Of a DNA stretch of 64,000 nucleotides, positions 1 through 64,000 are shown piece by piece. How positions within the stretch are numbered: position 1 is the first letter of the stretch; each line of letters opens with the position of its first letter. The translations under genes were made by a program, and so were the position numbers. Source of the stretch: an uncultured Myxococcales bacterium. GTDB taxonomy: Bacteria; Myxococcota; UBA727; JABDBI01. The notes under the pieces are model-generated. The model did no database searches. It had not been told where the DNA came from and worked only from the letters and a program-made list of their open reading frames with translations. The stretch is taken from the NCBI GenBank assembly GCA_964493205.1, contig CAZBMJ010000002.1, positions 50,238-114,237 of the forward strand. The letters run 5' to 3'.

Positions 1-605
1 ATTCTTTTACATAAATTTACATAACTTAAATATTCTGAAGTAGTAAAAGATTTTTCTTGTTTAGTTTTCTTGTCTTTATATGTTATAACATAATCTCTTT
101 TAGTAGATAAAACTTTTTTTATTATATTTATTTTATAAGGAGCAACATTTTGATCTTTTACTGCATCCTTTACACTATAAGTATATACAACTTTTAATCC
201 TAAAAGTTCTTCTATAGTTTTTATTTTAGAATATCCTTTAGGATAAGTTCCTGTCATACCTATAATTTTATTATATTTTATTTGAGATATATATTCATAA
301 TAAGGAAGTGTTAATCTATGAATTTCATCTAATACAACAAGATCAAAGTCTTTATTAGTATATTTTTTTAGAGATTGATAGCATATAACTTCTATATTAA
401 GTTTTATATTCCATTTTTCTACTTCTTCCTGTACTCCATTAATATTTACTGTATAAGGAACTACCCAAAGAACTTTTATTAGTTTTCTTTTTTGAGCATA
501 ATCTAAAATACAATACGTTTTTCCACTTCTAATAGACTTTATAACAAGACATTTCTCACAACTATCTAAACTTTCTTGACATTCAACTTGTGCTTTTGTT
601 AACAT
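1..605 (-). CDS. SF2 (DExH) helicase-like ATPase, N-terminal part; the gene runs off the window start. It is not in the ORF track because it is incomplete.
   Basis: Hand translation of the minus strand from ATG at 605-603 gives MLTKAQVECQESLDSCEKCLVIKSIRSGKTYCILDYAQKRKLIKVLWVVPYTVNINGVQEEVEKWNIKLNIEVICYQSLKKYTNKDFDLVVLDEIHRLTLPYYEY... Walker A-like SIRSGKT is followed ~60 aa later by motif II DLVVLDEIH. The open frame continues to position 1. Confidence 0.55.
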   Translation of the reverse strand, partial: MLTKAQVECQESLDSCEKCLVIKSIRSGKTYCILDYAQKRKLIKVLWVVPYTVNINGVQEEVEKWNIKLNIEVICYQSLKKYTNKDFDLVVLDEIHRLTLPYYEYISQIKYNKIIGMTGTYPKGYSKIKTIEELLGLKVVYTYSVKDAVKDQNVAPYKINIIKKVLSTKRDYVITYKDKKTKQEKSFTTSEYLSYVNLCKR

Positions 606-942
606 ATGTATTTAATGCTAAATCAATTATTCTATTACTTTTATCATGTCCTATATCATAATTTTCTATAACTAAATTATTTATATTACCACAATAAAAA
701 GGATATAAAATATTTTTTTGTTTCATTTTACCTAATACGAAAAATAGTATAGGATCAGGAACATTTTCTTTTAATACATGTTCTTTAAGATAAGGAATAG
801 TTACACCTGTATAACCTCCTCTTGCTGCCGCATTACTTGAAGGTGTGTCTAAAATTTTAAGAACTTCAGAATAACCCATACTACCTTGTACTGTATCAGT
901 AAAATAATCTATTAGTTTTTGTTCAATTTCCTCTATACTCAT
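583..942 (-). CDS. Hypothetical protein (119 aa). Its 3' end overlaps the helicase start by 23 nt.
   Basis: Complete ORF in the track. No recognisable motif. Confidence 0.4.
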   Translation of the reverse strand: MSIEEIEQKLIDYFTDTVQGSMGYSEVLKILDTPSSNAAARGGYTGVTIPYLKEHVLKENVPDPILFFVLGKMKQKNILYPFYCGNINNLVIENYDIGHDKSNRIIDLALNTYVNKSTS

Positions 943-1345
943 GGTATTTGGTTTTAATAATTAATTTTTTTGATTTTCTAATTTTTTTAATGAATTCTCT
1001 ATCTGTAGCAGTTTTTGGATTAAAAAAATAAAGAACATTTGTATCTCTTTTTTCTTTATTAAATTTAATAACAAAATTTAAATTATCTTTAGAAACTTCT
1101 TTAATACTGGTTTTAGAATAAGCTTCCAAAATAGAGTCAATATTATTAGGGTATTTCTCATCTTCACAACGATTTAAAATTGATGAAATAATTAAGTGTT
1201 TGTCTATAATAGGACAATCACCACACTCTGCTTGTAATACAGAAGCTAATAATATATCTTCATTAGAAACACTCGGTTCTCTAAAAGAATAATTACTAGC
1301 TTCTGTACTAAAAAATAAAAATATTACTATATTTAATAACTTCAT
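923..1345 (-). CDS. Secreted or exported hypothetical protein
   Basis: N-terminal hydrophobic signal-like segment MKLLNIVIFLFFSTEAS. 4-nt start/stop overlaps with both neighbours. Confidence 0.45.
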   Translation of the reverse strand: MKLLNIVIFLFFSTEASNYSFREPSVSNEDILLASVLQAECGDCPIIDKHLIISSILNRCEDEKYPNNIDSILEAYSKTSIKEVSKDNLNFVIKFNKEKRDTNVLYFFNPKTATDREFIKKIRKSKKLIIKTKYHEYRGN

Positions 1346-1629
1346 ACTTTTACACTTAAATGTTTATTAAGAAATTTATGTAAATATATAAAAAAGAACA
1401 CTGTAACATAAATAATTATTAAAGAGCTAAATATCAATGCGTCTTTTGATTCATTAAAGCTTTCTGTAATCATTAATACTGTGAAAAAAATTATTAAACT
1501 AATTATTGACCATATAATAATTATACCTTTTAAAATTCTTAGTGTAATGTCATAATAGTCAGTTAACCCCCAATAAATAAGAAATATTAATATAGGTAAA
1601 TAAAGAAATAAACTTCCTGGTATTTTCAT
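1342..1629 (-). CDS. Small two-TM membrane protein; member 1 of a tandem paralog family
   Basis: N-terminus MKIPGSLFLYLPILIF and C-terminus FLNKHLSVKV are shared with ORFs 2375, 2679, 3077 and 3430. Confidence 0.5.
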   Translation of the reverse strand: MKIPGSLFLYLPILIFLIYWGLTDYYDITLRILKGIIIIWSIISLIIFFTVLMITESFNESKDALIFSSLIIIYVTVFFFIYLHKFLNKHLSVKV

Positions 1630-2159
1630 TTTTTAATTTTTATAGGTTTATCAATAAAACTAATATCTACTTCAAATTGTTCTTCTTTAGCAGAAGGATT
1701 CCATTCATTACTTTGTGACTTAGGAAACTCTAAAAAGCTATTATCTTCTGTTTTAGGAGCTTCTAAAGCTAAAGGAAACTCTTTATTAAGAAATAATTTA
1801 ACTTCGCTTAAAGCAGCTAATCTGCTGTCTAATTGCAATTTAGATATGTTACCCATAGCTGTTTCTATAATAAGATTTTCAATAGCTCCATCAAAAGCTT
1901 CATACTTTCTGTTTATTGCGTCTTCTTTCTTTTCTTTATCTGTTCTAAAATCAATACTTATATAAGCATCTCCTGCAAATGAAGAAAATTCTAATACTAA
2001 ATATACCATTAAAGAATTAAGAGCTAATACTGATAAAGTTCCAAAAGCTGTTTCAGGTTTACTAATAAAAAGTAAGTTTACAAGAACTATTCCTGCAAAT
2101 CCTATAAGTTTTCTAAAATAGTTTTTAGAAAATAAATCTGTTTTAAAATTTCTCATCAA
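1626..2159 (-). CDS. Hypothetical membrane-associated protein (177 aa)
   Basis: Hydrophobic N-terminal half followed by an acidic C-terminal half. ATGA overlap with the downstream gene. Confidence 0.45.
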   Translation of the reverse strand: MMRNFKTDLFSKNYFRKLIGFAGIVLVNLLFISKPETAFGTLSVLALNSLMVYLVLEFSSFAGDAYISIDFRTDKEKKEDAINRKYEAFDGAIENLIIETAMGNISKLQLDSRLAALSEVKLFLNKEFPLALEAPKTEDNSFLEFPKSQSNEWNPSAKEEQFEVDISFIDKPIKIKK

Positions 2160-2412
2160 GATATCTATTTAATTTAGGTAAATTCTGAAAAAATAATCCA
2201 ACAATTGATAATACAAGTATAAATAGTTGCATCTCTATAAATAGCCTTTGAAATAGTTCTAAAACACTTAAATTTACTTGTGGACTAGCTGTACCTTTAG
2301 TAAATCCACCTATATAACTATAATATGTAACGGTTAAATATATAGGAACTAATATAAGTAACCAAAATTTAGTACTACCCTTCATGCTTTTTAATTGTAA
2401 AATAGTGATCAA
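2143..2412 (-). CDS. Small membrane protein (89 aa)
   Basis: Two predicted hydrophobic helices. Overlaps neighbours by 17 nt and 38 nt. Confidence 0.4.
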   Translation of the reverse strand: MITILQLKSMKGSTKFWLLILVPIYLTVTYYSYIGGFTKGTASPQVNLSVLELFQRLFIEMQLFILVLSIVGLFFQNLPKLNRYLDEKF

Positions 2413-2677
2413 AAAATAAAGTTATAAAATATAATAGAGAAGGTAACAAAAATAAAATAATTATAGTTGAAAAATCTTTTTTTATTAAATTTATTATATC
2501 AGTATAATTTTTAATTTTATAATCTTTTATAAGCTCTGAACCTGATATAAGCATTCCAATTGATAAAATTACATATGAAATTGAACCTATAATTTTAACA
2601 GTATAAGGAGCATTTATATATGCCATATATATTCCAAATAAAATTACTGGAATCCAAAAAAACCATCTACCTTTCAT
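2375..2677 (-). CDS. Small two-TM membrane protein; paralog family member 2
   Basis: N-terminus MKGRWFFWIPVILFG. C-terminus ...FTIKKHEG. Confidence 0.5.
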   Translation of the reverse strand: MKGRWFFWIPVILFGIYMAYINAPYTVKIIGSISYVILSIGMLISGSELIKDYKIKNYTDIINLIKKDFSTIIILFLLPSLLYFITLFFDHYFTIKKHEG

Positions 2678-2678
2678 T

Positions 2679-3080
2679 TTAATTAAGTTTAATTGTTAAA
2701 TGATTATCTAAAAATTTAAAAAGCATCATTAATACTGTATAAGGTAATTTAATAATCATTAAAATTAAAAATCCTGTTTTATAAAATATATTAGGATGAT
2801 GTATAACTCCTTTTAATATATCAATCTCTACATCTATATCATCTTCTCTACGTATATGTTCTATATCAGATTCTAATGTATTTTTTGATGCTATTTTTAC
2901 TAAAATATCAGATTCAATTGCACGATTAGGATATACACTTGCATAAATATGAAATATACAACTAAGACTAATAATAATATGTATACTTCCTAATACTAAT
3001 AATGTATTTGGATAATAACTCCATAAATACCATAATGCCCATATTATTAGAGGGATAATTAAAAAATATCTACCTTTCAT
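2679..3080 (-). CDS. Small two-TM membrane protein; paralog family member 3
   Basis: N-terminus MKGRYFLIIPLIIWAL. C-terminus FLDNHLTIKLN. Confidence 0.5.
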   Translation of the reverse strand: MKGRYFLIIPLIIWALWYLWSYYPNTLLVLGSIHIIISLSCIFHIYASVYPNRAIESDILVKIASKNTLESDIEHIRREDDIDVEIDILKGVIHHPNIFYKTGFLILMIIKLPYTVLMMLFKFLDNHLTIKLN

Positions 3081-3433
3081 ACTTTAATAGTTAAATGTTT
3101 GTTTAAAAATCTATTTATAACTATTATTAATAAATTAATTAAAATTAAAATATTAAATCTTGTAATAATTATATTAGATAATTGAAAATGATTATTTCCT
3201 CCTTTAAAATAAAAAATCATAGCATTACTTCTATTGTTAAAAGTATCATCATAATTATATTTATAATCATGTGAAAAACTATAACAAAAATAAATAATAG
3301 AAAAAATAGAGTATAAAAATAATAATACACCTCCTACTACTTTTAATGATTCTATAGGTATTGATGATAATATTGAAATTAAGGTCCATAAAATTATTGG
3401 AATCCATAAAAAATAACTTCCTTTAATTGTCAT
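3077..3433 (-). CDS. Small two-TM membrane protein; paralog family member 4
   Basis: N-terminus MTIKGSYFLWIPIILWTL. C-terminus FLNKHLTIKV. Confidence 0.5.
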   Translation of the reverse strand: MTIKGSYFLWIPIILWTLISILSSIPIESLKVVGGVLLFLYSIFSIIYFCYSFSHDYKYNYDDTFNNRSNAMIFYFKGGNNHFQLSNIIITRFNILILINLLIIVINRFLNKHLTIKV

Positions 3434-3726
3434 ACTTCAACTGTTAATTTTTTGTTAATATATATAAGTATATCTATTATCCATGCAATAGGTCGTAGTG
3501 TAAATAAATCTAAAGGTGACTCTGGTAATTTATCGAAAGTTCCTCTAAGTAATACTTCTATAAGCATAGAAAATGCTAATGTAAAAATTGATACAGGAAT
3601 AATTTCCCATGTTAATTCTATTTGTTCAATACTACAAACTATAAAATCATAATTAATATATCCTATCCATAATAAAATAGGAACAATTAAAAATATTATT
3701 CCTGGTATTTTAATTTTTTGTCTCAT
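3430..3726 (-). CDS. Small two-TM membrane protein; paralog family member 5
   Basis: N-terminus MRQKIKIPGIIFLIVPILLW. C-terminus INKKLTVEV. Confidence 0.5.
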   Translation of the reverse strand: MRQKIKIPGIIFLIVPILLWIGYINYDFIVCSIEQIELTWEIIPVSIFTLAFSMLIEVLLRGTFDKLPESPLDLFTLRPIAWIIDILIYINKKLTVEV

Positions 3727-3762
3727 ATTTAATTGTAAAAATGTTTGTGAAAAAATAAATTG

Positions 3763-4140
3763 TTAGTAACCTTCATAATAGTAAATTGTATATTGATTAG
3801 AAAATAATTTATGAAATATAATTTCGTTAGATTTAACTGTTATTTCATATTGTGTACCATCTCCCCATGCTCTATATACTTTTTCATTTTTTACATCTTT
3901 TTTATCAGTTATAACATACATTTTTATACGTTCTCCTGTATTATGATGTATTACACTATCATAAATATTTATTATATTTACTCGTAGATATCTAGGAGTT
4001 ACTAAAAAATTTTCTTGATACGCTAACGATGTACTTATATAGTTTTGTGTATTACCTATTATAGGTAATAGTAATAATAATAAAATTTTAAATTGTTTCA
4101 TATTTGACGATTTGATTAATAATCTTATAACACTCATCAA
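3763..4140 (-). CDS. Secreted hypothetical protein. The true start is probably the internal Met at ~4101.
   Basis: Signal-peptide-like MKQFKILLLLLLPIIGNTQ begins at residue 14. The upstream extension overlaps the polymerase C-terminal ORF. Confidence 0.45.
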   Translation of the reverse strand: MMSVIRLLIKSSNMKQFKILLLLLLPIIGNTQNYISTSLAYQENFLVTPRYLRVNIINIYDSVIHHNTGERIKMYVITDKKDVKNEKVYRAWGDGTQYEITVKSNEIIFHKLFSNQYTIYYYEGY

Positions 4141-4960
4141 TATACCATTGACGATTTAAATTTGGATATCTTTCTTTTTCTTTAATAATACGTTCTCCTT
4201 TTTTATAATCATATATATCTATTTTAGGTACATTCATTAGTAATGTAACAGGTGTTTGTGCCTGTACTGCTTGTATTGTACCTACTCTTTTTCCTCCTGT
4301 CCATAATTGAGATATAGTTTGAAAACCTCCAGCATAATATCTTATAAATCTACCATCAAATAACTCTGATGTAGCTACACCCTTATCAGGATGGTATTCT
4401 GTTAACATCCATTTATAAAGTTTACTTCCATTATTTCCATAACAAAACTCATGAATATTGTTTTCTTCATTAATAGTATCTTCTATAGGTATTCCTTCTA
4501 TGAAGAATTTCTTTAATGCTTTAGGAATTACTAAGGCACTAAAATCTTTATGATATTCTCCTGATTTTAGTAAATCATCATAATCTTGAAATATGTTTTT
4601 AGTTTTTATATTATTATATGTATCAATAGCTAAATAATTATTAACATCTTTGATAACCATTTTAGTATATTCTACATATTCATAAGGTATATCATCTATT
4701 TCTGTTAATTTATCAAATAAACTTATTGCTAAATCTAATTCAGATCTTTTTATTATAAAAGTAAGACCATCTGTATTAAACTGTAATGGATAAAAATGTG
4801 ATAAGTTAGATTCTAACATATCTACCATCATAGTTAACGTAAGCATACCATTAACAGTTGTACCTATAGTTGCTTTAGTATCATATAGAAAACTATATTC
4901 GCTATTTCCTAACGTATTGTTATCTCTAAGGCTCTTTATCCTTAGATTCTGCACTTTCAT
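4088..4960 (-). CDS. Family B DNA polymerase, C-terminal fragment (motif C plus thumb)
   Basis: YDTKATIGTTVNG resembles the Tx2GR region and LQFNTDGLTF resembles motif C (DTDS-like), downstream of motif B which ends the upstream ORF. A YYAGGF segment is also present. Confidence 0.6.
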   Translation of the reverse strand: MKVQNLRIKSLRDNNTLGNSEYSFLYDTKATIGTTVNGMLTLTMMVDMLESNLSHFYPLQFNTDGLTFIIKRSELDLAISLFDKLTEIDDIPYEYVEYTKMVIKDVNNYLAIDTYNNIKTKNIFQDYDDLLKSGEYHKDFSALVIPKALKKFFIEGIPIEDTINEENNIHEFCYGNNGSKLYKWMLTEYHPDKGVATSELFDGRFIRYYAGGFQTISQLWTGGKRVGTIQAVQAQTPVTLLMNVPKIDIYDYKKGERIIKEKERYPNLNRQWYIDECYKIINQIVKYETI

Positions 4961-5052
4961 TATAGAAGTTATATGTGCAGTCCAGACTATATCTTCATCC
5001 TATAAGGATGTTCCTTTTTCGTGGATAGATTATATTCTCTATAAGAGTTTCA

Positions 5053-6186
5053 CTATCTAGTCGTTACACCTTCATTGTTTGTTAACACAATGCTTGGCTC
5101 GGTATTACTTTCTTCTAAAGCTTTCACCGAATTTAAGGAATGTTTCATATTAGATTGCTCTAATAAGCGGCTGTATCTATAATACATGTTATTTTTTTGT
5201 CTTTGTTTAGTATTTACATTAATTTTAGGATTTATATCATGAATAGTGAGAAATAATATTTTTTTATTATCACCAGCATATTTAAATTGCAATCCTTTAT
5301 AATGTTTTACACGATTATTACAACAATTAGTAATATTTTGAACTTTTAAGTAGCTAATATCTCCAGTTCTAGAATTAGTATTTCTATCTAATATAGGAAA
5401 ATATTTTGGATATTTAATAGAATACTCTTGTATATCTATTGAACTTCTAAAAGTATTAATATATTTACCAAAAGTATCATATACTTCTATATAGGGAGTT
5501 CTGTTTTCTCTTGTTTTAATAGAAGATATCTTTCTAGCTTTTTTAAGTTCTTCAGAAATTGTTTTGGGAACTTTTAAATGATCAAATGTATAACCATTTT
5601 CTTTAGTTCTATTTTTAGAAGAATCTCTAGGAGTAATATAATATATTGCTAATTTCTTATATTTTTTAGGTACATCATCTACAGTTATTTCATTATTTTT
5701 TATTTTTTTTGAATAATTTATAGAAATATTTAAAGTTTCTTTAAAAGATTGTGCTCTTTTTTTATAAACTTCTTCTGAAAATTGATAACCTCCTGTTGCT
5801 TTAATATTAATATTGTAACTAAATTTTTTAGATATACATAAGTCATCTAAATATTTTTGTTCTCTATCGTGTAAAAATTCTAAATTATTAATTATTTCTA
5901 ATATTTCAAATTTAAAAATATTTTCTCCCCATTTATTATATGAAGATTGTAAATAATAATTTTTATGTTTTCCATTTTTTAGGTCTCTAGAATGCTCATT
6001 AAATCTATCTTTAAAAGATCTTCCTGTAGAGCCTACATAAATTTTATTGTTTTTTAAATTTGTAATTTTATAAATACCAAATTTTTCAAAATTGTCTAAA
6101 TTATCTACTATCATTTTATTATTTTTTATTACCACAAAGGTAATAAAAATAATTGTAAATATAGCGTAATAATTAAATTTTAACAT
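5053..6186 (-). CDS. GIY-YIG homing endonuclease inserted between the two DNA polymerase fragments
   Basis: FGIYKITNLKNNKIYVGSTGRSFKDRFNEH matches GIY-(N10)-YVG...R...H. The ATG lies 2 nt after the stop of the polymerase N-terminal ORF. Confidence 0.85.
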   Translation of the reverse strand: MLKFNYYAIFTIIFITFVVIKNNKMIVDNLDNFEKFGIYKITNLKNNKIYVGSTGRSFKDRFNEHSRDLKNGKHKNYYLQSSYNKWGENIFKFEILEIINNLEFLHDREQKYLDDLCISKKFSYNINIKATGGYQFSEEVYKKRAQSFKETLNISINYSKKIKNNEITVDDVPKKYKKLAIYYITPRDSSKNRTKENGYTFDHLKVPKTISEELKKARKISSIKTRENRTPYIEVYDTFGKYINTFRSSIDIQEYSIKYPKYFPILDRNTNSRTGDISYLKVQNITNCCNNRVKHYKGLQFKYAGDNKKILFLTIHDINPKINVNTKQRQKNNMYYRYSRLLEQSNMKHSLNSVKALEESNTEPSIVLTNNEGVTTR

Positions 6187-6190
6187 ATAT

Positions 6191-7348
6191 TTAACTACCG
6201 TAGGAACTATTTAATATAATTTTTAAGCAATGATTAATAATAGGATGTGTTTTCTTACTATATTTTTTTCTCTCATTAAAAGTATTTAAAAGAAATTTAC
6301 CATAACTTTCACCTAAATGAGCAGGCACTCTACCATGTTTCATAGCAAAATGAGGATAATATGAAACTTTATCCCAATCTAAAATTATATATTCTTCACT
6401 ACTTTGATATATACCAGGTTTTGTACTAAAATGTAGACCTCCAGCAGCATATACTATTTCACCATCATAATAAGGAATAATTTTACTAATTTGATTTTTT
6501 AAATTAATAAGTTTTTTATTACTATCAATATTAGATTTTATACTTGCATCAAGAGTTATATTTTTATAGAAATCTAAAGCAGATTTCAATACTGGATTAA
6601 CAAATTTATATTTATTAATATATGGTAATATTACTTCAGAAATAGCTATTTTTTCATTATATGTTTTCAGTTTTTTGACATCTGTTTCACTGATATTTAA
6701 ATCATAAGATAACTGTTTAACCATATATTTTTTAGCTATATCTGGTTCTGTAGAGTTAAGAAGATCTATTTTATTAAAATCTCCAAAATCTATTCTAAGT
6801 TTAAGTAGTTCTTTTGTAAATTTATATACATCTACAGTAGTTTCTACATCATATTTACAATATTTAACAATTTCTTCATCTTGTTTTTCTGTAAGTATAA
6901 GGTCATTAAAATGATAAGGTAAATCTTTAATAGATTTCTTCCTTAAAGAAAATTCTAATTTTTTTAATGATGTAGTTTTAGCACTACGAGGTCCAAAATT
7001 ATTTATAGACATTAAATCTATAGTCTTGTTGCAAAACTCTGATTCTCTATATATGGGCCACTCAGCACCTATATACTCATCATTAAAAGCTTTTATACCT
7101 TCATTGTTTATTGAAGGTCTCTTTGTAATATAAGTTAATATATTCATATCATAAAAAGAATTGTAACCCACAAAGTAAGTATCTTTTTCTTTTATAAGAT
7201 AGTTTTTTAACTTGTCTAATTCATTTATTTGAGTTACTCCATTTACTGTCCATAGTTTAAATGTTAAATATTCCTTGTTATAAGGATCATAAAACACTAC
7301 TAGAAAGTAATTAGGATATACTTCGCAGTCTAGGAAGATTAATCTCAT
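6191..7348 (-). CDS. Family B DNA polymerase, N-terminal fragment (3'-5' exonuclease domain plus palm motifs A and B)
   Basis: Exo I IFLDCEV; Exo II-like YNSFYDMNIL; Exo III YCKYDVETT. Motif A-like LDWDKVSYYPH (DxxSLYPS). Motif B KIILNSSYGS is followed directly by the stop codon. Confidence 0.75.
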   Translation of the reverse strand: MRLIFLDCEVYPNYFLVVFYDPYNKEYLTFKLWTVNGVTQINELDKLKNYLIKEKDTYFVGYNSFYDMNILTYITKRPSINNEGIKAFNDEYIGAEWPIYRESEFCNKTIDLMSINNFGPRSAKTTSLKKLEFSLRKKSIKDLPYHFNDLILTEKQDEEIVKYCKYDVETTVDVYKFTKELLKLRIDFGDFNKIDLLNSTEPDIAKKYMVKQLSYDLNISETDVKKLKTYNEKIAISEVILPYINKYKFVNPVLKSALDFYKNITLDASIKSNIDSNKKLINLKNQISKIIPYYDGEIVYAAGGLHFSTKPGIYQSSEEYIILDWDKVSYYPHFAMKHGRVPAHLGESYGKFLLNTFNERKKYSKKTHPIINHCLKIILNSSYGS

Positions 7349-8040
7349 ATCTTTCTATTTGTATATTGTAAAAATTTTATTATTTTTAATTTATCATAGT
7401 GAATATAATTATCACTTTTATTTTTATATATCCATATAAATCCTTTATATGTGTTTTTATAACCTGAACAACAAGAACTAATAGAACTTAATTTAAAATC
7501 GGGATGATCTTGATTAATTTCTTTTCTAGAAGAATATTGTTTTATAATATTTCTATTAATATCGCATTTTAAAATATAATATTTACTTTGAGAATTAGCA
7601 ATTTTTAAATAGTAATCATTTAATTCTTTTTTCGTAAATTTAGAATATCTTTCTTTTAATCTTAATCTATTTAAATTTTTAGTAGATTCTCTAACTATAT
7701 TACATTCATTACTATTATCTTCTTTACAATTATATCCATATAAAGAATTAGTTACATTATATTTTTTCATATAATGTAATTCTAACTGTTTAAGTAAATT
7801 TTCATCATATTCACTAATAGAAACTAATACATAATATTTGAAATTTTCTATACCATATTTATTTACAGAATTTAATAAATACTGATTTTCTTTCTTACTA
7901 TTATATTTAAAACATGCATTATGAGTAGAAATTCTTTGATAAATATTCTTACTCTGTCCTATATATTTCTTGTTATTTATAGTATTTTCAATACAATAAA
8001 TACCACTTTTATATCTATCTTCTTTTTTTAATTTTAACAT
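7345..8040 (-). CDS. GIY-YIG homing endonuclease
   Basis: SGIYCIENTINNKKYIGQSKNIYQRISTHN. ATGA overlap with the polymerase N-terminal ORF start. Confidence 0.85.
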   Translation of the reverse strand: MLKLKKEDRYKSGIYCIENTINNKKYIGQSKNIYQRISTHNACFKYNSKKENQYLLNSVNKYGIENFKYYVLVSISEYDENLLKQLELHYMKKYNVTNSLYGYNCKEDNSNECNIVRESTKNLNRLRLKERYSKFTKKELNDYYLKIANSQSKYYILKCDINRNIIKQYSSRKEINQDHPDFKLSSISSCCSGYKNTYKGFIWIYKNKSDNYIHYDKLKIIKFLQYTNRKI

Positions 8041-8066
8041 TATAGCATAATTTTTTATATTTTATT

Positions 8067-8315
8067 TTACCACCACCAAGAATTTAATATTGTATTAATA
8101 TTTAAGTTTATAATATCTATACTATTAATATTACCTATATATTCATATCTATTATAGTTAGTATTGTACATTATTTTATTATCTTTAGTAAATTTACTAC
8201 CATAATAATCTTGAAAGGCATATACATTACGATTTATTATATAAATAATAGCAGGTTTATTTTTATAAATAACTTCTTTTAAATGAAGATCCTTTGTTAA
8301 TTCTACCACCACCAA
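8067..8315 (-). CDS. WWW-terminated small protein, member A. The translation initiates at a non-ATG codon.
   Basis: Ends NSWWW-TAA. The ORF-caller start is TTG. No in-frame ATG precedes the family-conserved segment IYIINRNVYAFQDYYG. Confidence 0.5.
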   Translation of the reverse strand: MVVVELTKDLHLKEVIYKNKPAIIYIINRNVYAFQDYYGSKFTKDNKIMYNTNYNRYEYIGNINSIDIINLNINTILNSWWW

Positions 8316-8623
8316 TCATTTAGTTTTGTTAATAATTCAATATATCTTATATTATTAGGCACAAGTTCATAAGAATATTCATAGTTATATTTTTTATACA
8401 TTTTCTCACTATCTTGATTACCTTCTCGTTCATTTTGGAAAATAAACCATCTTCTACAAGATTTATCATAATATAACAATCCTTCGACCTTTGTTAGCTT
8501 ACTTGTTAATACTCCTATAATACAAGATACTGTAGACAAATGATTTTCTATAGTTAAATCTTTAAATTCCATAAGTAAAAATTTAAAATAAAAAAGACCC
8601 TCTGTTACGAGGGCCTTTTTCAT
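8303..8623 (-). CDS. WWW-terminated small protein, member B. The likely start is the internal Met at ~8572.
   Basis: Ends NDWWW-TAG. Contains YYDKSCRRWFIFQNE. The first 17 codons coincide with the upstream terminator hairpin. Confidence 0.5.
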   Translation of the reverse strand: MKKALVTEGLFYFKFLLMEFKDLTIENHLSTVSCIIGVLTSKLTKVEGLLYYDKSCRRWFIFQNEREGNQDSEKMYKKYNYEYSYELVPNNIRYIELLTKLNDWWW

Positions 8624-8626
8624 TTG
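8596..8626 (-). terminator. Rho-independent terminator downstream of gene 8629..9120
   Basis: Minus-strand RNA reads GGCCCUC-GUAACA-GAGGGUC followed by UUUUUUAUUUU. Confidence 0.7.
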
Positions 8627-8628
8627 GA

Positions 8629-17177: not shown

Positions 17178-18335
17178 AATATTTAATTTAAGAGTTAATT
17201 AATAAAATTATCACTAAGTAATCACACTTAGTCGCACAATGTTGTTATTTATCATCAGAGGTCACTGCAACAATAAACTATAATTATTTATTCCGCAAGA
17301 TTGCTAAAGCAACCAACTACTTGCTTTGTTTTAGATAATTAATTGATTAATTCACTTATTATAGTTCCGCTTTAATCAAATATAACAACTACTACAATCA
17401 TGTTACCATAATTGAGGCATATAATACGTATTATCATTATACTTACAAATCAGTTACAATATTTAGATGTCGTGTCTAAAAGCAATTGTTATACTATTGC
17501 TGATTTATATTATATGCTGCCAAACTACATACTTTACTTAGATTATATACTTACTCTTCATATTACTACTACTTCCGAGTGTATTTTCAAGTATGCTTTA
17601 CAATTCTCTACCAATTATAGGATAGGTGCGTACACTACTACTAGCACGATTAATGATGTTATTCCTACATTACATCAGCTGTTAATTGGTATGATATGTT
17701 ACTAAAACCTTTTGATTGGTGTATTTCAATATTAACAAAATTGTTAATACTCTATACTCACATAGTATAGTTCCCTGTCCTAAATGCACGATGGCTAGAT
17801 ATAATCAAAAGTAACCAGCTTTGTTTGGTTTTAACTATAATGAGGAATCCCACCTCTTTCACGCATACCACAATTAAGTGAGGAAGTGTTGCCGTTCATA
17901 AACTAGCTTAATTAGTATCTTAAAATACAAGCGTGTTCAACCTTAATAACTTTGTTATAGTCCATATTATCTAGCAAGGATAATTGACGTTACCTTGTAT
18001 TTACATCATTAGTCAAACTCAGATGCAAATGGATTTCTATAACAACATAAGTCCCCTCTTTAAACCATTAGGTACTTGTATATAACTTAAGTGATAGGAT
18101 TTATACCCATATGCTGTCCAGGAATGTAATGTTTTAATATATATAATTAAACCATTCCAGGACTTCTACATCTAGCTATTACTTTACGCAATATTGCTCT
18201 GTAAAAAGTCGGAATTGATTTAATTATCTTAACTGTTTTATTTGTATAAACATATTTAAAAAAAATTGTAATTTCTTTAATATATTCATAAGCTTCAACA
18301 TACATAAGATAATATGGATACATAAATAAACTAGT

Positions 18336-18710
18336 TTATTTTAGTTGTTGATAAAATAACTTAACAGATTGTATAGGTAAATCAGGTTTTTTCTTAGAAA
18401 ACTGCCAATGGTCATCATCTTCTCTAAAATAGTATAAGGGTTTTTTCGCATTACTACCATTATCTCTTCTAAAAGCTTTGCATAATATTTTACCTAATTT
18501 TTCTGTACTTGTATTACTAAATACTGCAACTCTACCTTCTCTTAAATCTTTTATAGTGTAAATACCAATATATTGTACAACATGAGAGTTAAAGTCATTT
18601 CTAACAAGATTAGTAAATTCTACAATATTTAAATTATTAATTTGTTTTCCACTATTTACACCAGCATTATAAAACTTAAAACAAAGTTTCTTTATACTAT
18701 TTATCTTCAT
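18336..18710 (-). CDS. Hypothetical protein (124 aa)
   Basis: Complete ORF. Confidence 0.4.
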   Translation of the reverse strand: MKINSIKKLCFKFYNAGVNSGKQINNLNIVEFTNLVRNDFNSHVVQYIGIYTIKDLREGRVAVFSNTSTEKLGKILCKAFRRDNGSNAKKPLYYFREDDDHWQFSKKKPDLPIQSVKLFYQQLK

Positions 18711-18799
18711 AACTTATAATTTAAAGGTTAAGAAAAAAGAAAACAGCAACTATTAATAAATACTAATTAGGTATAATCAATAGTGCTGCCTTCCTCAAT

Positions 18800-19312
18800 T
18801 TAATCTTGACCATATAATCCATACCATGTTAAGGTATGGTTTCCACAAGGTAGGTTCATTGTATCTTTTTGATAAAAAGTACCTAACTGTAACTCTATAT
18901 CCTTTTCAGCATCTATAGCCCAATCAGGACCATAGTACTGTAATATTACTTCACCTATTGGATCTGTAATTTTACACTGAGAATCAATTGTAGGATAAAT
19001 ACTAACCGTAAGATATCCAGTTTCAATTAACCAATCAAGATGATTCTTGAGGTGCTCCATTGAGGTATTTTCTGCGCTAATATCTTCAAGAGTATTAAGC
19101 ATATCTATATATGATTTACACTTTTTAGTATAGTGACCACTCTCACTTGTTATTTCAAGTGTTTTAGGATCACCATAGTAAATATCAGATATAGTATACA
19201 TTGATAATGTATGATTTTTTTGTTTTATAAGATCCATATGAGTACTTAATACAAACAAGGATGCAATCAGTAGTATTGTACTGATAGAAAGATTAATGTA
19301 AGAATGGTTCAT
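18800..19312 (-). CDS. Secreted hypothetical protein
   Basis: Signal-like N-terminus ISTILLIASLFVLSTHM. Confidence 0.45.
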   Translation of the reverse strand: MNHSYINLSISTILLIASLFVLSTHMDLIKQKNHTLSMYTISDIYYGDPKTLEITSESGHYTKKCKSYIDMLNTLEDISAENTSMEHLKNHLDWLIETGYLTVSIYPTIDSQCKITDPIGEVILQYYGPDWAIDAEKDIELQLGTFYQKDTMNLPCGNHTLTWYGLYGQD

Positions 19313-19330
19313 TTTTTTTGTTTTTAGAGG

Positions 19331-19954
19331 TTATTTAAATTGAAAACTAAATGTACACATAGGACTACCATCTCTATATGCAGAATACATACAATCTTTG
19401 TTTTTATGCTTCATTATATTTAACTTAGGAAATGAATCTAATTTTTCAAATTCATTACTAATACCAAATAAATCACATAATTTTTGAATAGGCTCATCTA
19501 ATATAATACCTTGTTTGTTTCTTAATGAAAAAGTTACTAAAATATGTTTATTTAATATCTTTCCTTTATAAGGTAATATATTTAACATTTTATTATACAT
19601 TTCTTCTACTATATCAAATGAATTATTTAATACTGAACAGAAATCTAAATCTACGAATCTTCTAATCTTGGCATTTTTAATATTATCATTAACAATATTA
19701 AAACGTATACCATCATAATTCTGAGCATCATTTATATTTTTTAAATAAGTTTTATGATTTAATTCGTAGATATTTAATTTTACAGACTGAGCACCAGGAT
19801 TTACAATTCTAAAATCATGTACATGTGACGCCAAATCAGGACCACATAACATTAAAATATTACTGTTTCTTACTTTAGAAGAAGAATAAAATAATGTTTG
19901 TATAAATCTTTTTCTTCTTTTTATTGAAAAGTCTATATCACAATATGATTTCAT
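19331..19954 (-). CDS. Hypothetical protein (207 aa)
   Basis: Complete ORF. Confidence 0.45.
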   Translation of the reverse strand: MKSYCDIDFSIKRRKRFIQTLFYSSSKVRNSNILMLCGPDLASHVHDFRIVNPGAQSVKLNIYELNHKTYLKNINDAQNYDGIRFNIVNDNIKNAKIRRFVDLDFCSVLNNSFDIVEEMYNKMLNILPYKGKILNKHILVTFSLRNKQGIILDEPIQKLCDLFGISNEFEKLDSFPKLNIMKHKNKDCMYSAYRDGSPMCTFSFQFK

Positions 19955-19988
19955 TTATAATAATTTAGAGGTTAATAAAATAAAAATG

Positions 19989-20059
19989 ATGATTTGCTAG
20001 GACTCGAACCTAAACTACAGAACCAAAATTTGTTGCATTACCAGTTATGTTACAAATAA
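19989..20059 (-). tRNA. Degenerate tRNA-like gene, possibly tRNA-Gln (TTG)
   Basis: Minus strand has a canonical T-arm TTAGG-TTCGAGT-CCTAG and an anticodon-loop-like TTTTGGT (T33, G37). The acceptor stem TTATTTG/CAAATCA has one mismatch, and the D and anticodon stems are imperfect. Confidence 0.4.
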
Positions 20060-20143
20060 GTATACTATATATTATAAATAGTTATTAATAATTCTTAAAT
20101 TTAGTCAAATATTTTTTGTATTTTTGTGTTATAAAATAATATT

Positions 20144-20764
20144 ATGACAAAAGAAATTTTAATACCATTAATAGAAAAAGGTCTTTCTACTTATAAAATA
20201 GCAAAAGAATTAAATTTAAGTAATTCCACTATTATATATTGGGTTAAATCTTTAGAATTATCTGATTTATATAAATCAATATCTCTTAGAGACAATTTAA
20301 AAAATACAATAAATTATAAATATTCTAAAGAAATTATAGAAGATTTTGCTAAAAATTCAAATTCATTATCAGAACTTCTTGAAAAGTTTAATCTTGTGCC
20401 ACGGGGTAGAAATTTTGATACAATAAAAAAATATATTAAATTACATAATATAGATATATCTCATTTCAATATTAATAAAAATAGAAAAGGTATAATTAAA
20501 GAACGTTCTATTAATAGTTATTTACATAATGAATTTAAAATAGGTAGTACTGCATTAAAGAAAAAACTTTATAAAACTAATCTAAAATTAAGAATTTGTG
20601 AGTTATGTGGTCAAGATGAGATATGGAATAATAAAAAAATGTCTCTTATATTAGACCATATAGATGGAAATTCTAATAATAATAATTTAAATAATTTAAG
20701 AATAGTTTGTCCTAATTGTAATGCTACTTTAGATACACATTGTGGAAAGAATAAACGTTCTTAA
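20144..20764 (+). CDS. HNH homing endonuclease with an N-terminal HTH
   Basis: CELCGQ...LILDHIDGNSNNNNLNNLRIVCPNCN matches C-x2-C...H...N...C-x2-C. The N-terminus YKIAKELNLSNSTIIYWVK is HTH-like. Confidence 0.7.
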   Translation: MTKEILIPLIEKGLSTYKIAKELNLSNSTIIYWVKSLELSDLYKSISLRDNLKNTINYKYSKEIIEDFAKNSNSLSELLEKFNLVPRGRNFDTIKKYIKLHNIDISHFNINKNRKGIIKERSINSYLHNEFKIGSTALKKKLYKTNLKLRICELCGQDEIWNNKKMSLILDHIDGNSNNNNLNNLRIVCPNCNATLDTHCGKNKRS

Positions 20765-20808
20765 ATTATTTAAACTAATGTACTACCATTATACTACAAA
20801 TCATTATA

Positions 20809-21006
20809 CTAACGGCTGTATTTAAGACAACCATTCTTAAGTTCTTTAGCTTTTGTATATCCTTTTTCTATCATATAATTTAGGATATCTAATTCATAAG
20901 ATAATAAGGATTCAAAATTCATTACTAAATCATCAAATGTGATCATGATTATTATTTTAAGATTAAGAAATATATAACCAGCTACCTCCGAAGAGGTAAC
21001 TGGCAT
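20809..21006 (-). CDS. Small hypothetical protein (65 aa)
   Basis: Short ORF at the edge of the GC-richer island. Weak support. Confidence 0.25.
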   Translation of the reverse strand: MPVTSSEVAGYIFLNLKIIIMITFDDLVMNFESLLSYELDILNYMIEKGYTKAKELKNGCLKYSR

Positions 21007-21026
21007 TAGTTTTTATGATGGAGAGG

Positions 21027-21443
21027 TTATCCTCCTACAGGCGTTGCTTGTGCAGTCACTGCATTTGCATTTTGGGAGATCATCAGCTCATCAGATGCAT
21101 TCACATTATCTGTGAATACATAATTTTGATAATAGGCACCTCCGTTAATCTGCATTTGCTCACCTGTTGTAGGATTTACAACTGCTTCCTGTCCAGGAAA
21201 GAATGGTTCAGCAGATGTTTGTCTGATGATTTTTCCTACAAGTCTTTGACCCGCAGAAAATCCTTTCAAATCAACTAATTTACCTCTGATAAAAGCAACT
21301 CTGTTGCTCTTGTTCAAGATACCATTGCTGAATGAAGTTGTGCTACTGTCTACTCTTACTGTACCCCAATCAGGGTTTTTAGTAGAAGGTGTAACAACTA
21401 AACCTGTTTGTGGATGAGCCACAACTGTTGCAAAATTTGACAT
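21027..21443 (-). CDS. Hypothetical protein (138 aa); GC-richer and Ala/Thr/Gly-rich
   Basis: ~41% GC by eye versus ~28% for the rest of the genome. Confidence 0.5.
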   Translation of the reverse strand: MSNFATVVAHPQTGLVVTPSTKNPDWGTVRVDSSTTSFSNGILNKSNRVAFIRGKLVDLKGFSAGQRLVGKIIRQTSAEPFFPGQEAVVNPTTGEQMQINGGAYYQNYVFTDNVNASDELMISQNANAVTAQATPVGG

Positions 21444-21513
21444 ACAATAAATTTAAATAATTAAATAATAAACAATTAAAAAGAACATGTGCTATTAACA
21501 CATGTCCTAACTC

Positions 21514-21939
21514 TTAAATTACTACTTCTTTCTTGCGGGATTTTTTAACTTCAGGAACTGCTGTATCCCAATCTGCAAGTAGTGCATTTTCTTCTTCTGG
21601 AGATAATATTACAGGACGTGCTTGCGCTGTTCCTGCATATGCTGCGGTTGTACTCTGAGTTGCTGTTGCTTCATAAGCTCTCTTCTCCTGTAACCATTTG
21701 ACAAATGTTTCTGATTTTTCTTTATCAACAACTGTAATGTCCAATCCATCAAGAGCTAAACCTACGTGTGCAAATGCCTGCAAAACAAATAAGTTCTGAA
21801 GATTATTCTTAAGCATTTTCCAAAAACCTTGGACATTTAATCCAGATGCTCCTGTAATCATACCATTTGTTCTCTCCACTACAAAATGATCTTTGTTAAG
21901 AGAAGATAAATCACTTAGGCTTTTAATAATTTGTGCCAT
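21514..21939 (-). CDS. Hypothetical protein (141 aa); GC-richer
   Basis: Complete ORF. Composition resembles 21027 and 23600. Confidence 0.5.
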   Translation of the reverse strand: MAQIIKSLSDLSSLNKDHFVVERTNGMITGASGLNVQGFWKMLKNNLQNLFVLQAFAHVGLALDGLDITVVDKEKSETFVKWLQEKRAYEATATQSTTAAYAGTAQARPVILSPEEENALLADWDTAVPEVKKSRKKEVVI

Positions 21940-22038
21940 AAAAATTAATTTTTAGATTATATAATAAGGTTAATTAATACAAAAGAAAAACTACCCCATT
22001 GCTGAGGTAGTTATGATCCACTACTACATGGAGAATAC

Positions 22039-22398
22039 TTAACTAGGTATCTTCATGGGTATTCCCAACAGTACACTAATGTATTTTGCTCTAATAGCTG
22101 CTATCGTGGTTGAACTATAAACTGCTGCACCATTATGGTACAGAGTATAAGCACTCCCACTATAAACAGATTGCCATTTACCTTCGGCAGTCCACTCAAG
22201 AGTTTTCTTAGAAGGTATCATTCCTGCAGATGCTTTAACAGCTTTCTCATATTCATCTATTGAATAAGATACTGTCACCATTGTGGTAGTCTTATTAATA
22301 GACTGTGCATTCGTGGATGCTGCAGCCATAATCATGAAAAGAGAAACAAGACCTATGTAAAATAGGTTTGCGTGTTTTTTAAATAATGTGTAATACAT
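22039..22398 (-). CDS. Secreted hypothetical protein; GC-richer
   Basis: Signal-like FYIGLVSLFMIMAAASTNAQS. Confidence 0.5.
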   Translation of the reverse strand: MYYTLFKKHANLFYIGLVSLFMIMAAASTNAQSINKTTTMVTVSYSIDEYEKAVKASAGMIPSKKTLEWTAEGKWQSVYSGSAYTLYHNGAAVYSSTTIAAIRAKYISVLLGIPMKIPS

Positions 22399-22465
22399 AA
22401 GTTTGATTTTAAAGGTTAATTAATAGATAGTATGCATCTTATCAGGAAACCTGAGGATGTATTGA

Positions 22466-22918
22466 CTAAAAATGTTTGTTGTAAGTTAAAGGTTTAGGAA
22501 GTATTTCTTTTACCTTTCTATAAATTTGTACAGATGTAGGGTAGGTGTTATTTAAATAATAGAAGTTTAATAGCCATTTTTTAAATATATCCCATAATTT
22601 ATCATCTAGGTATTTAGCAGTATTATAGTAATTACCTGCAAACTTATTTTTTGTTTTGTGATGAAATCTTTGATAAGTTTTTTTTAAATTTAATTCATTA
22701 AATAATTCATCCATAACCTTAATAGGTTTTTCTTTTATTTGATTAGCAAACTCATAAATGTGATTGTTGTAAGAGTATATTAAACCTATACGTCTTGTTT
22801 CACCTAATATAAATAATTTAGCAATGGTTTTTAAATCATCTATTGAATTACTTGTTGCTATTGGTGATAAACCATCACCCCAACCACTCCAGCTTAAATA
22901 TAAAATATACTTGTTCAT
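22466..22918 (-). CDS. Hypothetical protein (150 aa)
   Basis: Complete ORF with typical AT-rich composition. Confidence 0.45.
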   Translation of the reverse strand: MNKYILYLSWSGWGDGLSPIATSNSIDDLKTIAKLFILGETRRIGLIYSYNNHIYEFANQIKEKPIKVMDELFNELNLKKTYQRFHHKTKNKFAGNYYNTAKYLDDKLWDIFKKWLLNFYYLNNTYPTSVQIYRKVKEILPKPLTYNKHF

Positions 22919-23240
22919 AACTATTTATTTAGAGGTTATAAAATCAAAAGAAAAGTATCAGGACCGTCAGAACCAGTAGTCCAGTTAAGAAGGATTAAGA
23001 CTGTGTAACAATAATACATATTAATGTCATAATTAGGTGATTTTGAGGTAAATTATAGTGAGTATATTTGTGATTGTAATGTATAGGAAGCTCTATCTGC
23101 AACCAAACAGTTGCATATTCATAACTCCTTGACTATCAAAGCCTTATCTCACAATAATTCTACCTAAATTTATACATAAAGCCTGACAAGTATAGCCTAA
23201 ATAGACTATAACTATATCACTAAAGGTATAAAATCACCCT

Positions 23241-23266
23241 ATATAATCAGAGTGATGGAGTACAAA
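23241..23266 (+). repeat. Direct repeat copy 1: ATATAAT-CAGAGTGATGGAGTACAAA
   Basis: A 26-nt unit recurs three times on the plus strand in an ORF-free interval. Each copy starts with a TATAAT-like hexamer. Confidence 0.6.
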
Positions 23267-23492
23267 AAATAATTAAACTAAAAGTAAACTAGCTTAACTT
23301 ACTTGACTCATGCTCTTCTCCTAAAAAGAATGATGATTAAATAAGCTAGCTAGTTTATTAAGTTATCTATTTTGCATCCCATGCAAGAGCATCTTCTCTT
23401 GTCATGATGATTCCATTAACTGATACCATAAGATTTATATTTAGAGGTGAATAATCTTATTAATGATGCAGTATAATTAAATATAACTGCAA

Positions 23493-23518
23493 ATATAAAC
23501 AGAGTGAAGGAGTACAAA
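23493..23518 (+). repeat. Direct repeat copy 2: ATATAAA-CAGAGTGAAGGAGTACAAA
   Basis: Followed by hairpin GGAGCA-TGAGC-TGCTCC and then ATTT at 23541-23561. Confidence 0.6.
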
Positions 23519-23599
23519 AAGAAAAAAAGTAACAACAGCTGGAGCATGAGCTGCTCCATTTAAACCACTGCCTTAGTGGTACTGTCTTACTGCGCAATG

Positions 23600-23878
23600 C
23601 TACAAAGCAGCAAAGTCTGCGTCAGCAAAAATGCTGTTAGCCTTGTCTGTAGCGTAGAATCTCTCTTCACCTTGGGCGTTAGCACCATGAATGATGGTTA
23701 ATCCTGTTAGTCTGTCACCTGCTTTAATCCCTGTGCCCTTAGCAGCAGAGATAAGAATCTCTTCACCTTTGGTGGTACGCACTGCACAAAGCAATACGTT
23801 CTTAGGACTAAGAGCAAAAGCAGAAGCTGTAGCAGCATCAAATGCAGCTTTGAATGTTTGAGTTGTGTAGGATGTCAT
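23600..23878 (-). CDS. Hypothetical Ala-rich protein (92 aa); GC-richer (~45%)
   Basis: MTSYTTQTFKAAFDAATASAFAL... Strong compositional contrast with the genome. Confidence 0.5.
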   Translation of the reverse strand: MTSYTTQTFKAAFDAATASAFALSPKNVLLCAVRTTKGEEILISAAKGTGIKAGDRLTGLTIIHGANAQGEERFYATDKANSIFADADFAAL

Positions 23879-23916
23879 GATTTAAAGGTTTAATGTTATG
23901 AAATATGTACACTCAA

Positions 23917-23943
23917 ATATATCTAGAGTGATGGAGTACAAAG
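23917..23943 (+). repeat. Direct repeat copy 3: ATATATCT-AGAGTGATGGAGTACAAA
   Basis: Third copy of the 26-nt unit, immediately 5' of the start of gene 23600..23878. Confidence 0.6.
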
Positions 23944-24010
23944 CTTAATTACCACAACCGCCTAAGCATCAGCAACAACGCATTAGCAGTTGCTACTAAC
24001 AATAGTAGTG

Positions 24011-24150
24011 AGCACAACACACAAGAACAAGACAACACACAACAACAGTTGCTACCATCACACAGTACACAGACAGACACTAGGAACACACAGCACACGC
24101 TGCAGGCTGCACTGCACAGGAACTAGCACAGAGCAAAGAGAAAACTAAAC
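24011..24150 (+). repeat. A+C-rich, T-depleted low-complexity tract
   Basis: CACAACACACAAGAACAAGACAACACACAACAACAG...ACACAGACAGACAC... has almost no T on the plus strand, in a genome that is ~70% A+T. Confidence 0.5.
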
Positions 24151-24159
24151 ATAACTTCT

Positions 24160-24214
24160 AGTACCCCACCCCCACCTTAAAAGTTTAGAGCAAGGGGGGG
24201 AGGTACTTTTTTTT
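24160..24214 (+). terminator. G/C-run hairpin plus T8; candidate plus-strand terminator
   Basis: GTACCCCACCCCCACCTT...AAGGGGGGGAGGTAC followed by TTTTTTTT. A second G-run GGGGGCGGGGG lies at 24222-24232. Confidence 0.45.
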
Positions 24215-24784
24215 AGCAAAAGGGGGCGGGGGTATAGTGGTACAAGTACACAAACTCAGTACCACATTATATTTTGTAACTACAGACACAAACTCATCTA
24301 CAAAATAATTTAAAATATATTATAAAGTCCGAAAGTCCAGTCCAGCTAAAACACTATATATCCTTCGGACTGGACTTAGATACCTATACCTAAAGAATAG
24401 TTTTTAATATTTTTTAAATTATTTTCATTTTACCCCCATTTATTAAATTTATTTAGCGTATCTTTGCACTATGTTTTTGAGCATAGACTCTGTACCTACA
24501 TTTTTGAGGAGAAATCCTGGTTTAATGTAATTATCAGATGCTGCTAATTATATAGTTCAAGTTCTGAGGATACACTTAATAGTAATGAAGTATCGTTCAA
24601 TAAAACTCCTAACCTAAGTCCTATGATATGGTGAAGAGCAAACTATCAAACAAGACTATATACAAAAACATCAGGCTGGTTAAAAGAAGTAACTGTGAAA
24701 TTTTCACCGTTTAAACCCCCTATGAGCTAGCGAGTAGGGTTTCCAAGATTGGATAGCTTGAGGTATATCTAAAATTAAGTAAAT

Positions 24785-25306
24785 ATGAGAATAGAGCCTA
24801 TTATAAAGGAACTAGAAGAAGTAAAAATAAGACTAAGTAAGTTACAAGATTCTTTAAAAGAGTTTGATGATACTGCTAATAAATATCGTCAACAACTAAT
24901 AATGAAGAGTACTCAATCTGAAAAAGTTATTAAGGTGAAACTTAAATCTCTAAAAATAGATTTTGAATTTCAAAAAATTATAAAAAATAATAAAGCTTTT
25001 AGAATTGTAGATTTTTATTTACCTAAATATAATCTTATTATAGAAGTAGATGGTTTTTATCATTCTGATAATGAACAAAGAGGTAAAGATTTAATAAGAA
25101 CTAATCAATTAGCTGATTTAGGTTACGATAAAATTCTAAGATTAGATAATATAAAAGCTAAAAATATAACAGAAGCTGATTTGTTGAAATTAATTAAATT
25201 AGCTAAGCCTATAAGAAAATCTACAAATAATAAATTACAAAAAATAATAAAATATAAGCAACGTATAGAGCAACTTGAAAAGCTAGTACGAGATTTAAGC
25301 AAATAA
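24785..25306 (+). CDS. Vsr/DUF559-like endonuclease-domain protein with an N-terminal coiled coil
   Basis: AFRIVDFYLPKYNLIIEVDGFYHSDNEQRGKDLIRTNQLADLGYDKILRL matches the ...IExDGxxH...D..R...L..GW.VLR core. Confidence 0.55.
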   Translation: MRIEPIIKELEEVKIRLSKLQDSLKEFDDTANKYRQQLIMKSTQSEKVIKVKLKSLKIDFEFQKIIKNNKAFRIVDFYLPKYNLIIEVDGFYHSDNEQRGKDLIRTNQLADLGYDKILRLDNIKAKNITEADLLKLIKLAKPIRKSTNNKLQKIIKYKQRIEQLEKLVRDLSK

Positions 25307-25328
25307 ATTTTAATTTTAATCTGAATAT

Positions 25329-25366
25329 AAATCCTTAATCTTTTATTAGATTAGGGATTTTTTTGT
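25329..25366 (+). terminator. Rho-independent terminator
   Basis: AAATCCTTAATC-TTTTATTA-GATTAGGGATTT with one mismatch, followed by TTTTTTTG. Confidence 0.6.
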
Positions 25367-25416
25367 TTTACCTAATATATGTCAATTATTTTTCGTAACT
25401 TTGTGTAAATTTAAAT

Positions 25417-25572
25417 ATGTCAGAAGATAGAATAAGTGCATTTGCATTTAATGTGGCAGAACAAATAGAAGATCTTATTAATGTAAGAACAAAAAATCTT
25501 GAAGAGGATAATAGAAAATATGAGTGGGAAAACAATTATGATATAGAATCAATAGAATTTAAAGTAATATAA
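25417..25572 (+). CDS. Small ORF (51 aa), below the ORF-track threshold
   Basis: MSEDRISAFAFNVAEQIEDLINVRTKNLEEDNRKYEWENNYDIESIEFKVI. Same strand as the operon. Weak support. Confidence 0.25.
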   Translation: MSEDRISAFAFNVAEQIEDLINVRTKNLEEDNRKYEWENNYDIESIEFKVI

Positions 25573-25582
25573 ACAATAAGTG

Positions 25583-25744
25583 ATGTCAAAAACAAATAAA
25601 GCTTTTGATAGGTATATGAATCCTGATGGAGGTAGAAAGAGAAAAGAATCTCAAATACATAAATCACCTAAAGATTATAAGAAGCTAAGTAACCAAGAAT
25701 TAAAAGATTTATTAAACAAAACAAAAGATGACAATAATATTTGA
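25583..25744 (+). CDS. Small basic ORF (53 aa); overlaps the start of 25728
   Basis: MSKTNKAFDRYMNPDGGRKRKESQIHKSPKDYKKLSNQELKDLLNKTKDDNNI. Weak support. Confidence 0.25.
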   Translation: MSKTNKAFDRYMNPDGGRKRKESQIHKSPKDYKKLSNQELKDLLNKTKDDNNI

Positions 25745-26228
25745 TGATGAAATTAACGTAGATTCTGTAGAGAAATTCTGTATAGACCTAGATAACATTA
25801 TGCGAGGATTAGAAGAAGGAGAAACAGTAGACCTCTATATCTCAACCAATGGTGGACACAATGCATATATGCATGTTCTTATAAACTCTATTAATAAGTA
25901 CGCAGATAAACTAGTTATATATCTTACTGATATAATGCAATCATGTGGTTTTATTATGTTGTGGTATTTAAGAAACTTCAATATATATGCATTGCCTTCA
26001 TTTAGAGAATCTATGATACATAAAGTAGATATGGTACACAGTGTATCTAATAAACATTTTAATAGAAGAACTCAAAGAATTAATGAAGATAATAAAACAT
26101 GGTATGCTAGATGGAAAGAACTAGGACTTTCTAAAAAAGATTTAAAGAGATTTAAGAACAATAGAGATATTTACTTCTCTAGAGAACAAACATTAGAATT
26201 ATTTCCTAACATAATAGAAATAGAATAA
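25728..26228 (+). CDS. ClpP-like serine peptidase (S14 family)
   Basis: [24 protein letters not shown] aligns with ClpP [33 protein letters not shown] aligns with GQAASMG (Ser). MIHKV aligns with MIHQP (His). Confidence 0.65.
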   Translation: [166 protein letters not shown]

Positions 26229-26229
26229 A

Positions 26230-26622
26230 ATGAAAACATATAAACCTTTACCTGATAATCTAACTATTAAACCTAGCTCTATACATGGACTAGGTGTATT
26301 TGCTACAGAAGATATACCACTTCAAAATACTTACGTATTTTTAGGTTATACTCACTACGTAATAGAAGGAACTTTATATAGAGTAAATTATGGTGGATTC
26401 ATTAATCACTCTAATGATCCTAATTGTAAATTATTTCCTATTAGTAAAGAAGAAGATTATGAAGCTTTTCAAATGGTTACAATCAAGGATATTAAAGCAG
26501 GAGAAGAGTTAACCTTAGATTACACAAGGGAGTTATGTGGATTAACAGGATATGAAGATGCTGATTTTTTAAAAGAAGAATTTAAATCATGTTTAAGTGA
26601 TATTGAAAAATATGGATTTTAA
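26230..26622 (+). CDS. SET-domain protein lysine methyltransferase-like (130 aa)
   Basis: GFINHSNDPNCKLF matches the NHSCDPN motif and GEELTLDYT matches the GEELTxDY motif. Confidence 0.7.
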   Translation: MKTYKPLPDNLTIKPSSIHGLGVFATEDIPLQNTYVFLGYTHYVIEGTLYRVNYGGFINHSNDPNCKLFPISKEEDYEAFQMVTIKDIKAGEELTLDYTRELCGLTGYEDADFLKEEFKSCLSDIEKYGF

Positions 26623-26756
26623 AAAATATATAGAACTTAAACCGTTAGCTTTAAAACTACTTTATTCATTTGAGAAACATAAACTTCCTTATTATGATGA
26701 AACAAATAAAGTAGCAGAAATTATAAAAATATTAAATAATAATTAAATAAATAAAA

Positions 26757-26978
26757 ATGATAATTAGACACAAAGCTGTAGTACAGCAACCAAGAATTAA
26801 AAGAGACAAAACTGGTATGGTATCATTTGGTACTCTTTTAGAATTAACTAAAGAACAGTTTGATGAATTAAATGATACCTACTACAATGGTACAGAAGTA
26901 TTCTTATTTGTAGTAGGAGAAGATGATTTAGTAGATTTTGTAAAAGAATTAGGTGAAGATCTTTTAAACAATAAATGA
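26757..26978 (+). CDS. Hypothetical protein (73 aa)
   Basis: Complete ORF. ATGA overlap with the next gene. Confidence 0.4.
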   Translation: MIIRHKAVVQQPRIKRDKTGMVSFGTLLELTKEQFDELNDTYYNGTEVFLFVVGEDDLVDFVKELGEDLLNNK

Positions 26979-27256
26979 TGAAAGTAATTGAGATAAGTTT
27001 AGAAGATTATAATAAACTAGAACTTAAACCTATCTTTGAAGAGTTAAACGTTGAGTATGTGTTAGGAGGTTATTATGGATTAACTAAATTAAGAAAAGAA
27101 GAATTCTTTAGTGAATTAGAAATGATTCATATACCTGGTTTTGATAATTCAATGTTCTTCTTTTTAAGAAGGGATATTCCAGGAACTAATCAATCATATA
27201 GTTTAATTCTCTATAGTGGAGTAAATATAGTAGGACATATAAAAATAAAAATATAA
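26975..27256 (+). CDS. Hypothetical protein (93 aa)
   Basis: Complete ORF. Its stop overlaps the start of the vWA gene. Confidence 0.4.
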   Translation: MMKVIEISLEDYNKLELKPIFEELNVEYVLGGYYGLTKLRKEEFFSELEMIHIPGFDNSMFFFLRRDIPGTNQSYSLILYSGVNIVGHIKIKI

Positions 27257-27864
27257 TGAAAACAATTTGTAATTTAATTTTAGTAGATGCATCAGGAAGT
27301 ATGCAAAATAGAGTATCAGATGTTAAAGGTGGTTTAATGAAACTATTCTCTGATATTAAGGAAGAAAAGGAACTTAATCAGCATACTATTGTATGTGATT
27401 TTTCTAATGATTTTAATGTACTCGTTAATACAGTAGATTCTAAGCTTTTAACTTCAGAAATGATAGATAAGTATAAAACTAGAGGATCAACTTCATTATT
27501 TGATGCTATTAAGAAATCATTTGAATTAGTTCCAAAAGGAGTAGATGGTGTATTTGTATCTATTATAACTGATGGAGAAGAAAACTCTTCTGTAGAATGT
27601 AATTCAACTCAAGTAAAACAATTAATATCTTTAGGTAAAGAAAATAAATGGGGTATTACGTTTATGGGGTGTGATGAGAAAGCATTAGATATAGCTAAAT
27701 CCATAGGTATAAATAGTATACTACAATTTGCAGATAATGCATTAGGTTATGAGAAAGCAAGTAAAGAAAGAAGTTTTGCTTATGCAAGTTATACATCTAG
27801 CGTTAAAAAAGCAGTTACATTAGATGAGATTCAATCTGATGATTTATTCACTAAACCAAATTAA
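27256..27864 (+). CDS. von Willebrand factor A (vWA) domain protein
   Basis: MIDAS LILVDASGSMQNR. Then ...STSLFDAI... and ...VSIITDGEEN. Confidence 0.75.
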   Translation: MKTICNLILVDASGSMQNRVSDVKGGLMKLFSDIKEEKELNQHTIVCDFSNDFNVLVNTVDSKLLTSEMIDKYKTRGSTSLFDAIKKSFELVPKGVDGVFVSIITDGEENSSVECNSTQVKQLISLGKENKWGITFMGCDEKALDIAKSIGINSILQFADNALGYEKASKERSFAYASYTSSVKKAVTLDEIQSDDLFTKPN

Positions 27865-27949
27865 TATGAAAAAACAAATTAAACCAAAACCTAAAATTAC
27901 TAAAATGAGTAAAGGAGGTAAAGTTAAAAAGAATTGTTAACAAAAAAAA

Positions 27950-27978
27950 GGAGAGTATTTTTACTCTCCTTTCTTGTT
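27950..27978. terminator. Bidirectional rho-independent terminator between convergent genes
   Basis: GGAGAGTA-TTTT-TACTCTCC is a perfect 8-bp stem, flanked by A8 on the 5' side and TTTCTTGTTT on the 3' side. Confidence 0.7.
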
Positions 27979-28814
27979 TAAAAATCATACTTAATTTTTC
28001 TTGGAATAATACTCTCTATTTCCTTCTTCATGTATTCAAATCTATATGGTTTGTTTAGATGTGTAAATCCCAGATATCTAGGAGTAAATCCTCCTTGCTC
28101 TAATAACCACGCATACGCACTTATCTGTAGTCTATAATGGTTGTAGTTACAGCAGCCTAAATGGTCTAAAGGACTTAACATTTTACCGCCATAAAAATTA
28201 GCAGTTTTTATTTCCTTATTAGTCTTATGATCATCTATATCTATATACCTTACTCCTTTAATAGTATCTATAAATACAAGGTCTGCTTGTCCTGCTATTT
28301 TAACCTCTGAATTCCATAATATACATTCAGGATGAAAACCATCTTCTAAATCTATTAGTTGTTTAACAGAAGAAGTTCTAACTTCCTCTCCTTTCTTAAA
28401 TTCAATAATACTAGAAGGAATAGTCTTACATTCTATATTAGTGTAAGGATTAATACACACACCACTTCTTAAAGCTTGTTGTTCTTTAAATGTGTGATAA
28501 TCATTTCCTTTTTTAATAGAAGCATTTCTCTTATCTTCCCATTCTTCTAATATCTCTTTGATAACAGGTGCTACAAGCTCATCAGAGACCACTGAGCGAA
28601 AGAAATTTATAATCCTAGGATCAGTATGATGAAGTCCTGAGATTTGTCTCAGACGCTTAAACTCTCCTTTACCTAAAATCCTTTCATAAGCTTTATACTT
28701 ACTGTAGTGATCTCCCATAAAAGGACGCTTGTACTTACCTATCAAAGTACTAACAGAAGTATATACTTCATTCTCTAGTTCGTAAGTGTGTAATTTTGAA
28801 TTAAATTTTATCAT
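27978..28814 (-). CDS. PD-(D/E)xK-type nuclease-like protein; low confidence
   Basis: GQADLVFIDTIKGVRYIDIDDHKT is D...(D/E)xK-like. A Cys cluster LGCCNYNHY is also present. Confidence 0.4.
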   Translation of the reverse strand: MIKFNSKLHTYELENEVYTSVSTLIGKYKRPFMGDHYSKYKAYERILGKGEFKRLRQISGLHHTDPRIINFFRSVVSDELVAPVIKEILEEWEDKRNASIKKGNDYHTFKEQQALRSGVCINPYTNIECKTIPSSIIEFKKGEEVRTSSVKQLIDLEDGFHPECILWNSEVKIAGQADLVFIDTIKGVRYIDIDDHKTNKEIKTANFYGGKMLSPLDHLGCCNYNHYRLQISAYAWLLEQGGFTPRYLGFTHLNKPYRFEYMKKEIESIIPRKIKYDF

Positions 28815-28962
28815 ATATTTATTATTTTACTCATTTAACTGCAAAGTTACAACAAAAAAATGACTTATTTTGTATATTATCCTATTTTTTTAACATAGAA
28901 ATTAATAATACCCTTCTTTTTTAAATATATTTTTCGTAACTTTGCACTAAAGTTAGAAAGCA

Positions 28963-29322
28963 ATGAAGATAATTAAACTAAATTCTAAATATGAACTACT
29001 ATCTATAATGATAGACTTAGCTCTTATTTTAAAATTACCTAAAGAATTTGGTCTTAGAGATAGAGAAAAGGAATTTCTAATACATACTATTATATTGTCT
29101 AATGAAGGTTATACTTTAGAAAGCGCAGAGATGGTAAAGACCATAGCAAAGCTTATGAACATTAAACCTGATGATGTATATAATTATAGAAAGATTCTAA
29201 AAAATAAAGGATGGTTAGTTCAAACTATAGATGGTTTTGAATTATTAAGTGCTTTAGATTATACAGATAGAGATATTCCTAATGATATAGAAATTAAATA
29301 TAAACTATCAGTAGCAAGATGA
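28963..29322 (+). CDS. Hypothetical protein (119 aa)
   Basis: Complete ORF. First gene of the plus-strand small-gene operon. Confidence 0.4.
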   Translation: MKIIKLNSKYELLSIMIDLALILKLPKEFGLRDREKEFLIHTIILSNEGYTLESAEMVKTIAKLMNIKPDDVYNYRKILKNKGWLVQTIDGFELLSALDYTDRDIPNDIEIKYKLSVAR

Positions 29323-29705
29323 CCTTTTATGATAAAAATGAAGATATAATAAATGCCCTATCTTCAAAACATAGGGTAGAAAGAGATTTAATAGAACAGA
29401 TGATTAATCATACATTTCTATCAGTAAGAGAAGCAATGGCACTAGAAGAGATGCCAAATATTTTACTACATAACTGGGGAAGATTTTTTCCTCGTCTTAG
29501 GCACATTGAGAATAAGCTCTTGAAGTATTCTATTTACTTAAGAAAAGGAGGTATTCTAAATGATTATAATTTTAAACGTTTGAGAGCTTTTCTCAGTGCC
29601 TATGACAGATTATGTAATGAATCAAAAAGAGTTAAAAAAGATTTTGAATATTTAAAAGAACAAGTAATAATATATGAAGCAAGAAACAGAGACGAGGAAG
29701 AATGA
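29319..29705 (+). CDS. Hypothetical protein (128 aa)
   Basis: Complete ORF. ATGA overlap. Confidence 0.4.
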   Translation: MTFYDKNEDIINALSSKHRVERDLIEQMINHTFLSVREAMALEEMPNILLHNWGRFFPRLRHIENKLLKYSIYLRKGGILNDYNFKRLRAFLSAYDRLCNESKRVKKDFEYLKEQVIIYEARNRDEEE

Positions 29706-30000
29706 TCCAGTAGTATTTGCTTTATCTACACAAACATGGTTGATTAAAAAACATCCTGTAGATGAAGAAAGTAATATTATAGATCCTAATTTTAATGCTA
29801 GAACTTATACTAAAAAAGCATACAAAGCATTCTTACAAGGTAAATCTTATTTTACTTATAAAGGAACTACGTATGTTGTTCCTAAGATGCAACGAAGTAC
29901 ATTAGATAAACATCTAGATAGTATAAACTTAGATGAGAATGGAAATTTAATTGTTCCAGAAGAAAGTATAGAAAATAAAATTATAGAGCAATGGGGATAA
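29674..30000 (+). CDS. Hypothetical protein (108 aa)
   Basis: Complete ORF. Confidence 0.4.
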   Translation: MKQETETRKNDPVVFALSTQTWLIKKHPVDEESNIIDPNFNARTYTKKAYKAFLQGKSYFTYKGTTYVVPKMQRSTLDKHLDSINLDENGNLIVPEESIENKIIEQWG

Positions 30001-30242
30001 GAGATATAGAAAATTTAACTACTCCTGAATATTTAGCTATTCTAATTAATTATCTAGCAGTATTACAGGATGGTAGAACAAAACCAGACACAAAAGGTGG
30101 CGGTTATATAAGAGAAAGTGTTTACAATATTGATGAGATAGAAGAAGTTAAAAATGAGATAAATAATATTCTTAGAATTAACATAGCACCTAAATCAATA
30201 GAATTTGTAAATAAAACTAAAAATAATTATTTTAATAAGTAA
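29991..30242 (+). CDS. Hypothetical protein (83 aa)
   Basis: Complete ORF. Confidence 0.35.
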   Translation: MGIRDIENLTTPEYLAILINYLAVLQDGRTKPDTKGGGYIRESVYNIDEIEEVKNEINNILRINIAPKSIEFVNKTKNNYFNK

Positions 30243-30252
30243 ATAGAAAGAA

Positions 30253-30936
30253 ATGACAAACGGACCTACATTAATGAACATGAAGAATGGATCTAGTATT
30301 CCTAGTTCTAAAATGCAACTTAAACAAAGAGCAGGAGAAGCAACTTTTAATTATGGGGCTAATCCAACACCTGAACAACTTGAAACAAGAGTATTAGAAT
30401 TAACTAAAGATAATACTGAACTAATTAATAAACAAAGAGAGAGAGAAAGAATTAGTAGAGAAGCAATGGAAGCATCTTATAAAGAATGGTTAAAAATTCC
30501 ATTAGAAGATAAATATATTAATGAACAATTACTTGTTCCTGATACAGTTCTTATTCGTCTATTTTATTATAATGAATCTGAAAATATTAGTTCAGTTCTT
30601 ATTCTAAGCGAAGAAGATAAAAAGTCTTTTCATAAAGTACTTCCTATAGGTAGAATACTTAGTTCTAATGTAGACTTTCTAAAACCTGGAGATATAGTTA
30701 AACTACCAGCAGTTTATGGAAAGAACGTATTAAGTCATGAATGGGTACAATGGTCTAAAGATGTAGCAGAACAACCTTCTCTAAAAAGAGAATATCCTAT
30801 GCCTCCTATGTATATAGGAAAGCTTAATGAATGGTCTAATTACATCTATCAGGTAGATCCTTTCTCAGATACATCTATGGAAGATCAACATACATTTTGT
30901 ATTCCTTATAGAATATTACAAACTAAAAGTATATAA
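30253..30936 (+). CDS. Hypothetical protein (227 aa)
   Basis: Complete ORF. Confidence 0.45.
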   Translation: MTNGPTLMNMKNGSSIPSSKMQLKQRAGEATFNYGANPTPEQLETRVLELTKDNTELINKQRERERISREAMEASYKEWLKIPLEDKYINEQLLVPDTVLIRLFYYNESENISSVLILSEEDKKSFHKVLPIGRILSSNVDFLKPGDIVKLPAVYGKNVLSHEWVQWSKDVAEQPSLKREYPMPPMYIGKLNEWSNYIYQVDPFSDTSMEDQHTFCIPYRILQTKSI

Positions 30937-30937
30937 G

Positions 30938-31378
30938 ATGAGTAAGTTTAAAGAAGGAGATATTATAGTAAAAAACGACTACACATATGTTTGTAGAATA
31001 GTAGGAGAAACAGAAGCATTATTTGAAAAAAGATGGTTTAAGGGATTGTTTAAAAATCCTGAAAATTCTCCTTGTGTTAGTGGTTGTGGTGATGAAGGAT
31101 TTTCATGTAATGATACTATAATTTTATTTTCAGACAAATGTAGATATTTAGTAAATACTAAACATAGTAATAATAAAAATGTTTGCTCAACAAAAGATAA
31201 TTTATATCCAGTAATAGGAACATATATACAATGTCAAGGTACTCCTATTAATTTAGAAAAATTAAAATATCATTATCCAGAAGCATATAAAAACTATATT
31301 ACAAGTTTATATGATAGATTACCTAAAGAACAAGTAGAAATGGAGGTTAAAAAGAAAAATAAAAAATCTAAAAAATGA
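30938..31378 (+). CDS. Hypothetical Cys-rich protein (146 aa)
   Basis: CVSGCGDEGFSCND...C...C. Confidence 0.4.
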   Translation: MSKFKEGDIIVKNDYTYVCRIVGETEALFEKRWFKGLFKNPENSPCVSGCGDEGFSCNDTIILFSDKCRYLVNTKHSNNKNVCSTKDNLYPVIGTYIQCQGTPINLEKLKYHYPEAYKNYITSLYDRLPKEQVEMEVKKKNKKSKK

Positions 31379-31770
31379 TAATATTATTAGTAATCCTTTT
31401 CTTTGTTAGTATGTTACTTTTACATGCAAGATATAAGCAAGGTTATAGCTGGAAAGATATCTTTTCTCCTAAACGTTGGAAAGCTGTATATGTATGGTTT
31501 CTTAAACTAGGTTTAAAGAAAACAGGAGAAACAGAAAAGTATCTAACAACAAATGAACTCTTACAATACTCTTATAGAGTAGCTAAATGTGGAGATTGTT
31601 TACAAGCAGGTAAATGTTTACATTGTGGTTGTAATGCAGAAGGAAGACTTAATGGAATAACAGATGAATGTTCCGCAGGTAAATGGGGGCAGATGTTAAC
31701 AGACGAAGAAATGAAAACCTTTTTAAGAGATAATGAACTAATATTCAACGTAGAAATAAAGAAGAAATGA
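31375..31770 (+). CDS. Membrane-anchored Cys-rich protein (131 aa)
   Basis: N-terminal TM MIILLVILFFVSMLLL. Cluster CGDCLQAGKCLHCGCNAEG. Confidence 0.4.
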   Translation: MIILLVILFFVSMLLLHARYKQGYSWKDIFSPKRWKAVYVWFLKLGLKKTGETEKYLTTNELLQYSYRVAKCGDCLQAGKCLHCGCNAEGRLNGITDECSAGKWGQMLTDEEMKTFLRDNELIFNVEIKKK

Positions 31771-32114
31771 TAACATTTACAAATATAGATTTAGTAAATC
31801 CAGATATTCCTAAAGGAGGTAGTATCGTTATGGAGTTTCCTTTTGAAGGAGATCCTAATGAGATCAAACAAATATCTCCTGGATGTGGATGTACTGCAGA
31901 TTGCAAGAAAGTAGGAAATAAAGTAGTAGCTACATTTAAAGATCCTTTTAGTGATGCAGATAAGAAAAATTATCCTGGAGGTAAAATTCCTTATAGCAAA
32001 AGCATAAATGTTTTCTTTGAAGAGCCAACAATAGTAATACAAGGAATGAGTAAGATAGTTAAGCAAGATAGACAAAAAATAACATTAAAATTTTCAGGAA
32101 ATATAATAATTTAA
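31767..32114 (+). CDS. Hypothetical protein (115 aa)
   Basis: Complete ORF. Contains SPGCGCTADC. Confidence 0.4.
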   Translation: MITFTNIDLVNPDIPKGGSIVMEFPFEGDPNEIKQISPGCGCTADCKKVGNKVVATFKDPFSDADKKNYPGGKIPYSKSINVFFEEPTIVIQGMSKIVKQDRQKITLKFSGNIII

Positions 32115-32192
32115 CCTATCTGAATACTACTAGAGCATAATCTTGCAATATAGTATTTATCGTACAACTCCATCTCCTGTACAAAAATATAA

Positions 32193-32230
32193 AAGGAGGT
32201 AACTTCTACCTCCTTTTATTAAATTTTTTT
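32193..32230 (+). terminator. Rho-independent terminator
   Basis: AAGGAGGTA-ACTTC-TACCTCCTT is a perfect 9-bp stem, followed by TTATTAAATTTTTTTT. Confidence 0.7.
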
Positions 32231-32268
32231 TAACATATGAATAAAGGATTAATAAAAATAAAAAAAAA

Positions 32269-32574
32269 ATGAGTAAGAAAATAATTCAACTAAGTACAAA
32301 ACAATGTGGTAGATGTCAAGTAGCTAAAAGACATATAGAAAAAACACTTAAAAATCCTCATATACAGTATGAGTATATTTCTTTAGCAGATGAAACTAAA
32401 GAATATACTAGAGATACTATAAATGAATACTGGAATGAAGTGCATGAAAACTTCAATAGACATGAAGAAAACTTTAATATAAATATTATACCATCATTAC
32501 CATCATTTATATTAAAAGAAGATGAAACTTACAGACAAATTACACAAGAAGAAGTATATAATTTAATCACATAA
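32269..32574 (+). CDS. Thioredoxin/glutaredoxin-fold CxxC protein; tentative
   Basis: N-terminal IIQLSTKQCGRCQVAK has a CxxC placed after the first beta-strand, as in Grx/NrdH. Confidence 0.4.
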   Translation: MSKKIIQLSTKQCGRCQVAKRHIEKTLKNPHIQYEYISLADETKEYTRDTINEYWNEVHENFNRHEENFNINIIPSLPSFILKEDETYRQITQEEVYNLIT

Positions 32575-32576
32575 TT

Positions 32577-32768
32577 ATGACAGTACAACAACTAAAAGAA
32601 AGAATTAGACATCTCGCAGGACATAATGAAATAGTATTTTTTCCTGAAGGTTCTATAGAAGATGGAGAAGGTAATAATCTCATGGCAGGTATAGGATACT
32701 TTGACCTAGAGGAGAAAGATTATGTTTATTTAGGAGATATAGTTGTATTAGATGATGAAGAAGATTAA
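32577..32768 (+). CDS. Hypothetical acidic protein (63 aa)
   Basis: Complete ORF. Confidence 0.35.
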   Translation: MTVQQLKERIRHLAGHNEIVFFPEGSIEDGEGNNLMAGIGYFDLEEKDYVYLGDIVVLDDEED

Positions 32769-32949
32769 ACAGTGGATATTAAATCATAGTAATATAATAA
32801 TTATTGTTATGATTATACTGTATTTATTGAAGTCTTATTTTTTAGGAATAACTATTTTCAATATAGTTGTTGTAATATTGTTATTATTTTATATAATTTA
32901 CACAAGATACAAAAATGTACAAAATAGAAAAGGAAGTAAATCATTATAG
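32752..32949 (+). CDS. Small membrane protein (65 aa)
   Basis: IIIIVMIILYLL...IFNIVVVILLLFYIIY. Confidence 0.35.
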   Translation: MMKKIKQWILNHSNIIIIVMIILYLLKSYFLGITIFNIVVVILLLFYIIYTRYKNVQNRKGSKSL

Positions 32950-33217
32950 AGATATTATTGATGAAGCAAAACAAACAGATTCTTATAAACAAGGTAATAA
33001 AAAGTTTGTAACAATAACTCCTAACTACGATAGTATTAGAGATACATTTGAAACAGATTTTAGTATGCCTCTATATCATCCTTTAGAAAATCAGCAAACT
33101 CCAAGAGTAGAATCTGCTATGCACTTTGAAGGACAGATATATAAAAAGTATAGTGTAGTGTTTATAGAAGGTTTAGAATTAATAATATTAGGAATAGAAA
33201 GTAATGTCAGTAATTAA
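32915..33217 (+). CDS. Hypothetical protein (100 aa)
   Basis: Complete ORF. Confidence 0.4.
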   Translation: MYKIEKEVNHYRDIIDEAKQTDSYKQGNKKFVTITPNYDSIRDTFETDFSMPLYHPLENQQTPRVESAMHFEGQIYKKYSVVFIEGLELIILGIESNVSN

Positions 33218-33731
33218 AGGAAATCCTCAACATGATTTTAAAGAGCAGAATCCTCTTATATGTACTATAAGGGGATTTTCTGATGTATATACTAAACATA
33301 AACCAGAGATAGCATCTAAGATATGTTGGGCAATGTTTATGATAGAAGAAGCAGATCAAGAAGATAATCCTTTAGCTAGAATAAGCAATATCAAAGAAAG
33401 AACAGAAGAAGTACAAAAATCTTATTATAAGATAGATACAACAACACAAGAATATAAAAACTTAGTAGATGATTTTTCTAAATTTGCTTTAACAAAAGAG
33501 CAAACACTTTATAGAATACATGTACGTAAGTTTGAAGAAATGACATCTTATCTAGATACTCTGTCACTAGATGATGATAAACAGTTTGGTAAGTATATCC
33601 AAATTATGGATAAACTAAGTAAAATGTGGGCAGGATTAGAAATAGTAAAAGAGAGAATGGTTGAAGCAAAAAGTAAAAATAGAATTAGAGGAAATGCTCA
33701 ACTATCTGTAAGAGAGAAAAGGAAACGATAA
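33204..33731 (+). CDS. Putative terminase small subunit, assigned by position only
   Basis: 175-aa protein with a basic C-terminus (RIRGNAQLSVREKRKR), immediately upstream of and overlapping the large terminase. Confidence 0.3.
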   Translation: MSVIKGNPQHDFKEQNPLICTIRGFSDVYTKHKPEIASKICWAMFMIEEADQEDNPLARISNIKERTEEVQKSYYKIDTTTQEYKNLVDDFSKFALTKEQTLYRIHVRKFEEMTSYLDTLSLDDDKQFGKYIQIMDKLSKMWAGLEIVKERMVEAKSKNRIRGNAQLSVREKRKR

Positions 33732-36061
33732 TGAGTATTAAGTTAGTAAGATTATTTCCAGAGCTTTTTAATATTAAACCTTTTGTAATAGGAGATCATC
33801 CAATATATCATCCTGAGACAAAAGATTATTTAGACTACTGGGAAGAGCAAGAGAAGAGATGTATAGAGGGATTATGGGGATTAGATAAGAATGATAATGA
33901 AGGAGGATGGAGATTCTGTCCTCCTGTTCTATACTATTATATTAACTTTTGTGTAATAGAACATGAAGATGAAAGAAATAACTCAACCATAATATTACCA
34001 CCTAGTCTAAGAGATGTAGAGTGGTTATTTTTTTATAACTGGTTTATATGTAGAGGTTTCTCAGGATTTGAAGGTGATTATGAATATACATGTCATGAGT
34101 TAATAAGAAAATTAGAATCAGGAGAAAAACTTAATACTAAAGAAATATTAAAACTACAAAGAGCAGAAGGTGTTTTAAAACCTGATGGTAGTTATAAGAA
34201 ATTTATACATCCAAGAGAATACTTATATAAGACATTTGATAAACCTCTAGGTCTTCCGTTATATGCTAATGAAGCTAAAAACTTAATGGCACTTACACCT
34301 AGACGACAAGGTAAATCAATGTGGCTTATGGCAATACTTTCTCATGCATTTAAGTTCCATGGTGCTATTAGATTTGACCAAGAATACTTTAATCTTACAA
34401 GAGGTCCAAGTATTCTTATAGGTTCAGTATTAGCTAAAGCAGCAGATACACTTAAACACTTTTCATTCTTAGAAGAGTATCAAAAACATAATTTTGGTGC
34501 ATGGGGAGATGGTGATGACTTTATTCCTGGCTACTTCTTTCAACAAGTATCAGGTTCTTTAACTGTATCTAATCAGAAATCTCCTTATAGAAATGAATAT
34601 GAAGAAAGAATAAATGGAGTAGTAACTAAGCAAGGTAAAGGAACTAGAATAGTTCATGTTACTTATGAAGATAACCCAGAAGCAGCAGTAGGACAAGGAC
34701 CTATTATTTCTATTATAGAAGAAGTAGGTCTATTAACATCTCTACTTAAAGTATTAGGAGCTAATGAACCTGGTCTTACCAGGAACAATAAATTTGGTTC
34801 TCACTTACTCATAGGTACTGCAGGTAACATGGAACGTATATTTGAGTCCAAGATGGTATTTGAAGAACCAGAAACATATAAGTTTCTAGGTTTTGAAGAC
34901 TTATGGGAAAACAGACAAAAGGAAATAGGATTATTTATTCCAGGATATTATGTAGATAATGCATTAAGAGATCCTCAAGGCAATCAAAACTTAGAGGCAG
35001 CTTTTGAATTAGAAATGCAAGAAAGAGCTAGATTATCTAAAGCAGATAATTCATATGCATTAGACGCATATATGATGGCTAGACCACTAGTTCCTTCTGA
35101 AATGTTTTTATCAGGACAATCTAATATATTTCCTGTATCTTTACTTAGAGATCAGCTTAATAGAGTAGAAATAAGAGACTTATTTAATAGTCTTACTTAT
35201 AAAGGAGAACTAGAGTGGAATGAAAGTAAAACAGGAGTTAAACTAAAACTAGATTTTAACAATCAGCTTAAACCTATTATTAGTATGAAGCTAGATCAAT
35301 ATAAATCTAGTCTAAAAGGTTGTATTGTTTTTTATGAAGCACCTGAAGAAAATATACCTATTCCTACACAAAAGAGGTCTCTTTACAAAATAGTCTATGA
35401 CCCTGTAAGAGATGATGTTGTAGGTACTTCCTTAGCTGCTATACTCGTATATAAGAGTACTTCAGAAGATGGATGGGCACTAGGTCTACAAGATGCTTTA
35501 GTAGCAGAATATATAGGAAGAGTAGATAAAGTAGATGATATGCATCAAATAGCAATTAAACTAGCTATTTATTACAATGCTAAAATTATGGTAGAAACAA
35601 ACATACCAGATTTTGTACGTTATTGTAAGAATAATGGTTTTGCACATCTTCTACAAAGAAAACCTATGAAAACTATCTCTAAGTCTGTTAAAGACCCAGG
35701 AAATAAGTATGAAGTAGGTATAGATATGACATCACCAGCTCTTCATGAACATGCAGAACAACTAGGAAGACAATGGTTACTTACAGAATGGAAAACAGAT
35801 AGTACTGGTGAAACATTACTTAACTTACATAAATTAAACTCTCCTATGATACTTCAACAACTTATGATGTATACAAGAGAAGACAAGAAAAGATATGATG
35901 CTGTTGCAGCACTCAAGTTACTTTGGTTATGGCTTAAAGAAGAAAAAGAAGAGCCTGTTAAACAAGAAGCTAGAGAAGCAGCAATAGAAACAGTTGAAAT
36001 GTATTATAACAAATTAACTAGAAAACAACAAACTACTAACGTTAATTACTACACGTATTAA
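33731..36061 (+). CDS. terL: Terminase large subunit
   Basis: Walker A of terminase type LTPRRQGKSMW. Length 776 aa. Followed by portal-sized and capsid-sized genes. Confidence 0.7.
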   Translation: MSIKLVRLFPELFNIKPFVIGDHPIYHPETKDYLDYWEEQEKRCIEGLWGLDKNDNEGGWRFCPPVLYYYINFCVIEHEDERNNSTIILPPSLRDVEWLFFYNWFICRGFSGFEGDYEYTCHELIRKLESGEKLNTKEILKLQRAEGVLKPDGSYKKFIHPREYLYKTFDKPLGLPLYANEAKNLMALTPRRQGKSMWLMAILSHAFKFHGAIRFDQEYFNLTRGPSILIGSVLAKAADTLKHFSFLEEYQKHNFGAWGDGDDFIPGYFFQQVSGSLTVSNQKSPYRNEYEERINGVVTKQGKGTRIVHVTYEDNPEAAVGQGPIISIIEEVGLLTSLLKVLGANEPGLTRNNKFGSHLLIGTAGNMERIFESKMVFEEPETYKFLGFEDLWENRQKEIGLFIPGYYVDNALRDPQGNQNLEAAFELEMQERARLSKADNSYALDAYMMARPLVPSEMFLSGQSNIFPVSLLRDQLNRVEIRDLFNSLTYKGELEWNESKTGVKLKLDFNNQLKPIISMKLDQYKSSLKGCIVFYEAPEENIPIPTQKRSLYKIVYDPVRDDVVGTSLAAILVYKSTSEDGWALGLQDALVAEYIGRVDKVDDMHQIAIKLAIYYNAKIMVETNIPDFVRYCKNNGFAHLLQRKPMKTISKSVKDPGNKYEVGIDMTSPALHEHAEQLGRQWLLTEWKTDSTGETLLNLHKLNSPMILQQLMMYTREDKKRYDAVAALKLLWLWLKEEKEEPVKQEAREAAIETVEMYYNKLTRKQQTTNVNYYTY

Positions 36062-36063
36062 AG

Positions 36064-38586
36064 ATGAATGAAAATAATAATTTAGGTGTACCTATTAGTC
36101 ATGCTAGCATAAAGAGACATAAAACTTCTTATGAGCAAAAAAAATCTAATGACTGGGCATGGTTAAAGGAATGGATAGATTACTTTTGTAATTCTGTTCA
36201 TTTAGACTCAGAAGAAATAGAAAAAATTCTTCTTAACTATAGACTTTATAATGGGAGAGGTGTTTATAAAACACAAGTAGATTCTCCAATGATGAGTAAA
36301 GATTTAGAAGAAGAAGGTTACTATTTTAATAGCGAAGATATTCCTCACTTTGACATTATAACACCTATTGCTAAATCCTTATATGGACAGCAACAATTAA
36401 TGCCTTTTAAACCTATAGTTACAGATTCTTCTTTTAACAATGTAAACTCTCGTAAGAAGAAAAGAATAGAACTATTCCAAGAATACATAAATGAAACTAT
36501 AATCAATCCTACTAGAGAACAAGCTATGCAGGAATGGTTACTAGAAAATCAAATAGAAGATATAAACATGCTGCCTCCTGATATGCAGGAACAAGCACAA
36601 TCTCAAATACAAGGTAAGTCTCAAGCTATGATGCCTGAAGATATAGACAGGTATATGGCTTCAGATTATAAATCTCCTAGAGAAACACAACTACAACAAA
36701 TAACAGAATTCACTATTAGGAGAGATAAGTTAAAATTCTGGACAGATGAAAACTTTAAACACTTACTTATATCAGGTGGACAGTTTTATGAAACATGTAT
36801 AAGACATAAAAAAGCTTTTACTAGAATTTGTAATCCTATAGGATACACATCTGGTGGTCCAGAGGATGCTATGTTTGAGGAAGATAAAGATTGGCAAATA
36901 TATGAAGAGCAAATTACTTTAGCTACTTTATTTAGAGACCATGGTGCTGAAATAACAGAAGGAGATCTTAAAAAACTAAGAGAATTTGATCCTACTACTT
37001 CTACAAGAAATAGAGGAGAGTTTCCAGAACCTATGGCTACTAAGTTAGCAGAGTTTGATGCAGAAACAGGTATATTTGATTTTGCACCTAAAAATCTTAA
37101 AACAAGAGAAGGACAAGATTTCTTATTAGGTCTTTATGCTAAATTTGGAAACATAAACTCTAATGATAAGTTGTTTACAAGAAAAACAGTAGCTTTTAAA
37201 TCTCTTAGAAAATTTAAACTAGTTACTAGATATGATATCAAAAAGAATACTTATGAAGAATTCTGGGTAGATGGAGCATATCAAAAAAATCCTAAAAAGG
37301 ATATCAAAGTAGATACGCACTGGTTTCCTCATGCTTTTATGGGAAGGAGAGTAGAATTTGGTTCTGCAGATAACTATTTATATTTTGATTTAGGTCCAGT
37401 ACCTAATCAGTATAAAAGTGTGTTAGAACCATGGAATATAACAATGCCTTTCATGGGTGTTAAGTATTCTACTCTATTTGGAAATACACCTAATGTAGCT
37501 CCAATGGATTTAGCTAAAAAATGGCAAGATAAATTCAACATTAAGTTAGCACTTATACAAGAAAAAGAAAATACAGATGTAGGTAGAATATTTGCTATAG
37601 CTACATCACTTAAACCTAAAGATTGGTCTTTTGCTAAGTGGATGACTATGGCTAAGTATGGTAAGATATTACCATTAGATACCAATGGAGAGATGATGAA
37701 TGGTATAGATGCTCAAATATTTAAAACATTTGACCTTAGACAAATAGATGAAATATCTCAACACCTTCAACATTTAGATTGGATTAGACATCAAGCTGCT
37801 CTAGCTATGAACTATAATCCACAAAGACTAGGACAAATAGTTTCTTCTGAAGCTGTTAGAAATAGTCAACAAAATATACAACAATCTACATATCAAACAC
37901 AAGACCTATTTACTCTTCATAATGAAGTAGTAGAAAGAGTTTTAAATCGTCACATTAATAATGAGCGTATAGCTCTTATGGATAATGACTTTGTAGCATC
38001 TTATGTGTTAGATGATATGTCTATTGCTGAACTTAATCTAGATAAAGAACTTCTAGATGCTGCAGAAGTAGGAATTATCTTAAGAAACTCTTCAGAAGAT
38101 TTCAACAACCTTAGAGAGATTAAACAAGATAGTCAAGCTATGATACAAAACGGAATGATAACATTCCCAGAGTACATTAGACTTAAAATGGCTAATAATA
38201 TGGCAGATGCTCTTAACATAGCAGAGAGAGCTGAGAAGAAATTATTACAAAGACAACAAGAACAACAACAAGCTCAAGCTGAACAAGCACAACAAATAGA
38301 ACAAATGCGTGCAGATCTTGAGAGAGAAAAAGTAGAGCGTGAAGCTTCTAATAAAGCTGCTGAAAGAGAGTCTCAAGAGTTTAGAGAGAAAATTAGAGCT
38401 ACTATGATGGCTAATCAAATGGATATAGACAAAGATGGTAGAAGTGATATCTTACAAGTTAAAGATATGGATAGTATAGAAAAATCTAAGGATAGAGATT
38501 TAGATGAAAAACTTTTAGATAAAAAACTTAAAGCTGATATGGAGAGAGAACGCATAAAAGCTAAAAGTAAAACAAAAACAACATAA
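36064..38586 (+). CDS. Putative portal protein (840 aa), by position and size
   Basis: Directly follows terL. C-terminal Q/E-rich coiled coil QQQEQQQAQAEQAQQIEQ. Confidence 0.45.
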   Translation: MNENNNLGVPISHASIKRHKTSYEQKKSNDWAWLKEWIDYFCNSVHLDSEEIEKILLNYRLYNGRGVYKTQVDSPMMSKDLEEEGYYFNSEDIPHFDIITPIAKSLYGQQQLMPFKPIVTDSSFNNVNSRKKKRIELFQEYINETIINPTREQAMQEWLLENQIEDINMLPPDMQEQAQSQIQGKSQAMMPEDIDRYMASDYKSPRETQLQQITEFTIRRDKLKFWTDENFKHLLISGGQFYETCIRHKKAFTRICNPIGYTSGGPEDAMFEEDKDWQIYEEQITLATLFRDHGAEITEGDLKKLREFDPTTSTRNRGEFPEPMATKLAEFDAETGIFDFAPKNLKTREGQDFLLGLYAKFGNINSNDKLFTRKTVAFKSLRKFKLVTRYDIKKNTYEEFWVDGAYQKNPKKDIKVDTHWFPHAFMGRRVEFGSADNYLYFDLGPVPNQYKSVLEPWNITMPFMGVKYSTLFGNTPNVAPMDLAKKWQDKFNIKLALIQEKENTDVGRIFAIATSLKPKDWSFAKWMTMAKYGKILPLDTNGEMMNGIDAQIFKTFDLRQIDEISQHLQHLDWIRHQAALAMNYNPQRLGQIVSSEAVRNSQQNIQQSTYQTQDLFTLHNEVVERVLNRHINNERIALMDNDFVASYVLDDMSIAELNLDKELLDAAEVGIILRNSSEDFNNLREIKQDSQAMIQNGMITFPEYIRLKMANNMADALNIAERAEKKLLQRQQEQQQAQAEQAQQIEQMRADLEREKVEREASNKAAERESQEFREKIRATMMANQMDIDKDGRSDILQVKDMDSIEKSKDRDLDEKLLDKKLKADMERERIKAKSKTKTT

Positions 38587-38744
38587 ATATTAATTAATCG
38601 GATAAAAGACTATATATGTATAAAATAGCATGTAACAAAAATACATAGTGAAGAAGAAAAATCTTTAGTGACTAAGTATAATTATCACAATGCTATTTTA
38701 TATATATATAATTTTGCACCCAGTAAGAAAAAAGTAAAAAAATT

Positions 38745-39875
38745 ATGAGCAGAAAAGTAGGCGAATTTAGTGTAGATAATGGGTCTGTTTTAATTAACAC
38801 CTCTATACAAGATTTATTTGATGATGAAACTATCACAGGACGTGAAGCAGAAGTCATTGAAGAAGAAACAGAGTACTATACAAGTACTTTAGAAGATGAC
38901 GATACAGTAGAAGAAACTGTAGAGGAAACTACAGATGAAGTAGAGACTACTGAAGATGAATCTGAAGAGGAATCTTTAGAAGAAGAAAGTTCAGAAGAAG
39001 TAGAGGATACTACTAATTTTAAAGATTATAGTAATGCAGCTATTTTAGCATTAAGTTTAAAAGACTTAGAACCAGATTTAATTGATGTTGAAGTTAATAA
39101 AAATCTAGATGCAGAACAGCTAATTAATATTGTTAAATCATCTGTAGAAAAACAAAGAACTTCTATCAAAGAAGAAGTAGCATCTAAATATGAAGCAGCC
39201 GCAGAATATATAGAAGAAGTTATTAATGGTATGAGCCAACAATCTTTACAAGCTGCTCTATATAATAAACAAATAGCAGACATTCAACTAACAGGTGAAG
39301 AATCTGATGAAGATTTAGAATCATTAGTTAAACCTTATCTTTTACAAAGAGGTACTCTAGAATCTGAAATAGATGATATGATACAAGTATTTAAAGATAA
39401 AGGTACTCTATATGAAAAAGCAGAACAATCTATAGTCTTTCATAAAGAAAGAGAAAGACAAATTATAGATGAAAATAAAAAAGCAAGAGAAGAATATATT
39501 AAACAACAAATTTTAGCTAAAGAACAAGCAGCCAAAACTATACGAGATATAATTGGTAAAGGTTCAGCTAAAGGACTTTCTATTTCTAAGGATTTAGAAA
39601 CTGCTATCTTCAAACCTACAGAAATTGTAGAAGATGTAGATCAGCAAGGTAGAAAAGTTATATATAAAGTTCCTTTAATTGAAGTTAAGTATAAAGAATT
39701 TTATAATGATGTAGAACAACAAGTAGCATTTATGCAGTTGTTAGCTAATAATTTTGATTTTACTTCTCTTACAACTAAAGCAAAAAGCAAAGTTAACAAA
39801 GAATTATTAAACATAATTAATAATAGAACAACCTCTACAACTGGAGGAAGTACAAAAAATTACTTTTCAGATTAA
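38745..39875 (+). CDS. Putative scaffolding protein (acidic, coiled-coil)
   Basis: Very acidic N-terminus EETEYYTSTLEDDDTVEETVEETTDEVETTEDESEEES. Lies between the portal and capsid-sized genes. Confidence 0.4.
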   Translation: MSRKVGEFSVDNGSVLINTSIQDLFDDETITGREAEVIEEETEYYTSTLEDDDTVEETVEETTDEVETTEDESEEESLEEESSEEVEDTTNFKDYSNAAILALSLKDLEPDLIDVEVNKNLDAEQLINIVKSSVEKQRTSIKEEVASKYEAAAEYIEEVINGMSQQSLQAALYNKQIADIQLTGEESDEDLESLVKPYLLQRGTLESEIDDMIQVFKDKGTLYEKAEQSIVFHKERERQIIDENKKAREEYIKQQILAKEQAAKTIRDIIGKGSAKGLSISKDLETAIFKPTEIVEDVDQQGRKVIYKVPLIEVKYKEFYNDVEQQVAFMQLLANNFDFTSLTTKAKSKVNKELLNIINNRTTSTTGGSTKNYFSD

Positions 39876-39898
39876 AATTATTAAAAATTTAAAACACA

Positions 39899-41437
39899 AT
39901 GGCACGATTAAAACCTACTAAGTGGGAGATATACGAAGAATCAGCTAAACAAGCACCTTATGGTAACTTTATTAGTGAGAATGTTCTTCTTGTAAATCAT
40001 CCCAATTCAAAAAAAGCTGCTGTATTAACAGATAGTGTAATGCAATACGCTGCTACAGCAAGACCTGCGTTAAGTGGGAAAAAAGCTACATTATGGGATT
40101 CTCTTGTTGGTAAAGGTAGAGAAAGAACTGTAGATGCAGATGAAGTAGAATGGTCACTAAAAGGTTCAGGAAAAATAGAAACACTAGCTAAGGAAAACCT
40201 TATGCCAGGTGTACTATTTCCAGGACATAATGGTGATGAATTTCAGATTAAATTAGATAATCCTAACTTTGTTCCTGGTGATACTTTAGCACCAGAGATA
40301 GCATGGGATCAACAAATGATAGTACAATATCTTCCTATTAAAGATGGTTTAGACTGGATTTATACAGGTAAGTTAGTTACTTTAGATCCTAATGCATATT
40401 TTGATCCAGAGCTTTTAACAGCAGGATTAAAATGGATTAAAATAGGTGCAGCTTATTCAGAATACTCTTCTGGTTATGGTAGCTTCCAAACTACAGGTAA
40501 TACTTCTTATATCAAGTTTAAAACTTGGTTAAGTGACTGGGGTAAGAGAGCAGAAGTAACTAATAAGGCACATGATCTTAATTTAGTTCTAAAACCTATA
40601 GATGATAAAGGAGTAGTCATTAATGGCATTCCTCAACAAGTTATCTCATGGGTAGAAGCAGAGTTTCTAGTAGAATCTAAATGGGAAAAAGAACTAATGT
40701 GCTGGTATGGTAGAGCTGCTGGTAAAAATATTATAGATCATACTTCAGGACTACACAGACGTATAGGACCAGGTGTGATGGAATTCATGGAAGATGCAAA
40801 CATCATAACTTATCCTTTAGGAAACTTTAGCATAGATGCGTTAGCAGAATTTATGATGGAAGTAGGCTGGGATACAATTTCTGCTGAAAATGCAAACATT
40901 GTAGTTAAAACAGGTAGAATGGGTATGAAGCAAGCTAGTGACTCTATTAGAGAGTTATATACTATGCTTAATATAAATGTTCCATTTGAAAAATATGTAA
41001 GTTCAGGTAATACTTATCCTGGTTCTAATAGCCCAGGTTATAAAGTATTGAGTCCTCACTTCTTGCAAGTAGATTTAAATCCTTTTGGTTCATTAACATT
41101 TGAACACTTACCTATCCTAGATAACAGAGAACTTAATGGAGGTATTGTGCATCCTGATACAGGATTACCACTTACATCTTACATGTACTTTGTAATGGAT
41201 TATGGTCTAGGTTCTCATGGTAACGTAGAGCTTTTGAGGAAAAAAGATTCAGAAGTATTCACTTATATTTGTGGTACATGGTCTCCAGTAGGTCCTATTA
41301 ATGGAAAAACAGGTAGAGGAGGTTTCATGGCATCTCATGATAGAAGGTCATATGATTTAGTAGCTGCAGATACCTTTGGTGTAAGGATTAAAGATGTTAA
41401 TCTTTGTCTTATGTTGCTACCATCAGTAGGATATTAA
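39899..41437 (+). CDS. Putative major capsid protein (512 aa), by position
   Basis: Large gene after the scaffold-like gene. No SD. Normal composition. Confidence 0.4.
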   Translation: MARLKPTKWEIYEESAKQAPYGNFISENVLLVNHPNSKKAAVLTDSVMQYAATARPALSGKKATLWDSLVGKGRERTVDADEVEWSLKGSGKIETLAKENLMPGVLFPGHNGDEFQIKLDNPNFVPGDTLAPEIAWDQQMIVQYLPIKDGLDWIYTGKLVTLDPNAYFDPELLTAGLKWIKIGAAYSEYSSGYGSFQTTGNTSYIKFKTWLSDWGKRAEVTNKAHDLNLVLKPIDDKGVVINGIPQQVISWVEAEFLVESKWEKELMCWYGRAAGKNIIDHTSGLHRRIGPGVMEFMEDANIITYPLGNFSIDALAEFMMEVGWDTISAENANIVVKTGRMGMKQASDSIRELYTMLNINVPFEKYVSSGNTYPGSNSPGYKVLSPHFLQVDLNPFGSLTFEHLPILDNRELNGGIVHPDTGLPLTSYMYFVMDYGLGSHGNVELLRKKDSEVFTYICGTWSPVGPINGKTGRGGFMASHDRRSYDLVAADTFGVRIKDVNLCLMLLPSVGY

Positions 41438-41567
41438 AATATTTTTATCGGTATAAATAGAGGCAAATCATTTTTGCAGGTTAGAATTTAAAGGTTATAG
41501 TTACTCTTAGGACAAGAGGTGTGATACCGAGCCTCATTTTTTTAAAATAATAAAAAGTAAGTAAGCA

Positions 41568-42533
41568 ATGGCATTAAAAAAAATAATTCCTAGTCCATTA
41601 TCTAGAAAATTTACAGGCATAGATGGTCCTATGATAGAATATCTAGAAGAAAAAACAAATAATGGTGAAAAAAGACTTAGAAGTCTTGGAGAATATAATA
41701 GAGAAAGATTACCTGGTTCTACTCAAGGAGAAAGAACTATAATCTTTTCTAATAACAAGAAAAAATATCTCATAAAAGGTTATGAGACAAATAGTGCAGA
41801 GTTAGATGAATTAGTAGCTAAATGTAAGCTATTTAATGATATGAAAAAACATCCAGATTTTGGAAGATACATCACATCATGCGATATACATAATGCTCAA
41901 GATCCATTCTTTAATAACTTAAAATTAAGAATTAAGTTAGATCAAGGATATGGTACTTTTAATACAGAATCACCAATAGAACATTTATTATATCTAGGAG
42001 CTTTATTAAACTCTAGATTTCAGATAGGTGGAGAAAATTTAAATCCTGCATTAAATGGTAGAGCAAAGTATATTATAGTAGATGCTGAGATAGATAAAGA
42101 AGTTAGGAAAAAAAGCAAAGACAATAAGAAAAAAGCTGAGAAGATTATAGAAAATGCATCTGATGATAAGAAGCGTTCTATGGCTCTTGTTTTAGGTCTT
42201 ACTAAAAGCCAAGATACTGATATAGATATGATTACAGATCTATTAGAAGATGTAGCTTTAGATGATAAGATGAACTATGACTTAGGTATGTCTAAACAAG
42301 CGTTTCTTATTAAAATTGGAGAATCAGAATCTGAGGAACTAGAATCTAGAAAATATGTAGATTTAGCTTTCAAAAGAGGATTAGTTAAAAGAGATAAAGA
42401 TACAAGTCTTTATATGTTGTTTGGAATGCAAATAGGTAAAGAAAAACAAAATGTAATAGATTATCTTATGAATCCTATTAACAATGAAATTCTTCACAAA
42501 TTAATAAAAGCTATAGATTTAACGCAAAACTAA
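41568..42533 (+). CDS. Hypothetical structural-module protein (321 aa)
   Basis: Complete ORF. Confidence 0.4.
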   Translation: MALKKIIPSPLSRKFTGIDGPMIEYLEEKTNNGEKRLRSLGEYNRERLPGSTQGERTIIFSNNKKKYLIKGYETNSAELDELVAKCKLFNDMKKHPDFGRYITSCDIHNAQDPFFNNLKLRIKLDQGYGTFNTESPIEHLLYLGALLNSRFQIGGENLNPALNGRAKYIIVDAEIDKEVRKKSKDNKKKAEKIIENASDDKKRSMALVLGLTKSQDTDIDMITDLLEDVALDDKMNYDLGMSKQAFLIKIGESESEELESRKYVDLAFKRGLVKRDKDTSLYMLFGMQIGKEKQNVIDYLMNPINNEILHKLIKAIDLTQN

Positions 42534-43249
42534 TGATTAAAGTAAATAAATTACATGCTGAAGTAAAGCGAAGATTAAACAGGGTATTCTCTGATTACGA
42601 AGCTGCTCTAACAGTAGTTGATTTAGATGCTTACCTTAATCACGCCATTCAAGTTTTATTAGAAAATTATTCAGCTATTGTTGAAAAAAATAGAACTTTA
42701 AGCGATAGATTAAAATCTTTAGAAATAAAGCATAAAAAGTTAGAAAGAATATCCAACAATGACAAAAGTACAGTATTTAGATTACCTAGTGATCACTACT
42801 CTACATTAAGTCGTTATTGTTACGGTAAAGCAAAAACTTGTTCTACATTAGAGCAGGTTTTTGTTAATAATGTACAAACACATAAAATAGAAGAAAGTCT
42901 AAGAGATCCTTTAAATGCGCCTAATTTTAATTGGCGAGAAACATTTAGTAATGAAGATTCAGAAGGATTGCATATTTATCATGCAGGAGCATTAGATATA
43001 GATGAAGTATATATAGATTATATTAAACATATTCCTGATGTAGCTTTTGTAAAAGGTGTTACTAATGGTATTTACATTAATCAAGATGGAGATGCAGTAA
43101 CAGAAGATCAACACTTACAAATAAATGATCCTATTTTATGGAGAAAGATTGTAGACATAGCAGAGTTTTTAATAAAGAAAGATTTAGATCAAAACTTTAA
43201 AGCAACTATAGATACAATACTATTTAATGAAAAAGTATATATTAATTAA
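42533..43249 (+). CDS. Hypothetical structural-module protein (238 aa)
   Basis: Complete ORF. Confidence 0.4.
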   Translation: MIKVNKLHAEVKRRLNRVFSDYEAALTVVDLDAYLNHAIQVLLENYSAIVEKNRTLSDRLKSLEIKHKKLERISNNDKSTVFRLPSDHYSTLSRYCYGKAKTCSTLEQVFVNNVQTHKIEESLRDPLNAPNFNWRETFSNEDSEGLHIYHAGALDIDEVYIDYIKHIPDVAFVKGVTNGIYINQDGDAVTEDQHLQINDPILWRKIVDIAEFLIKKDLDQNFKATIDTILFNEKVYIN

Positions 43250-43267
43250 TAAATAAAATTTTTAAAC

Positions 43268-44971
43268 ATGAGAGTTGTTAATGAAAGATGGCTAATAGCA
43301 GATAAAACCCTAGGGCTTTTTCCTGCAGATCAAGCTATTTTTGTTGAAGTAGGTACAGAGTATGGTTTAAATCCTAATTTAAGGGATAATCAGATTGTTA
43401 TCTACAATGCGGATTCAGGAGTTTCTGTGGGTCCAGGTGTTACAGCAGCTACAGTACCAAACCTAGTTATTGCCCAAGGGATAGATACAGATGGTGATGG
43501 TCATGCTAATGTATTGCGAAAAGTAAATTTTGATAGGATTCCTGCAACAAGTGTATATGCTGCTACAGCAGAACCACCTGCTTGCGGACAAGTTAAAATT
43601 GTAGATGTAGGTATAGGTTGCATGGAAAGAGGTAATTCTTTTACCATGATTATAGAAGCTAGAGACGATCAAACAGAACGTTTCTATAACTATAGAGACT
43701 ATGAAAGATGGACAGAAACAGTAGAATTTAAGTTTGATCCTTGTGATGATTGTGATCAACCTTTAGCTTGTAAAGATGTAGCTTGTGCTCTTGCTAACAA
43801 ATTTAATGGTATAGATAGAAATTACTCTTTGAAGAAAAATCTTTCTTTAATTAAGCGAGTAAGAGAACATCAAGACAAAGATAGACCATTTGATGTATAT
43901 GTTTTACATGAAAATGATTATCAATATTGTTTTGTTACAGCAGATGCAGCTTGTGTAGGTTGTAATACAATAGATGCAATTACAGGTATTACAGTAGATG
44001 TAAACGGAGTAGATGAAACTACTACTACTTTTAGTTTTAGTACAGATCCTTCAGATGACACATTAACAAGAGTACAGCAAATACCTAAAATCATAAAAGC
44101 TATTAATACTGCTTTAGGTGATAAAGGATATGCTTTGGATGCTTCTACCTTTGCAGGTAGTGCTAAACCTTGTTGCGATGGAGTTAAAATTTTAATTAAC
44201 TCTTGCGTAGAAATAGAATTGTTAGGTGATGGAGGTACTCCTATTGTCCCTTGTGATACAGGACTTCCTACCCATACAGTTACTACTCAAGGTGAATGTA
44301 GAGGTTGTGGTACAAGTACTACTGTTACTCCTTGTGCTTTCTTAAGAGTTGTTGCTAAACCTATCAATATTAACAAATATTGTGATAGACCAGATTCTTG
44401 GGAAAAAACTTTGTATACAGATATTAATGTTACTACATCTTACGAGAATAATAACATAGGATTGTTTAAAACTTTTGTTTTCCAAGACTATACTATTCCT
44501 AGAGGACTTGCTTATGAAGTAGCTCATAGAGTTGTTAAACAAGATACATCTCTTAATGAACCATTCTCTTATGGATATGACGAATATTCAGGAAGATATT
44601 TAGGATTTACTCCTGGGTCTAGAACTCCTGCAATGGGTCATGGTGTATTTAAAAATTGTGATAGTTCAGATACATTCTGTATATACAATGTACATTTTGC
44701 TCCTGAAGTAAACAATGGTAGTGCAGCATCAAGAGATAGTAAATTAAACTTTATCTTAAGTATGGGTATTCCTAACAGTAACACTGCTCTTAAAACTTCA
44801 ATAGAAGCTATTATGAATCCGTGGTTAGTATCTATTCCTGGTAAAGCTTTACAAACTATTACTTGTGCTTCTGATCAAGATCAAGTAGAAAGAGTATTAA
44901 ATGCTAGTTATGCTGTAACTACAGCAGAATATGCAGACGCTAACAGAGCTGGTAATTATATTGCTGGGTAA
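43268..44971 (+). CDS. Hypothetical virion structural protein (567 aa); Cys-containing
   Basis: CDDCDQPLACKDVAC and many Cys pairs. Followed by terminator-like hairpin GAAGAG-(N11)-CTCTTC and a T-rich run at ~44981-45017. Confidence 0.4.
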   Translation: MRVVNERWLIADKTLGLFPADQAIFVEVGTEYGLNPNLRDNQIVIYNADSGVSVGPGVTAATVPNLVIAQGIDTDGDGHANVLRKVNFDRIPATSVYAATAEPPACGQVKIVDVGIGCMERGNSFTMIIEARDDQTERFYNYRDYERWTETVEFKFDPCDDCDQPLACKDVACALANKFNGIDRNYSLKKNLSLIKRVREHQDKDRPFDVYVLHENDYQYCFVTADAACVGCNTIDAITGITVDVNGVDETTTTFSFSTDPSDDTLTRVQQIPKIIKAINTALGDKGYALDASTFAGSAKPCCDGVKILINSCVEIELLGDGGTPIVPCDTGLPTHTVTTQGECRGCGTSTTVTPCAFLRVVAKPININKYCDRPDSWEKTLYTDINVTTSYENNNIGLFKTFVFQDYTIPRGLAYEVAHRVVKQDTSLNEPFSYGYDEYSGRYLGFTPGSRTPAMGHGVFKNCDSSDTFCIYNVHFAPEVNNGSAASRDSKLNFILSMGIPNSNTALKTSIEAIMNPWLVSIPGKALQTITCASDQDQVERVLNASYAVTTAEYADANRAGNYIAG

Positions 44972-45038
44972 TAAATAAAGAATAAGAAGAGGGAGAAATT
45001 CCTCTTCTTTCCTCTTTTATAATAAGTAAAAAATAAGA

Positions 45039-45533
45039 ATGAAGAAGTGTTCCTGTATAATAAATAATAGTTTTAATTTCGTTATAGAATATAAAGAAGA
45101 TTATTTATTATTTATAGATAAAAGTGAATGGACAACTTCAGAATATAATTCTCCTTTAGAAACACATCCTCTAACTATAAAAAACGGAGACAAAACTAAA
45201 ACAATAGATATTAAAGTAGGAGGAACTACTATAATCAAATATTGTGATTTACCTTCAGATAATGGTTGTGGTAATGATGGTATATACGAATTCATAATAG
45301 AAAATTGTGGTGATGTATTTACTAAATGTGAAGCAATACTTATACATATTATGTGTTCTTATACTAAACTATTAGTAAATACTAAATTAGAAAACTACCA
45401 AGATAATATTTGGCCTGTGTTTAGAGAGATAGAATTTATAAAAGCGAATGCTCGCATATGTAATATAACTGACGCAGTAGAACACTACACAATAGTAAAA
45501 AAAATGTTTGAACACTTAAATTGTAAATGTTAA
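45039..45533 (+). CDS. Hypothetical Cys-containing protein (164 aa)
   Basis: Complete ORF. Confidence 0.4.
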   Translation: MKKCSCIINNSFNFVIEYKEDYLLFIDKSEWTTSEYNSPLETHPLTIKNGDKTKTIDIKVGGTTIIKYCDLPSDNGCGNDGIYEFIIENCGDVFTKCEAILIHIMCSYTKLLVNTKLENYQDNIWPVFREIEFIKANARICNITDAVEHYTIVKKMFEHLNCKC

Positions 45534-45546
45534 ATACAATATAAAA

Positions 45547-46089
45547 ATGCAAAAAATAAATCCAAGAGATAAATATGTTTACTTTCCTAGAGGCGTTGCT
45601 AATAGGATTAAAGGTAATATAAAAGTACCTGTAGAAAAAATGATCTATGTAGATCCAGATTGTGGATATTACATTCATCCTGATGGGTACATAATCCTTC
45701 CTGACTTTAATCCTGTATCAGGTGATATAGATAGAAAAGTCGCTTTAATGATAGTTGATGGTTCCGTAAGTATAATGACTGTAGCAGCAGCCGAAGCAGC
45801 AGTATGTACTTATAGAGATAACGATGCAGTTAGTGCTACAAGTGCTTCAATAAGCGGTTGTTTACCTTTAACTAACTTAGTAGTTTTAGCTACAAGACAA
45901 CTTACTGCAACAGTATTACCTTCAGGAGCAATACAAACAGGAACATGGTCTACTTCTAATGCTTTAGTAGCAACAGTAAGTGTAGCAGGTTTAGTTACAG
46001 GTGTAGCAGCAGGAACAGCAACAATCACTTTTACTTCTACAGATGGAGGATTTACAGCTACTTGCGTAGTCACTGTAGTAGAAGCTTAA
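45547..46089 (+). CDS. Bacterial Ig-like (Big_2) domain protein
   Basis: C-terminal LATRQLTATVLPSGAIQTGTWSTSNALVATVSVAGLVTGVAAGTATITFTSTDGGFTATCVVTVV matches the Big_2 signature (ATVxxxGxVTAxxxGTAxITAT..DG). Confidence 0.6.
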   Translation: MQKINPRDKYVYFPRGVANRIKGNIKVPVEKMIYVDPDCGYYIHPDGYIILPDFNPVSGDIDRKVALMIVDGSVSIMTVAAAEAAVCTYRDNDAVSATSASISGCLPLTNLVVLATRQLTATVLPSGAIQTGTWSTSNALVATVSVAGLVTGVAAGTATITFTSTDGGFTATCVVTVVEA

Positions 46090-46107
46090 TAATTAAAATA
46101 ATAAATA

Positions 46108-46563
46108 ATGGGTCTTTGTACTTGTACACCAACAGTTCTAAGTCCACCAGCTAGACCGTGCAATAGTAATTGTATCTATGCACCTAATATGCTTGTGGAT
46201 ACAGCTACAGCATGTGAACCAGTAGTTGATATAGATATATCACCTATTGTTGTTGCATGTGGAGATATAACTCCTGTATATAGTATTATTCTAGGAAGTT
46301 TAAAGAATGTAGCGAGTGCAACAATTACTCCTACTACTATAACTTTTATACCTGAAAATAATAACTATGCTACAGGAGAATTAATGTATAAAATTCAATG
46401 TGGAAGACTTTCAGAAGTAGGTAAAATAATCATAGTTTACAAAAACGAATGTGTAGGTATAAATTGTGGTGAATATGAAACTTGTGATAAATGTACAGGA
46501 GATTGTATACCTATACCACCAGAAGTTAGTATCAATAGTACATCTTCTATTTCAATAAATTAA
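46108..46563 (+). CDS. Hypothetical Cys-rich protein (151 aa)
   Basis: Complete ORF. Confidence 0.4.
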   Translation: MGLCTCTPTVLSPPARPCNSNCIYAPNMLVDTATACEPVVDIDISPIVVACGDITPVYSIILGSLKNVASATITPTTITFIPENNNYATGELMYKIQCGRLSEVGKIIIVYKNECVGINCGEYETCDKCTGDCIPIPPEVSINSTSSISIN

Positions 46564-46577
46564 AAATTTAAATAAAA

Positions 46578-48536
46578 ATGCAAATAGGTATTGTAAGAGC
46601 AGAAAATGACCAAGTAATTTGGCCACTTACTATCACTAATGGTCCAACTTCTAATAGTAATGTACAAGTAACATTTACATTACCTTCTGAGATTTCTTTT
46701 AATAATTCTACTATACTTCCTATAGGTTCTTATACAGGAATAGATGTTTGGACTATAGGAGCAATGACTCCTAATCAAGTTATAAATGCAAACATAGTTT
46801 TAAACTTCGATGGTCCTATTGGAGGACTATCTGAAGAATATTCTATAGTTGCTACAGTTACAGGTTTAGGAGATACTAATGGTACAAATAATGTAAAAAC
46901 AGATACTATTCTTTTTGAAGTATCTTCTTGTGATCCACTAGCAAGTGGGTCTAACTGTATTTCAGGACTTAAGTTTGACTTATCAGCTTGTAGTACTCCT
47001 TGTACTCAAGGTGCTACTGCTTTATGGAATATAGTAGCTTTATCAGAAGTTAATATAAATATAATTAGTTTTAATGTAAATACAGGTATAGGATATTATG
47101 AATTTATAGATCCTTCATTACCAGGTTCATTTACATGGGGATTAAGTTGTGTATTAGGATTAGATACAGTTGTTATCTGTTCTACTTATACAATGACACT
47201 TCATCCATTAATAGATGATAAAGATGTTTTTGACCATTCTGCCGATTTTATAGAAGGTTCTACATTAACAGCACCTCAGATAGCTTTATTAAAAGCTCAA
47301 CCTGCATACTCAGGTTTAACAAATGAACAAATCCAAGCATATTGCTGGGAAGCACTTTATAATGCAGATGGAGATTTAGTAGGTGGTTGGGCACACGATT
47401 GTACAGGAGAGCAAGATAGTAGACATTTTATATTTTGCTCAGAAGTTACTTGTGATAATACACCTAATCCATGTCCATCATGTCCATATAGTGATATGCC
47501 TGTAGATGTATCTGCTTATTTAACAAGTATTACAAATTATACTGCTGAGAAAGGAGATTTAATTACAATTTATCACATTGATGCAACTGCTGTATGGGAA
47601 TATAATGGTACAGCATGGGAGAGAACTAGTTGTGGATGTCAATGGAAGATTTCACAAGATGCAGATAATATACTTACATTAGGTACAGATAACGCACCTT
47701 ACTTATCAGATTCAGACTTACCTGTTTTAAATCCTTATCCTGTATCTTTTACAGTAACAGGAACAACAACTAAAACAGCAACAATAACTTTATCTAATGC
47801 AACAGTTCTTACTACTAATTTTACAGATATAGATACAAATACTACATATACTGTTGAAATAAATGATGGTAATATAGAGTTAATAGATCAAATGAACAAC
47901 GTTGTATCTTCAGTTCCTCTTCCTGCAGCAGTAGGAGATGATTGGGGAGTACAAGTTGTAGAACATGATGCTACTATAGCAGGTAATGGAACAGTAGCTT
48001 CTCCACTTACAATAGCTCAACAAGGAGCTACTAATGGACAAGTATTAAAATGGAATACTGCAAGTTCAACTTGGTTACCAGCAAATGATACAGATACAGA
48101 TACAGGAGAAGTAAATACAGCTTCAAATATAGGTGGTGGAGAAGAATTATTTAGTGCAAAAGTAGGAGTAGATTTACAATTTAGAACTCTTGTAGCAGGA
48201 GATAATGTCACAATTACAGAAGTTGGAGATACTTTAGAAATCGAAACATCTTGCGGATGTTGTAATTGTTTTGTAGACACTATTTATGATATAAGTGGTC
48301 CTGAATTACATTTAGTTCAATCAGGAGAGTGTGACAGAATTACAGGAGATATTATATGGCAATCAGCAGATGTTTTTGCTAATCCACCTGTATTTACAAC
48401 TCTTCAAACAGGTGGTTCTACTTATACTTTTATAGGTAGTTTTACAGAAAGAGCTATAAGAATACAATATACAGAGGATGGATGTACTAAATATTCACCG
48501 ATTAGACAAATTGTTGAAACAGTAGCAACACCTTAA
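46578..48536 (+). CDS. Putative tail/fibre-associated structural protein (652 aa)
   Basis: Large Thr/Ser/Gly/Asn-rich protein in the tail region. Confidence 0.4.
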   Translation: MQIGIVRAENDQVIWPLTITNGPTSNSNVQVTFTLPSEISFNNSTILPIGSYTGIDVWTIGAMTPNQVINANIVLNFDGPIGGLSEEYSIVATVTGLGDTNGTNNVKTDTILFEVSSCDPLASGSNCISGLKFDLSACSTPCTQGATALWNIVALSEVNINIISFNVNTGIGYYEFIDPSLPGSFTWGLSCVLGLDTVVICSTYTMTLHPLIDDKDVFDHSADFIEGSTLTAPQIALLKAQPAYSGLTNEQIQAYCWEALYNADGDLVGGWAHDCTGEQDSRHFIFCSEVTCDNTPNPCPSCPYSDMPVDVSAYLTSITNYTAEKGDLITIYHIDATAVWEYNGTAWERTSCGCQWKISQDADNILTLGTDNAPYLSDSDLPVLNPYPVSFTVTGTTTKTATITLSNATVLTTNFTDIDTNTTYTVEINDGNIELIDQMNNVVSSVPLPAAVGDDWGVQVVEHDATIAGNGTVASPLTIAQQGATNGQVLKWNTASSTWLPANDTDTDTGEVNTASNIGGGEELFSAKVGVDLQFRTLVAGDNVTITEVGDTLEIETSCGCCNCFVDTIYDISGPELHLVQSGECDRITGDIIWQSADVFANPPVFTTLQTGGSTYTFIGSFTERAIRIQYTEDGCTKYSPIRQIVETVATP

Positions 48537-48538
48537 TC

Positions 48539-48919
48539 ATGCATAAAGCAATAAATCCAACTCCAGCAGAAACAGCATGCTGTGCTGGGTACAGAGAATT
48601 TACTTTTTACGGTGAATCATCTGCAATAGTAGGTGAACCAATAGATTATGCAATTTATAATAAAACTGCGAGTAATTATATTCACGGAGAAGTACAAACA
48701 ATATCATTAACAGCAATGATGATAACAATACCATCTTTATCTTTGTATGAATTAGGTTTTATTAATACACAAGTTTTAGGTACTACACAGGATTCAGCTC
48801 ATGTTAATATAACTTTTAATGGAGATAATACAGTTACAATAGAAACTCCAAATCTGTTAAGTACTTTATTAGGTGTCTTTACTATTAAAATTTGGATGAA
48901 TCATTTAATATTAATATGA
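48539..48919 (+). CDS. Fibre-associated small protein, paralog 1
   Basis: ETACCAGYREFTFYG...FTIKIWMNHLILI. Confidence 0.45.
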   Translation: MHKAINPTPAETACCAGYREFTFYGESSAIVGEPIDYAIYNKTASNYIHGEVQTISLTAMMITIPSLSLYELGFINTQVLGTTQDSAHVNITFNGDNTVTIETPNLLSTLLGVFTIKIWMNHLILI

Positions 48920-49278
48920 AACTAGAAGCATCTAAAAAACTTATAGTAGATACATCATGCTGTGTAGGATATAAAGAATTTACTTTCTATAGAAATGTTC
49001 AAACAGATGAAACATTTATAATAAATAGTACAAGTTTAAATTATATACAAGGTATTGTAACTCAAATTTCAGATACAGTTTCAATAAGTTTTCCATCATT
49101 GTTAGGTAAAATACTTAATGAAAAATCTGTAGAAGTTTTGGAAAATTCTGTAATACATAGTTATAATGTAACCATACTTTATCCTGGAAATAATACAATA
49201 TCATTTGTTGCATTTCCTTATGGAGTTAGAGGAACATTTACAATAAGAATTTGGATTAACCAATTAGAACTAATATAA
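48892..49278 (+). CDS. Fibre-associated small protein, paralog 2. The start is probably ATG at 48916, overlapping the upstream stop as ATGA.
   Basis: DTSCCVGYKEFTFYR...FTIRIWINQLELI is shared with 48539. Confidence 0.45.
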   Translation: MDESFNINMKLEASKKLIVDTSCCVGYKEFTFYRNVQTDETFIINSTSLNYIQGIVTQISDTVSISFPSLLGKILNEKSVEVLENSVIHSYNVTILYPGNNTISFVAFPYGVRGTFTIRIWINQLELI

Positions 49279-49280
49279 TA

Positions 49281-51251
49281 ATGACAGACTTAAATATAGA
49301 AAAAAGATTAAAAAAACTTGAGAGACAACTTTGCTGTATAGACAAAGAAGTACAATTTTTTGATACCTTTGGTGATTTTCCACTAACAGGTTCAGAAAAT
49401 AATTTATATGTAGATAATTCTACAGGTGATATTTATATCTGGGATGGGGCGGCTTACATTACTACAACAGATTCAGATAGATTTCATACAAACATAGTAG
49501 GAGTTGCTGATTATAATAGTGGTTTACCATTAACAGGGTGGACAGCACCAGCATTATCTACAAATGGAGATACAGTAAGTGTACTATTTACAGATAATGT
49601 AATAGGTAATTATACATTTATGGGTGGAGTGTGGGTGCTAAATTATATTGAAGAACAAGAAGCTTTAAACGGTTTAAGAATACTTGCTACAGGAGAAGCT
49701 GTAAGGGGTTCGGATAGTTCATCTGATGCCAAAGGCTCTGCATTGACAGCCGCTACATATAACCACTTAAACTCATTTTCAGATAATTGGGTACAAGGAG
49801 GCACGTCAATTTTTAGTATATTTCCAACAGCTAATTCTGTAAATAGAATAGTGACTATACAAAACGGTGATTTGGAAGTCAACGGGATTCGAGTGGGTAA
49901 AAGTAAAGGGAATAGAGCAAATAATACGGTGGTTGGTGGTTTATCCTTAGAATCAATTACAACGGGAGATTATAATACTGCTATAGGTTTTGCATCTATG
50001 TATAATACTACAACAGGAGGTTTTAATACAGTATTTGGAGTAAGGGCATTACAGTTAAACGTTAGTGGTTCAGGAAATCAGGCGTTTGGTGATTTTGCAG
50101 GGTATGGTGCAACAGGTTCAAACAATATAGCTATAGGGTCATCTGCCTTATATCAAAACACTGGGTCTACTAATATAGCTATTGGTAGGGGAGCAATGTA
50201 TAACGGAACTGGAAATAATAGTATTGCTATTGGGTTAAATTCTATGCAAAATAGTACGGCAAATAATAATATTGGGGTTGGAAATTTATCTATGAGGTTA
50301 AACACCACAGGATATTACAATACCGCAATAGGTCACAACAGTTTAGAGAATAACACAACAGGGTTTTTAAATACTGCTATTGGTTATTATTCAATGGTTA
50401 ACAACACAACAGGTACGCTCAATACAGCTGTTGGTGCTTCAACATTATTTGATAATACTACTGGAAGTGAAAATACTGCAATTGGTAGGGAGAGTAGCAG
50501 GAACAATACTACTGGCAATAGTAATGTATCAGTTGGTTATTTCTCAAACACAAATAATTCTACAGGAGACAATAACGTAGCTCTTGGGGTAGCGGCTATG
50601 CTTAACGCTAATGGTAGCTCCCGTCAAACAGCAGTAGGTAGAAATGCCCTTATATTAAGTACTCTAGGTTTTGAAAATACTGCAATAGGCTACAATACAT
50701 TGTGGAATTTAAGGGCAGGTTGTGATAATAATACTGTTTTAGGTACATTTGCGGGGGAAAGTATAGGAGCAATAGTATTTGCAGGAAACATAATACCAGG
50801 AAACACATATACAATTCAAACAGTTGGAACTTCAGATTTTACATTAATTGGTTCTCCAGACAATATCGTAGGAACAACTTTTGTTGCATCAGGACCAACC
50901 CCAGGAACAGGTTATGTATATCCAGAATATGTATCAAATAATAATACCCTTGTAGGACACAGTGCAGGAATTAATCTACGTGAAGGTGAAGCGAATACTG
51001 TTATAGGTGCTAACATCCAAGTACCGAATGCTTTTACTAATAATCATGTAGTTATAGGTGATGGAGATGGTAACGTTAGAATGATAACTAATGATTTAGG
51101 AGACACCACATTTACAGGTACAGGAGCTATAACAGTTCCTGTTGGAGACACAGCACAACAACCAGCAACTCCAGTAACAGGAATGATGAGATTTAACACT
51201 GATGGTCCAAGGATGGAATATTATGATGGAACTGTATGGGTGCCTTTTTAA
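49281..51251 (+). CDS. Tail fibre protein with ~13 tandem NTAIG-type repeats
   Basis: YNTAIGFASMYNTTTGGFNTVFG...NIAIGSSALYQNTGSTNIAIGRGAMYNGTGNNSIAIG...NTAIGHNSL...NTAIGYYSM... The C-terminus MMRFNTDGPRMEYYDGTVWVPF resembles fibre-tip folds. Confidence 0.55.
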   Translation: MTDLNIEKRLKKLERQLCCIDKEVQFFDTFGDFPLTGSENNLYVDNSTGDIYIWDGAAYITTTDSDRFHTNIVGVADYNSGLPLTGWTAPALSTNGDTVSVLFTDNVIGNYTFMGGVWVLNYIEEQEALNGLRILATGEAVRGSDSSSDAKGSALTAATYNHLNSFSDNWVQGGTSIFSIFPTANSVNRIVTIQNGDLEVNGIRVGKSKGNRANNTVVGGLSLESITTGDYNTAIGFASMYNTTTGGFNTVFGVRALQLNVSGSGNQAFGDFAGYGATGSNNIAIGSSALYQNTGSTNIAIGRGAMYNGTGNNSIAIGLNSMQNSTANNNIGVGNLSMRLNTTGYYNTAIGHNSLENNTTGFLNTAIGYYSMVNNTTGTLNTAVGASTLFDNTTGSENTAIGRESSRNNTTGNSNVSVGYFSNTNNSTGDNNVALGVAAMLNANGSSRQTAVGRNALILSTLGFENTAIGYNTLWNLRAGCDNNTVLGTFAGESIGAIVFAGNIIPGNTYTIQTVGTSDFTLIGSPDNIVGTTFVASGPTPGTGYVYPEYVSNNNTLVGHSAGINLREGEANTVIGANIQVPNAFTNNHVVIGDGDGNVRMITNDLGDTTFTGTGAITVPVGDTAQQPATPVTGMMRFNTDGPRMEYYDGTVWVPF

Positions 51252-51371
51252 TTAATTAAAAATATATGAAGTATTTAATAAAATTAATGAAATTTTTTAT
51301 ATCAAAATGTAAAAGGCATATTTGTGTAACAAATGGAAATTTTAGTACTAGTGTAGGAATGTCTACACTTA

Positions 51372-51581
51372 ATGATACAAACACAGGAACGTTTGGAACA
51401 GGGTGGGGTAAAAACTATAATAAATAAGATGGAATATAATTTAACATTAAATTTAGAACAAATACAAGTATTAAGTTTAGCACTTGGTAAACTACCATTT
51501 GAAATAGTAGCACCAGTTATAAATGTAATACAAAAACAGATTAATGAACAAGATTTAAATAATAAAAAAGAAGAAAAATGA
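51372..51581 (+). CDS. Hypothetical protein (69 aa)
   Basis: Complete ORF. Confidence 0.35.
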   Translation: MIQTQERLEQGGVKTIINKMEYNLTLNLEQIQVLSLALGKLPFEIVAPVINVIQKQINEQDLNNKKEEK

Positions 51582-52228
51582 GAACAAGATTTTTAGCACT
51601 ATTATTTATCCTACTTTTTGTCGGGTGTTTAAAAGACGATACACTTACAGATAAAGTAGTTACTGAAAACAATCAAAATAATCAAGGTTATTTTATTTAC
51701 CTTGAAGATTTAGTAAATTTCAGATCTGGACCACAAGGAATACTAGGAACTCAGAATATGGTTTATGATAACATATTCGAGGTAACATCAACAAATAAGA
51801 GAGAGTTTATTTTTGTTAACTTATTTCTAATCAAGAATGGTACTAAAATTCCATCGCTTCCATTTGAAGAAGCTAATGTAGGAATAGAAAGATGTGGTAC
51901 ATATAATCATATTATTAATTGGAAAGACAATGATATTCCACTTGTTTTTACAAGAGATTTATCTAAATACACTGGAACTACTACAACTACATTTATACCA
52001 AATATTTCTTTTAATAACCTTCAGAATGGAGGTACTGTTAAAGCTCTAAAATATGTTTTAATTGGGATGACAACAACACAAGTTACGCATAACTTCGGAA
52101 CTCATAAAGTTCAAAAGGGGATATTTCAAAAATACCTTTATGATAAAGGTAAATGGGTATTCCTTGAAACAAAAGAGATAGAACCAAATAACAAGGGAGG
52201 GATGTTTAATCTTCCAGTATTGTTTTAA
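51578..52228 (+). CDS. Putative lipoprotein
   Basis: Signal peptide MRTRFLALLFILLFVGC with lipobox-like LFVGC. Confidence 0.45.
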   Translation: MRTRFLALLFILLFVGCLKDDTLTDKVVTENNQNNQGYFIYLEDLVNFRSGPQGILGTQNMVYDNIFEVTSTNKREFIFVNLFLIKNGTKIPSLPFEEANVGIERCGTYNHIINWKDNDIPLVFTRDLSKYTGTTTTTFIPNISFNNLQNGGTVKALKYVLIGMTTTQVTHNFGTHKVQKGIFQKYLYDKGKWVFLETKEIEPNNKGGMFNLPVLF

Positions 52229-52240
52229 TTCTTAATATAA

Positions 52241-52495
52241 GTGTATAATTTAAAAACTATGAAGTTATTAACAATTATATTATTATCGTTAATACCATTC
52301 AGTTTTAAAAATAATACTCAAGATTTAAGGGAGGTTTGGGGCGAACCAATATTAATAACTAAAAACATAGATGGAGTTTTCTCTTACGATCTATCTAAAG
52401 TAGATCCTTCATTAAACATTATCTTTAAGTTTGAGATAACAGTAAACTGTCCAAAAGACACAATCATTATTAAACCAGGTTATAAAAAAATTTAG
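52241..52495 (+). CDS. Small secreted protein (84 aa)
   Basis: Signal-like MKLLTIILLSLIPFSF. Confidence 0.4.
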   Translation: MYNLKTMKLLTIILLSLIPFSFKNNTQDLREVWGEPILITKNIDGVFSYDLSKVDPSLNIIFKFEITVNCPKDTIIIKPGYKKI

Positions 52496-52501
52496 AAATA
52501 T

Positions 52502-52831
52502 ATGAATTTAGGGGAAATTTTATCAGAGTACATAGGGGAAGCAATAGTGGGAGGTATCTCAGCTCTGACCACTTGGTATTTTACCAAGAGGAGAGATACC
52601 GCAGAAACCAGAGTAATTGAAGCAGATGCTATTGGTAATATGCAAACAGTATATGACCACTTTGTAGCGGATACAAAAAATAAAATTGAAGAGTTAGTAG
52701 CAGAAATAGCAAAACTAACTGCTGAAGTTAGAGATTTAAGGGTTGAAACAAAACTCTTAGAAAAAGATTTAGAAGATTGTAGAAAAGGTATACACAGTGT
52801 AATAGCACCTATTAAATCAAGAAAAAATTAA
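52502..52831 (+). CDS. Holin-like protein; tentative
   Basis: N-terminal TM AIVGGISALTTWYF followed by a charged stretch and a coiled coil. Immediately upstream of the endolysin. Confidence 0.35.
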   Translation: MNLGEILSEYIGEAIVGGISALTTWYFTKRRDTAETRVIEADAIGNMQTVYDHFVADTKNKIEELVAEIAKLTAEVRDLRVETKLLEKDLEDCRKGIHSVIAPIKSRKN

Positions 52832-52837
52832 TATAAT

Positions 52838-53293
52838 ATGTATGATGAAATAGAGGAAATTTATGGTAAACCTTGTAGAGAGAGTAATCTTACATTTGCT
52901 TCTATTCCCTTTCCATTAATTATTGCGTGGGATAAAACAAAAACAACGAGAAGAATAAAATGTCACAAACTTGTAAAAGATGACGTAGAAAATATTTTTA
53001 AAGACCTACTTAGGGAGTATGGACTAAAAAAATTAGAAGAGCTTGAGATAAATGTTTTCGGAGGTTGTTACGAGTGTAGAAATATGCGCAACGGAACAAG
53101 AAAATCAATGCATTCATGGGCTATAGCAATAGACCTCAACCCGGAGAAGAATGGCTTAAAAACAAGATTTAGACAAGCGCAATTCTCAGGGCGTGAGTAT
53201 AAAAAGATGATGGACATCTTCTATAAATATGGTTGGATTAATTTAGGTAAAGAAAAGAATTATGATTCAATGCATTTTGAGAAGAAGATATAA
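52838..53293 (+). CDS. Endolysin, peptidase M15 (L-Ala-D-Glu or VanY-like) family
   Basis: SMHSWAIAIDLNPE matches the SxHxxGxAxD zinc-binding motif. C-terminal YDSMHFE matches D..H. Confidence 0.65.
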   Translation: MYDEIEEIYGKPCRESNLTFASIPFPLIIAWDKTKTTRRIKCHKLVKDDVENIFKDLLREYGLKKLEELEINVFGGCYECRNMRNGTRKSMHSWAIAIDLNPEKNGLKTRFRQAQFSGREYKKMMDIFYKYGWINLGKEKNYDSMHFEKKI

Positions 53294-53295
53294 GT

Positions 53296-53871
53296 ATGAA
53301 TAAAAATGAAAATAATTCTTGCACACACAGAGAATGTTATAAGTGCAGAGAAGTAAAAGAGTTAACACCCGAAAATTTTCATAGGAGTAAGAATAGATTA
53401 TTAGGTTTTGAATATAAATGCAAAGGGTGTTCCAAAATTAGGACTTGGAAGTTTAATGGTAAGAGGATTTTAACTGAAGAGCAAAAAGAAAGGAAAAAAG
53501 AGTTAAGCCATAAATATCATAAGACATTTAAGTATAGAGTAATGTCTTTACTTAAAGCTTATGAAACATCTGACAGAAAGAAAAATTACTATTTTAACTT
53601 AACTAAGGAAGATATAAAATTAGCTTTAGAATCAAGCTGTACTTATTGTGGGTTTCCAGCAACTGGTATGGATAGAGTAGATAATAACTTAGGCCATACT
53701 AAAGAAAACTGTGTTCCAGCTTGTATGCATTGTAATGTAGCAAGAATGGACAACTTCTCACATAAAGAGATGTTTATAATAGGAGAAGCAATAAGAAGGG
53801 TTAGGTTACTAAGACTAATTGAAGAAGAAAATAAACAATTTATAACAGGTACAGAATACGTAAGAGTATAA
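53296..53871 (+). CDS. HNH homing endonuclease inserted in the lysis cassette
   Basis: N-terminal CxxC...CxxC zinc finger. SCTYCGFPATGMDRVDNNLGHTKENCVPACMHCNVARMD is the HNH core. Confidence 0.7.
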   Translation: MNKNENNSCTHRECYKCREVKELTPENFHRSKNRLLGFEYKCKGCSKIRTWKFNGKRILTEEQKERKKELSHKYHKTFKYRVMSLLKAYETSDRKKNYYFNLTKEDIKLALESSCTYCGFPATGMDRVDNNLGHTKENCVPACMHCNVARMDNFSHKEMFIIGEAIRRVRLLRLIEEENKQFITGTEYVRV

Positions 53872-53877
53872 CAAATA

Positions 53878-54252
53878 ATGACAGTAAAAAAAGTAAAATG
53901 GTATAACCTGTTTTGGGTTAGAATTTTAGGGGTAGTTTTAATTTTAATTTTAATTTACTTCGGGGCGACTAAAACAGTAACATATTATAACTTAAACGAA
54001 TATTTAAAAACTGAAATAGAAACCTTAAAAAAGAAGAATGTTCAATTAGATTCTCTTTACAATCAAGAGAAAGTTAAAAAAGAGAAGATAAAAATAATAA
54101 GGGAAAGAATTCAAGTTGGGGAGGATATTGAAAAAGTAAAAAAACTTCAAAAACAACTAGAAGAACTAAGAAAACAACAACTACCAAAAGTAGAAAAAAT
54201 AGAACCAGAAGAACTGAACAAATACTTTCAAGACTTACTAAAAGAAAAATAA
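53878..54252 (+). CDS. TM plus coiled-coil protein, spanin-like or holin-like; tentative
   Basis: TM WVRILGVVLILILIYFGA followed by a K/E-rich coiled coil. Confidence 0.35.
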   Translation: MTVKKVKWYNLFWVRILGVVLILILIYFGATKTVTYYNLNEYLKTEIETLKKKNVQLDSLYNQEKVKKEKIKIIRERIQVGEDIEKVKKLQKQLEELRKQQLPKVEKIEPEELNKYFQDLLKEK

Positions 54253-54253
54253 C

Positions 54254-54733
54254 ATGTTAAATTTAAAACAAAGAACAAACAATTCAGTACAATTACCAGA
54301 CGATACAGATGCTGCATTATTCCTAAATGATGATGAAAAATTAGTACTAAAAAATGATGCAGGAGTAATAGAAACAATAGCTACTGTAGAAGGATTAGCT
54401 GCGGCTGAACCTAAAGTATACTTAGCTTTACTTACTCAAAGTGGCTCAGATGCACCAGAAGCTACGGTGTTGAAGAATACTTTAGGTGGTACGGTAGTTT
54501 GGAGTTTTGATGACCCAGGTAGGTATATTGGAACATTAGAGTCGGCATTTACATTTGAAAAGACATCAATATTTATTGCAAATCCAGATAAAAATGCAGT
54601 TGGTTCTGCTGGCGTTTCTTCAGTAAGTATTTCAAGTGTTAATACTATTATAGTTTTAACGTTTGATAGCAATTTTATAGCTAATAATTCACTACTATTT
54701 GGAACCCCAATCTCAATAGAAGTCTACGAATAA
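54254..54733 (+). CDS. Hypothetical protein (159 aa)
   Basis: Complete ORF with less AT-biased composition. Confidence 0.4.
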   Translation: MLNLKQRTNNSVQLPDDTDAALFLNDDEKLVLKNDAGVIETIATVEGLAAAEPKVYLALLTQSGSDAPEATVLKNTLGGTVVWSFDDPGRYIGTLESAFTFEKTSIFIANPDKNAVGSAGVSSVSISSVNTIIVLTFDSNFIANNSLLFGTPISIEVYE

Positions 54734-54744
54734 AAACAATCTAA

Positions 54745-55224
54745 GTGAATAAACTAATAACAATATTACTTCTATTTTTAAGTACTACTGTATTTTCTCA
54801 AACAGAAAAAGATATAATTTATAATAAAGAAGATACAACTTGGACACTTCAATATAATCATATGTTATCTATTAGAGAGAATATTGAAAACTTAAAAAAT
54901 GAAAAAGATAAACTTAAAGAGGAAATACACTTATTAGATAGTATACAAAGAGAATCCTCTATGGTAATTAAAAAATTACAATTACGAGATACTTTATGTA
55001 CAGTAGAGATTCAACACTATCAAACAATGGACTCTATAATGAGAGAAAAAATTAATAGATATGAAGTAATTACAACTAATTATAACATGCTTTTACTTTC
55101 TACACAAGATCAATTAGATTTAGAAGCTAAGAAAGCGAAGCGAGAAAAACTATTAAAAAATATATATAAATATGGTTATCCTGCATTAGCTGCTATAGGA
55201 ACTTTAATTGTAATTCTAAAATAA
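54745..55224 (+). CDS. Secreted coiled-coil protein with a C-terminal TM
   Basis: Signal MNKLITILLLFLSTTVFSQ. C-terminal YPALAAIGTLIVILK. Confidence 0.4.
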   Translation: MNKLITILLLFLSTTVFSQTEKDIIYNKEDTTWTLQYNHMLSIRENIENLKNEKDKLKEEIHLLDSIQRESSMVIKKLQLRDTLCTVEIQHYQTMDSIMREKINRYEVITTNYNMLLLSTQDQLDLEAKKAKREKLLKNIYKYGYPALAAIGTLIVILK

Positions 55225-55278
55225 AAAAATAGGTTTTAATAATTCTATCTATATATAAAACATAAATAGTAACTTTGC

Positions 55279-56058
55279 ATGATTGAAAATAAGTTATCAG
55301 AACTAGGAAAATTAAATAAAAAATCTTTATATTATAATTTACCTTATAATACTACTAAAGATTTAAATTTAATATTATTAAGTTATGCAAATACATCTTG
55401 TTTAGATTCAGAAGAACTATCTGTATATAAGAATTATATAAAAAAATTAACATTTGATTGTACTACTAGTAAGCCTACATTGTTTGTTAATAGTGTAAAT
55501 AAATCTATATGGGAAGAAAATAATCCTGAATGTGTAAATAGAAAGCAATGGGAAAAAATTGCTTTAAAAATTTGTAATAAGTATACAATAGAAATAGAAA
55601 AAATACCTTTAGATACTGTATGTGATATTTCTTTTGAAATAGTTAAAAAAACAATATCTTGTGAAGTTTTAACCACAATAGCTCTACAAAAAAAGCTATG
55701 TGATTTAAATATAACTATAAATAGAACTAAAGATGAATGTGCTACAGATTATAAACTTCTGATAGAAAAATATCCATCTTGTAATTTAAATAAAAAAGAA
55801 TACTTCTGTCTTATAGATAGTAACTTCTCATTTGAAATGGTATCATTAATCTACGATAATAATCTTAGTTTAGAAGTAGATTCCAAAGGCAAGGTAACTC
55901 TTATATCTCCTATAAGACGTTATAAAATACCTGATGAGTTAAAAGTAAATGATGTTATTTATACATCAGATAAACAATTCATTCATAAAATATTACAAGA
56001 CTATAATATATCTAAAAAAACTAAAGAAAATATAATAAATGAACTCAAACAAATATGA
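55279..56058 (+). CDS. Hypothetical Cys-containing protein (259 aa)
   Basis: Complete ORF. Overlaps the start of the giant gene by 20 nt. Confidence 0.4.
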   Translation: MIENKLSELGKLNKKSLYYNLPYNTTKDLNLILLSYANTSCLDSEELSVYKNYIKKLTFDCTTSKPTLFVNSVNKSIWEENNPECVNRKQWEKIALKICNKYTIEIEKIPLDTVCDISFEIVKKTISCEVLTTIALQKKLCDLNITINRTKDECATDYKLLIEKYPSCNLNKKEYFCLIDSNFSFEMVSLIYDNNLSLEVDSKGKVTLISPIRRYKIPDELKVNDVIYTSDKQFIHKILQDYNISKKTKENIINELKQI

Positions 56059-59000
56059 GATTAGGATACGTGCTACCGTAAATGGTGTAGAAAAAGTTCC
56101 TAGCAAAATCACATGGATACAAGGTAATGATGAATGTTTAGCTACCCCTTGTTATAAAGAAAATGATTATTTAGTAGTTAAACTAATACCCGACTGTGTA
56201 GGTAATGCCTGTATAGAAGGGTATTTGCATTTTGATGATACGTGCACCAATTGTGAACCAGAGCATTTTAAAAGATGTTTTTGTAATACAGATGCTGATT
56301 GTCCTGATTGCTCTCAATGTGATGAGAATTATGGTATTTGTGTAGATCAATGTAAAGAAGGAGAATTCTGTAAAGATGATGCTTGTATAGAGTGTGATGA
56401 GAATACTCCTTGTCCTAATAATCAAATATGTATTAATGGTCATTGTGAATGTCCACCTAATATGTTTAAAGATGGTAATAGATGTGTTGAATGTACTTCT
56501 ACTACTAATTTAGGTAAATGTTTTGAATGTATTAATGGAGTTATTACTCCTAAATGCGATAAAGCATGTATTGAGCTTACAGGAGAATGTGTTGATTGTA
56601 TAGGTTCAGGAGATTGTTTAGATAGAACAGATGGTAAAAACTGTTGTTCTGATAATCAATGTGATTGTTGTAATGGTTTTGAATGGGATAATCTTCTTAA
56701 ACAATGTGTACCATCTTGTAATGAAACTACTTGTAATGAGTGTGAGAGATGTACTAAAGATGGTTGTCAACCAATACAATGTCCTGAAGGATATAAGTGT
56801 TATAAAGGTGAATGTGTATATTGGCCTTGTGAATCTGTATCTTGTGATAATGGAGCAGAATGTGGTCCAGAATGTGGATGTGTAGAGTTTGAAGGTGTTA
56901 AACAGTGTGTACCTTGTTATATATTAGAATGTAATGGTTTGTGTGAACAAGCATTAGGTTGTAAATGTAATGGTACAAAATGCGAATCTTCAGATAATTG
57001 TAAGGAAACTTATTGTGATAATGAGAACCCTTGCGAAGATCCTAATTGTACATGTTATGATAATAAATGTGTAGATTGTTCTAACTTTCCTTGTGTAGAT
57101 GAGGGTGGTTGCTCAAGCTATGATAATTGTGGATGTAACGAAGATAATAAATGCGAAGGTACTGGTTGTGAAGGTGGTTTAACTCTTAAAAAAGAGGAAG
57201 ATTGTACTTCTACTACAGGGTGTAAATTAAAAGCAGAGTTTTCTGTAAAAGCATGTAAATGCGATCCTATAGTATTTAAAACTAAAAATACAGTAACTTG
57301 TACATCAACTAGTGATGCTATAACTCTAAAAGTAGAATTGTTTAAAAAAGTAAATGGAGCAGATATTCCTTATAGTTCTTATAAGACTTCTCCTTATTTT
57401 GCTGATGATGAATTAGTTTCTACACAAATAAGAACTGTAGCAGAATACCAATATCTTAAAGATGGTAAATTCTACTCTTATAGTGGTACAGTGGTTACTT
57501 CTCCTATGCCTTCTACAGGTATTATGAATAATGTTATATCAAACTTAGTACTTAATAGTTCTCACATTAAGAAAACTATTACAGTAGGTGGAGTTTCTTA
57601 TCCTGCTAAAGTAACTATTAAAGTGTTTGCTGATGCAACTAAAATTCAGAATGCTAATTGTACTAAATACGAATCTACAGCTAAGATTGCTGAATATGTT
57701 TTAGACTACAGTTCAGCTCTAGCAACAACAGACACATGTAATAAAATAAATACTACATATAAAACAGAACAAGTTATTTCTGTTATAGACGATAAATCTG
57801 CTAAAAGACCTAGATTTACTTGGTATAGATCTAATACTTCTACTTTTGAAGATGATGAGTTTATATATGATGGTACATATAACGAGAGTGGATGGTTTAG
57901 AAAATCATTTGGTACTTTAGTAAGTGGTAAATGGATAGATGAAATAAATAATACAGCTAAATTTGAAGATAATTCTAAAGGTGAATTACTTTCTAATTAT
58001 AATTATTTAGTTAAAGCTGATTGTGGTTGTGGAACTAAAGTTGATAGTTTACAGAAAGTACATTTCTGTTGTCCTAAAGATTTTACATATACAATAACTC
58101 CTTGTGATAAAAAAATAGTAATTAATCCGTTTTCAGTATGTTCTATAAATGATACATTACCTACTAGTTATAGTATACCAACTGAATGTCAAGTAAAATA
58201 TAACTTAGAAGTTCTTTTAGATTCAGGAGCTGTAATTAAAAGTCAACTTCCAAAATCTGGTTTAACTAAAACATATCCAGATGCAATTGTATCTGCTAAA
58301 ATTATACAATTTAATTCAGGAGGTATATTAACAGAAGAAGATTATTGTACTTTTATGTTAACTGTACCAGAAGTAACTTTACCTACTCCAACAATTACTG
58401 TTGATTGTAATTCAGTTACTGATAAGTTTAGAGTTACTTTTACTCAAACTAGTCCTTTAAATATAGATAAAGTTGAAGTATTAGCAAATGGTATTAAACT
58501 TACTCCAGAGATTTTTAAAACAACTCCTGGGTTAACTGCTCTATATGATAAAACAATATCTAATAGTCACTTACCTACAGGAGAAGATCCGCAAGGAAGA
58601 GTTAGTGGAGTAATTGTAAAATTACAAGCTAGAGTAACATTTAGTAATGGTTGTAGTAAAATTATAGATTTAACTCCATGTAATCCTTCATTAACTGTAA
58701 CAGAGAATCCTTCAGGAGCAACTTCTAGGTTAAATTGTCCTCAAGGAGGTCAAGGTGTAGAATTAGATTCTTACTTAGAAGGATTTGATATGTCTCAACC
58801 TGTATTATTTACTATATCAGGTGGTACATTAACTGAACCTCTTACTAATGGTACAGGTACATTTACAAATTTAGGAGCAGGTACTTATACAGTAGTTGCT
58901 ACTCAAGGAGCTTTAACATCAACAGCAACTAAAACTATATTTGATGCTACTGCACCTACTGTAACTTTAACTTCTAGTATATGTCCAGGTGAAACAGGTA

Positions 59001-61156
59001 CATTAACTATTACTGCACCAGCAGGTTCTATATTTAGTGTTATGGGTCCAACAGGTTCTATATCTATACCTCCAATACCTCAATCAGGAGTATATAATAT
59101 AACAGGATTAACAGCTTCAGGTACATATACTATAACAGGAGGTATAGATAATAATAATCAAACATGCTATCCTTTTACTTGGACTGGTAATATGGTATTA
59201 GGTGGTCAAGTATTAAATCCTATATTTTCTCCTATAGCATATGGAAATTATTGTGTAGATATACCTATAGAAATTAGTATTATAGACGGTGTAAATGGTA
59301 AAATTTATAATATTGCAGCTATTTCTGGTTATATAACAGATCAAGCAGGTAATAATGTAACTCAAATGATTTCTGGTCAAACATATTTTTATACACCTAC
59401 TTCTATAGGAAGTAATGCTGTACAAATTATAAGTATAGATAGTACTTGTGATACTTTGTTAACAACACCAGTTACTAGAACTTTTATTACAATAGTACCT
59501 GCACCTAATGTATCTAATATTGTAGTGCAATGTGTAGATGGTTTATATAATGTATCTGCAACAGTAACAGTTTCTTCTGGCACTATATCTAGCGTTTTAA
59601 TATCTGGTATACCAGCTACAAATATAGGTTCTACTTATTCTGTAACAGGAGTACCTTATGTAGAAAATTTAATAGCTACAAGTTCTAACGGATGTATATA
59701 TCAAGCTATATTACCAATCGCAAACTGTAACTGTCCATCAGCTACATTAACAATAACTGGACCTATAGTACCTTTATGTGGTGATCAATTAATTACATTA
59801 ACTGCATTACCTCAATTAAATCCTAATATTGCAACAGGAGCTTGGACATATCAATGGTATGATGCAGGCCCTCCAAATTGTAATAACTGTACACCTTTAG
59901 CAATAGGTGCTCAAGGTTCTTGGGGTTCTCAACCTGTAGAATTAGTAGTAAATGCTAGTGGTAGCGGTTCATATTTTTTAAGAGTTATTAATAACTTAAA
60001 TCCTGAATGTACTTATACAAGTAATACTTATTCTTATACAGTAGATAATCCACCAGCTACACCAATTATACAACATACTCCAACAAACATAACTGTTGGT
60101 AATTCTGTAACATTTAATACTGGATATTCTAATTATTCAACGTATGCATGGTATTTAAATGGTGGAACAACGCCTGTATCAACAAATTCTACATATACTT
60201 TTACACCTACACTCTCAGGTAATTATACTATATCAGTAACTGTTAGTAATGGAAATTCTTCATGTACTGCAACTGCTTCAGACTCTTTTGAAGTTACTTC
60301 TGAATGTAATAAAATAGGAATTTTTAACGTTACAAATCCAAATACAACTTGTCCTACACAAGCTACTGTAAATTTAACTAATCCTGATAATATCTCTTTT
60401 AATTGGGTAATAGTTGCTGTAAATGAACTTACTACTAGTGATTTAGTAGGTTTAACAGGTAGTGGTACAGGTAATAGTTTTACTTTTGATTTAACAACAC
60501 CTAATACAGATCCAGGAGAGGATATAGATAATATAAGTTTTGTATTTAGTTATACTCTTATAGGAAATGAAGACTGTACACAACCACCAATTACTATACC
60601 TTGGGAGTATACTAGATGTGATAAAGGACCTGTTGATTTAATGTTAGATAATACAAGTACTTGGAGAGATATTTTTGCTACTGATTATACATTAGCTAGT
60701 TTAATATCTACTGAAACATTAGTATTTTTAACAGATATTACTATTAATACTAAAATAGGTAATAATAATACAGTGAGTAATAAAATATACTCAAATTCTG
60801 GTTCAGCTTCTCCAGAACACGAATATAGATTATATCATGATCATGCAACTACTGGTTGTACAGGAATAGATGATGATGCTAAATTTAAAACTGCGGTTGA
60901 TTCTTGGTTTGGTACTAGTAGAACAGTAACATCAACAATTGCAGATTTAGTAATAACAGTTCAAAATAGATTAAATGCTATACCAATATTATCTGGTATT
61001 GTTGTAAGTAATTCTAGTGGTAATTTAAGATTTAGTAATGTTCCTTGTGAAGTTCAACAAATAGTAGGTACAGTATTTTATACAAATTCTACAGATTGTG
61101 TATTTACTGATATTGAAAAGAAAAATGCTAGTCAATATGTTATTCCTTCTTGTTAA
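56039..61156 (+). CDS. Giant cysteine-rich repeat protein (1705 aa), probably a tail fibre or adhesin
   Basis: The N-terminal ~400 aa consist of dense CxxC/CxC EGF- or furin-like cysteine repeats (CECPPNMFKDGNRCVEC, CDCCNGFEWD...). The remainder is Thr/Ser/Gly/Asn-rich with beta-domain-like repeats (Ig-like segments). Confidence 0.5.
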   Translation: MNSNKYEIRIRATVNGVEKVPSKITWIQGNDECLATPCYKENDYLVVKLIPDCVGNACIEGYLHFDDTCTNCEPEHFKRCFCNTDADCPDCSQCDENYGICVDQCKEGEFCKDDACIECDENTPCPNNQICINGHCECPPNMFKDGNRCVECTSTTNLGKCFECINGVITPKCDKACIELTGECVDCIGSGDCLDRTDGKNCCSDNQCDCCNGFEWDNLLKQCVPSCNETTCNECERCTKDGCQPIQCPEGYKCYKGECVYWPCESVSCDNGAECGPECGCVEFEGVKQCVPCYILECNGLCEQALGCKCNGTKCESSDNCKETYCDNENPCEDPNCTCYDNKCVDCSNFPCVDEGGCSSYDNCGCNEDNKCEGTGCEGGLTLKKEEDCTSTTGCKLKAEFSVKACKCDPIVFKTKNTVTCTSTSDAITLKVELFKKVNGADIPYSSYKTSPYFADDELVSTQIRTVAEYQYLKDGKFYSYSGTVVTSPMPSTGIMNNVISNLVLNSSHIKKTITVGGVSYPAKVTIKVFADATKIQNANCTKYESTAKIAEYVLDYSSALATTDTCNKINTTYKTEQVISVIDDKSAKRPRFTWYRSNTSTFEDDEFIYDGTYNESGWFRKSFGTLVSGKWIDEINNTAKFEDNSKGELLSNYNYLVKADCGCGTKVDSLQKVHFCCPKDFTYTITPCDKKIVINPFSVCSINDTLPTSYSIPTECQVKYNLEVLLDSGAVIKSQLPKSGLTKTYPDAIVSAKIIQFNSGGILTEEDYCTFMLTVPEVTLPTPTITVDCNSVTDKFRVTFTQTSPLNIDKVEVLANGIKLTPEIFKTTPGLTALYDKTISNSHLPTGEDPQGRVSGVIVKLQARVTFSNGCSKIIDLTPCNPSLTVTENPSGATSRLNCPQGGQGVELDSYLEGFDMSQPVLFTISGGTLTEPLTNGTGTFTNLGAGTYTVVATQGALTSTATKTIFDATAPTVTLTSSICPGETGTLTITAPAGSIFSVMGPTGSISIPPIPQSGVYNITGLTASGTYTITGGIDNNNQTCYPFTWTGNMVLGGQVLNPIFSPIAYGNYCVDIPIEISIIDGVNGKIYNIAAISGYITDQAGNNVTQMISGQTYFYTPTSIGSNAVQIISIDSTCDTLLTTPVTRTFITIVPAPNVSNIVVQCVDGLYNVSATVTVSSGTISSVLISGIPATNIGSTYSVTGVPYVENLIATSSNGCIYQAILPIANCNCPSATLTITGPIVPLCGDQLITLTALPQLNPNIATGAWTYQWYDAGPPNCNNCTPLAIGAQGSWGSQPVELVVNASGSGSYFLRVINNLNPECTYTSNTYSYTVDNPPATPIIQHTPTNITVGNSVTFNTGYSNYSTYAWYLNGGTTPVSTNSTYTFTPTLSGNYTISVTVSNGNSSCTATASDSFEVTSECNKIGIFNVTNPNTTCPTQATVNLTNPDNISFNWVIVAVNELTTSDLVGLTGSGTGNSFTFDLTTPNTDPGEDIDNISFVFSYTLIGNEDCTQPPITIPWEYTRCDKGPVDLMLDNTSTWRDIFATDYTLASLISTETLVFLTDITINTKIGNNNTVSNKIYSNSGSASPEHEYRLYHDHATTGCTGIDDDAKFKTAVDSWFGTSRTVTSTIADLVITVQNRLNAIPILSGIVVSNSSGNLRFSNVPCEVQQIVGTVFYTNSTDCVFTDIEKKNASQYVIPSC

Positions 61157-61812
61157 AAAATAAATTAATGGAATTTAATACACAAAATACACCTCAACCA
61201 GAGGTAAAAACAGAAACTAAAGTAGAAGAGAGAGTAATTCTCTCTTCTTCTTCTGTATCTAATGTAGAAGTTTTATCTAATAGCGTAAAAGTTGATACAG
61301 TAGACAAGAGTAGAGACACTATTACAGTCACTCATGATGTAACGGCTCTTACTTCTTCTTATACCAAAGATAACATTAAGTCATCTTTAGTCAATGTTTA
61401 TGGTTCATCAGGTAAACTTTATTCATCTCCTCGAAATATAGAATCAGTGGATATTCCTAAATCTGAATATCCCATTAGATTAGAGTACACATTTATTACT
61501 CAGGATGCTACTGGCATTCAATCTGAGTACACTACTTCATATAATGTACCTCTTACTACCAACACTACTCTTTTAAGTCCTACAGGAGCTTCTACATCAT
61601 CTAATAAAGAGATGTCTGTTAGTGAAGCAATTAAGGTTTTAGATGATGATATGTTAAAAATAAAAAATAATTTGCAAAATTTTTCGTTTTTATATGATAA
61701 TAGTCAAAAAAAAGTTGTAACTTTGCAGAGTTATTTAATGAACATAACTTCACAATTAGAAACTATAACTAAAGAGCTAGCAGATGTTAAACAAAAAACT
61801 CAAGACTTGTAG
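61150..61812 (+). CDS. Hypothetical Ser/Thr-rich protein (220 aa)
   Basis: Complete ORF. Its ATG overlaps the end of the giant gene. Confidence 0.4.
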   Translation: MLKNKLMEFNTQNTPQPEVKTETKVEERVILSSSSVSNVEVLSNSVKVDTVDKSRDTITVTHDVTALTSSYTKDNIKSSLVNVYGSSGKLYSSPRNIESVDIPKSEYPIRLEYTFITQDATGIQSEYTTSYNVPLTTNTTLLSPTGASTSSNKEMSVSEAIKVLDDDMLKIKNNLQNFSFLYDNSQKKVVTLQSYLMNITSQLETITKELADVKQKTQDL

Positions 61813-62305
61813 TACTTGCAAACAACAACGTGTATTGTGGCGAGGAACAGAATGTAAGGCTTGTAGTAGTAAACAACCTGCTAAAACTAAAAAAGAACCT
61901 AAGAAAAAACTAACACCTATATCTAAGCTTAAAAAAGATGCTAGATACTGGTTTCAGCGTTGGATTAGACTAAGAGACTTAGGTAAACCTTGTTGTTATG
62001 GAACTCATACTAAACTAGAAGATATACGTTATTATGATGCTTGTCACTACTTAAAGTTTGAGTTATATCCAGAAGCAGGTTTTGATGAGGATAATGTCTT
62101 TGGAGGCTCTAAGGGAGAGAATATAAGAGACAATGTAATAGGTTATAGAAGACATTTAGTAAAGACTAAAGGTGAAGAGTGGGTTAAAGCAATAGAAGAT
62201 AAATACTGTTCTAATAGACAAACACAATTTAAATGGAACAGAGAATATTTAGAAAACATTATAACAGAGTATAAAGCTCGATGTAAACAAATAGAAAGTA
62301 AATAG
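61784..62305 (+). CDS. NinG/Rap-like recombination endonuclease
   Basis: ARYWFQRWIRLRD..KPCCYGTHTKLEDIRYYDACHY resembles the lambda NinG core RSYWIKQAQ...LPCISCGTLTSAQWDAGHY. N-terminal CxxC...CxxC. Confidence 0.55.
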   Translation: MLNKKLKTCSTCKQQRVLWRGTECKACSSKQPAKTKKEPKKKLTPISKLKKDARYWFQRWIRLRDLGKPCCYGTHTKLEDIRYYDACHYLKFELYPEAGFDEDNVFGGSKGENIRDNVIGYRRHLVKTKGEEWVKAIEDKYCSNRQTQFKWNREYLENIITEYKARCKQIESK

Positions 62306-62324
62306 AAATTTTAAACAAACAATT

Positions 62325-63509
62325 ATGAATTTTAGAGAGAATTTTTTAAATGAACTAAGAACAGGTAGAGTCATAAAAGGAGACAAAACCTTTAGGGAGT
62401 TAGCAATTATGTTTAATTATCCTGATGATAACGGAGATAATTTATGTAAGAAAGATTATTACAGATTTTTAAAGAATAATCATGAGAAAGCAGCAATAAA
62501 AGCTGTAGAAGGATCTACACTAAATAATAGAGATAATTCTAAAAGTGTTCCAGATCTACAAAAATTTAACTTGTCATCTTTTAAAATAAACAAAGATGGA
62601 GAAGTTTGTGATCAATGGTACAGAACTCAAGGTGAAGTATTAGACTCATCTTTAGATTTAGCTTCCATCAAAGAAGAATTATTAGCAGAAGTTACACCTA
62701 TTAAAACCAAAAGAGATATTAAAAATGGTAAAACATTAATATTGTGGTTAGGTGATGCTCATATAGGTATGAATTTAGATTTAGATTCCCCTATTGCTAA
62801 GAAAACATTATCTTTTAAAGATAGTTTATTAAAAACATCCTCACTAATTAATGAAAACTACGAAGAAGTAGTTGTAGTATATGGTGGAGATATGACAGAT
62901 TCTTATAATAACTATACTTCTAGAGGTGGACATTCATTAGCATCTTCATTAACAGATAGAGAAATGTTTAAAGAATTTATAAGTTCTAGTAAAACATTTT
63001 TTACATCTTTAGTTAATAATGAAAATATAGGTAATATATCATTTTATTCTGTAGGAGAAGATAATCATACAGGTAGTCTTGCAGGTATTTTTTCAGAATC
63101 ATTAGAATTATGGTTAAATACTAAATATCCTGATATAAAAACAGAAGTATTTGAAGAAAATGTAGGATTTTTTAATAAAAGAGGGCATAATTTTATAGTT
63201 ACTCATGGTAAAGATAAAAAAGAAATGTTTAAAAATCTACCTTTAGTCTTAGATCCTAAAACAGAAACTTATATGTGTAGTTTAGCTATGTATAAAAATA
63301 TACCTTTAAACTATAAAACAACACATATATATAAATTTGATTTACATCAATTTAGTTCGCAGATAGGAAGATTTTTTACATATACTAACTGCTTAGCTAT
63401 GCAAGTAGGAAGTAAATGGCAACAACATAACTTTATGTCTTCTATACCAGGAATTACTTATTCAGTAGTTACTAATGATGTAATATCTAATGCTAATTTA
63501 TTTTTATAA
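62325..63509 (+). CDS. Calcineurin-like metallophosphoesterase
   Basis: LWLGDAHIG matches GDxHG. VVVYGGDMTD matches GD. GEDNHTG matches GNH(D/E). Confidence 0.55.
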   Translation: MNFRENFLNELRTGRVIKGDKTFRELAIMFNYPDDNGDNLCKKDYYRFLKNNHEKAAIKAVEGSTLNNRDNSKSVPDLQKFNLSSFKINKDGEVCDQWYRTQGEVLDSSLDLASIKEELLAEVTPIKTKRDIKNGKTLILWLGDAHIGMNLDLDSPIAKKTLSFKDSLLKTSSLINENYEEVVVVYGGDMTDSYNNYTSRGGHSLASSLTDREMFKEFISSSKTFFTSLVNNENIGNISFYSVGEDNHTGSLAGIFSESLELWLNTKYPDIKTEVFEENVGFFNKRGHNFIVTHGKDKKEMFKNLPLVLDPKTETYMCSLAMYKNIPLNYKTTHIYKFDLHQFSSQIGRFFTYTNCLAMQVGSKWQQHNFMSSIPGITYSVVTNDVISNANLFL

Positions 63510-64000
63510 TGTATTACGTTTATAGACATATTAGACTAGATAAGAATGAACCTTTCTATATTGGTATAGGAACAATTAGAAAAAGAGTAAAAAATAAATC
63601 TACTTGTACTCATAATTATGTATATGAACGTGCTTATACTAAATATGGTAGAAGTTCTTTATGGAAAAACATAGCTAATAAAACTAAGTATAAAGTAGAA
63701 ATAATATATGAATCTGATAATTTATACATTATAAAAGAAAAAGAGGCAGAGTTTATTAAGTTATATGGTAGAAGGAATCTTAATGAAGGTACTTTAACCA
63801 ACTTAACAGATGGTGGAGATGGAACTTTTAATGTGGTAATAACAGAAGATAGAAAAAGCCAATTAAGATCTTATCTTATAAATTATAATAAAAATATACA
63901 TAAACTTATTTATCAATATAACTTATGGGGAGAACTTGAAAAAGTTTATAAAAATTCTTATGAATTAGAAAATATATTAGGAGTTAGTACTAGAAAAAAG
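63509..64000 (+). CDS. GIY-YIG endonuclease, partial (runs off the window end)
   Basis: MYYVYRHIRLDKNEPFYIGIGT...R...H. TAATG overlap with the preceding stop. Open to position 64000. Confidence 0.55.
   Translation, partial: MYYVYRHIRLDKNEPFYIGIGTIRKRVKNKSTCTHNYVYERAYTKYGRSSLWKNIANKTKYKVEIIYESDNLYIIKEKEAEFIKLYGRRNLNEGTLTNLTDGGDGTFNVVITEDRKSQLRSYLINYNKNIHKLIYQYNLWGELEKVYKNSYELENILGVSTRKK

What the first reader, a model, noticed from the sequence alone, without database searches (positions are those of the whole stretch)
25728..26622. Adjacent ClpP-like peptidase and mini SET-domain methyltransferase in the early/accessory operon
ORF 25728 aligns motif-by-motif with ClpP: the INSPGG region, the Ser in the GxxSxG context, and His in MIHxx. 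It is far from the capsid module, so it is unlikely to be a prohead protease. ORF 26230 carries both SET signature motifs (NHSxDPN and GEELTLDY) in only 130 aa, resembling minimal viral SETs. A phage-encoded protein lysine methyltransferase implies modification of a host or phage protein, for example a nucleoid protein or ribosomal protein. The 4-nt spacing between the two genes suggests co-expression.
Basis: partly seen in the sequence, partly recalled or inferred. Interest (0 to 1): 0.55.

Follow-up and report, generated by a model that had tools for sequence, protein, structure and literature searches.

The report
Linked mini-protease and SET methyltransferase genes
A marine crAss-like phage carries, side by side in one small transcription unit, a stripped-down ClpP-type serine protease and a minimal SET-domain protein lysine methyltransferase. 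Both look catalytically intact and stay genetically linked in related phages, but their targets are unknown.

Summary
Both ORFs exist as described. ORF 26230-26622 (130 aa) is a genuine SET-domain protein: Pfam PF00856 E=4.9e-14, all catalytic motifs present, and PBCV-1 vSET is the closest solved structure to its AF2 model.

ORF 25728-26228 (166 aa) fails Pfam's ClpP threshold on its own (15 bits against 20.2). A 60-member family profile, however, hits only ClpP in the PDB (4e-13). The AF2 model (pLDDT 98) matches ClpP at TM about 0.74. Ser72, His98 and Asp147 map onto E. coli ClpP Ser97, His122 and Asp171, and Ser and His are present in every aligned one of 152 family representatives. The protein lacks ClpP's N-terminal gating loop and helix A.

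The intergenic gap is 1 nt, not 4. The unit sits behind a Bacteroidota-type promoter on the capsid-gene strand, so it is probably a middle unit, not an early one.

The new observation is linkage. SET lies within 1.5 kb of the ClpP-like gene in 8 of 12 informative lineages, in three arrangements that include both gene orders. Conversely, only 1 of 80 phage SET loci carries the protease.

The cultured relative phi14:2 has neither gene, which argues against a prohead protease. Each gene is a new member of a known kind. Targets and any functional coupling remain untested.

The parts
25329..25360 (+). Terminator-like hairpin (13-bp stem followed by a T-run) after the DUF559 endonuclease gene. It marks the upstream edge of the unit.
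25388..25403 (+). Promoter-like 16-mer ATTTTTCGTAACTTTG, containing a Bacteroidota-type -7 element (TAACTTTG = TAnnTTTG). An exact second copy lies at 28929-28944, ahead of the next + strand gene cluster.
   Evidence: The identity of the -7 consensus comes from my own knowledge of Bacteroides promoters.
25417..25572 (+). Small ORF (51 aa) of unknown function; first gene of the unit.
   Evidence: called as a gene in the identical contigs L004 and L005
25580..25744 (+). Small ORF (54 aa) of unknown function. It overlaps the ClpP-like start by 17 nt.
25728..26228 (+). Minimal ClpP-fold (MEROPS S14-like) serine peptidase, 166 aa. Candidate oxyanion residues are G42-G43; the catalytic set is Ser72, His98 and Asp147. 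It has no N-terminal axial loop or helix A.
26230..26622 (+). Minimal SET-domain protein lysine methyltransferase, 130 aa. It has GxG (G20-G22), N59-H60-S61 and E92-E93...Y98. A C-terminal CGLTGY...FLK tail is shared with its subclade.
26300..26510 (+). Core of the SET gene (codons about 24-94). In an otherwise 98-100% identical phage contig (L100) it is replaced by a 34-68% identical allele.
26612..26746 (+). Small ORF (44 aa from the ATG) overlapping the SET 3' end; function unknown.
26757..26978 (+). ORF of 73 aa, function unknown.
26975..27256 (+). ORF of 93 aa, function unknown.
27256..27864 (+). von Willebrand factor A (VWA) domain protein, 202 aa; last gene of the unit.
   Evidence: PF13519, 3.4e-6; phrog_7371, 7.9e-27
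27947..27972 (+). Terminator-like hairpin (11-bp stem) between the convergent VWA gene and the exonuclease gene. It marks the downstream edge of the unit.

Best explanation
**What it is.** Two accessory enzymes of a marine crAss-like phage (probable Bacteroidota host) are co-transcribed in an eight-ORF unit. The unit runs from a promoter-like motif at 25388-25403 to a hairpin at 27947-27972, upstream of the capsid module.

**Gene 1.** This is a stripped-down ClpP-fold serine peptidase that keeps the oxyanion glycines and the Ser72-His98-Asp147 set. It begins at the first core beta-strand, so it lacks the axial gating loop and helix A through which cellular ClpP is closed and coupled to ClpX or ClpA.
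- Inferred: it assembles into a ClpP-like ring.
- Inferred: it cleaves peptides or unfolded proteins without a dedicated unfoldase, in the infected cell.

**Gene 2.** This is a minimal SET-domain enzyme with intact AdoMet-binding motifs (GxG, NH) and the catalytic tyrosine (ELTLDY).
- Inferred: it transfers methyl groups from S-adenosylmethionine to a lysine of a host or phage protein. The target is unknown. Candidates by analogy are histone-like DNA-binding proteins or ribosomal proteins.

**Relationship between the genes.** They are genetically linked across this phage clade, so they are probably expressed together in the middle phase of infection. Whether they act on the same target is not shown.

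**Shown versus inferred.** Shown: gene structure, homology, fold, conservation of catalytic residues, linkage statistics and promoter/terminator motifs. Inferred: oligomer state, ATPase independence, substrates, timing of expression and any coupling.
For: **SET**
- PF00856 E=4.9e-14, above the gathering score.
- 879 homologues. P8, S16, F24, R51, G55, N59, H60 and E93 are invariant and Y98 is at least 90% conserved in an alignment of 39 of them.
- AF2 pLDDT 81.5; the best PDB match is vSET 3kma_A (E 1.8e-6, TMt 0.69).

**ClpP-like**
- A 3-sequence profile finds 284 representative proteins of roughly 160-180 aa.
- The 60-member profile hits only ClpP chains in the PDB, best 4e-13, with Ser and His in register.
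- 26 of 60 members individually match PF00574.
- AF2 pLDDT 98; the Foldseek top 50 are all ClpP.
- hhalign against E. coli ClpP (sequence verified against 3mt6) maps S97 to S72, H122 to H98 and G68 to G43.
- Over 152 representatives Ser is present in 150/150, His in 148/148 and Asp in 130/147, with Glu in a further 10.
- The stop-to-stop frame opens only 4 codons before the ATG, so the short N-terminus is real.

**Linkage**
- SET lies within 1.5 kb in 8 of 12 informative ClpP-like lineages.
- Three arrangements occur: ClpP then SET, SET then ClpP, and the two separated by 1-3 genes.
- The SET found in the inverted arrangement belongs to a different SET subclade.

**Transcription unit**. The phi14:2 analogy comes from 10.1101/2020.03.07.982082.
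Against: - No biochemical data exist for any member of either phage family in the literature I could search.
- The single-sequence ClpP Pfam score is below threshold.
- Only a monomer was modelled, so ring assembly and an open pore are assumptions.
- From the SET side the two genes are not obligate partners: only 1 of 80 phage SET loci has a ClpP-like gene within 6 kb.
- More distant ClpP-like members lack SET.
- Linkage within one phage clade may reflect shared ancestry or a shared accessory-gene hotspot upstream of TerL, not shared function.
- Expression timing is inferred by positional analogy only.
Confidence: 0.7

Rival explanations
1. The two enzymes form one functional module. In one version, SET marks lysines on a target (or on phage 'self' proteins) and the gate-less ClpP-like peptidase degrades the marked proteins or spares the protected ones. 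That would be a methylation-coupled proteolysis system used to remodel the host proteome.
For: - Linkage is retained in 8 of 12 ClpP-like lineages, down to 31% protease identity.
- The gene order is inverted in two lineages, and there SET comes from a different SET subclade. This suggests repeated juxtaposition or selection for co-inheritance.
- Coding regions overlap or are 1 nt apart.
- The SET core is swapped between near-identical genomes, as expected for a specificity determinant under pressure.
Against: - 79 of 80 phage SET loci lack the protease and have heterogeneous neighbours.
- ClpP-like members in Lightbulbvirus-type and other phages lack SET.
- In one lineage the adjacent SET is degenerate (FINTS in place of FINHS, GxG lost) while the protease is intact.
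- In another lineage three genes separate the two.
- No known methyl-lysine reader element was identified in the protease.
Confidence: 0.15
2. ORF 25728 is the head-maturation (prohead or cargo-processing) protease of this crAss-like lineage, and SET is an unrelated neighbouring accessory gene.
For: - The protein has the same truncated architecture as ClpP-related head-maturation proteases: NF045542 aligns 3-157 to 3-158 of 165 positions.
- 20 of 60 family members match NF045542, and 12 match phrog_1684 'head maturation protease'.
- It lies on the capsid-gene strand. In relatives it sits only 0.85-1.8 kb upstream of TerL-portal-MCP.
Against: - Scores are far below the NF045542 cut-off (15.8 bits against 120), and equally many members match cellular ClpP models.
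- The gene is never found between portal and MCP.
- phi14:2 has the homologous TerL-portal-x-MCP module and makes virions, yet has no family member at HMM E<=1 in six frames.
- Other family members sit among helicase/RecA, RecA, or thioredoxin/Cpn60 genes.
- In phi17:2 the homologue (gp086) is annotated as 'hypothetical protein'.
Confidence: 0.1
3. The ClpP-like protein works with, or poisons, the host Clp system. It could co-assemble with host ClpP rings or dock host ClpX/ClpA, redirecting ATP-dependent proteolysis during infection.
For: - The fold and the handle helix (111-132) are ClpP-like.
- PHROG 1827 members are labelled 'ATP-dependent protease'.
- Mixed ClpP rings are known in bacteria (my own knowledge).
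Against: - The N-terminal loop and helix A needed for unfoldase coupling are absent.
- Three of seven mapped docking-pocket positions are polar or charged: Y60 to D35, F82 to K57 and M92 to T67 (the residue list is from memory).
- No AAA+ unfoldase was found among the window ORFs I scanned.
Confidence: 0.05

Closest known systems
PBCV-1 vSET (A612L), the minimal chlorovirus SET-domain histone H3K27 methyltransferase (PDB 1n3j, 3kma)
   Same: - Similar size (119 aa against 130 aa).
- A bare SET core without pre-SET or Zn-binding post-SET modules.
- Same motifs (GxG, NHS, ELxxDY).
- It is the best structural match to the AF2 model (E 1.8e-6, TMt 0.69).
- It is virus-encoded.
   Different: - Sequence similarity is marginal (E 1.2e-3).
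- The host here is a bacterium without histones, so the substrate must differ.
- This protein belongs to a large marine-phage family (phrog_28741; 879+ homologues).
- Its subclade has its own conserved C-terminal tail, ELCGLTGY..(E/D)(W/F)LK.
Prokaryotic SET-domain lysine methyltransferases acting on chromatin-like proteins (the chlamydial SET/NUE family, Methanosarcina Go1-SET, Legionella LegAS4/RomA)
   Same: SET catalytic core. Precedent that SET enzymes in or from prokaryotes methylate DNA-associated proteins (own knowledge; PMC2904774 for NUE). There is a weak NCBIfam hit to AnkI/LegAS4 (1.3e-4).
   Different: Those proteins are larger cellular or effector proteins, and several target eukaryotic histones. 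No orthology was shown. The phage protein's substrate is unknown.
Cellular ClpP (MEROPS S14), e.g. E. coli ClpP (PDB 1tyf, 3mt6)
   Same: - Same fold (TMq about 0.74).
- Oxyanion Gly, catalytic Ser, His and Asp in register.
- A handle-like long helix.
   Different: - It lacks about 26 N-terminal residues of mature ClpP (the axial hairpin and helix A).
- It is below Pfam's and NCBIfam's ClpP cut-offs.
- Docking-pocket positions are partly polar.
- No partner unfoldase was seen.
ClpP-related phage head-maturation proteases (NCBIfam NF045542; PHROG 1684 and 94)
   Same: The same N-terminally truncated ClpP core of about 165 residues. Phage-encoded.
   Different: Scores are far below the family cut-off. 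The gene is not positioned between portal and capsid genes and is not fused to a scaffold. It is absent from a cultured phage with the same capsid module.
PHROG 32912 / Cellulophaga phage phi17:2 gp086 and its phi4:1 homologue (uncharacterised)
   Same: This is the true family of ORF 25728. 49 of 60 family members match phrog_32912 (best 6.2e-32). The best BFVD structural hit is the phi4:1 protein. Size is 162-170 aa and the catalytic residues are the same.
   Different: Those members lie in replication/recombination neighbourhoods and have no adjacent SET gene.

Membership tests
SET-domain protein lysine methyltransferases (Pfam PF00856) | Profile match above the curated threshold | tested here: met
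   53.1 bits against a cut-off of 22.4, E=4.9e-14
SET-domain protein lysine methyltransferases (Pfam PF00856) | AdoMet-binding motifs: N-terminal GxG and the (R/F)xNHS segment | tested here: met
   The protein has HGLGVFA and GGFINHSNDPNC. N59 and H60 are invariant and G22 is at least 90% conserved in 39 homologues.
SET-domain protein lysine methyltransferases (Pfam PF00856) | C-terminal ELxxDY motif with the catalytic tyrosine | tested here: met
   The protein has GEELTLDY. E93 is invariant and Y98 is at least 90% conserved.
SET-domain protein lysine methyltransferases (Pfam PF00856) | SET beta-fold | tested here: met
   The AF2 model has pLDDT 81.5 overall and 83-96 over residues 11-100. There are 267 PDB matches at E<=1e-3, and the 50 listed are all SET-domain structures. 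The pseudoknot itself was not inspected.
SET-domain protein lysine methyltransferases (Pfam PF00856) | AdoMet-dependent methylation of a protein lysine | not testable with these tools
   Needs an enzyme assay.
vSET-like minimal viral histone methyltransferases | Minimal SET core without pre-SET or Zn post-SET modules | tested here: met
   The protein is 130 aa. It has NHSN in place of NHSC and no Cys cluster. vSET is the best structural match.
vSET-like minimal viral histone methyltransferases | Histone H3K27 substrate in a eukaryotic host | tested here: not met
   The phage is crAss-like with Bacteroidota-type promoters, and its relatives infect Cellulophaga and Flavobacterium. No histone substrate is available in such hosts.
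ClpP, the proteolytic subunit of ATP-dependent Clp proteases (PF00574 / TIGR00493) | Profile match above the curated threshold | tested here: not met
   15 bits against 20.2. NCBIfam ClpP models give no hit for the window protein at E<=1e-3. Homology is nevertheless established through the family profile (4e-13 to PDB ClpPs).
ClpP, the proteolytic subunit of ATP-dependent Clp proteases (PF00574 / TIGR00493) | ClpP/crotonase-like fold with a Ser-His-Asp triad and an oxyanion glycine | tested here: met
   Foldseek top 50 are all ClpP. S72, H98, D147 and G43 are in register with E. coli S97, H122, D171 and G68 and are conserved family-wide.
ClpP, the proteolytic subunit of ATP-dependent Clp proteases (PF00574 / TIGR00493) | N-terminal axial loop and helix A that gate the pore and couple to the unfoldase | tested here: not met
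   The protein starts at the equivalent of E. coli mature residue about 27. The Pfam alignment starts at profile position 19. Only 4 codons are open upstream of the ATG.
ClpP, the proteolytic subunit of ATP-dependent Clp proteases (PF00574 / TIGR00493) | Hydrophobic pocket for the IGF/LGF loops of ClpX/ClpA | tested here: inconclusive
   Of 7 mapped positions, 3 are polar or charged (D35, K57, T67) and 4 are hydrophobic or aromatic. The residue list was recalled from memory.
ClpP, the proteolytic subunit of ATP-dependent Clp proteases (PF00574 / TIGR00493) | Stacked heptameric rings (tetradecamer) | not testable with these tools
   Only a monomer could be modelled.
ClpP-related phage head-maturation protease (NCBIfam NF045542) | Profile match above the curated threshold | tested here: not met
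   15.8 bits against 120
ClpP-related phage head-maturation protease (NCBIfam NF045542) | Gene located within the portal-scaffold-capsid cluster, or fused to a scaffold or MCP | tested here: not met
   The gene ends 7.5 kb upstream of TerL (33731), on the opposite side of TerL from portal (36064) and MCP (39899). In relatives it is upstream of TerL and never between portal and MCP.
ClpP-related phage head-maturation protease (NCBIfam NF045542) | Present wherever the cognate capsid module is present | tested here: not met
   phi14:2 has the homologous module but no family member (HMM E<=1).

The most novel reading that the evidence does not exclude
The SET methyltransferase and the gate-less ClpP-like peptidase form a phage-encoded two-enzyme system in which lysine methylation decides which proteins are degraded. 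Methylation would act either as a degron on host targets or as a protective 'self' mark on phage proteins. The swappable SET core would set target specificity.
Probability: 0.1. Interest if true: 0.8.

Novelty: new member of a known kind. Interest (0 to 1): 0.45.

Why it matters
Protein lysine methylation by a bacteriophage has, to my knowledge, never been characterised, and nothing in the literature I could search reports it. Yet mini-SET genes are very common in marine phages: 879+ homologues, including pelagiphages and cyanophages. This locus gives a clean, catalytically intact example to test.

The 166-aa ClpP core defines a family of at least 284 representative clusters of stand-alone phage peptidases. 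These have intact catalytic residues but none of the elements that tie ClpP to an ATPase. Their role in infection is unknown.

The repeated SET-protease linkage in marine crAss-like phages, and the allele swap confined to the SET core, both yield concrete testable hypotheses about how phages manipulate host proteins after translation.

Tried and rejected
- **DNA search against phages.** Megablast of the region found nothing. tblastn of the ClpP-like protein also found nothing. A more central family member (P0137) was needed to reach the cultured Cellulophaga phages.
- **Shallow PDB profile.** A 3-sequence profile gave only noise against the PDB. The 60-member profile was required.
- **Locus scans.** The search for related loci with the broad alignment failed for lack of a conserved stretch. 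Narrower alignments returned only one further contig, the same one from IMG/VR and from JGI.
- **Defence systems.** PADLOC gave no hit for either protein, so I rejected a defence or anti-defence system label.
- **A conserved SET partner.** I looked for a recurrent SET neighbour among 80 phage loci. No neighbour family occurs in more than 13 loci, and they range from DNA polymerase and helicase to terminase and baseplate proteins.
- **Diversity-generating retroelement.** I rejected this as the cause of the SET core swap, because the differences include indels.
- **N-terminal truncation as an annotation artefact.** Rejected, because a stop codon lies 4 codons upstream of the ATG.
- **Sigma-70 promoter scan.** It found no more sites than shuffled sequence (42 against 47.6) and was uninformative. 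The Bacteroidota-type motif was found by reading the intergenic regions.
- **Literature.** Searches for phage SET enzymes or stand-alone phage ClpP found nothing relevant.
Full report
**1. The observation**

Both ORFs are present on the + strand at the stated coordinates: 25728..26228 (166 aa) and 26230..26622 (130 aa). The sequence shows TAA at 26226-26228, one A, then ATG at 26230. The quoted motifs are all in the translations.

**2. The SET gene**

- Pfam PF00856 scores 53 bits (cut-off 22.4), E=4.9e-14.
- PHROG 28741, of unknown function, scores 7.6e-24.
- A search of 5.8 billion proteins returns 879 homologues. Most are 94-140 aa and come from marine metagenomes.
- tblastn finds unannotated homologues in Pelagibacter phage Kolga and in cyanophages P-RSM6 and P-SSM7.
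- In a 39-sequence alignment P8, S16, F24, R51, G55, N59, H60 and E93 are invariant, and Y98 is at least 90% conserved. The GxG, NHS and ELxxDY signatures needed for AdoMet binding and catalysis are therefore intact.
- The AF2 model has pLDDT 81.5, and 83-96 across residues 11-100. Its best PDB match is chlorovirus vSET (3kma_A, E 1.8e-6, TMt 0.69), followed by the SET domains of MLL, ASH1L, NSD and SETD2.
- There is no Cys-rich post-SET module. The protein's subclade instead shares a tail, ELCGLTGY..(E/D)(W/F)LK.

**3. The ClpP-like gene**

As a single sequence the gene only grazes the ClpP models:
- PF00574: E=0.023, 15 bits against 20.2, although the alignment spans residues 3-156.
- NF045542: E=0.01.
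- PHROG 1827 is significant at 5.9e-9.

Only two other 90%-identity clusters turned up in the word-indexed search. An exhaustive HMMER search with that 3-sequence profile found 284 representatives at E<=1e-3, mostly 160-180 aa.

Evidence from a 60-member alignment of this family:
- It has four invariant columns: G42, G43, S72 and H98.
- 26 members individually match PF00574.
- Its profile hits only ClpP chains in the PDB, best 4e-13, with 'ySaG' aligned to 'aSMa' and 'miHk' aligned to 'MIHQ'.

The AF2 model has pLDDT 98, and the Foldseek top 50 PDB hits are all ClpP at TMq about 0.74.

I aligned the family to E. coli ClpP by hhalign. The alignment maps S97 to S72, H122 to H98 and G68 to G43. 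By inspection, NRDIYFS aligns with ERDRFLS, which places D147 on D171.

Across 152 representatives Ser is present in 150/150 aligned sequences, His in 148/148 and Asp in 130/147, with Glu in 10 more. This is the conservation pattern expected of an active enzyme.

What is missing matters as much as what is present:
- The protein begins at the first core strand, equivalent to E. coli mature residue about 27. It therefore has no axial hairpin and no helix A.
- The frame is closed 4 codons upstream of the ATG, so this is not a mis-called start.
- Three of seven positions I recall as forming the ClpX-docking pocket are D, K and T here.
- No AAA+ unfoldase appeared among the window ORFs I scanned.

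**4. Genome context**

The window comes from a marine crAss-like phage:
- The MCP matches PF23898 Crass_capsid at 8e-41.
- TerL and portal match crAss-type PHROGs.
- The closest cultured TerL is that of Cellulophaga phage phi14:2, at 32% identity.

Genes at 583-22918 lie almost entirely on the - strand. Genes at 24785-63509 lie on the + strand, with TerL at 33731, portal at 36064 and MCP at 39899.

The ClpP-like and SET genes sit near the start of the + block. They are bracketed by terminator-like hairpins at 25329-25360 and 27947-27972. They are preceded by ATTTTTCGTAACTTTG at 25388-25403. An exact second copy of this 16-mer lies at 28929-28944, ahead of the next + strand cluster. The 16-mer contains TAACTTTG, which fits the Bacteroidota -7 promoter consensus TAnnTTTG (my own knowledge).

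In phi14:2 the replication module is early and is transcribed by the virion RNA polymerase. Genes on the capsid strand are middle or late and are transcribed by the host RNA polymerase. Middle promoters there include ones upstream of g108 and g110, which lie in the small-gene region preceding TerL (10.1101/2020.03.07.982082; gene map). By positional analogy, the ClpP-like/SET unit is more likely middle than early.

**5. Linkage of the two genes**

I examined the genomic context of 13 distinct ClpP-like lineages; 12 were informative (L017 ends at the gene).

| Arrangement | Lineages |
|---|---|
| ClpP-like immediately followed by SET | window, L001, L007 |
| ClpP-like, 43-aa ORF, SET | L105 |
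| ClpP-like, then a GIY-YIG endonuclease fused in frame to a degenerate SET | L015 |
| SET immediately followed by ClpP-like | L012, L108 |
| SET, three genes including PhoH, ClpP-like | L106 |
| No SET nearby | L002/L003, L018 (next to RecA), L009 (next to thioredoxin, 1 kb from Cpn60), phi17:2 (between helicase and RecA) |

That gives 8 of 12 lineages with SET within 1.5 kb, in three arrangements covering both gene orders. The SET in the inverted arrangement of L012 falls in a different SET subclade.

The reverse does not hold. Of the 80 closest SET loci in IMG/VR, only one has a ClpP-like ORF within 6 kb, and it is the L007 contig again. SET neighbours there are heterogeneous.

The pairing is therefore a conserved trait of one clade of marine crAss-like phages and not an obligate two-gene system. 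It is compatible with selection for co-expression. It is also compatible with both genes occupying the same accessory hotspot upstream of TerL.

**6. Prohead protease?**

For:
- The truncated architecture equals that of ClpP-related head-maturation proteases.
- A third of family members weakly match those models.
- In relatives the gene lies 0.85-1.8 kb upstream of TerL.

Against:
- Just as many members match cellular ClpP models.
- The gene is never between portal and MCP.
- phi14:2 has a homologous TerL-portal-x-MCP module and produces virions, yet has no family member and no SET at HMM E<=1 in all six frames.
- More distant family members lie in replication, recombination or chaperone neighbourhoods.

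I put this rival at about 0.1.

**7. Most likely mechanism**

Shown: two intact catalytic domains in one compact unit.

Inferred for the peptidase: it forms ClpP-like rings. Because it lacks the gate and the unfoldase interface, it cleaves peptides or unstructured proteins without ATP. From my own knowledge, this parallels the deregulated activity of N-terminally truncated or ADEP-opened ClpP.

Inferred for SET: it methylates a lysine on a host or phage protein. Candidates by analogy with chlamydial and archaeal SET enzymes are HU/IHF-like DNA-binding proteins. The window has a weak HU-like ORF at 29319 (E=0.023), and crAss-like phages encode IHF-like proteins. Ribosomal proteins are another candidate.

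No experiment on either phage family was found.

**8. Novelty and score**

Each gene is a new member of a known superfamily, and each already has a PHROG family (28741; 32912 and 1827) whose function is unknown or generically labelled.

Two things appear to be undescribed, to my knowledge and in the library I could search: the clade-wide SET/ClpP-like linkage, and the cassette-like replacement of the SET core between otherwise near-identical genomes.

Interest is 0.45. This is a well-founded, testable lead into phage-directed protein methylation and proteolysis, but neither a new kind of element nor a demonstrated mechanism.

Noticed in passing
window 26300-26510, compared with L100 about 3670-3920: A contig from another sample (ENA ERZ27275549, 28,290 bp) is mostly 92-100% identical to window 25550-27960 in 50-nt windows (lowest flanking window 84%). 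Across the SET core (codons about 24-94) identity drops to 34-68%, with indels. The first 24 and last 37 or so codons are retained. This looks like an allele or cassette swap confined to the part of SET that should bind substrate.
   Followed up: partly
L015 3073-4299 (also L016 815-2041): Downstream of a ClpP-like gene, a 408-aa ORF begins with the SET N-terminus (MSYKPL) and continues into a GIY-YIG/NUMOD1 homing endonuclease. It ends with a full-length SET domain whose motifs are degenerate: FINTS in place of FINHS, and GxG lost. This appears to be a homing-endonuclease invasion of the SET gene.
   Followed up: partly
window 25388-25403 and 28929-28944 (+); weaker copies at 20111-20126 (+), 24451-24466 (+) and 28842-28857 (-): An exact 16-nt repeat, ATTTTTCGTAACTTTG, contains the Bacteroidota -7 promoter element TAnnTTTG. 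The two exact copies and the weaker copies at 20111 and 28842 lie 13-19 nt upstream of a start codon; the copy at 24451-24466 is about 320 nt from the next ORF. These are likely host-RNA-polymerase (middle) promoters and point to a Bacteroidota host.
   Followed up: partly
window 24785-25306 (+), 5053-6186 (-), 7345-8040 (-), 20144-20764 (+): The window is rich in homing-endonuclease-type genes: DUF559/PvuRts1I-like, two GIY-YIG and one HNH. Close relatives carry different ones at the same places. L100 has a Dam/LAGLIDADG ORF upstream of the unit, and several relatives have an intein-containing TerL.
   Followed up: no
L009 1869-5039; L019 (phi17:2 gp086 to gp098); L103 (phi14:2 g105): Phage chaperonin genes recur near this accessory region. 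Cpn60 lies 1 kb from a ClpP-like gene in L009. GroES lies 6 kb from gp086 in phi17:2. GroEL sits in the pre-TerL region of phi14:2. This hints at a protein-homeostasis theme for the region.
   Followed up: no
window 27256-27864 (+): A 202-aa VWA-domain protein (PF13519 3.4e-6; phrog_7371 7.9e-27) closes the same transcription unit. It is kept in the near-identical contigs, but no VWA gene was seen after SET in the more distant relatives L001 and L007 (ORF sizes and listed Pfam marks only; not checked by HMM).
   Followed up: no
window 23879-24784: The roughly 0.9-kb non-coding stretch at the strand-switch region contains an unusual C/A-rich tract (about 23990-24150). It also has G-rich and C-rich runs (CCCCACCCCCACC ... 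GGGGGGGAGG ... GGGGGCGGGGG at about 24160-24235). In phi14:2, long intergenic regions near the early end are highly transcribed as non-coding RNAs.
   Followed up: no
window 14622-14696 (-) and 19988-20059 (-): tRNA-His (GTG) and tRNA-Gln (TTG) genes lie in the - strand block.
   Followed up: no
L106 3280-3645: In the 137-kb contigs that carry P0127, the linked SET has FINCS in place of FINHS. It lies next to ribonucleotide reductase and PhoH genes, not upstream of TerL.
   Followed up: no

Follow-up and report, generated by a model that had tools for sequence, protein, structure and literature searches.

A 1705-residue protein with a cysteine-rich N-terminal stalk as a putative long fibre or adhesin of an uncultured crAss-like phage

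The fibres of the crassvirus crAss001 dock by their N-termini, and structural disulfides are present in the tail hub, the ring proteins and gp57 of its virions (PMC10172136). The fibres of crAss001 and of phage phi14:2 carry enzymatic or tailspike-type domains (e.g., polygalacturonase and pectate lyase) and have no Cys-repeat stalk, and the large structural proteins of both phages contain at most 1.7% Cys. T4 Hoc is a virion-exposed protein of 376 aa that binds the capsid by its C-terminal domain and has neither a Cys-rich region nor an exchangeable tip. In animals, the EGF module contains six Cys with the disulfide pattern 1-3, 2-4, 5-6, and tenascin is ordered as an assembly end, Cys repeats, β-sandwich repeats and a globular head.

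The window analysed here is a stretch of 64 kb that contains an ORF of 1705 codons, exactly where an earlier note had placed it. This ORF is a real gene of an uncultured crAss-like phage, and a protein identical to its product (P0001) is found on a 138,768-bp NCBI contig. The features of the locus are:

55279..56058, + strand: conserved upstream partner ORF (259 aa, 10 Cys)
56039..61156, + strand: giant gene, with ATG start, 1705 codons and stop (ORF listing)
56039..56218, + strand: N-terminal β-strand domain (aa 1-60; AlphaFold strands), proposed virion-attachment end
56183..56443, − strand: antisense ORF, not a gene (86 aa; Ile/Thr-rich low-complexity translation)
56219..57268, + strand: Cys-rich stalk (aa 61-410; ~68 Cys; ~13 consecutive short β-hairpins)
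57269..58678, + strand: family-conserved β-rich region (aa 411-880, ~470 aa; motifs GWFRK, NYNY..DCGC and FCCP)
58679..60619, + strand: PKD/Ig-like β-sandwich array (aa 881-1527), with the family-wide boundary motif YTRC at its end
59816..61153, + strand: exchanged distal module (~codon 1260 to the end, ~450 aa), marked by an identity jump relative to L009
60056..60295, + strand: PKD (PF00801; aa 1340-1419), the sole domain above a curated Pfam threshold
60620..61153, + strand: variable C-terminal α/β tip (aa 1528-1705, 178 aa), proposed ligand-binding end

The last 20 nt of the partner ORF are also the first 20 nt of the giant gene. Partner homologues lie directly 5′ of the giant gene in L002, L003, L007 and L009, and also upstream of it in L004 and L005, where only an inserted GIY-YIG/NUMOD3 homing-endonuclease ORF stands in between. 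The partner ORF has no match in Pfam, PHROG or NCBIfam and no similarity to crAss001 gp23-gp46 by hhalign; its product may serve as an adaptor or hub, or help in assembly or folding. The antisense ORF, which the earlier note had already judged spurious, was rejected as a gene. It is a reverse reading of Cys/Asp/Asn codons; in the closest relative, L009, the antisense strand is interrupted by stops here, and other homologues have stop-free antisense stretches at differing places.

Judged from its gene content, the source of the window is a Crassvirales-like phage. Its MCP matches Pfam Crass_capsid (E 8.3e-41), the best match of its TerL is Cellulophaga phage phi14:2 (32% identity), and window ORFs match terminase, portal and major-head PHROGs. 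The crass-type MCP, terminase and portal of the window are complemented in the collinear L009 by NinG, exonuclease, CrAss_Ring_2, CrAss_Ring_1 and a 1991-aa muzzle-sized ORF downstream of the giant gene; the ring and muzzle genes of the present phage fall beyond the window end. The host is probably a member of the Bacteroidota.

Gene order in the window runs TerL, portal, MCP, Big_2 protein, baseplate-connector-like, tailspike-like, M15 endolysin, partner and giant gene. The giant gene lies within the virion morphogenesis block, with the fibre/lysis genes on one side and the ring/muzzle tail genes on the other, and the matching blocks of crAss001 and phi14:2 encode virion fibre/spike proteins verified by mass spectrometry. 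In L003 it stands a few genes past the capsid gene and in L002 just ahead of the ring genes. In the window itself, the giant gene comes after the M15 endolysin and adjoins DNA-metabolism genes (NinG and exonuclease), a placement that by itself makes the argument from gene order weaker.

By sequence relationship, the giant protein represents a large, unnamed, phage-only family. A word-seeded search gave 79 homologues, and a profile search gave at least 387 family clusters at 50% identity, all unnamed; members were seen on phage-like contigs only. No family member was found by tblastn in 50,697 GenBank phage records and the giant protein has no PHROG match, which bears out the earlier remark that such a Cys-repeat region is unusual for phage virion proteins.

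Towards its C-terminus the protein becomes less like its family, with an identity of 0.42-0.57 at the N-terminus but 0.07-0.14 at residues 1551-1700. Over the first 60 residues, identity is 68-80% to relatives that reach only ~57% in the Cys-rich region, and AlphaFold places strands there at residues 6-10, 12-14, 17-19, 23-28, 39-41 and 44-49 (pLDDT 58-72). By analogy with the crAss001 fibres, this domain is proposed as the virion-attachment end. At aa 411-880, 60-66 of 80 homologues align and dN/dS is 0.34-0.49, with no match in Pfam or NCBIfam. Further on, the family profile matches KIAA0319L PKD domains (3.8e-8), T4 Hoc (1.4e-4) and CEACAM in the PDB at profile positions ~850-1450, and internal repeats link 915-1000, 1012-1043 and 1108-1130 to 1362-1455. 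The PKD match (PF00801) at aa 1348-1413 scores 25.6 bits (cutoff 23.5; E 1.2e-5), and PKD_3 and PKD_4 score just under their Pfam cutoffs. The 1295 aa that follow the Cys-rich region contain 38% Thr+Ser+Gly+Asn, so that the earlier description of a Thr/Ser/Gly/Asn-rich remainder with β-domain repeats holds and can be specified as PKD/Ig type.

At ~codon 1260, nucleotide identity to L009 rises from 0.65-0.79 to 0.91-0.96 and dS drops from 0.6-0.9 to 0.04-0.26, with the genes flanking the giant gene being 75-77% identical to those of L009. On these sequence comparisons, the distal module was recently swapped between related phages, with a breakpoint at ~codon 1260. The tip is present in 5 of 80 homologues and is modelled as globular α/β, with no recognisable fold relative and no likeness to known receptor-binding or carbohydrate-binding domains. 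It differs from L009 by 23 non-synonymous and 5 synonymous changes, giving a dN/dS of ~1.3 that is not significantly above 1 (p = 0.81), compared with 0.13 for the stalk.

Thus, a conserved proximal end is combined with a hypervariable, horizontally exchanged distal end. Because of this gradient, the exchanged distal module, the mostly non-synonymous tip and the position in the virion block, the product is read as a virion-exposed long fibre or adhesin of an uncultured crAss-like phage, probably infecting Bacteroidota, with a rough probability of 0.55. The earlier note had proposed a host-recognition fibre or adhesin; the fibre or adhesin part fits all these features, and a host-recognising role is probable. 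Neither a signal peptide nor a transmembrane segment is present in the protein (maximum Kyte-Doolittle 19-residue mean 1.35). Pfam and PHROG showed no trimerisation element or canonical fibre fold (β-helix, coiled coil, collagen or phage_fiber repeats), and the modelled parts are hairpins and a globular tip rather than a triple β-spiral or an intramolecular chaperone. The earlier note had set its reading against a standard phage fibre fold lacking Cys-repeat homology; the outcome is negative on both halves, since no trimeric fibre fold was found and Cys-repeat homology is not significant either.

In the proposed mechanism, the β domain of aa ~1-60 would dock the chain on the virion, more likely at the tail collar, and the co-translated upstream partner may take part in docking. 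Residues ~61-410 would form a stiff rod, resistant to proteases and shear, of ~13 hairpins and ~30-35 disulfides. The ~470 aa of conserved β structure and then the PKD/Ig-like string, the latter seen in profile matches, would lengthen the reach. Finally, the 178-aa tip would bind a host-surface ligand, probably a glycan or surface protein, and its exchange between phages and its diversification, both visible in the comparison with L009 as a transferred segment and an excess of non-synonymous change, would tune host range.

A different site on the virion has to be weighed. The product may be a capsid (head) fibre or decoration protein, seated by its N-terminus in hexon pockets like crAss001 gp21/gp29, and not the primary receptor-binding tail fibre; the Ig/PKD beads and tip would then give weak general adhesion to particles, mucus and cell surfaces, as in T4 Hoc. 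The profile matches to Hoc and PKD domains agree with this, as does the L003 giant gene close behind the capsid block, and strings of Ig-like or EGF-like beads are typically monomeric, whereas tail fibres are trimeric. Furthermore, the head fibres of crAss001, whose genes are found in the same set, attach through residues 1-38 and 1-58 at their N-termini (PMC10172136), and gut phages, Crassvirales among them, have PKD/Ig proteins that mediate non-host adhesion (PMC13370021). However, fast exchange and diversification of a specific tip are more typical of host-range determinants than of decoration proteins, the giant gene of L002 and L009 is near ring/muzzle tail genes, and many copies of a 1705-aa decoration protein would be very costly. 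Placement on the head is regarded as rather unlikely, and a long fibre or adhesin is kept as the preferred reading.

The Cys-repeat N-terminus that first drew attention is real and conserved. The protein contains 108 Cys, 70 of them in residues 1-400, and the quoted motifs are found (CDCC at 208-211 and CECPPN at 136-141). Residues 30-410 comprise 18.9% Cys with 11 CxxC and 8 CxC motifs; acidic residues (73 Asp+Glu) outnumber basic ones (30 Lys+Arg), and His occurs just three times. The Cys content of the other ORFs of the window is 0.5-2.4%, with 2.4% in other post-MCP virion ORFs against 1.2% in the first 33 kb (mostly non-virion) and 0.5% in head genes. Among the 79 homologues, conservation reaches 95% or more in 54 Cys columns, and these columns hardly vary in a wider set of 203 sequences (clustering at 50% identity). 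Since these columns are near-invariant and strong purifying selection acts on the stalk (dN/dS 0.13), the Cys enrichment is no compositional accident and lies well beyond chance. The AlphaFold model of the stalk consists of short hairpins only (pLDDT ~80, mostly 80-93), and aa 61-410 are read as a disulfide-pinned rod of the EGF/furin/TNFR-like fold class.

The variable Cys come and go in pairs, which argues for disulfides rather than metal clusters. Co-occurrence is complete for 19-65 (44/44), 88-101 (67/67), 117-134 (18/18), 127-148 (5/5) and 202-211 (45/45) and nearly so for 158-169 (23/24), and each pair has its own phyletic pattern, although shared ancestry can inflate such pairwise co-variation. 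Cys 88 and 101 are jointly replaced by Leu/Ile while their neighbours C91, C94 and C105 are invariant. Reciprocal best co-loss partners in the 203 sequences are 58-80, 88-101 and 232-243; for 72-105 the signal is weaker, as 7 sequences lack at least one of the two Cys and 4 of these lack both. The pairs derived from co-variation (58-80, 72-105 and 88-101) are interleaved. Hairpins and paired Cys are computational results, from which we infer ~30-35 disulfide bonds in the stalk.

Chelation of metal by these Cys in zinc ribbon/knuckle-like (CxxC...CxxC) or metallothionein-like sites, with no disulfides, would suit the 11 CxxC motifs, some of which are spaced as in classic knuckles (e.g., C149xxC152-x8-C161xxC164). 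Metal sites could also fold under reducing conditions, as a protein without signal peptide must fold in the cytoplasm, and the family profile weakly touches the CXXC zinc-finger chain 4hp1 (E 0.45). Nevertheless, Cys are gained and lost by twos and not by fours; the region has no more than three His; one pair is swapped for hydrophobic residues; no zinc-finger Pfam match was found in the giant protein or 24 diverse members; the structures ranked highest by Foldseek are extracellular repeats rich in disulfides; and disulfides are documented in crassvirus tails. Metal binding is thus considered improbable.

The giant protein is made in the reducing cytoplasm, and the ~35 specific disulfides that it would need to form count against the preferred reading. 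Among the ORFs of at least 60 aa in the 64-kb window, no thiol oxidase and no thioredoxin-type C[GPA][PHY]C motif were found.

A role off the virion surface, either as internal cargo ejected into the host (cf. crAss001 gp45) or as a protein released at lysis to act outside the particle, would be in line with the very large cargo proteins that crassviruses package and encode near tail genes, and with a gene placed after the lysis gene and ahead of DNA-metabolism genes. Yet a heavily cross-linked rod carrying Ig beads would be unable to unfold for passage through the tail channel, the giant protein has no similarity to crAss001 proteins, and the N-to-C gradient, tip exchange and PKD/Ig content characterise binding proteins that are exposed, which makes this role very improbable.

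The terms eukaryote-like, EGF-like and furin-like, used in the earlier note, can be retained for a resemblance in fold class only, and no sequence or structure match is significant. Pfam gave no match at E<=10 for aa 1-420, and the Cys-rich region has no Pfam, NCBIfam, PHROG or significant PDB homology; the best PDB profile matches are a TIL peptide (E 0.11) and Pvs25 EGF (E 1.3). In 24 diverse members there is no EGF model at E<=1 and no EGF, EGF_CA, Laminin_EGF, Furin-like, TNFR or VSP Pfam match, with EB/DPY matches only sporadic. The top Foldseek neighbours are NELL2 EGF, Delta-like 1, megalin, HER3 (E 0.44), TNFR2 (E 2.8) and R-spondin (R-spondin-2 FU, E 3.1), none significant (best E 0.012, probability 0.41; TM-scores <=0.2), in a search limited by the elongated, flexible model. 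A PROSITE-style EGF_2 signature (C-x-C-x2-[GP]-[FYW]-x4-8-C) matches exactly once, at aa 208-223, and in 40 of 81 members, against a chance expectation of 0.05.

Acquisition of the region from a eukaryote, as a true EGF/furin-repeat homologue possibly binding a eukaryotic surface, could draw on these animal EGF/furin/TNFR-type Foldseek neighbours, the single EGF_2-type signature, and the weak TIL, Pvs25-EGF and sporadic EB and DPY matches, but is the least probable reading, since none of these matches reaches significance, no EGF-family profile is matched significantly, in all of the best 150 of 387 profile matches a giant phage-type protein begins with the module (residue 1), 0 of 185,579 GTDB species genomes matched in pattern-seeded scans, and the GC content (28%) and codon usage are the phage's own. 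The resemblance to animal Cys repeats is more likely convergence than descent.

Taken further, it is possible, though doubtful, that a widespread environmental crAss-like clade builds a fibre on a ~350-residue stalk with ~30-35 native disulfides, a matrix-style architecture reached independently of eukaryotes and with no secretory pathway. If true, a cytoplasmically made phage protein would need a so far unknown oxidative-folding route, for which the translationally coupled, Cys-containing partner could be a dedicated folding or oxidation factor; alternatively, oxidation could be timed after lysis. The tip would then be a new receptor-binding fold.

Compared with described systems, the giant protein comes from the same virus order and is encoded in the same gene block (capsid to ring/muzzle) as the crAss001 tail fibre gp22, the head fibres gp21/gp29 and the phi14:2 fibre/spike proteins, and N-terminal docking is plausible for it as in crAss001, whose tail is disulfide-stabilised (PMC10172136), but tblastn and a local profile HMM showed no sequence similarity to these fibres. 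T4 Hoc and mucus-adherence-type decoration adhesins likewise carry a tandem PKD/Ig-like array. However, the giant protein is 4.5 times longer than Hoc, and its conserved end is the N-terminus; its C-terminus is least conserved, which would not be expected of a domain that binds the capsid. Bacteroidota surface adhesins (CHU_C/T9SS-associated Ig_7) resemble it in β-sandwich repeat type and in the probable host phylum, with a weak Pfam match to Ig_7 'CHU_C associated' (E 0.025), but the giant protein lacks a signal peptide and a T9SS C-terminal domain and its family was found on phage-like contigs only.

With animal EGF, laminin-EGF, FU and TNFR repeats it shares a rod of small β-hairpins with 6-8 Cys per ~25-40 aa, CxC/CxxC spacing and the motifs G-x-C-x-C-P and C-x-C-x2-G-[FYW], although its modules are shorter and irregular and are made in the bacterial cytoplasm with no signal peptide. 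Tenascin is the closest whole-protein analogue, by analogy only and with no detectable homology. The plan of an anchoring end, Cys-knotted repeats, β-sandwich beads and a binding head would, on this analogy, converge on that of animal matrix and adhesion proteins.

Several marker proteins place the window among the crAss-like phages. A 512-aa ORF at 39899 matches Pfam Crass_capsid (8.3e-41), and the ORFs at 33731 and 36064 have PHROG matches to terminase and portal. Among GenBank phages the TerL comes closest to that of Cellulophaga phage phi14:2 (32% identity), with Flavobacterium and Bacteroides crAss-like phages next. Because of these matches, the window is assigned by sequence to an uncultured Crassvirales-like genome of ~139 kb. 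The host probably belongs to the Bacteroidota, given these relatives and a Vicingus MAG with which one member of the family was binned. The plus-strand block runs through TerL, portal, MCP, a Big_2 protein, a baseplate-connector-like ORF and a tailspike-like ORF, and continues with an M15 peptidase (endolysin), small ORFs, a 259-aa partner ORF, the giant gene, NinG and an exonuclease to the window end. In L009, the closest related locus, which is collinear, the genes after the exonuclease are CrAss_Ring_2, CrAss_Ring_1 and a muzzle-sized 1991-aa ORF. In two more distant related loci the giant gene homologue lies a few genes past the capsid gene (L003) or directly ahead of the ring genes (L002). 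In crAss001 and phi14:2 the corresponding stretch codes for fibre, spike and hub proteins present in virions (PMC10172136). The morphogenesis block contains embedded DNA-metabolism genes, and further genes precede the packaging region.

Genes of the window other than the giant gene and its partner
14622-14696, minus strand: phage tRNA-His (GTG) gene
19988-20059, minus strand: phage tRNA-Gln (TTG) gene
24785-25306, plus strand: DUF559/PvuRts1I-like endonuclease (1.8e-10), upstream of the packaging genes
26230-26622, plus strand: SET-domain ORF of 130 aa (Pfam PF00856, E 4.9e-14); the fold is that of eukaryote-type protein lysine methyltransferases, here in a crAss-like phage
27256-27864, plus strand: protein with a von Willebrand factor A domain (VWA_2, 3.4e-6), likewise ahead of the packaging genes
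61784-63509, plus strand: NinG/Rap-like junction endonuclease and exonuclease, between the giant gene and the ring/muzzle genes seen downstream in L009

The giant gene (56039-61156, plus strand) appears in the ORF listing of the window as a single ORF with an ATG start, and its translation bears out the earlier note's description of a 1705-aa protein with cysteine repeats. It has 108 Cys, 70 of them in residues 1-400. Residues 30-410 are 18.9% Cys (11 CxxC and eight CxC motifs) and acidic (73 D+E vs 30 K+R), with just three His; the Cys content of ORFs elsewhere in the window is 0.5-2.4%, and the window has a G+C of 28.3%. Thr, Ser, Gly and Asn make up 38% of the remaining 1295 residues, which, together with PKD/Ig-like matches and internal repeats, agrees with the proposed Thr/Ser/Gly/Asn-rich remainder of repeated beta domains. 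No signal peptide or membrane segment was found in the protein. The antisense ORF at 56183-56443 had rightly been rejected as a gene, being an Ile/Thr-rich mirror of Cys/Asp/Asn codons whose frame is not open in L009. About 70 nt past the giant gene stop codon, a perfect 11-bp stem-loop followed by a T-rich tract (61224-61248, plus strand) falls within the 5' part of the next ORF and may serve in termination or attenuation. This next ORF has two candidate starts, a TTG at 61150 and an ATG at 61168, the latter being the one annotated on the identical Logan contig. A sigma-70 promoter scan, with a model ill-suited to Bacteroidota promoters, gave fewer sites than shuffled sequence.

A word-seeded search of 5.8 billion proteins yielded 79 homologues, nearly all of 1350-2100 aa, almost all metagenomic and none with a functional name; an identical copy of the protein lies on an NCBI contig of 138,768 bp. 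Every homologue shares the Cys profile, with ~60-90 Cys in the first ~425 aligned residues. Fifty-four Cys columns are conserved in at least 95% of the 79 sequences and are almost invariant also in 203 sequences clustered at 50% identity. When the N-terminal profile alone was run exhaustively against 1.84 billion cluster representatives, 387 clusters matched at E<=1e-3 and 233 at E<=1e-30; the family is put at 387 clusters or more at 50% identity, although the 237 weaker matches may include some from outside it. In the best 150 of the 387 matches the Cys module begins at about residue 1 of proteins mostly 1200-2300 aa long, and every member with a source name is 'hypothetical'. L009 is 73% identical overall, with a dN/dS of 0.13 in the Cys-rich region. 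Given this value and the invariance of the Cys in homologues, the Cys-rich region is, as judged by its evolution, a selected protein domain rather than a compositional accident. Megablast and tblastn of the giant gene against 50,697 GenBank phage records gave no match, nor did local hmmsearch of the family profiles against six-frame translations of phi14:2 and of the 50-kb crAss001 structural region, these being the two crassviruses characterised by structure or proteomics, which upholds the view that such repeats are unusual for phage. IMG/VR yielded two related contigs (110 and 122 kb). No relevant paper on Cys-rich or EGF-like virion proteins of phages, and no description of the family, emerged from literature searches.

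The AlphaFold2 model of residues 1-440 (78-sequence alignment; mean pLDDT 80) has a pTM of 0.42, low as expected for a rod shape. Apart from one four-residue helical turn it is helix-free, with a small beta domain at residues 1-60 and ~13 two-stranded hairpins between residues 92 and 374. Residues 411-880 are conserved across the family and have no match in Pfam or NCBIfam. Against PDB sequences, the family profile gave PKD/Ig-like matches over profile positions ~850-1450 (KIAA0319L, 3.8e-8; T4 Hoc, 1.4e-4; CEACAMs). Pfam PKD is over threshold at residues 1348-1413, and internal repeats tie this domain to segments 915-1000, 1012-1043 and 1108-1130. Searches of the whole protein and four pieces against Pfam, NCBIfam and PHROGs returned PKD-type matches only.

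Conservation declines along the protein, identity to the family falling from 0.42-0.57 in the first 400 residues to 0.2-0.3 in the middle and 0.07-0.14 in the last 150. The tip domain is common to only five of 80 homologues, and as a query it found no further ones. Nucleotide identity to L009 rises near codon 1260, from 0.65-0.87 before it to 0.91-0.96 after it, and dS drops there from 0.6-0.9 to 0.04-0.26, whereas the genes flanking the giant gene are 75-77% identical; the comparison therefore indicates that the distal ~450 residues were recently exchanged between phages. Within the exchanged stretch, the tip differs from L009 by 23 non-synonymous and five synonymous changes, in contrast to 36.5 and 40.5 in the adjacent 300 codons (Fisher p = 0.0017); its dN/dS of ~1.3 does not exceed 1 significantly (p = 0.81). 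Among the family's shorter members, a group of ~1350-1400 aa (P0047, P0049, P0053, P0056, P0057, P0059, P0062-P0064) has, in place of the alpha/beta tip, a second Cys-rich region (10-17 Cys per 100 aa) over the last ~200 residues, which looks like an alternative distal module.

In every locus examined, a homologue of the Cys-containing partner (~200-320 aa) lies upstream of the giant gene, and in most of them it overlaps or nearly abuts the start of that gene. In two related loci a GIY-YIG/NUMOD3 homing-endonuclease-like ORF has been inserted precisely between the two; these ORFs are 52% identical to one another.

Homing-endonuclease-like ORFs between partner and giant gene
L004, 7280-8008: 242 aa
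L005, 3344-4048: 234 aa

A relation of the partner to tail-hub proteins is unsupported, as hhalign against crAss001 gp23-gp46 (hub, ring, auxiliary) gave probabilities below 1%.

Receptor-binding fibres of phages classically evolve in one way: the proximal end stays conserved, the chain of beads is modular, and the distal head is mobile and changes quickly. The giant protein shows the same three features; it is read, with a probability of roughly 0.55, as a virion fibre or adhesin, anchored by its N-terminus and with an exchangeable tip that would recognise the host surface. The presumably disulfide-rich stalk would keep it stiff, the PKD/Ig beads would extend its reach, and the tip domain would bind the host. 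The fibre or adhesin named as probable in the earlier note gains backing from the position in the virion gene block, the conservation gradient, the restricted and exchanged tip and the non-synonymous changes in that tip; the host recognition that the note also proposed is probable. The main rival makes the protein a fibre or decoration protein of the head, comparable to gp21, gp29 or Hoc and serving general adhesion. The Ig/PKD domains and a bead architecture that is probably monomeric speak for this, but the tip dynamics and the tail genes near the giant gene in L002 and L009 count against it, and we hold it to be unlikely, if worth keeping in mind.

The pairing of the stalk cysteines was deduced from evolutionary co-variation and not from model coordinates. 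Non-universal Cys appear and vanish in exact pairs, with a phyletic distribution that differs pair by pair.

Co-varying Cys pairs (co-occurrence)
19-65: 44/44
88-101: 67/67, Leu and Ile replacing both together
117-134: 18/18
127-148: 5/5
202-211: 45/45
158-169: 23/24

In the 203 sequences, 58-80, 88-101 and 232-243 are reciprocal best co-loss partners; the 72-105 pair is weaker (both absent in four of the seven sequences that lack at least one of the two). Larger indels take out Cys in even-numbered blocks. Such paired gain and loss is a strong, if circumstantial, signature of disulfide partners rather than proof, and its statistics can be inflated by shared ancestry. Metal sites with four ligands would not vary in pairs; since the Cys do, and the near-absence of His agrees, metal binding by the stalk is improbable. 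Cryo-EM of crAss001 has shown that crassvirus tails are stabilised by disulfides (PMC10172136). Four post-capsid plus-strand ORFs of the virion block (43268-44971, 45039-45533, 46108-46563 and 46578-48536) are also unusually rich in Cys (3.1-7.9%), the 151-aa product of 46108-46563 having 12, including 'CVGINCGEYETCDKCTGDC', and disulfides may be of general importance to the phage's tail or fibre apparatus. No thiol oxidase/thioredoxin motif (C[GPA][PHY]C) occurs in ORFs of at least 60 aa in the 64-kb window; a concrete biochemical question is how a protein made in the cytoplasm would acquire ~35 specific disulfides. A non-surface role for the giant protein is less probable still than metal binding.

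The suggested EGF- or furin-like nature of the repeats holds at the level of fold class only, and family membership is not established. The best Foldseek neighbour of the stalk in the PDB is NELL2 EGF1-6 (E 0.012), followed by Delta-like 1, megalin, HER3, TNFR2, Jagged2 and R-spondin FU repeats, none of them significant and all with TM-scores of at most 0.2. Pfam and NCBIfam gave no match to the Cys-rich N-terminal region at E<=10, and Pfam on 24 diverse N-termini returned just EB-module (two members) and DPY-module (one member). Against PDB sequences, neither the protein itself nor the full or the N-terminal profile matched anything but PKD/Ig domains, apart from non-significant TIL, EGF and CXXC matches; those of the N-terminal profile to a TIL-type inhibitor (E 0.11) and Pvs25 EGF (E 1.3) centre on a C-x-C-x2-G-F-x8-C motif at residues 208-223. 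A search for the Cys module in other architectures brought up nothing beyond truncated proteins or fragments belonging to this family. No relative turned up in pattern-seeded scans of GTDB genomes (two pattern sets), which therefore give no host clue. Among the matches listed, the module always stands at the N-terminus of these phage proteins, and the GTDB scans did not find it; its independent origin is therefore the simpler reading, and a eukaryotic origin, to which the Foldseek neighbours might point, is highly improbable.

Phage fibres and adhesins with Ig-like domains are already known as a kind; new here are the ~350-aa cysteine-knotted stalk, the conserved partner gene and a tip fold without an assigned relative, all within a family that numbers hundreds of unnamed giant proteins. 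If the fibre reading is correct, these would form a large, fully unannotated virion fibre family of uncultured crAss-like phages, of at least 387 clusters, and the N-terminal profile could label hundreds of giant 'hypothetical proteins' in viromes. The tip, swappable from about codon 1260 or from the family-wide YTRC boundary at residue 1527, would be a natural, well-delimited module for studying how host range evolves in an order of phages of which very few have been cultured, and the rigid modular scaffold could interest protein engineers. The stalk would also bring dense disulfide-pinned mini-hairpins into phage particles, for which the literature searched gave no earlier report; animal extracellular proteins are likewise built from such hairpins.
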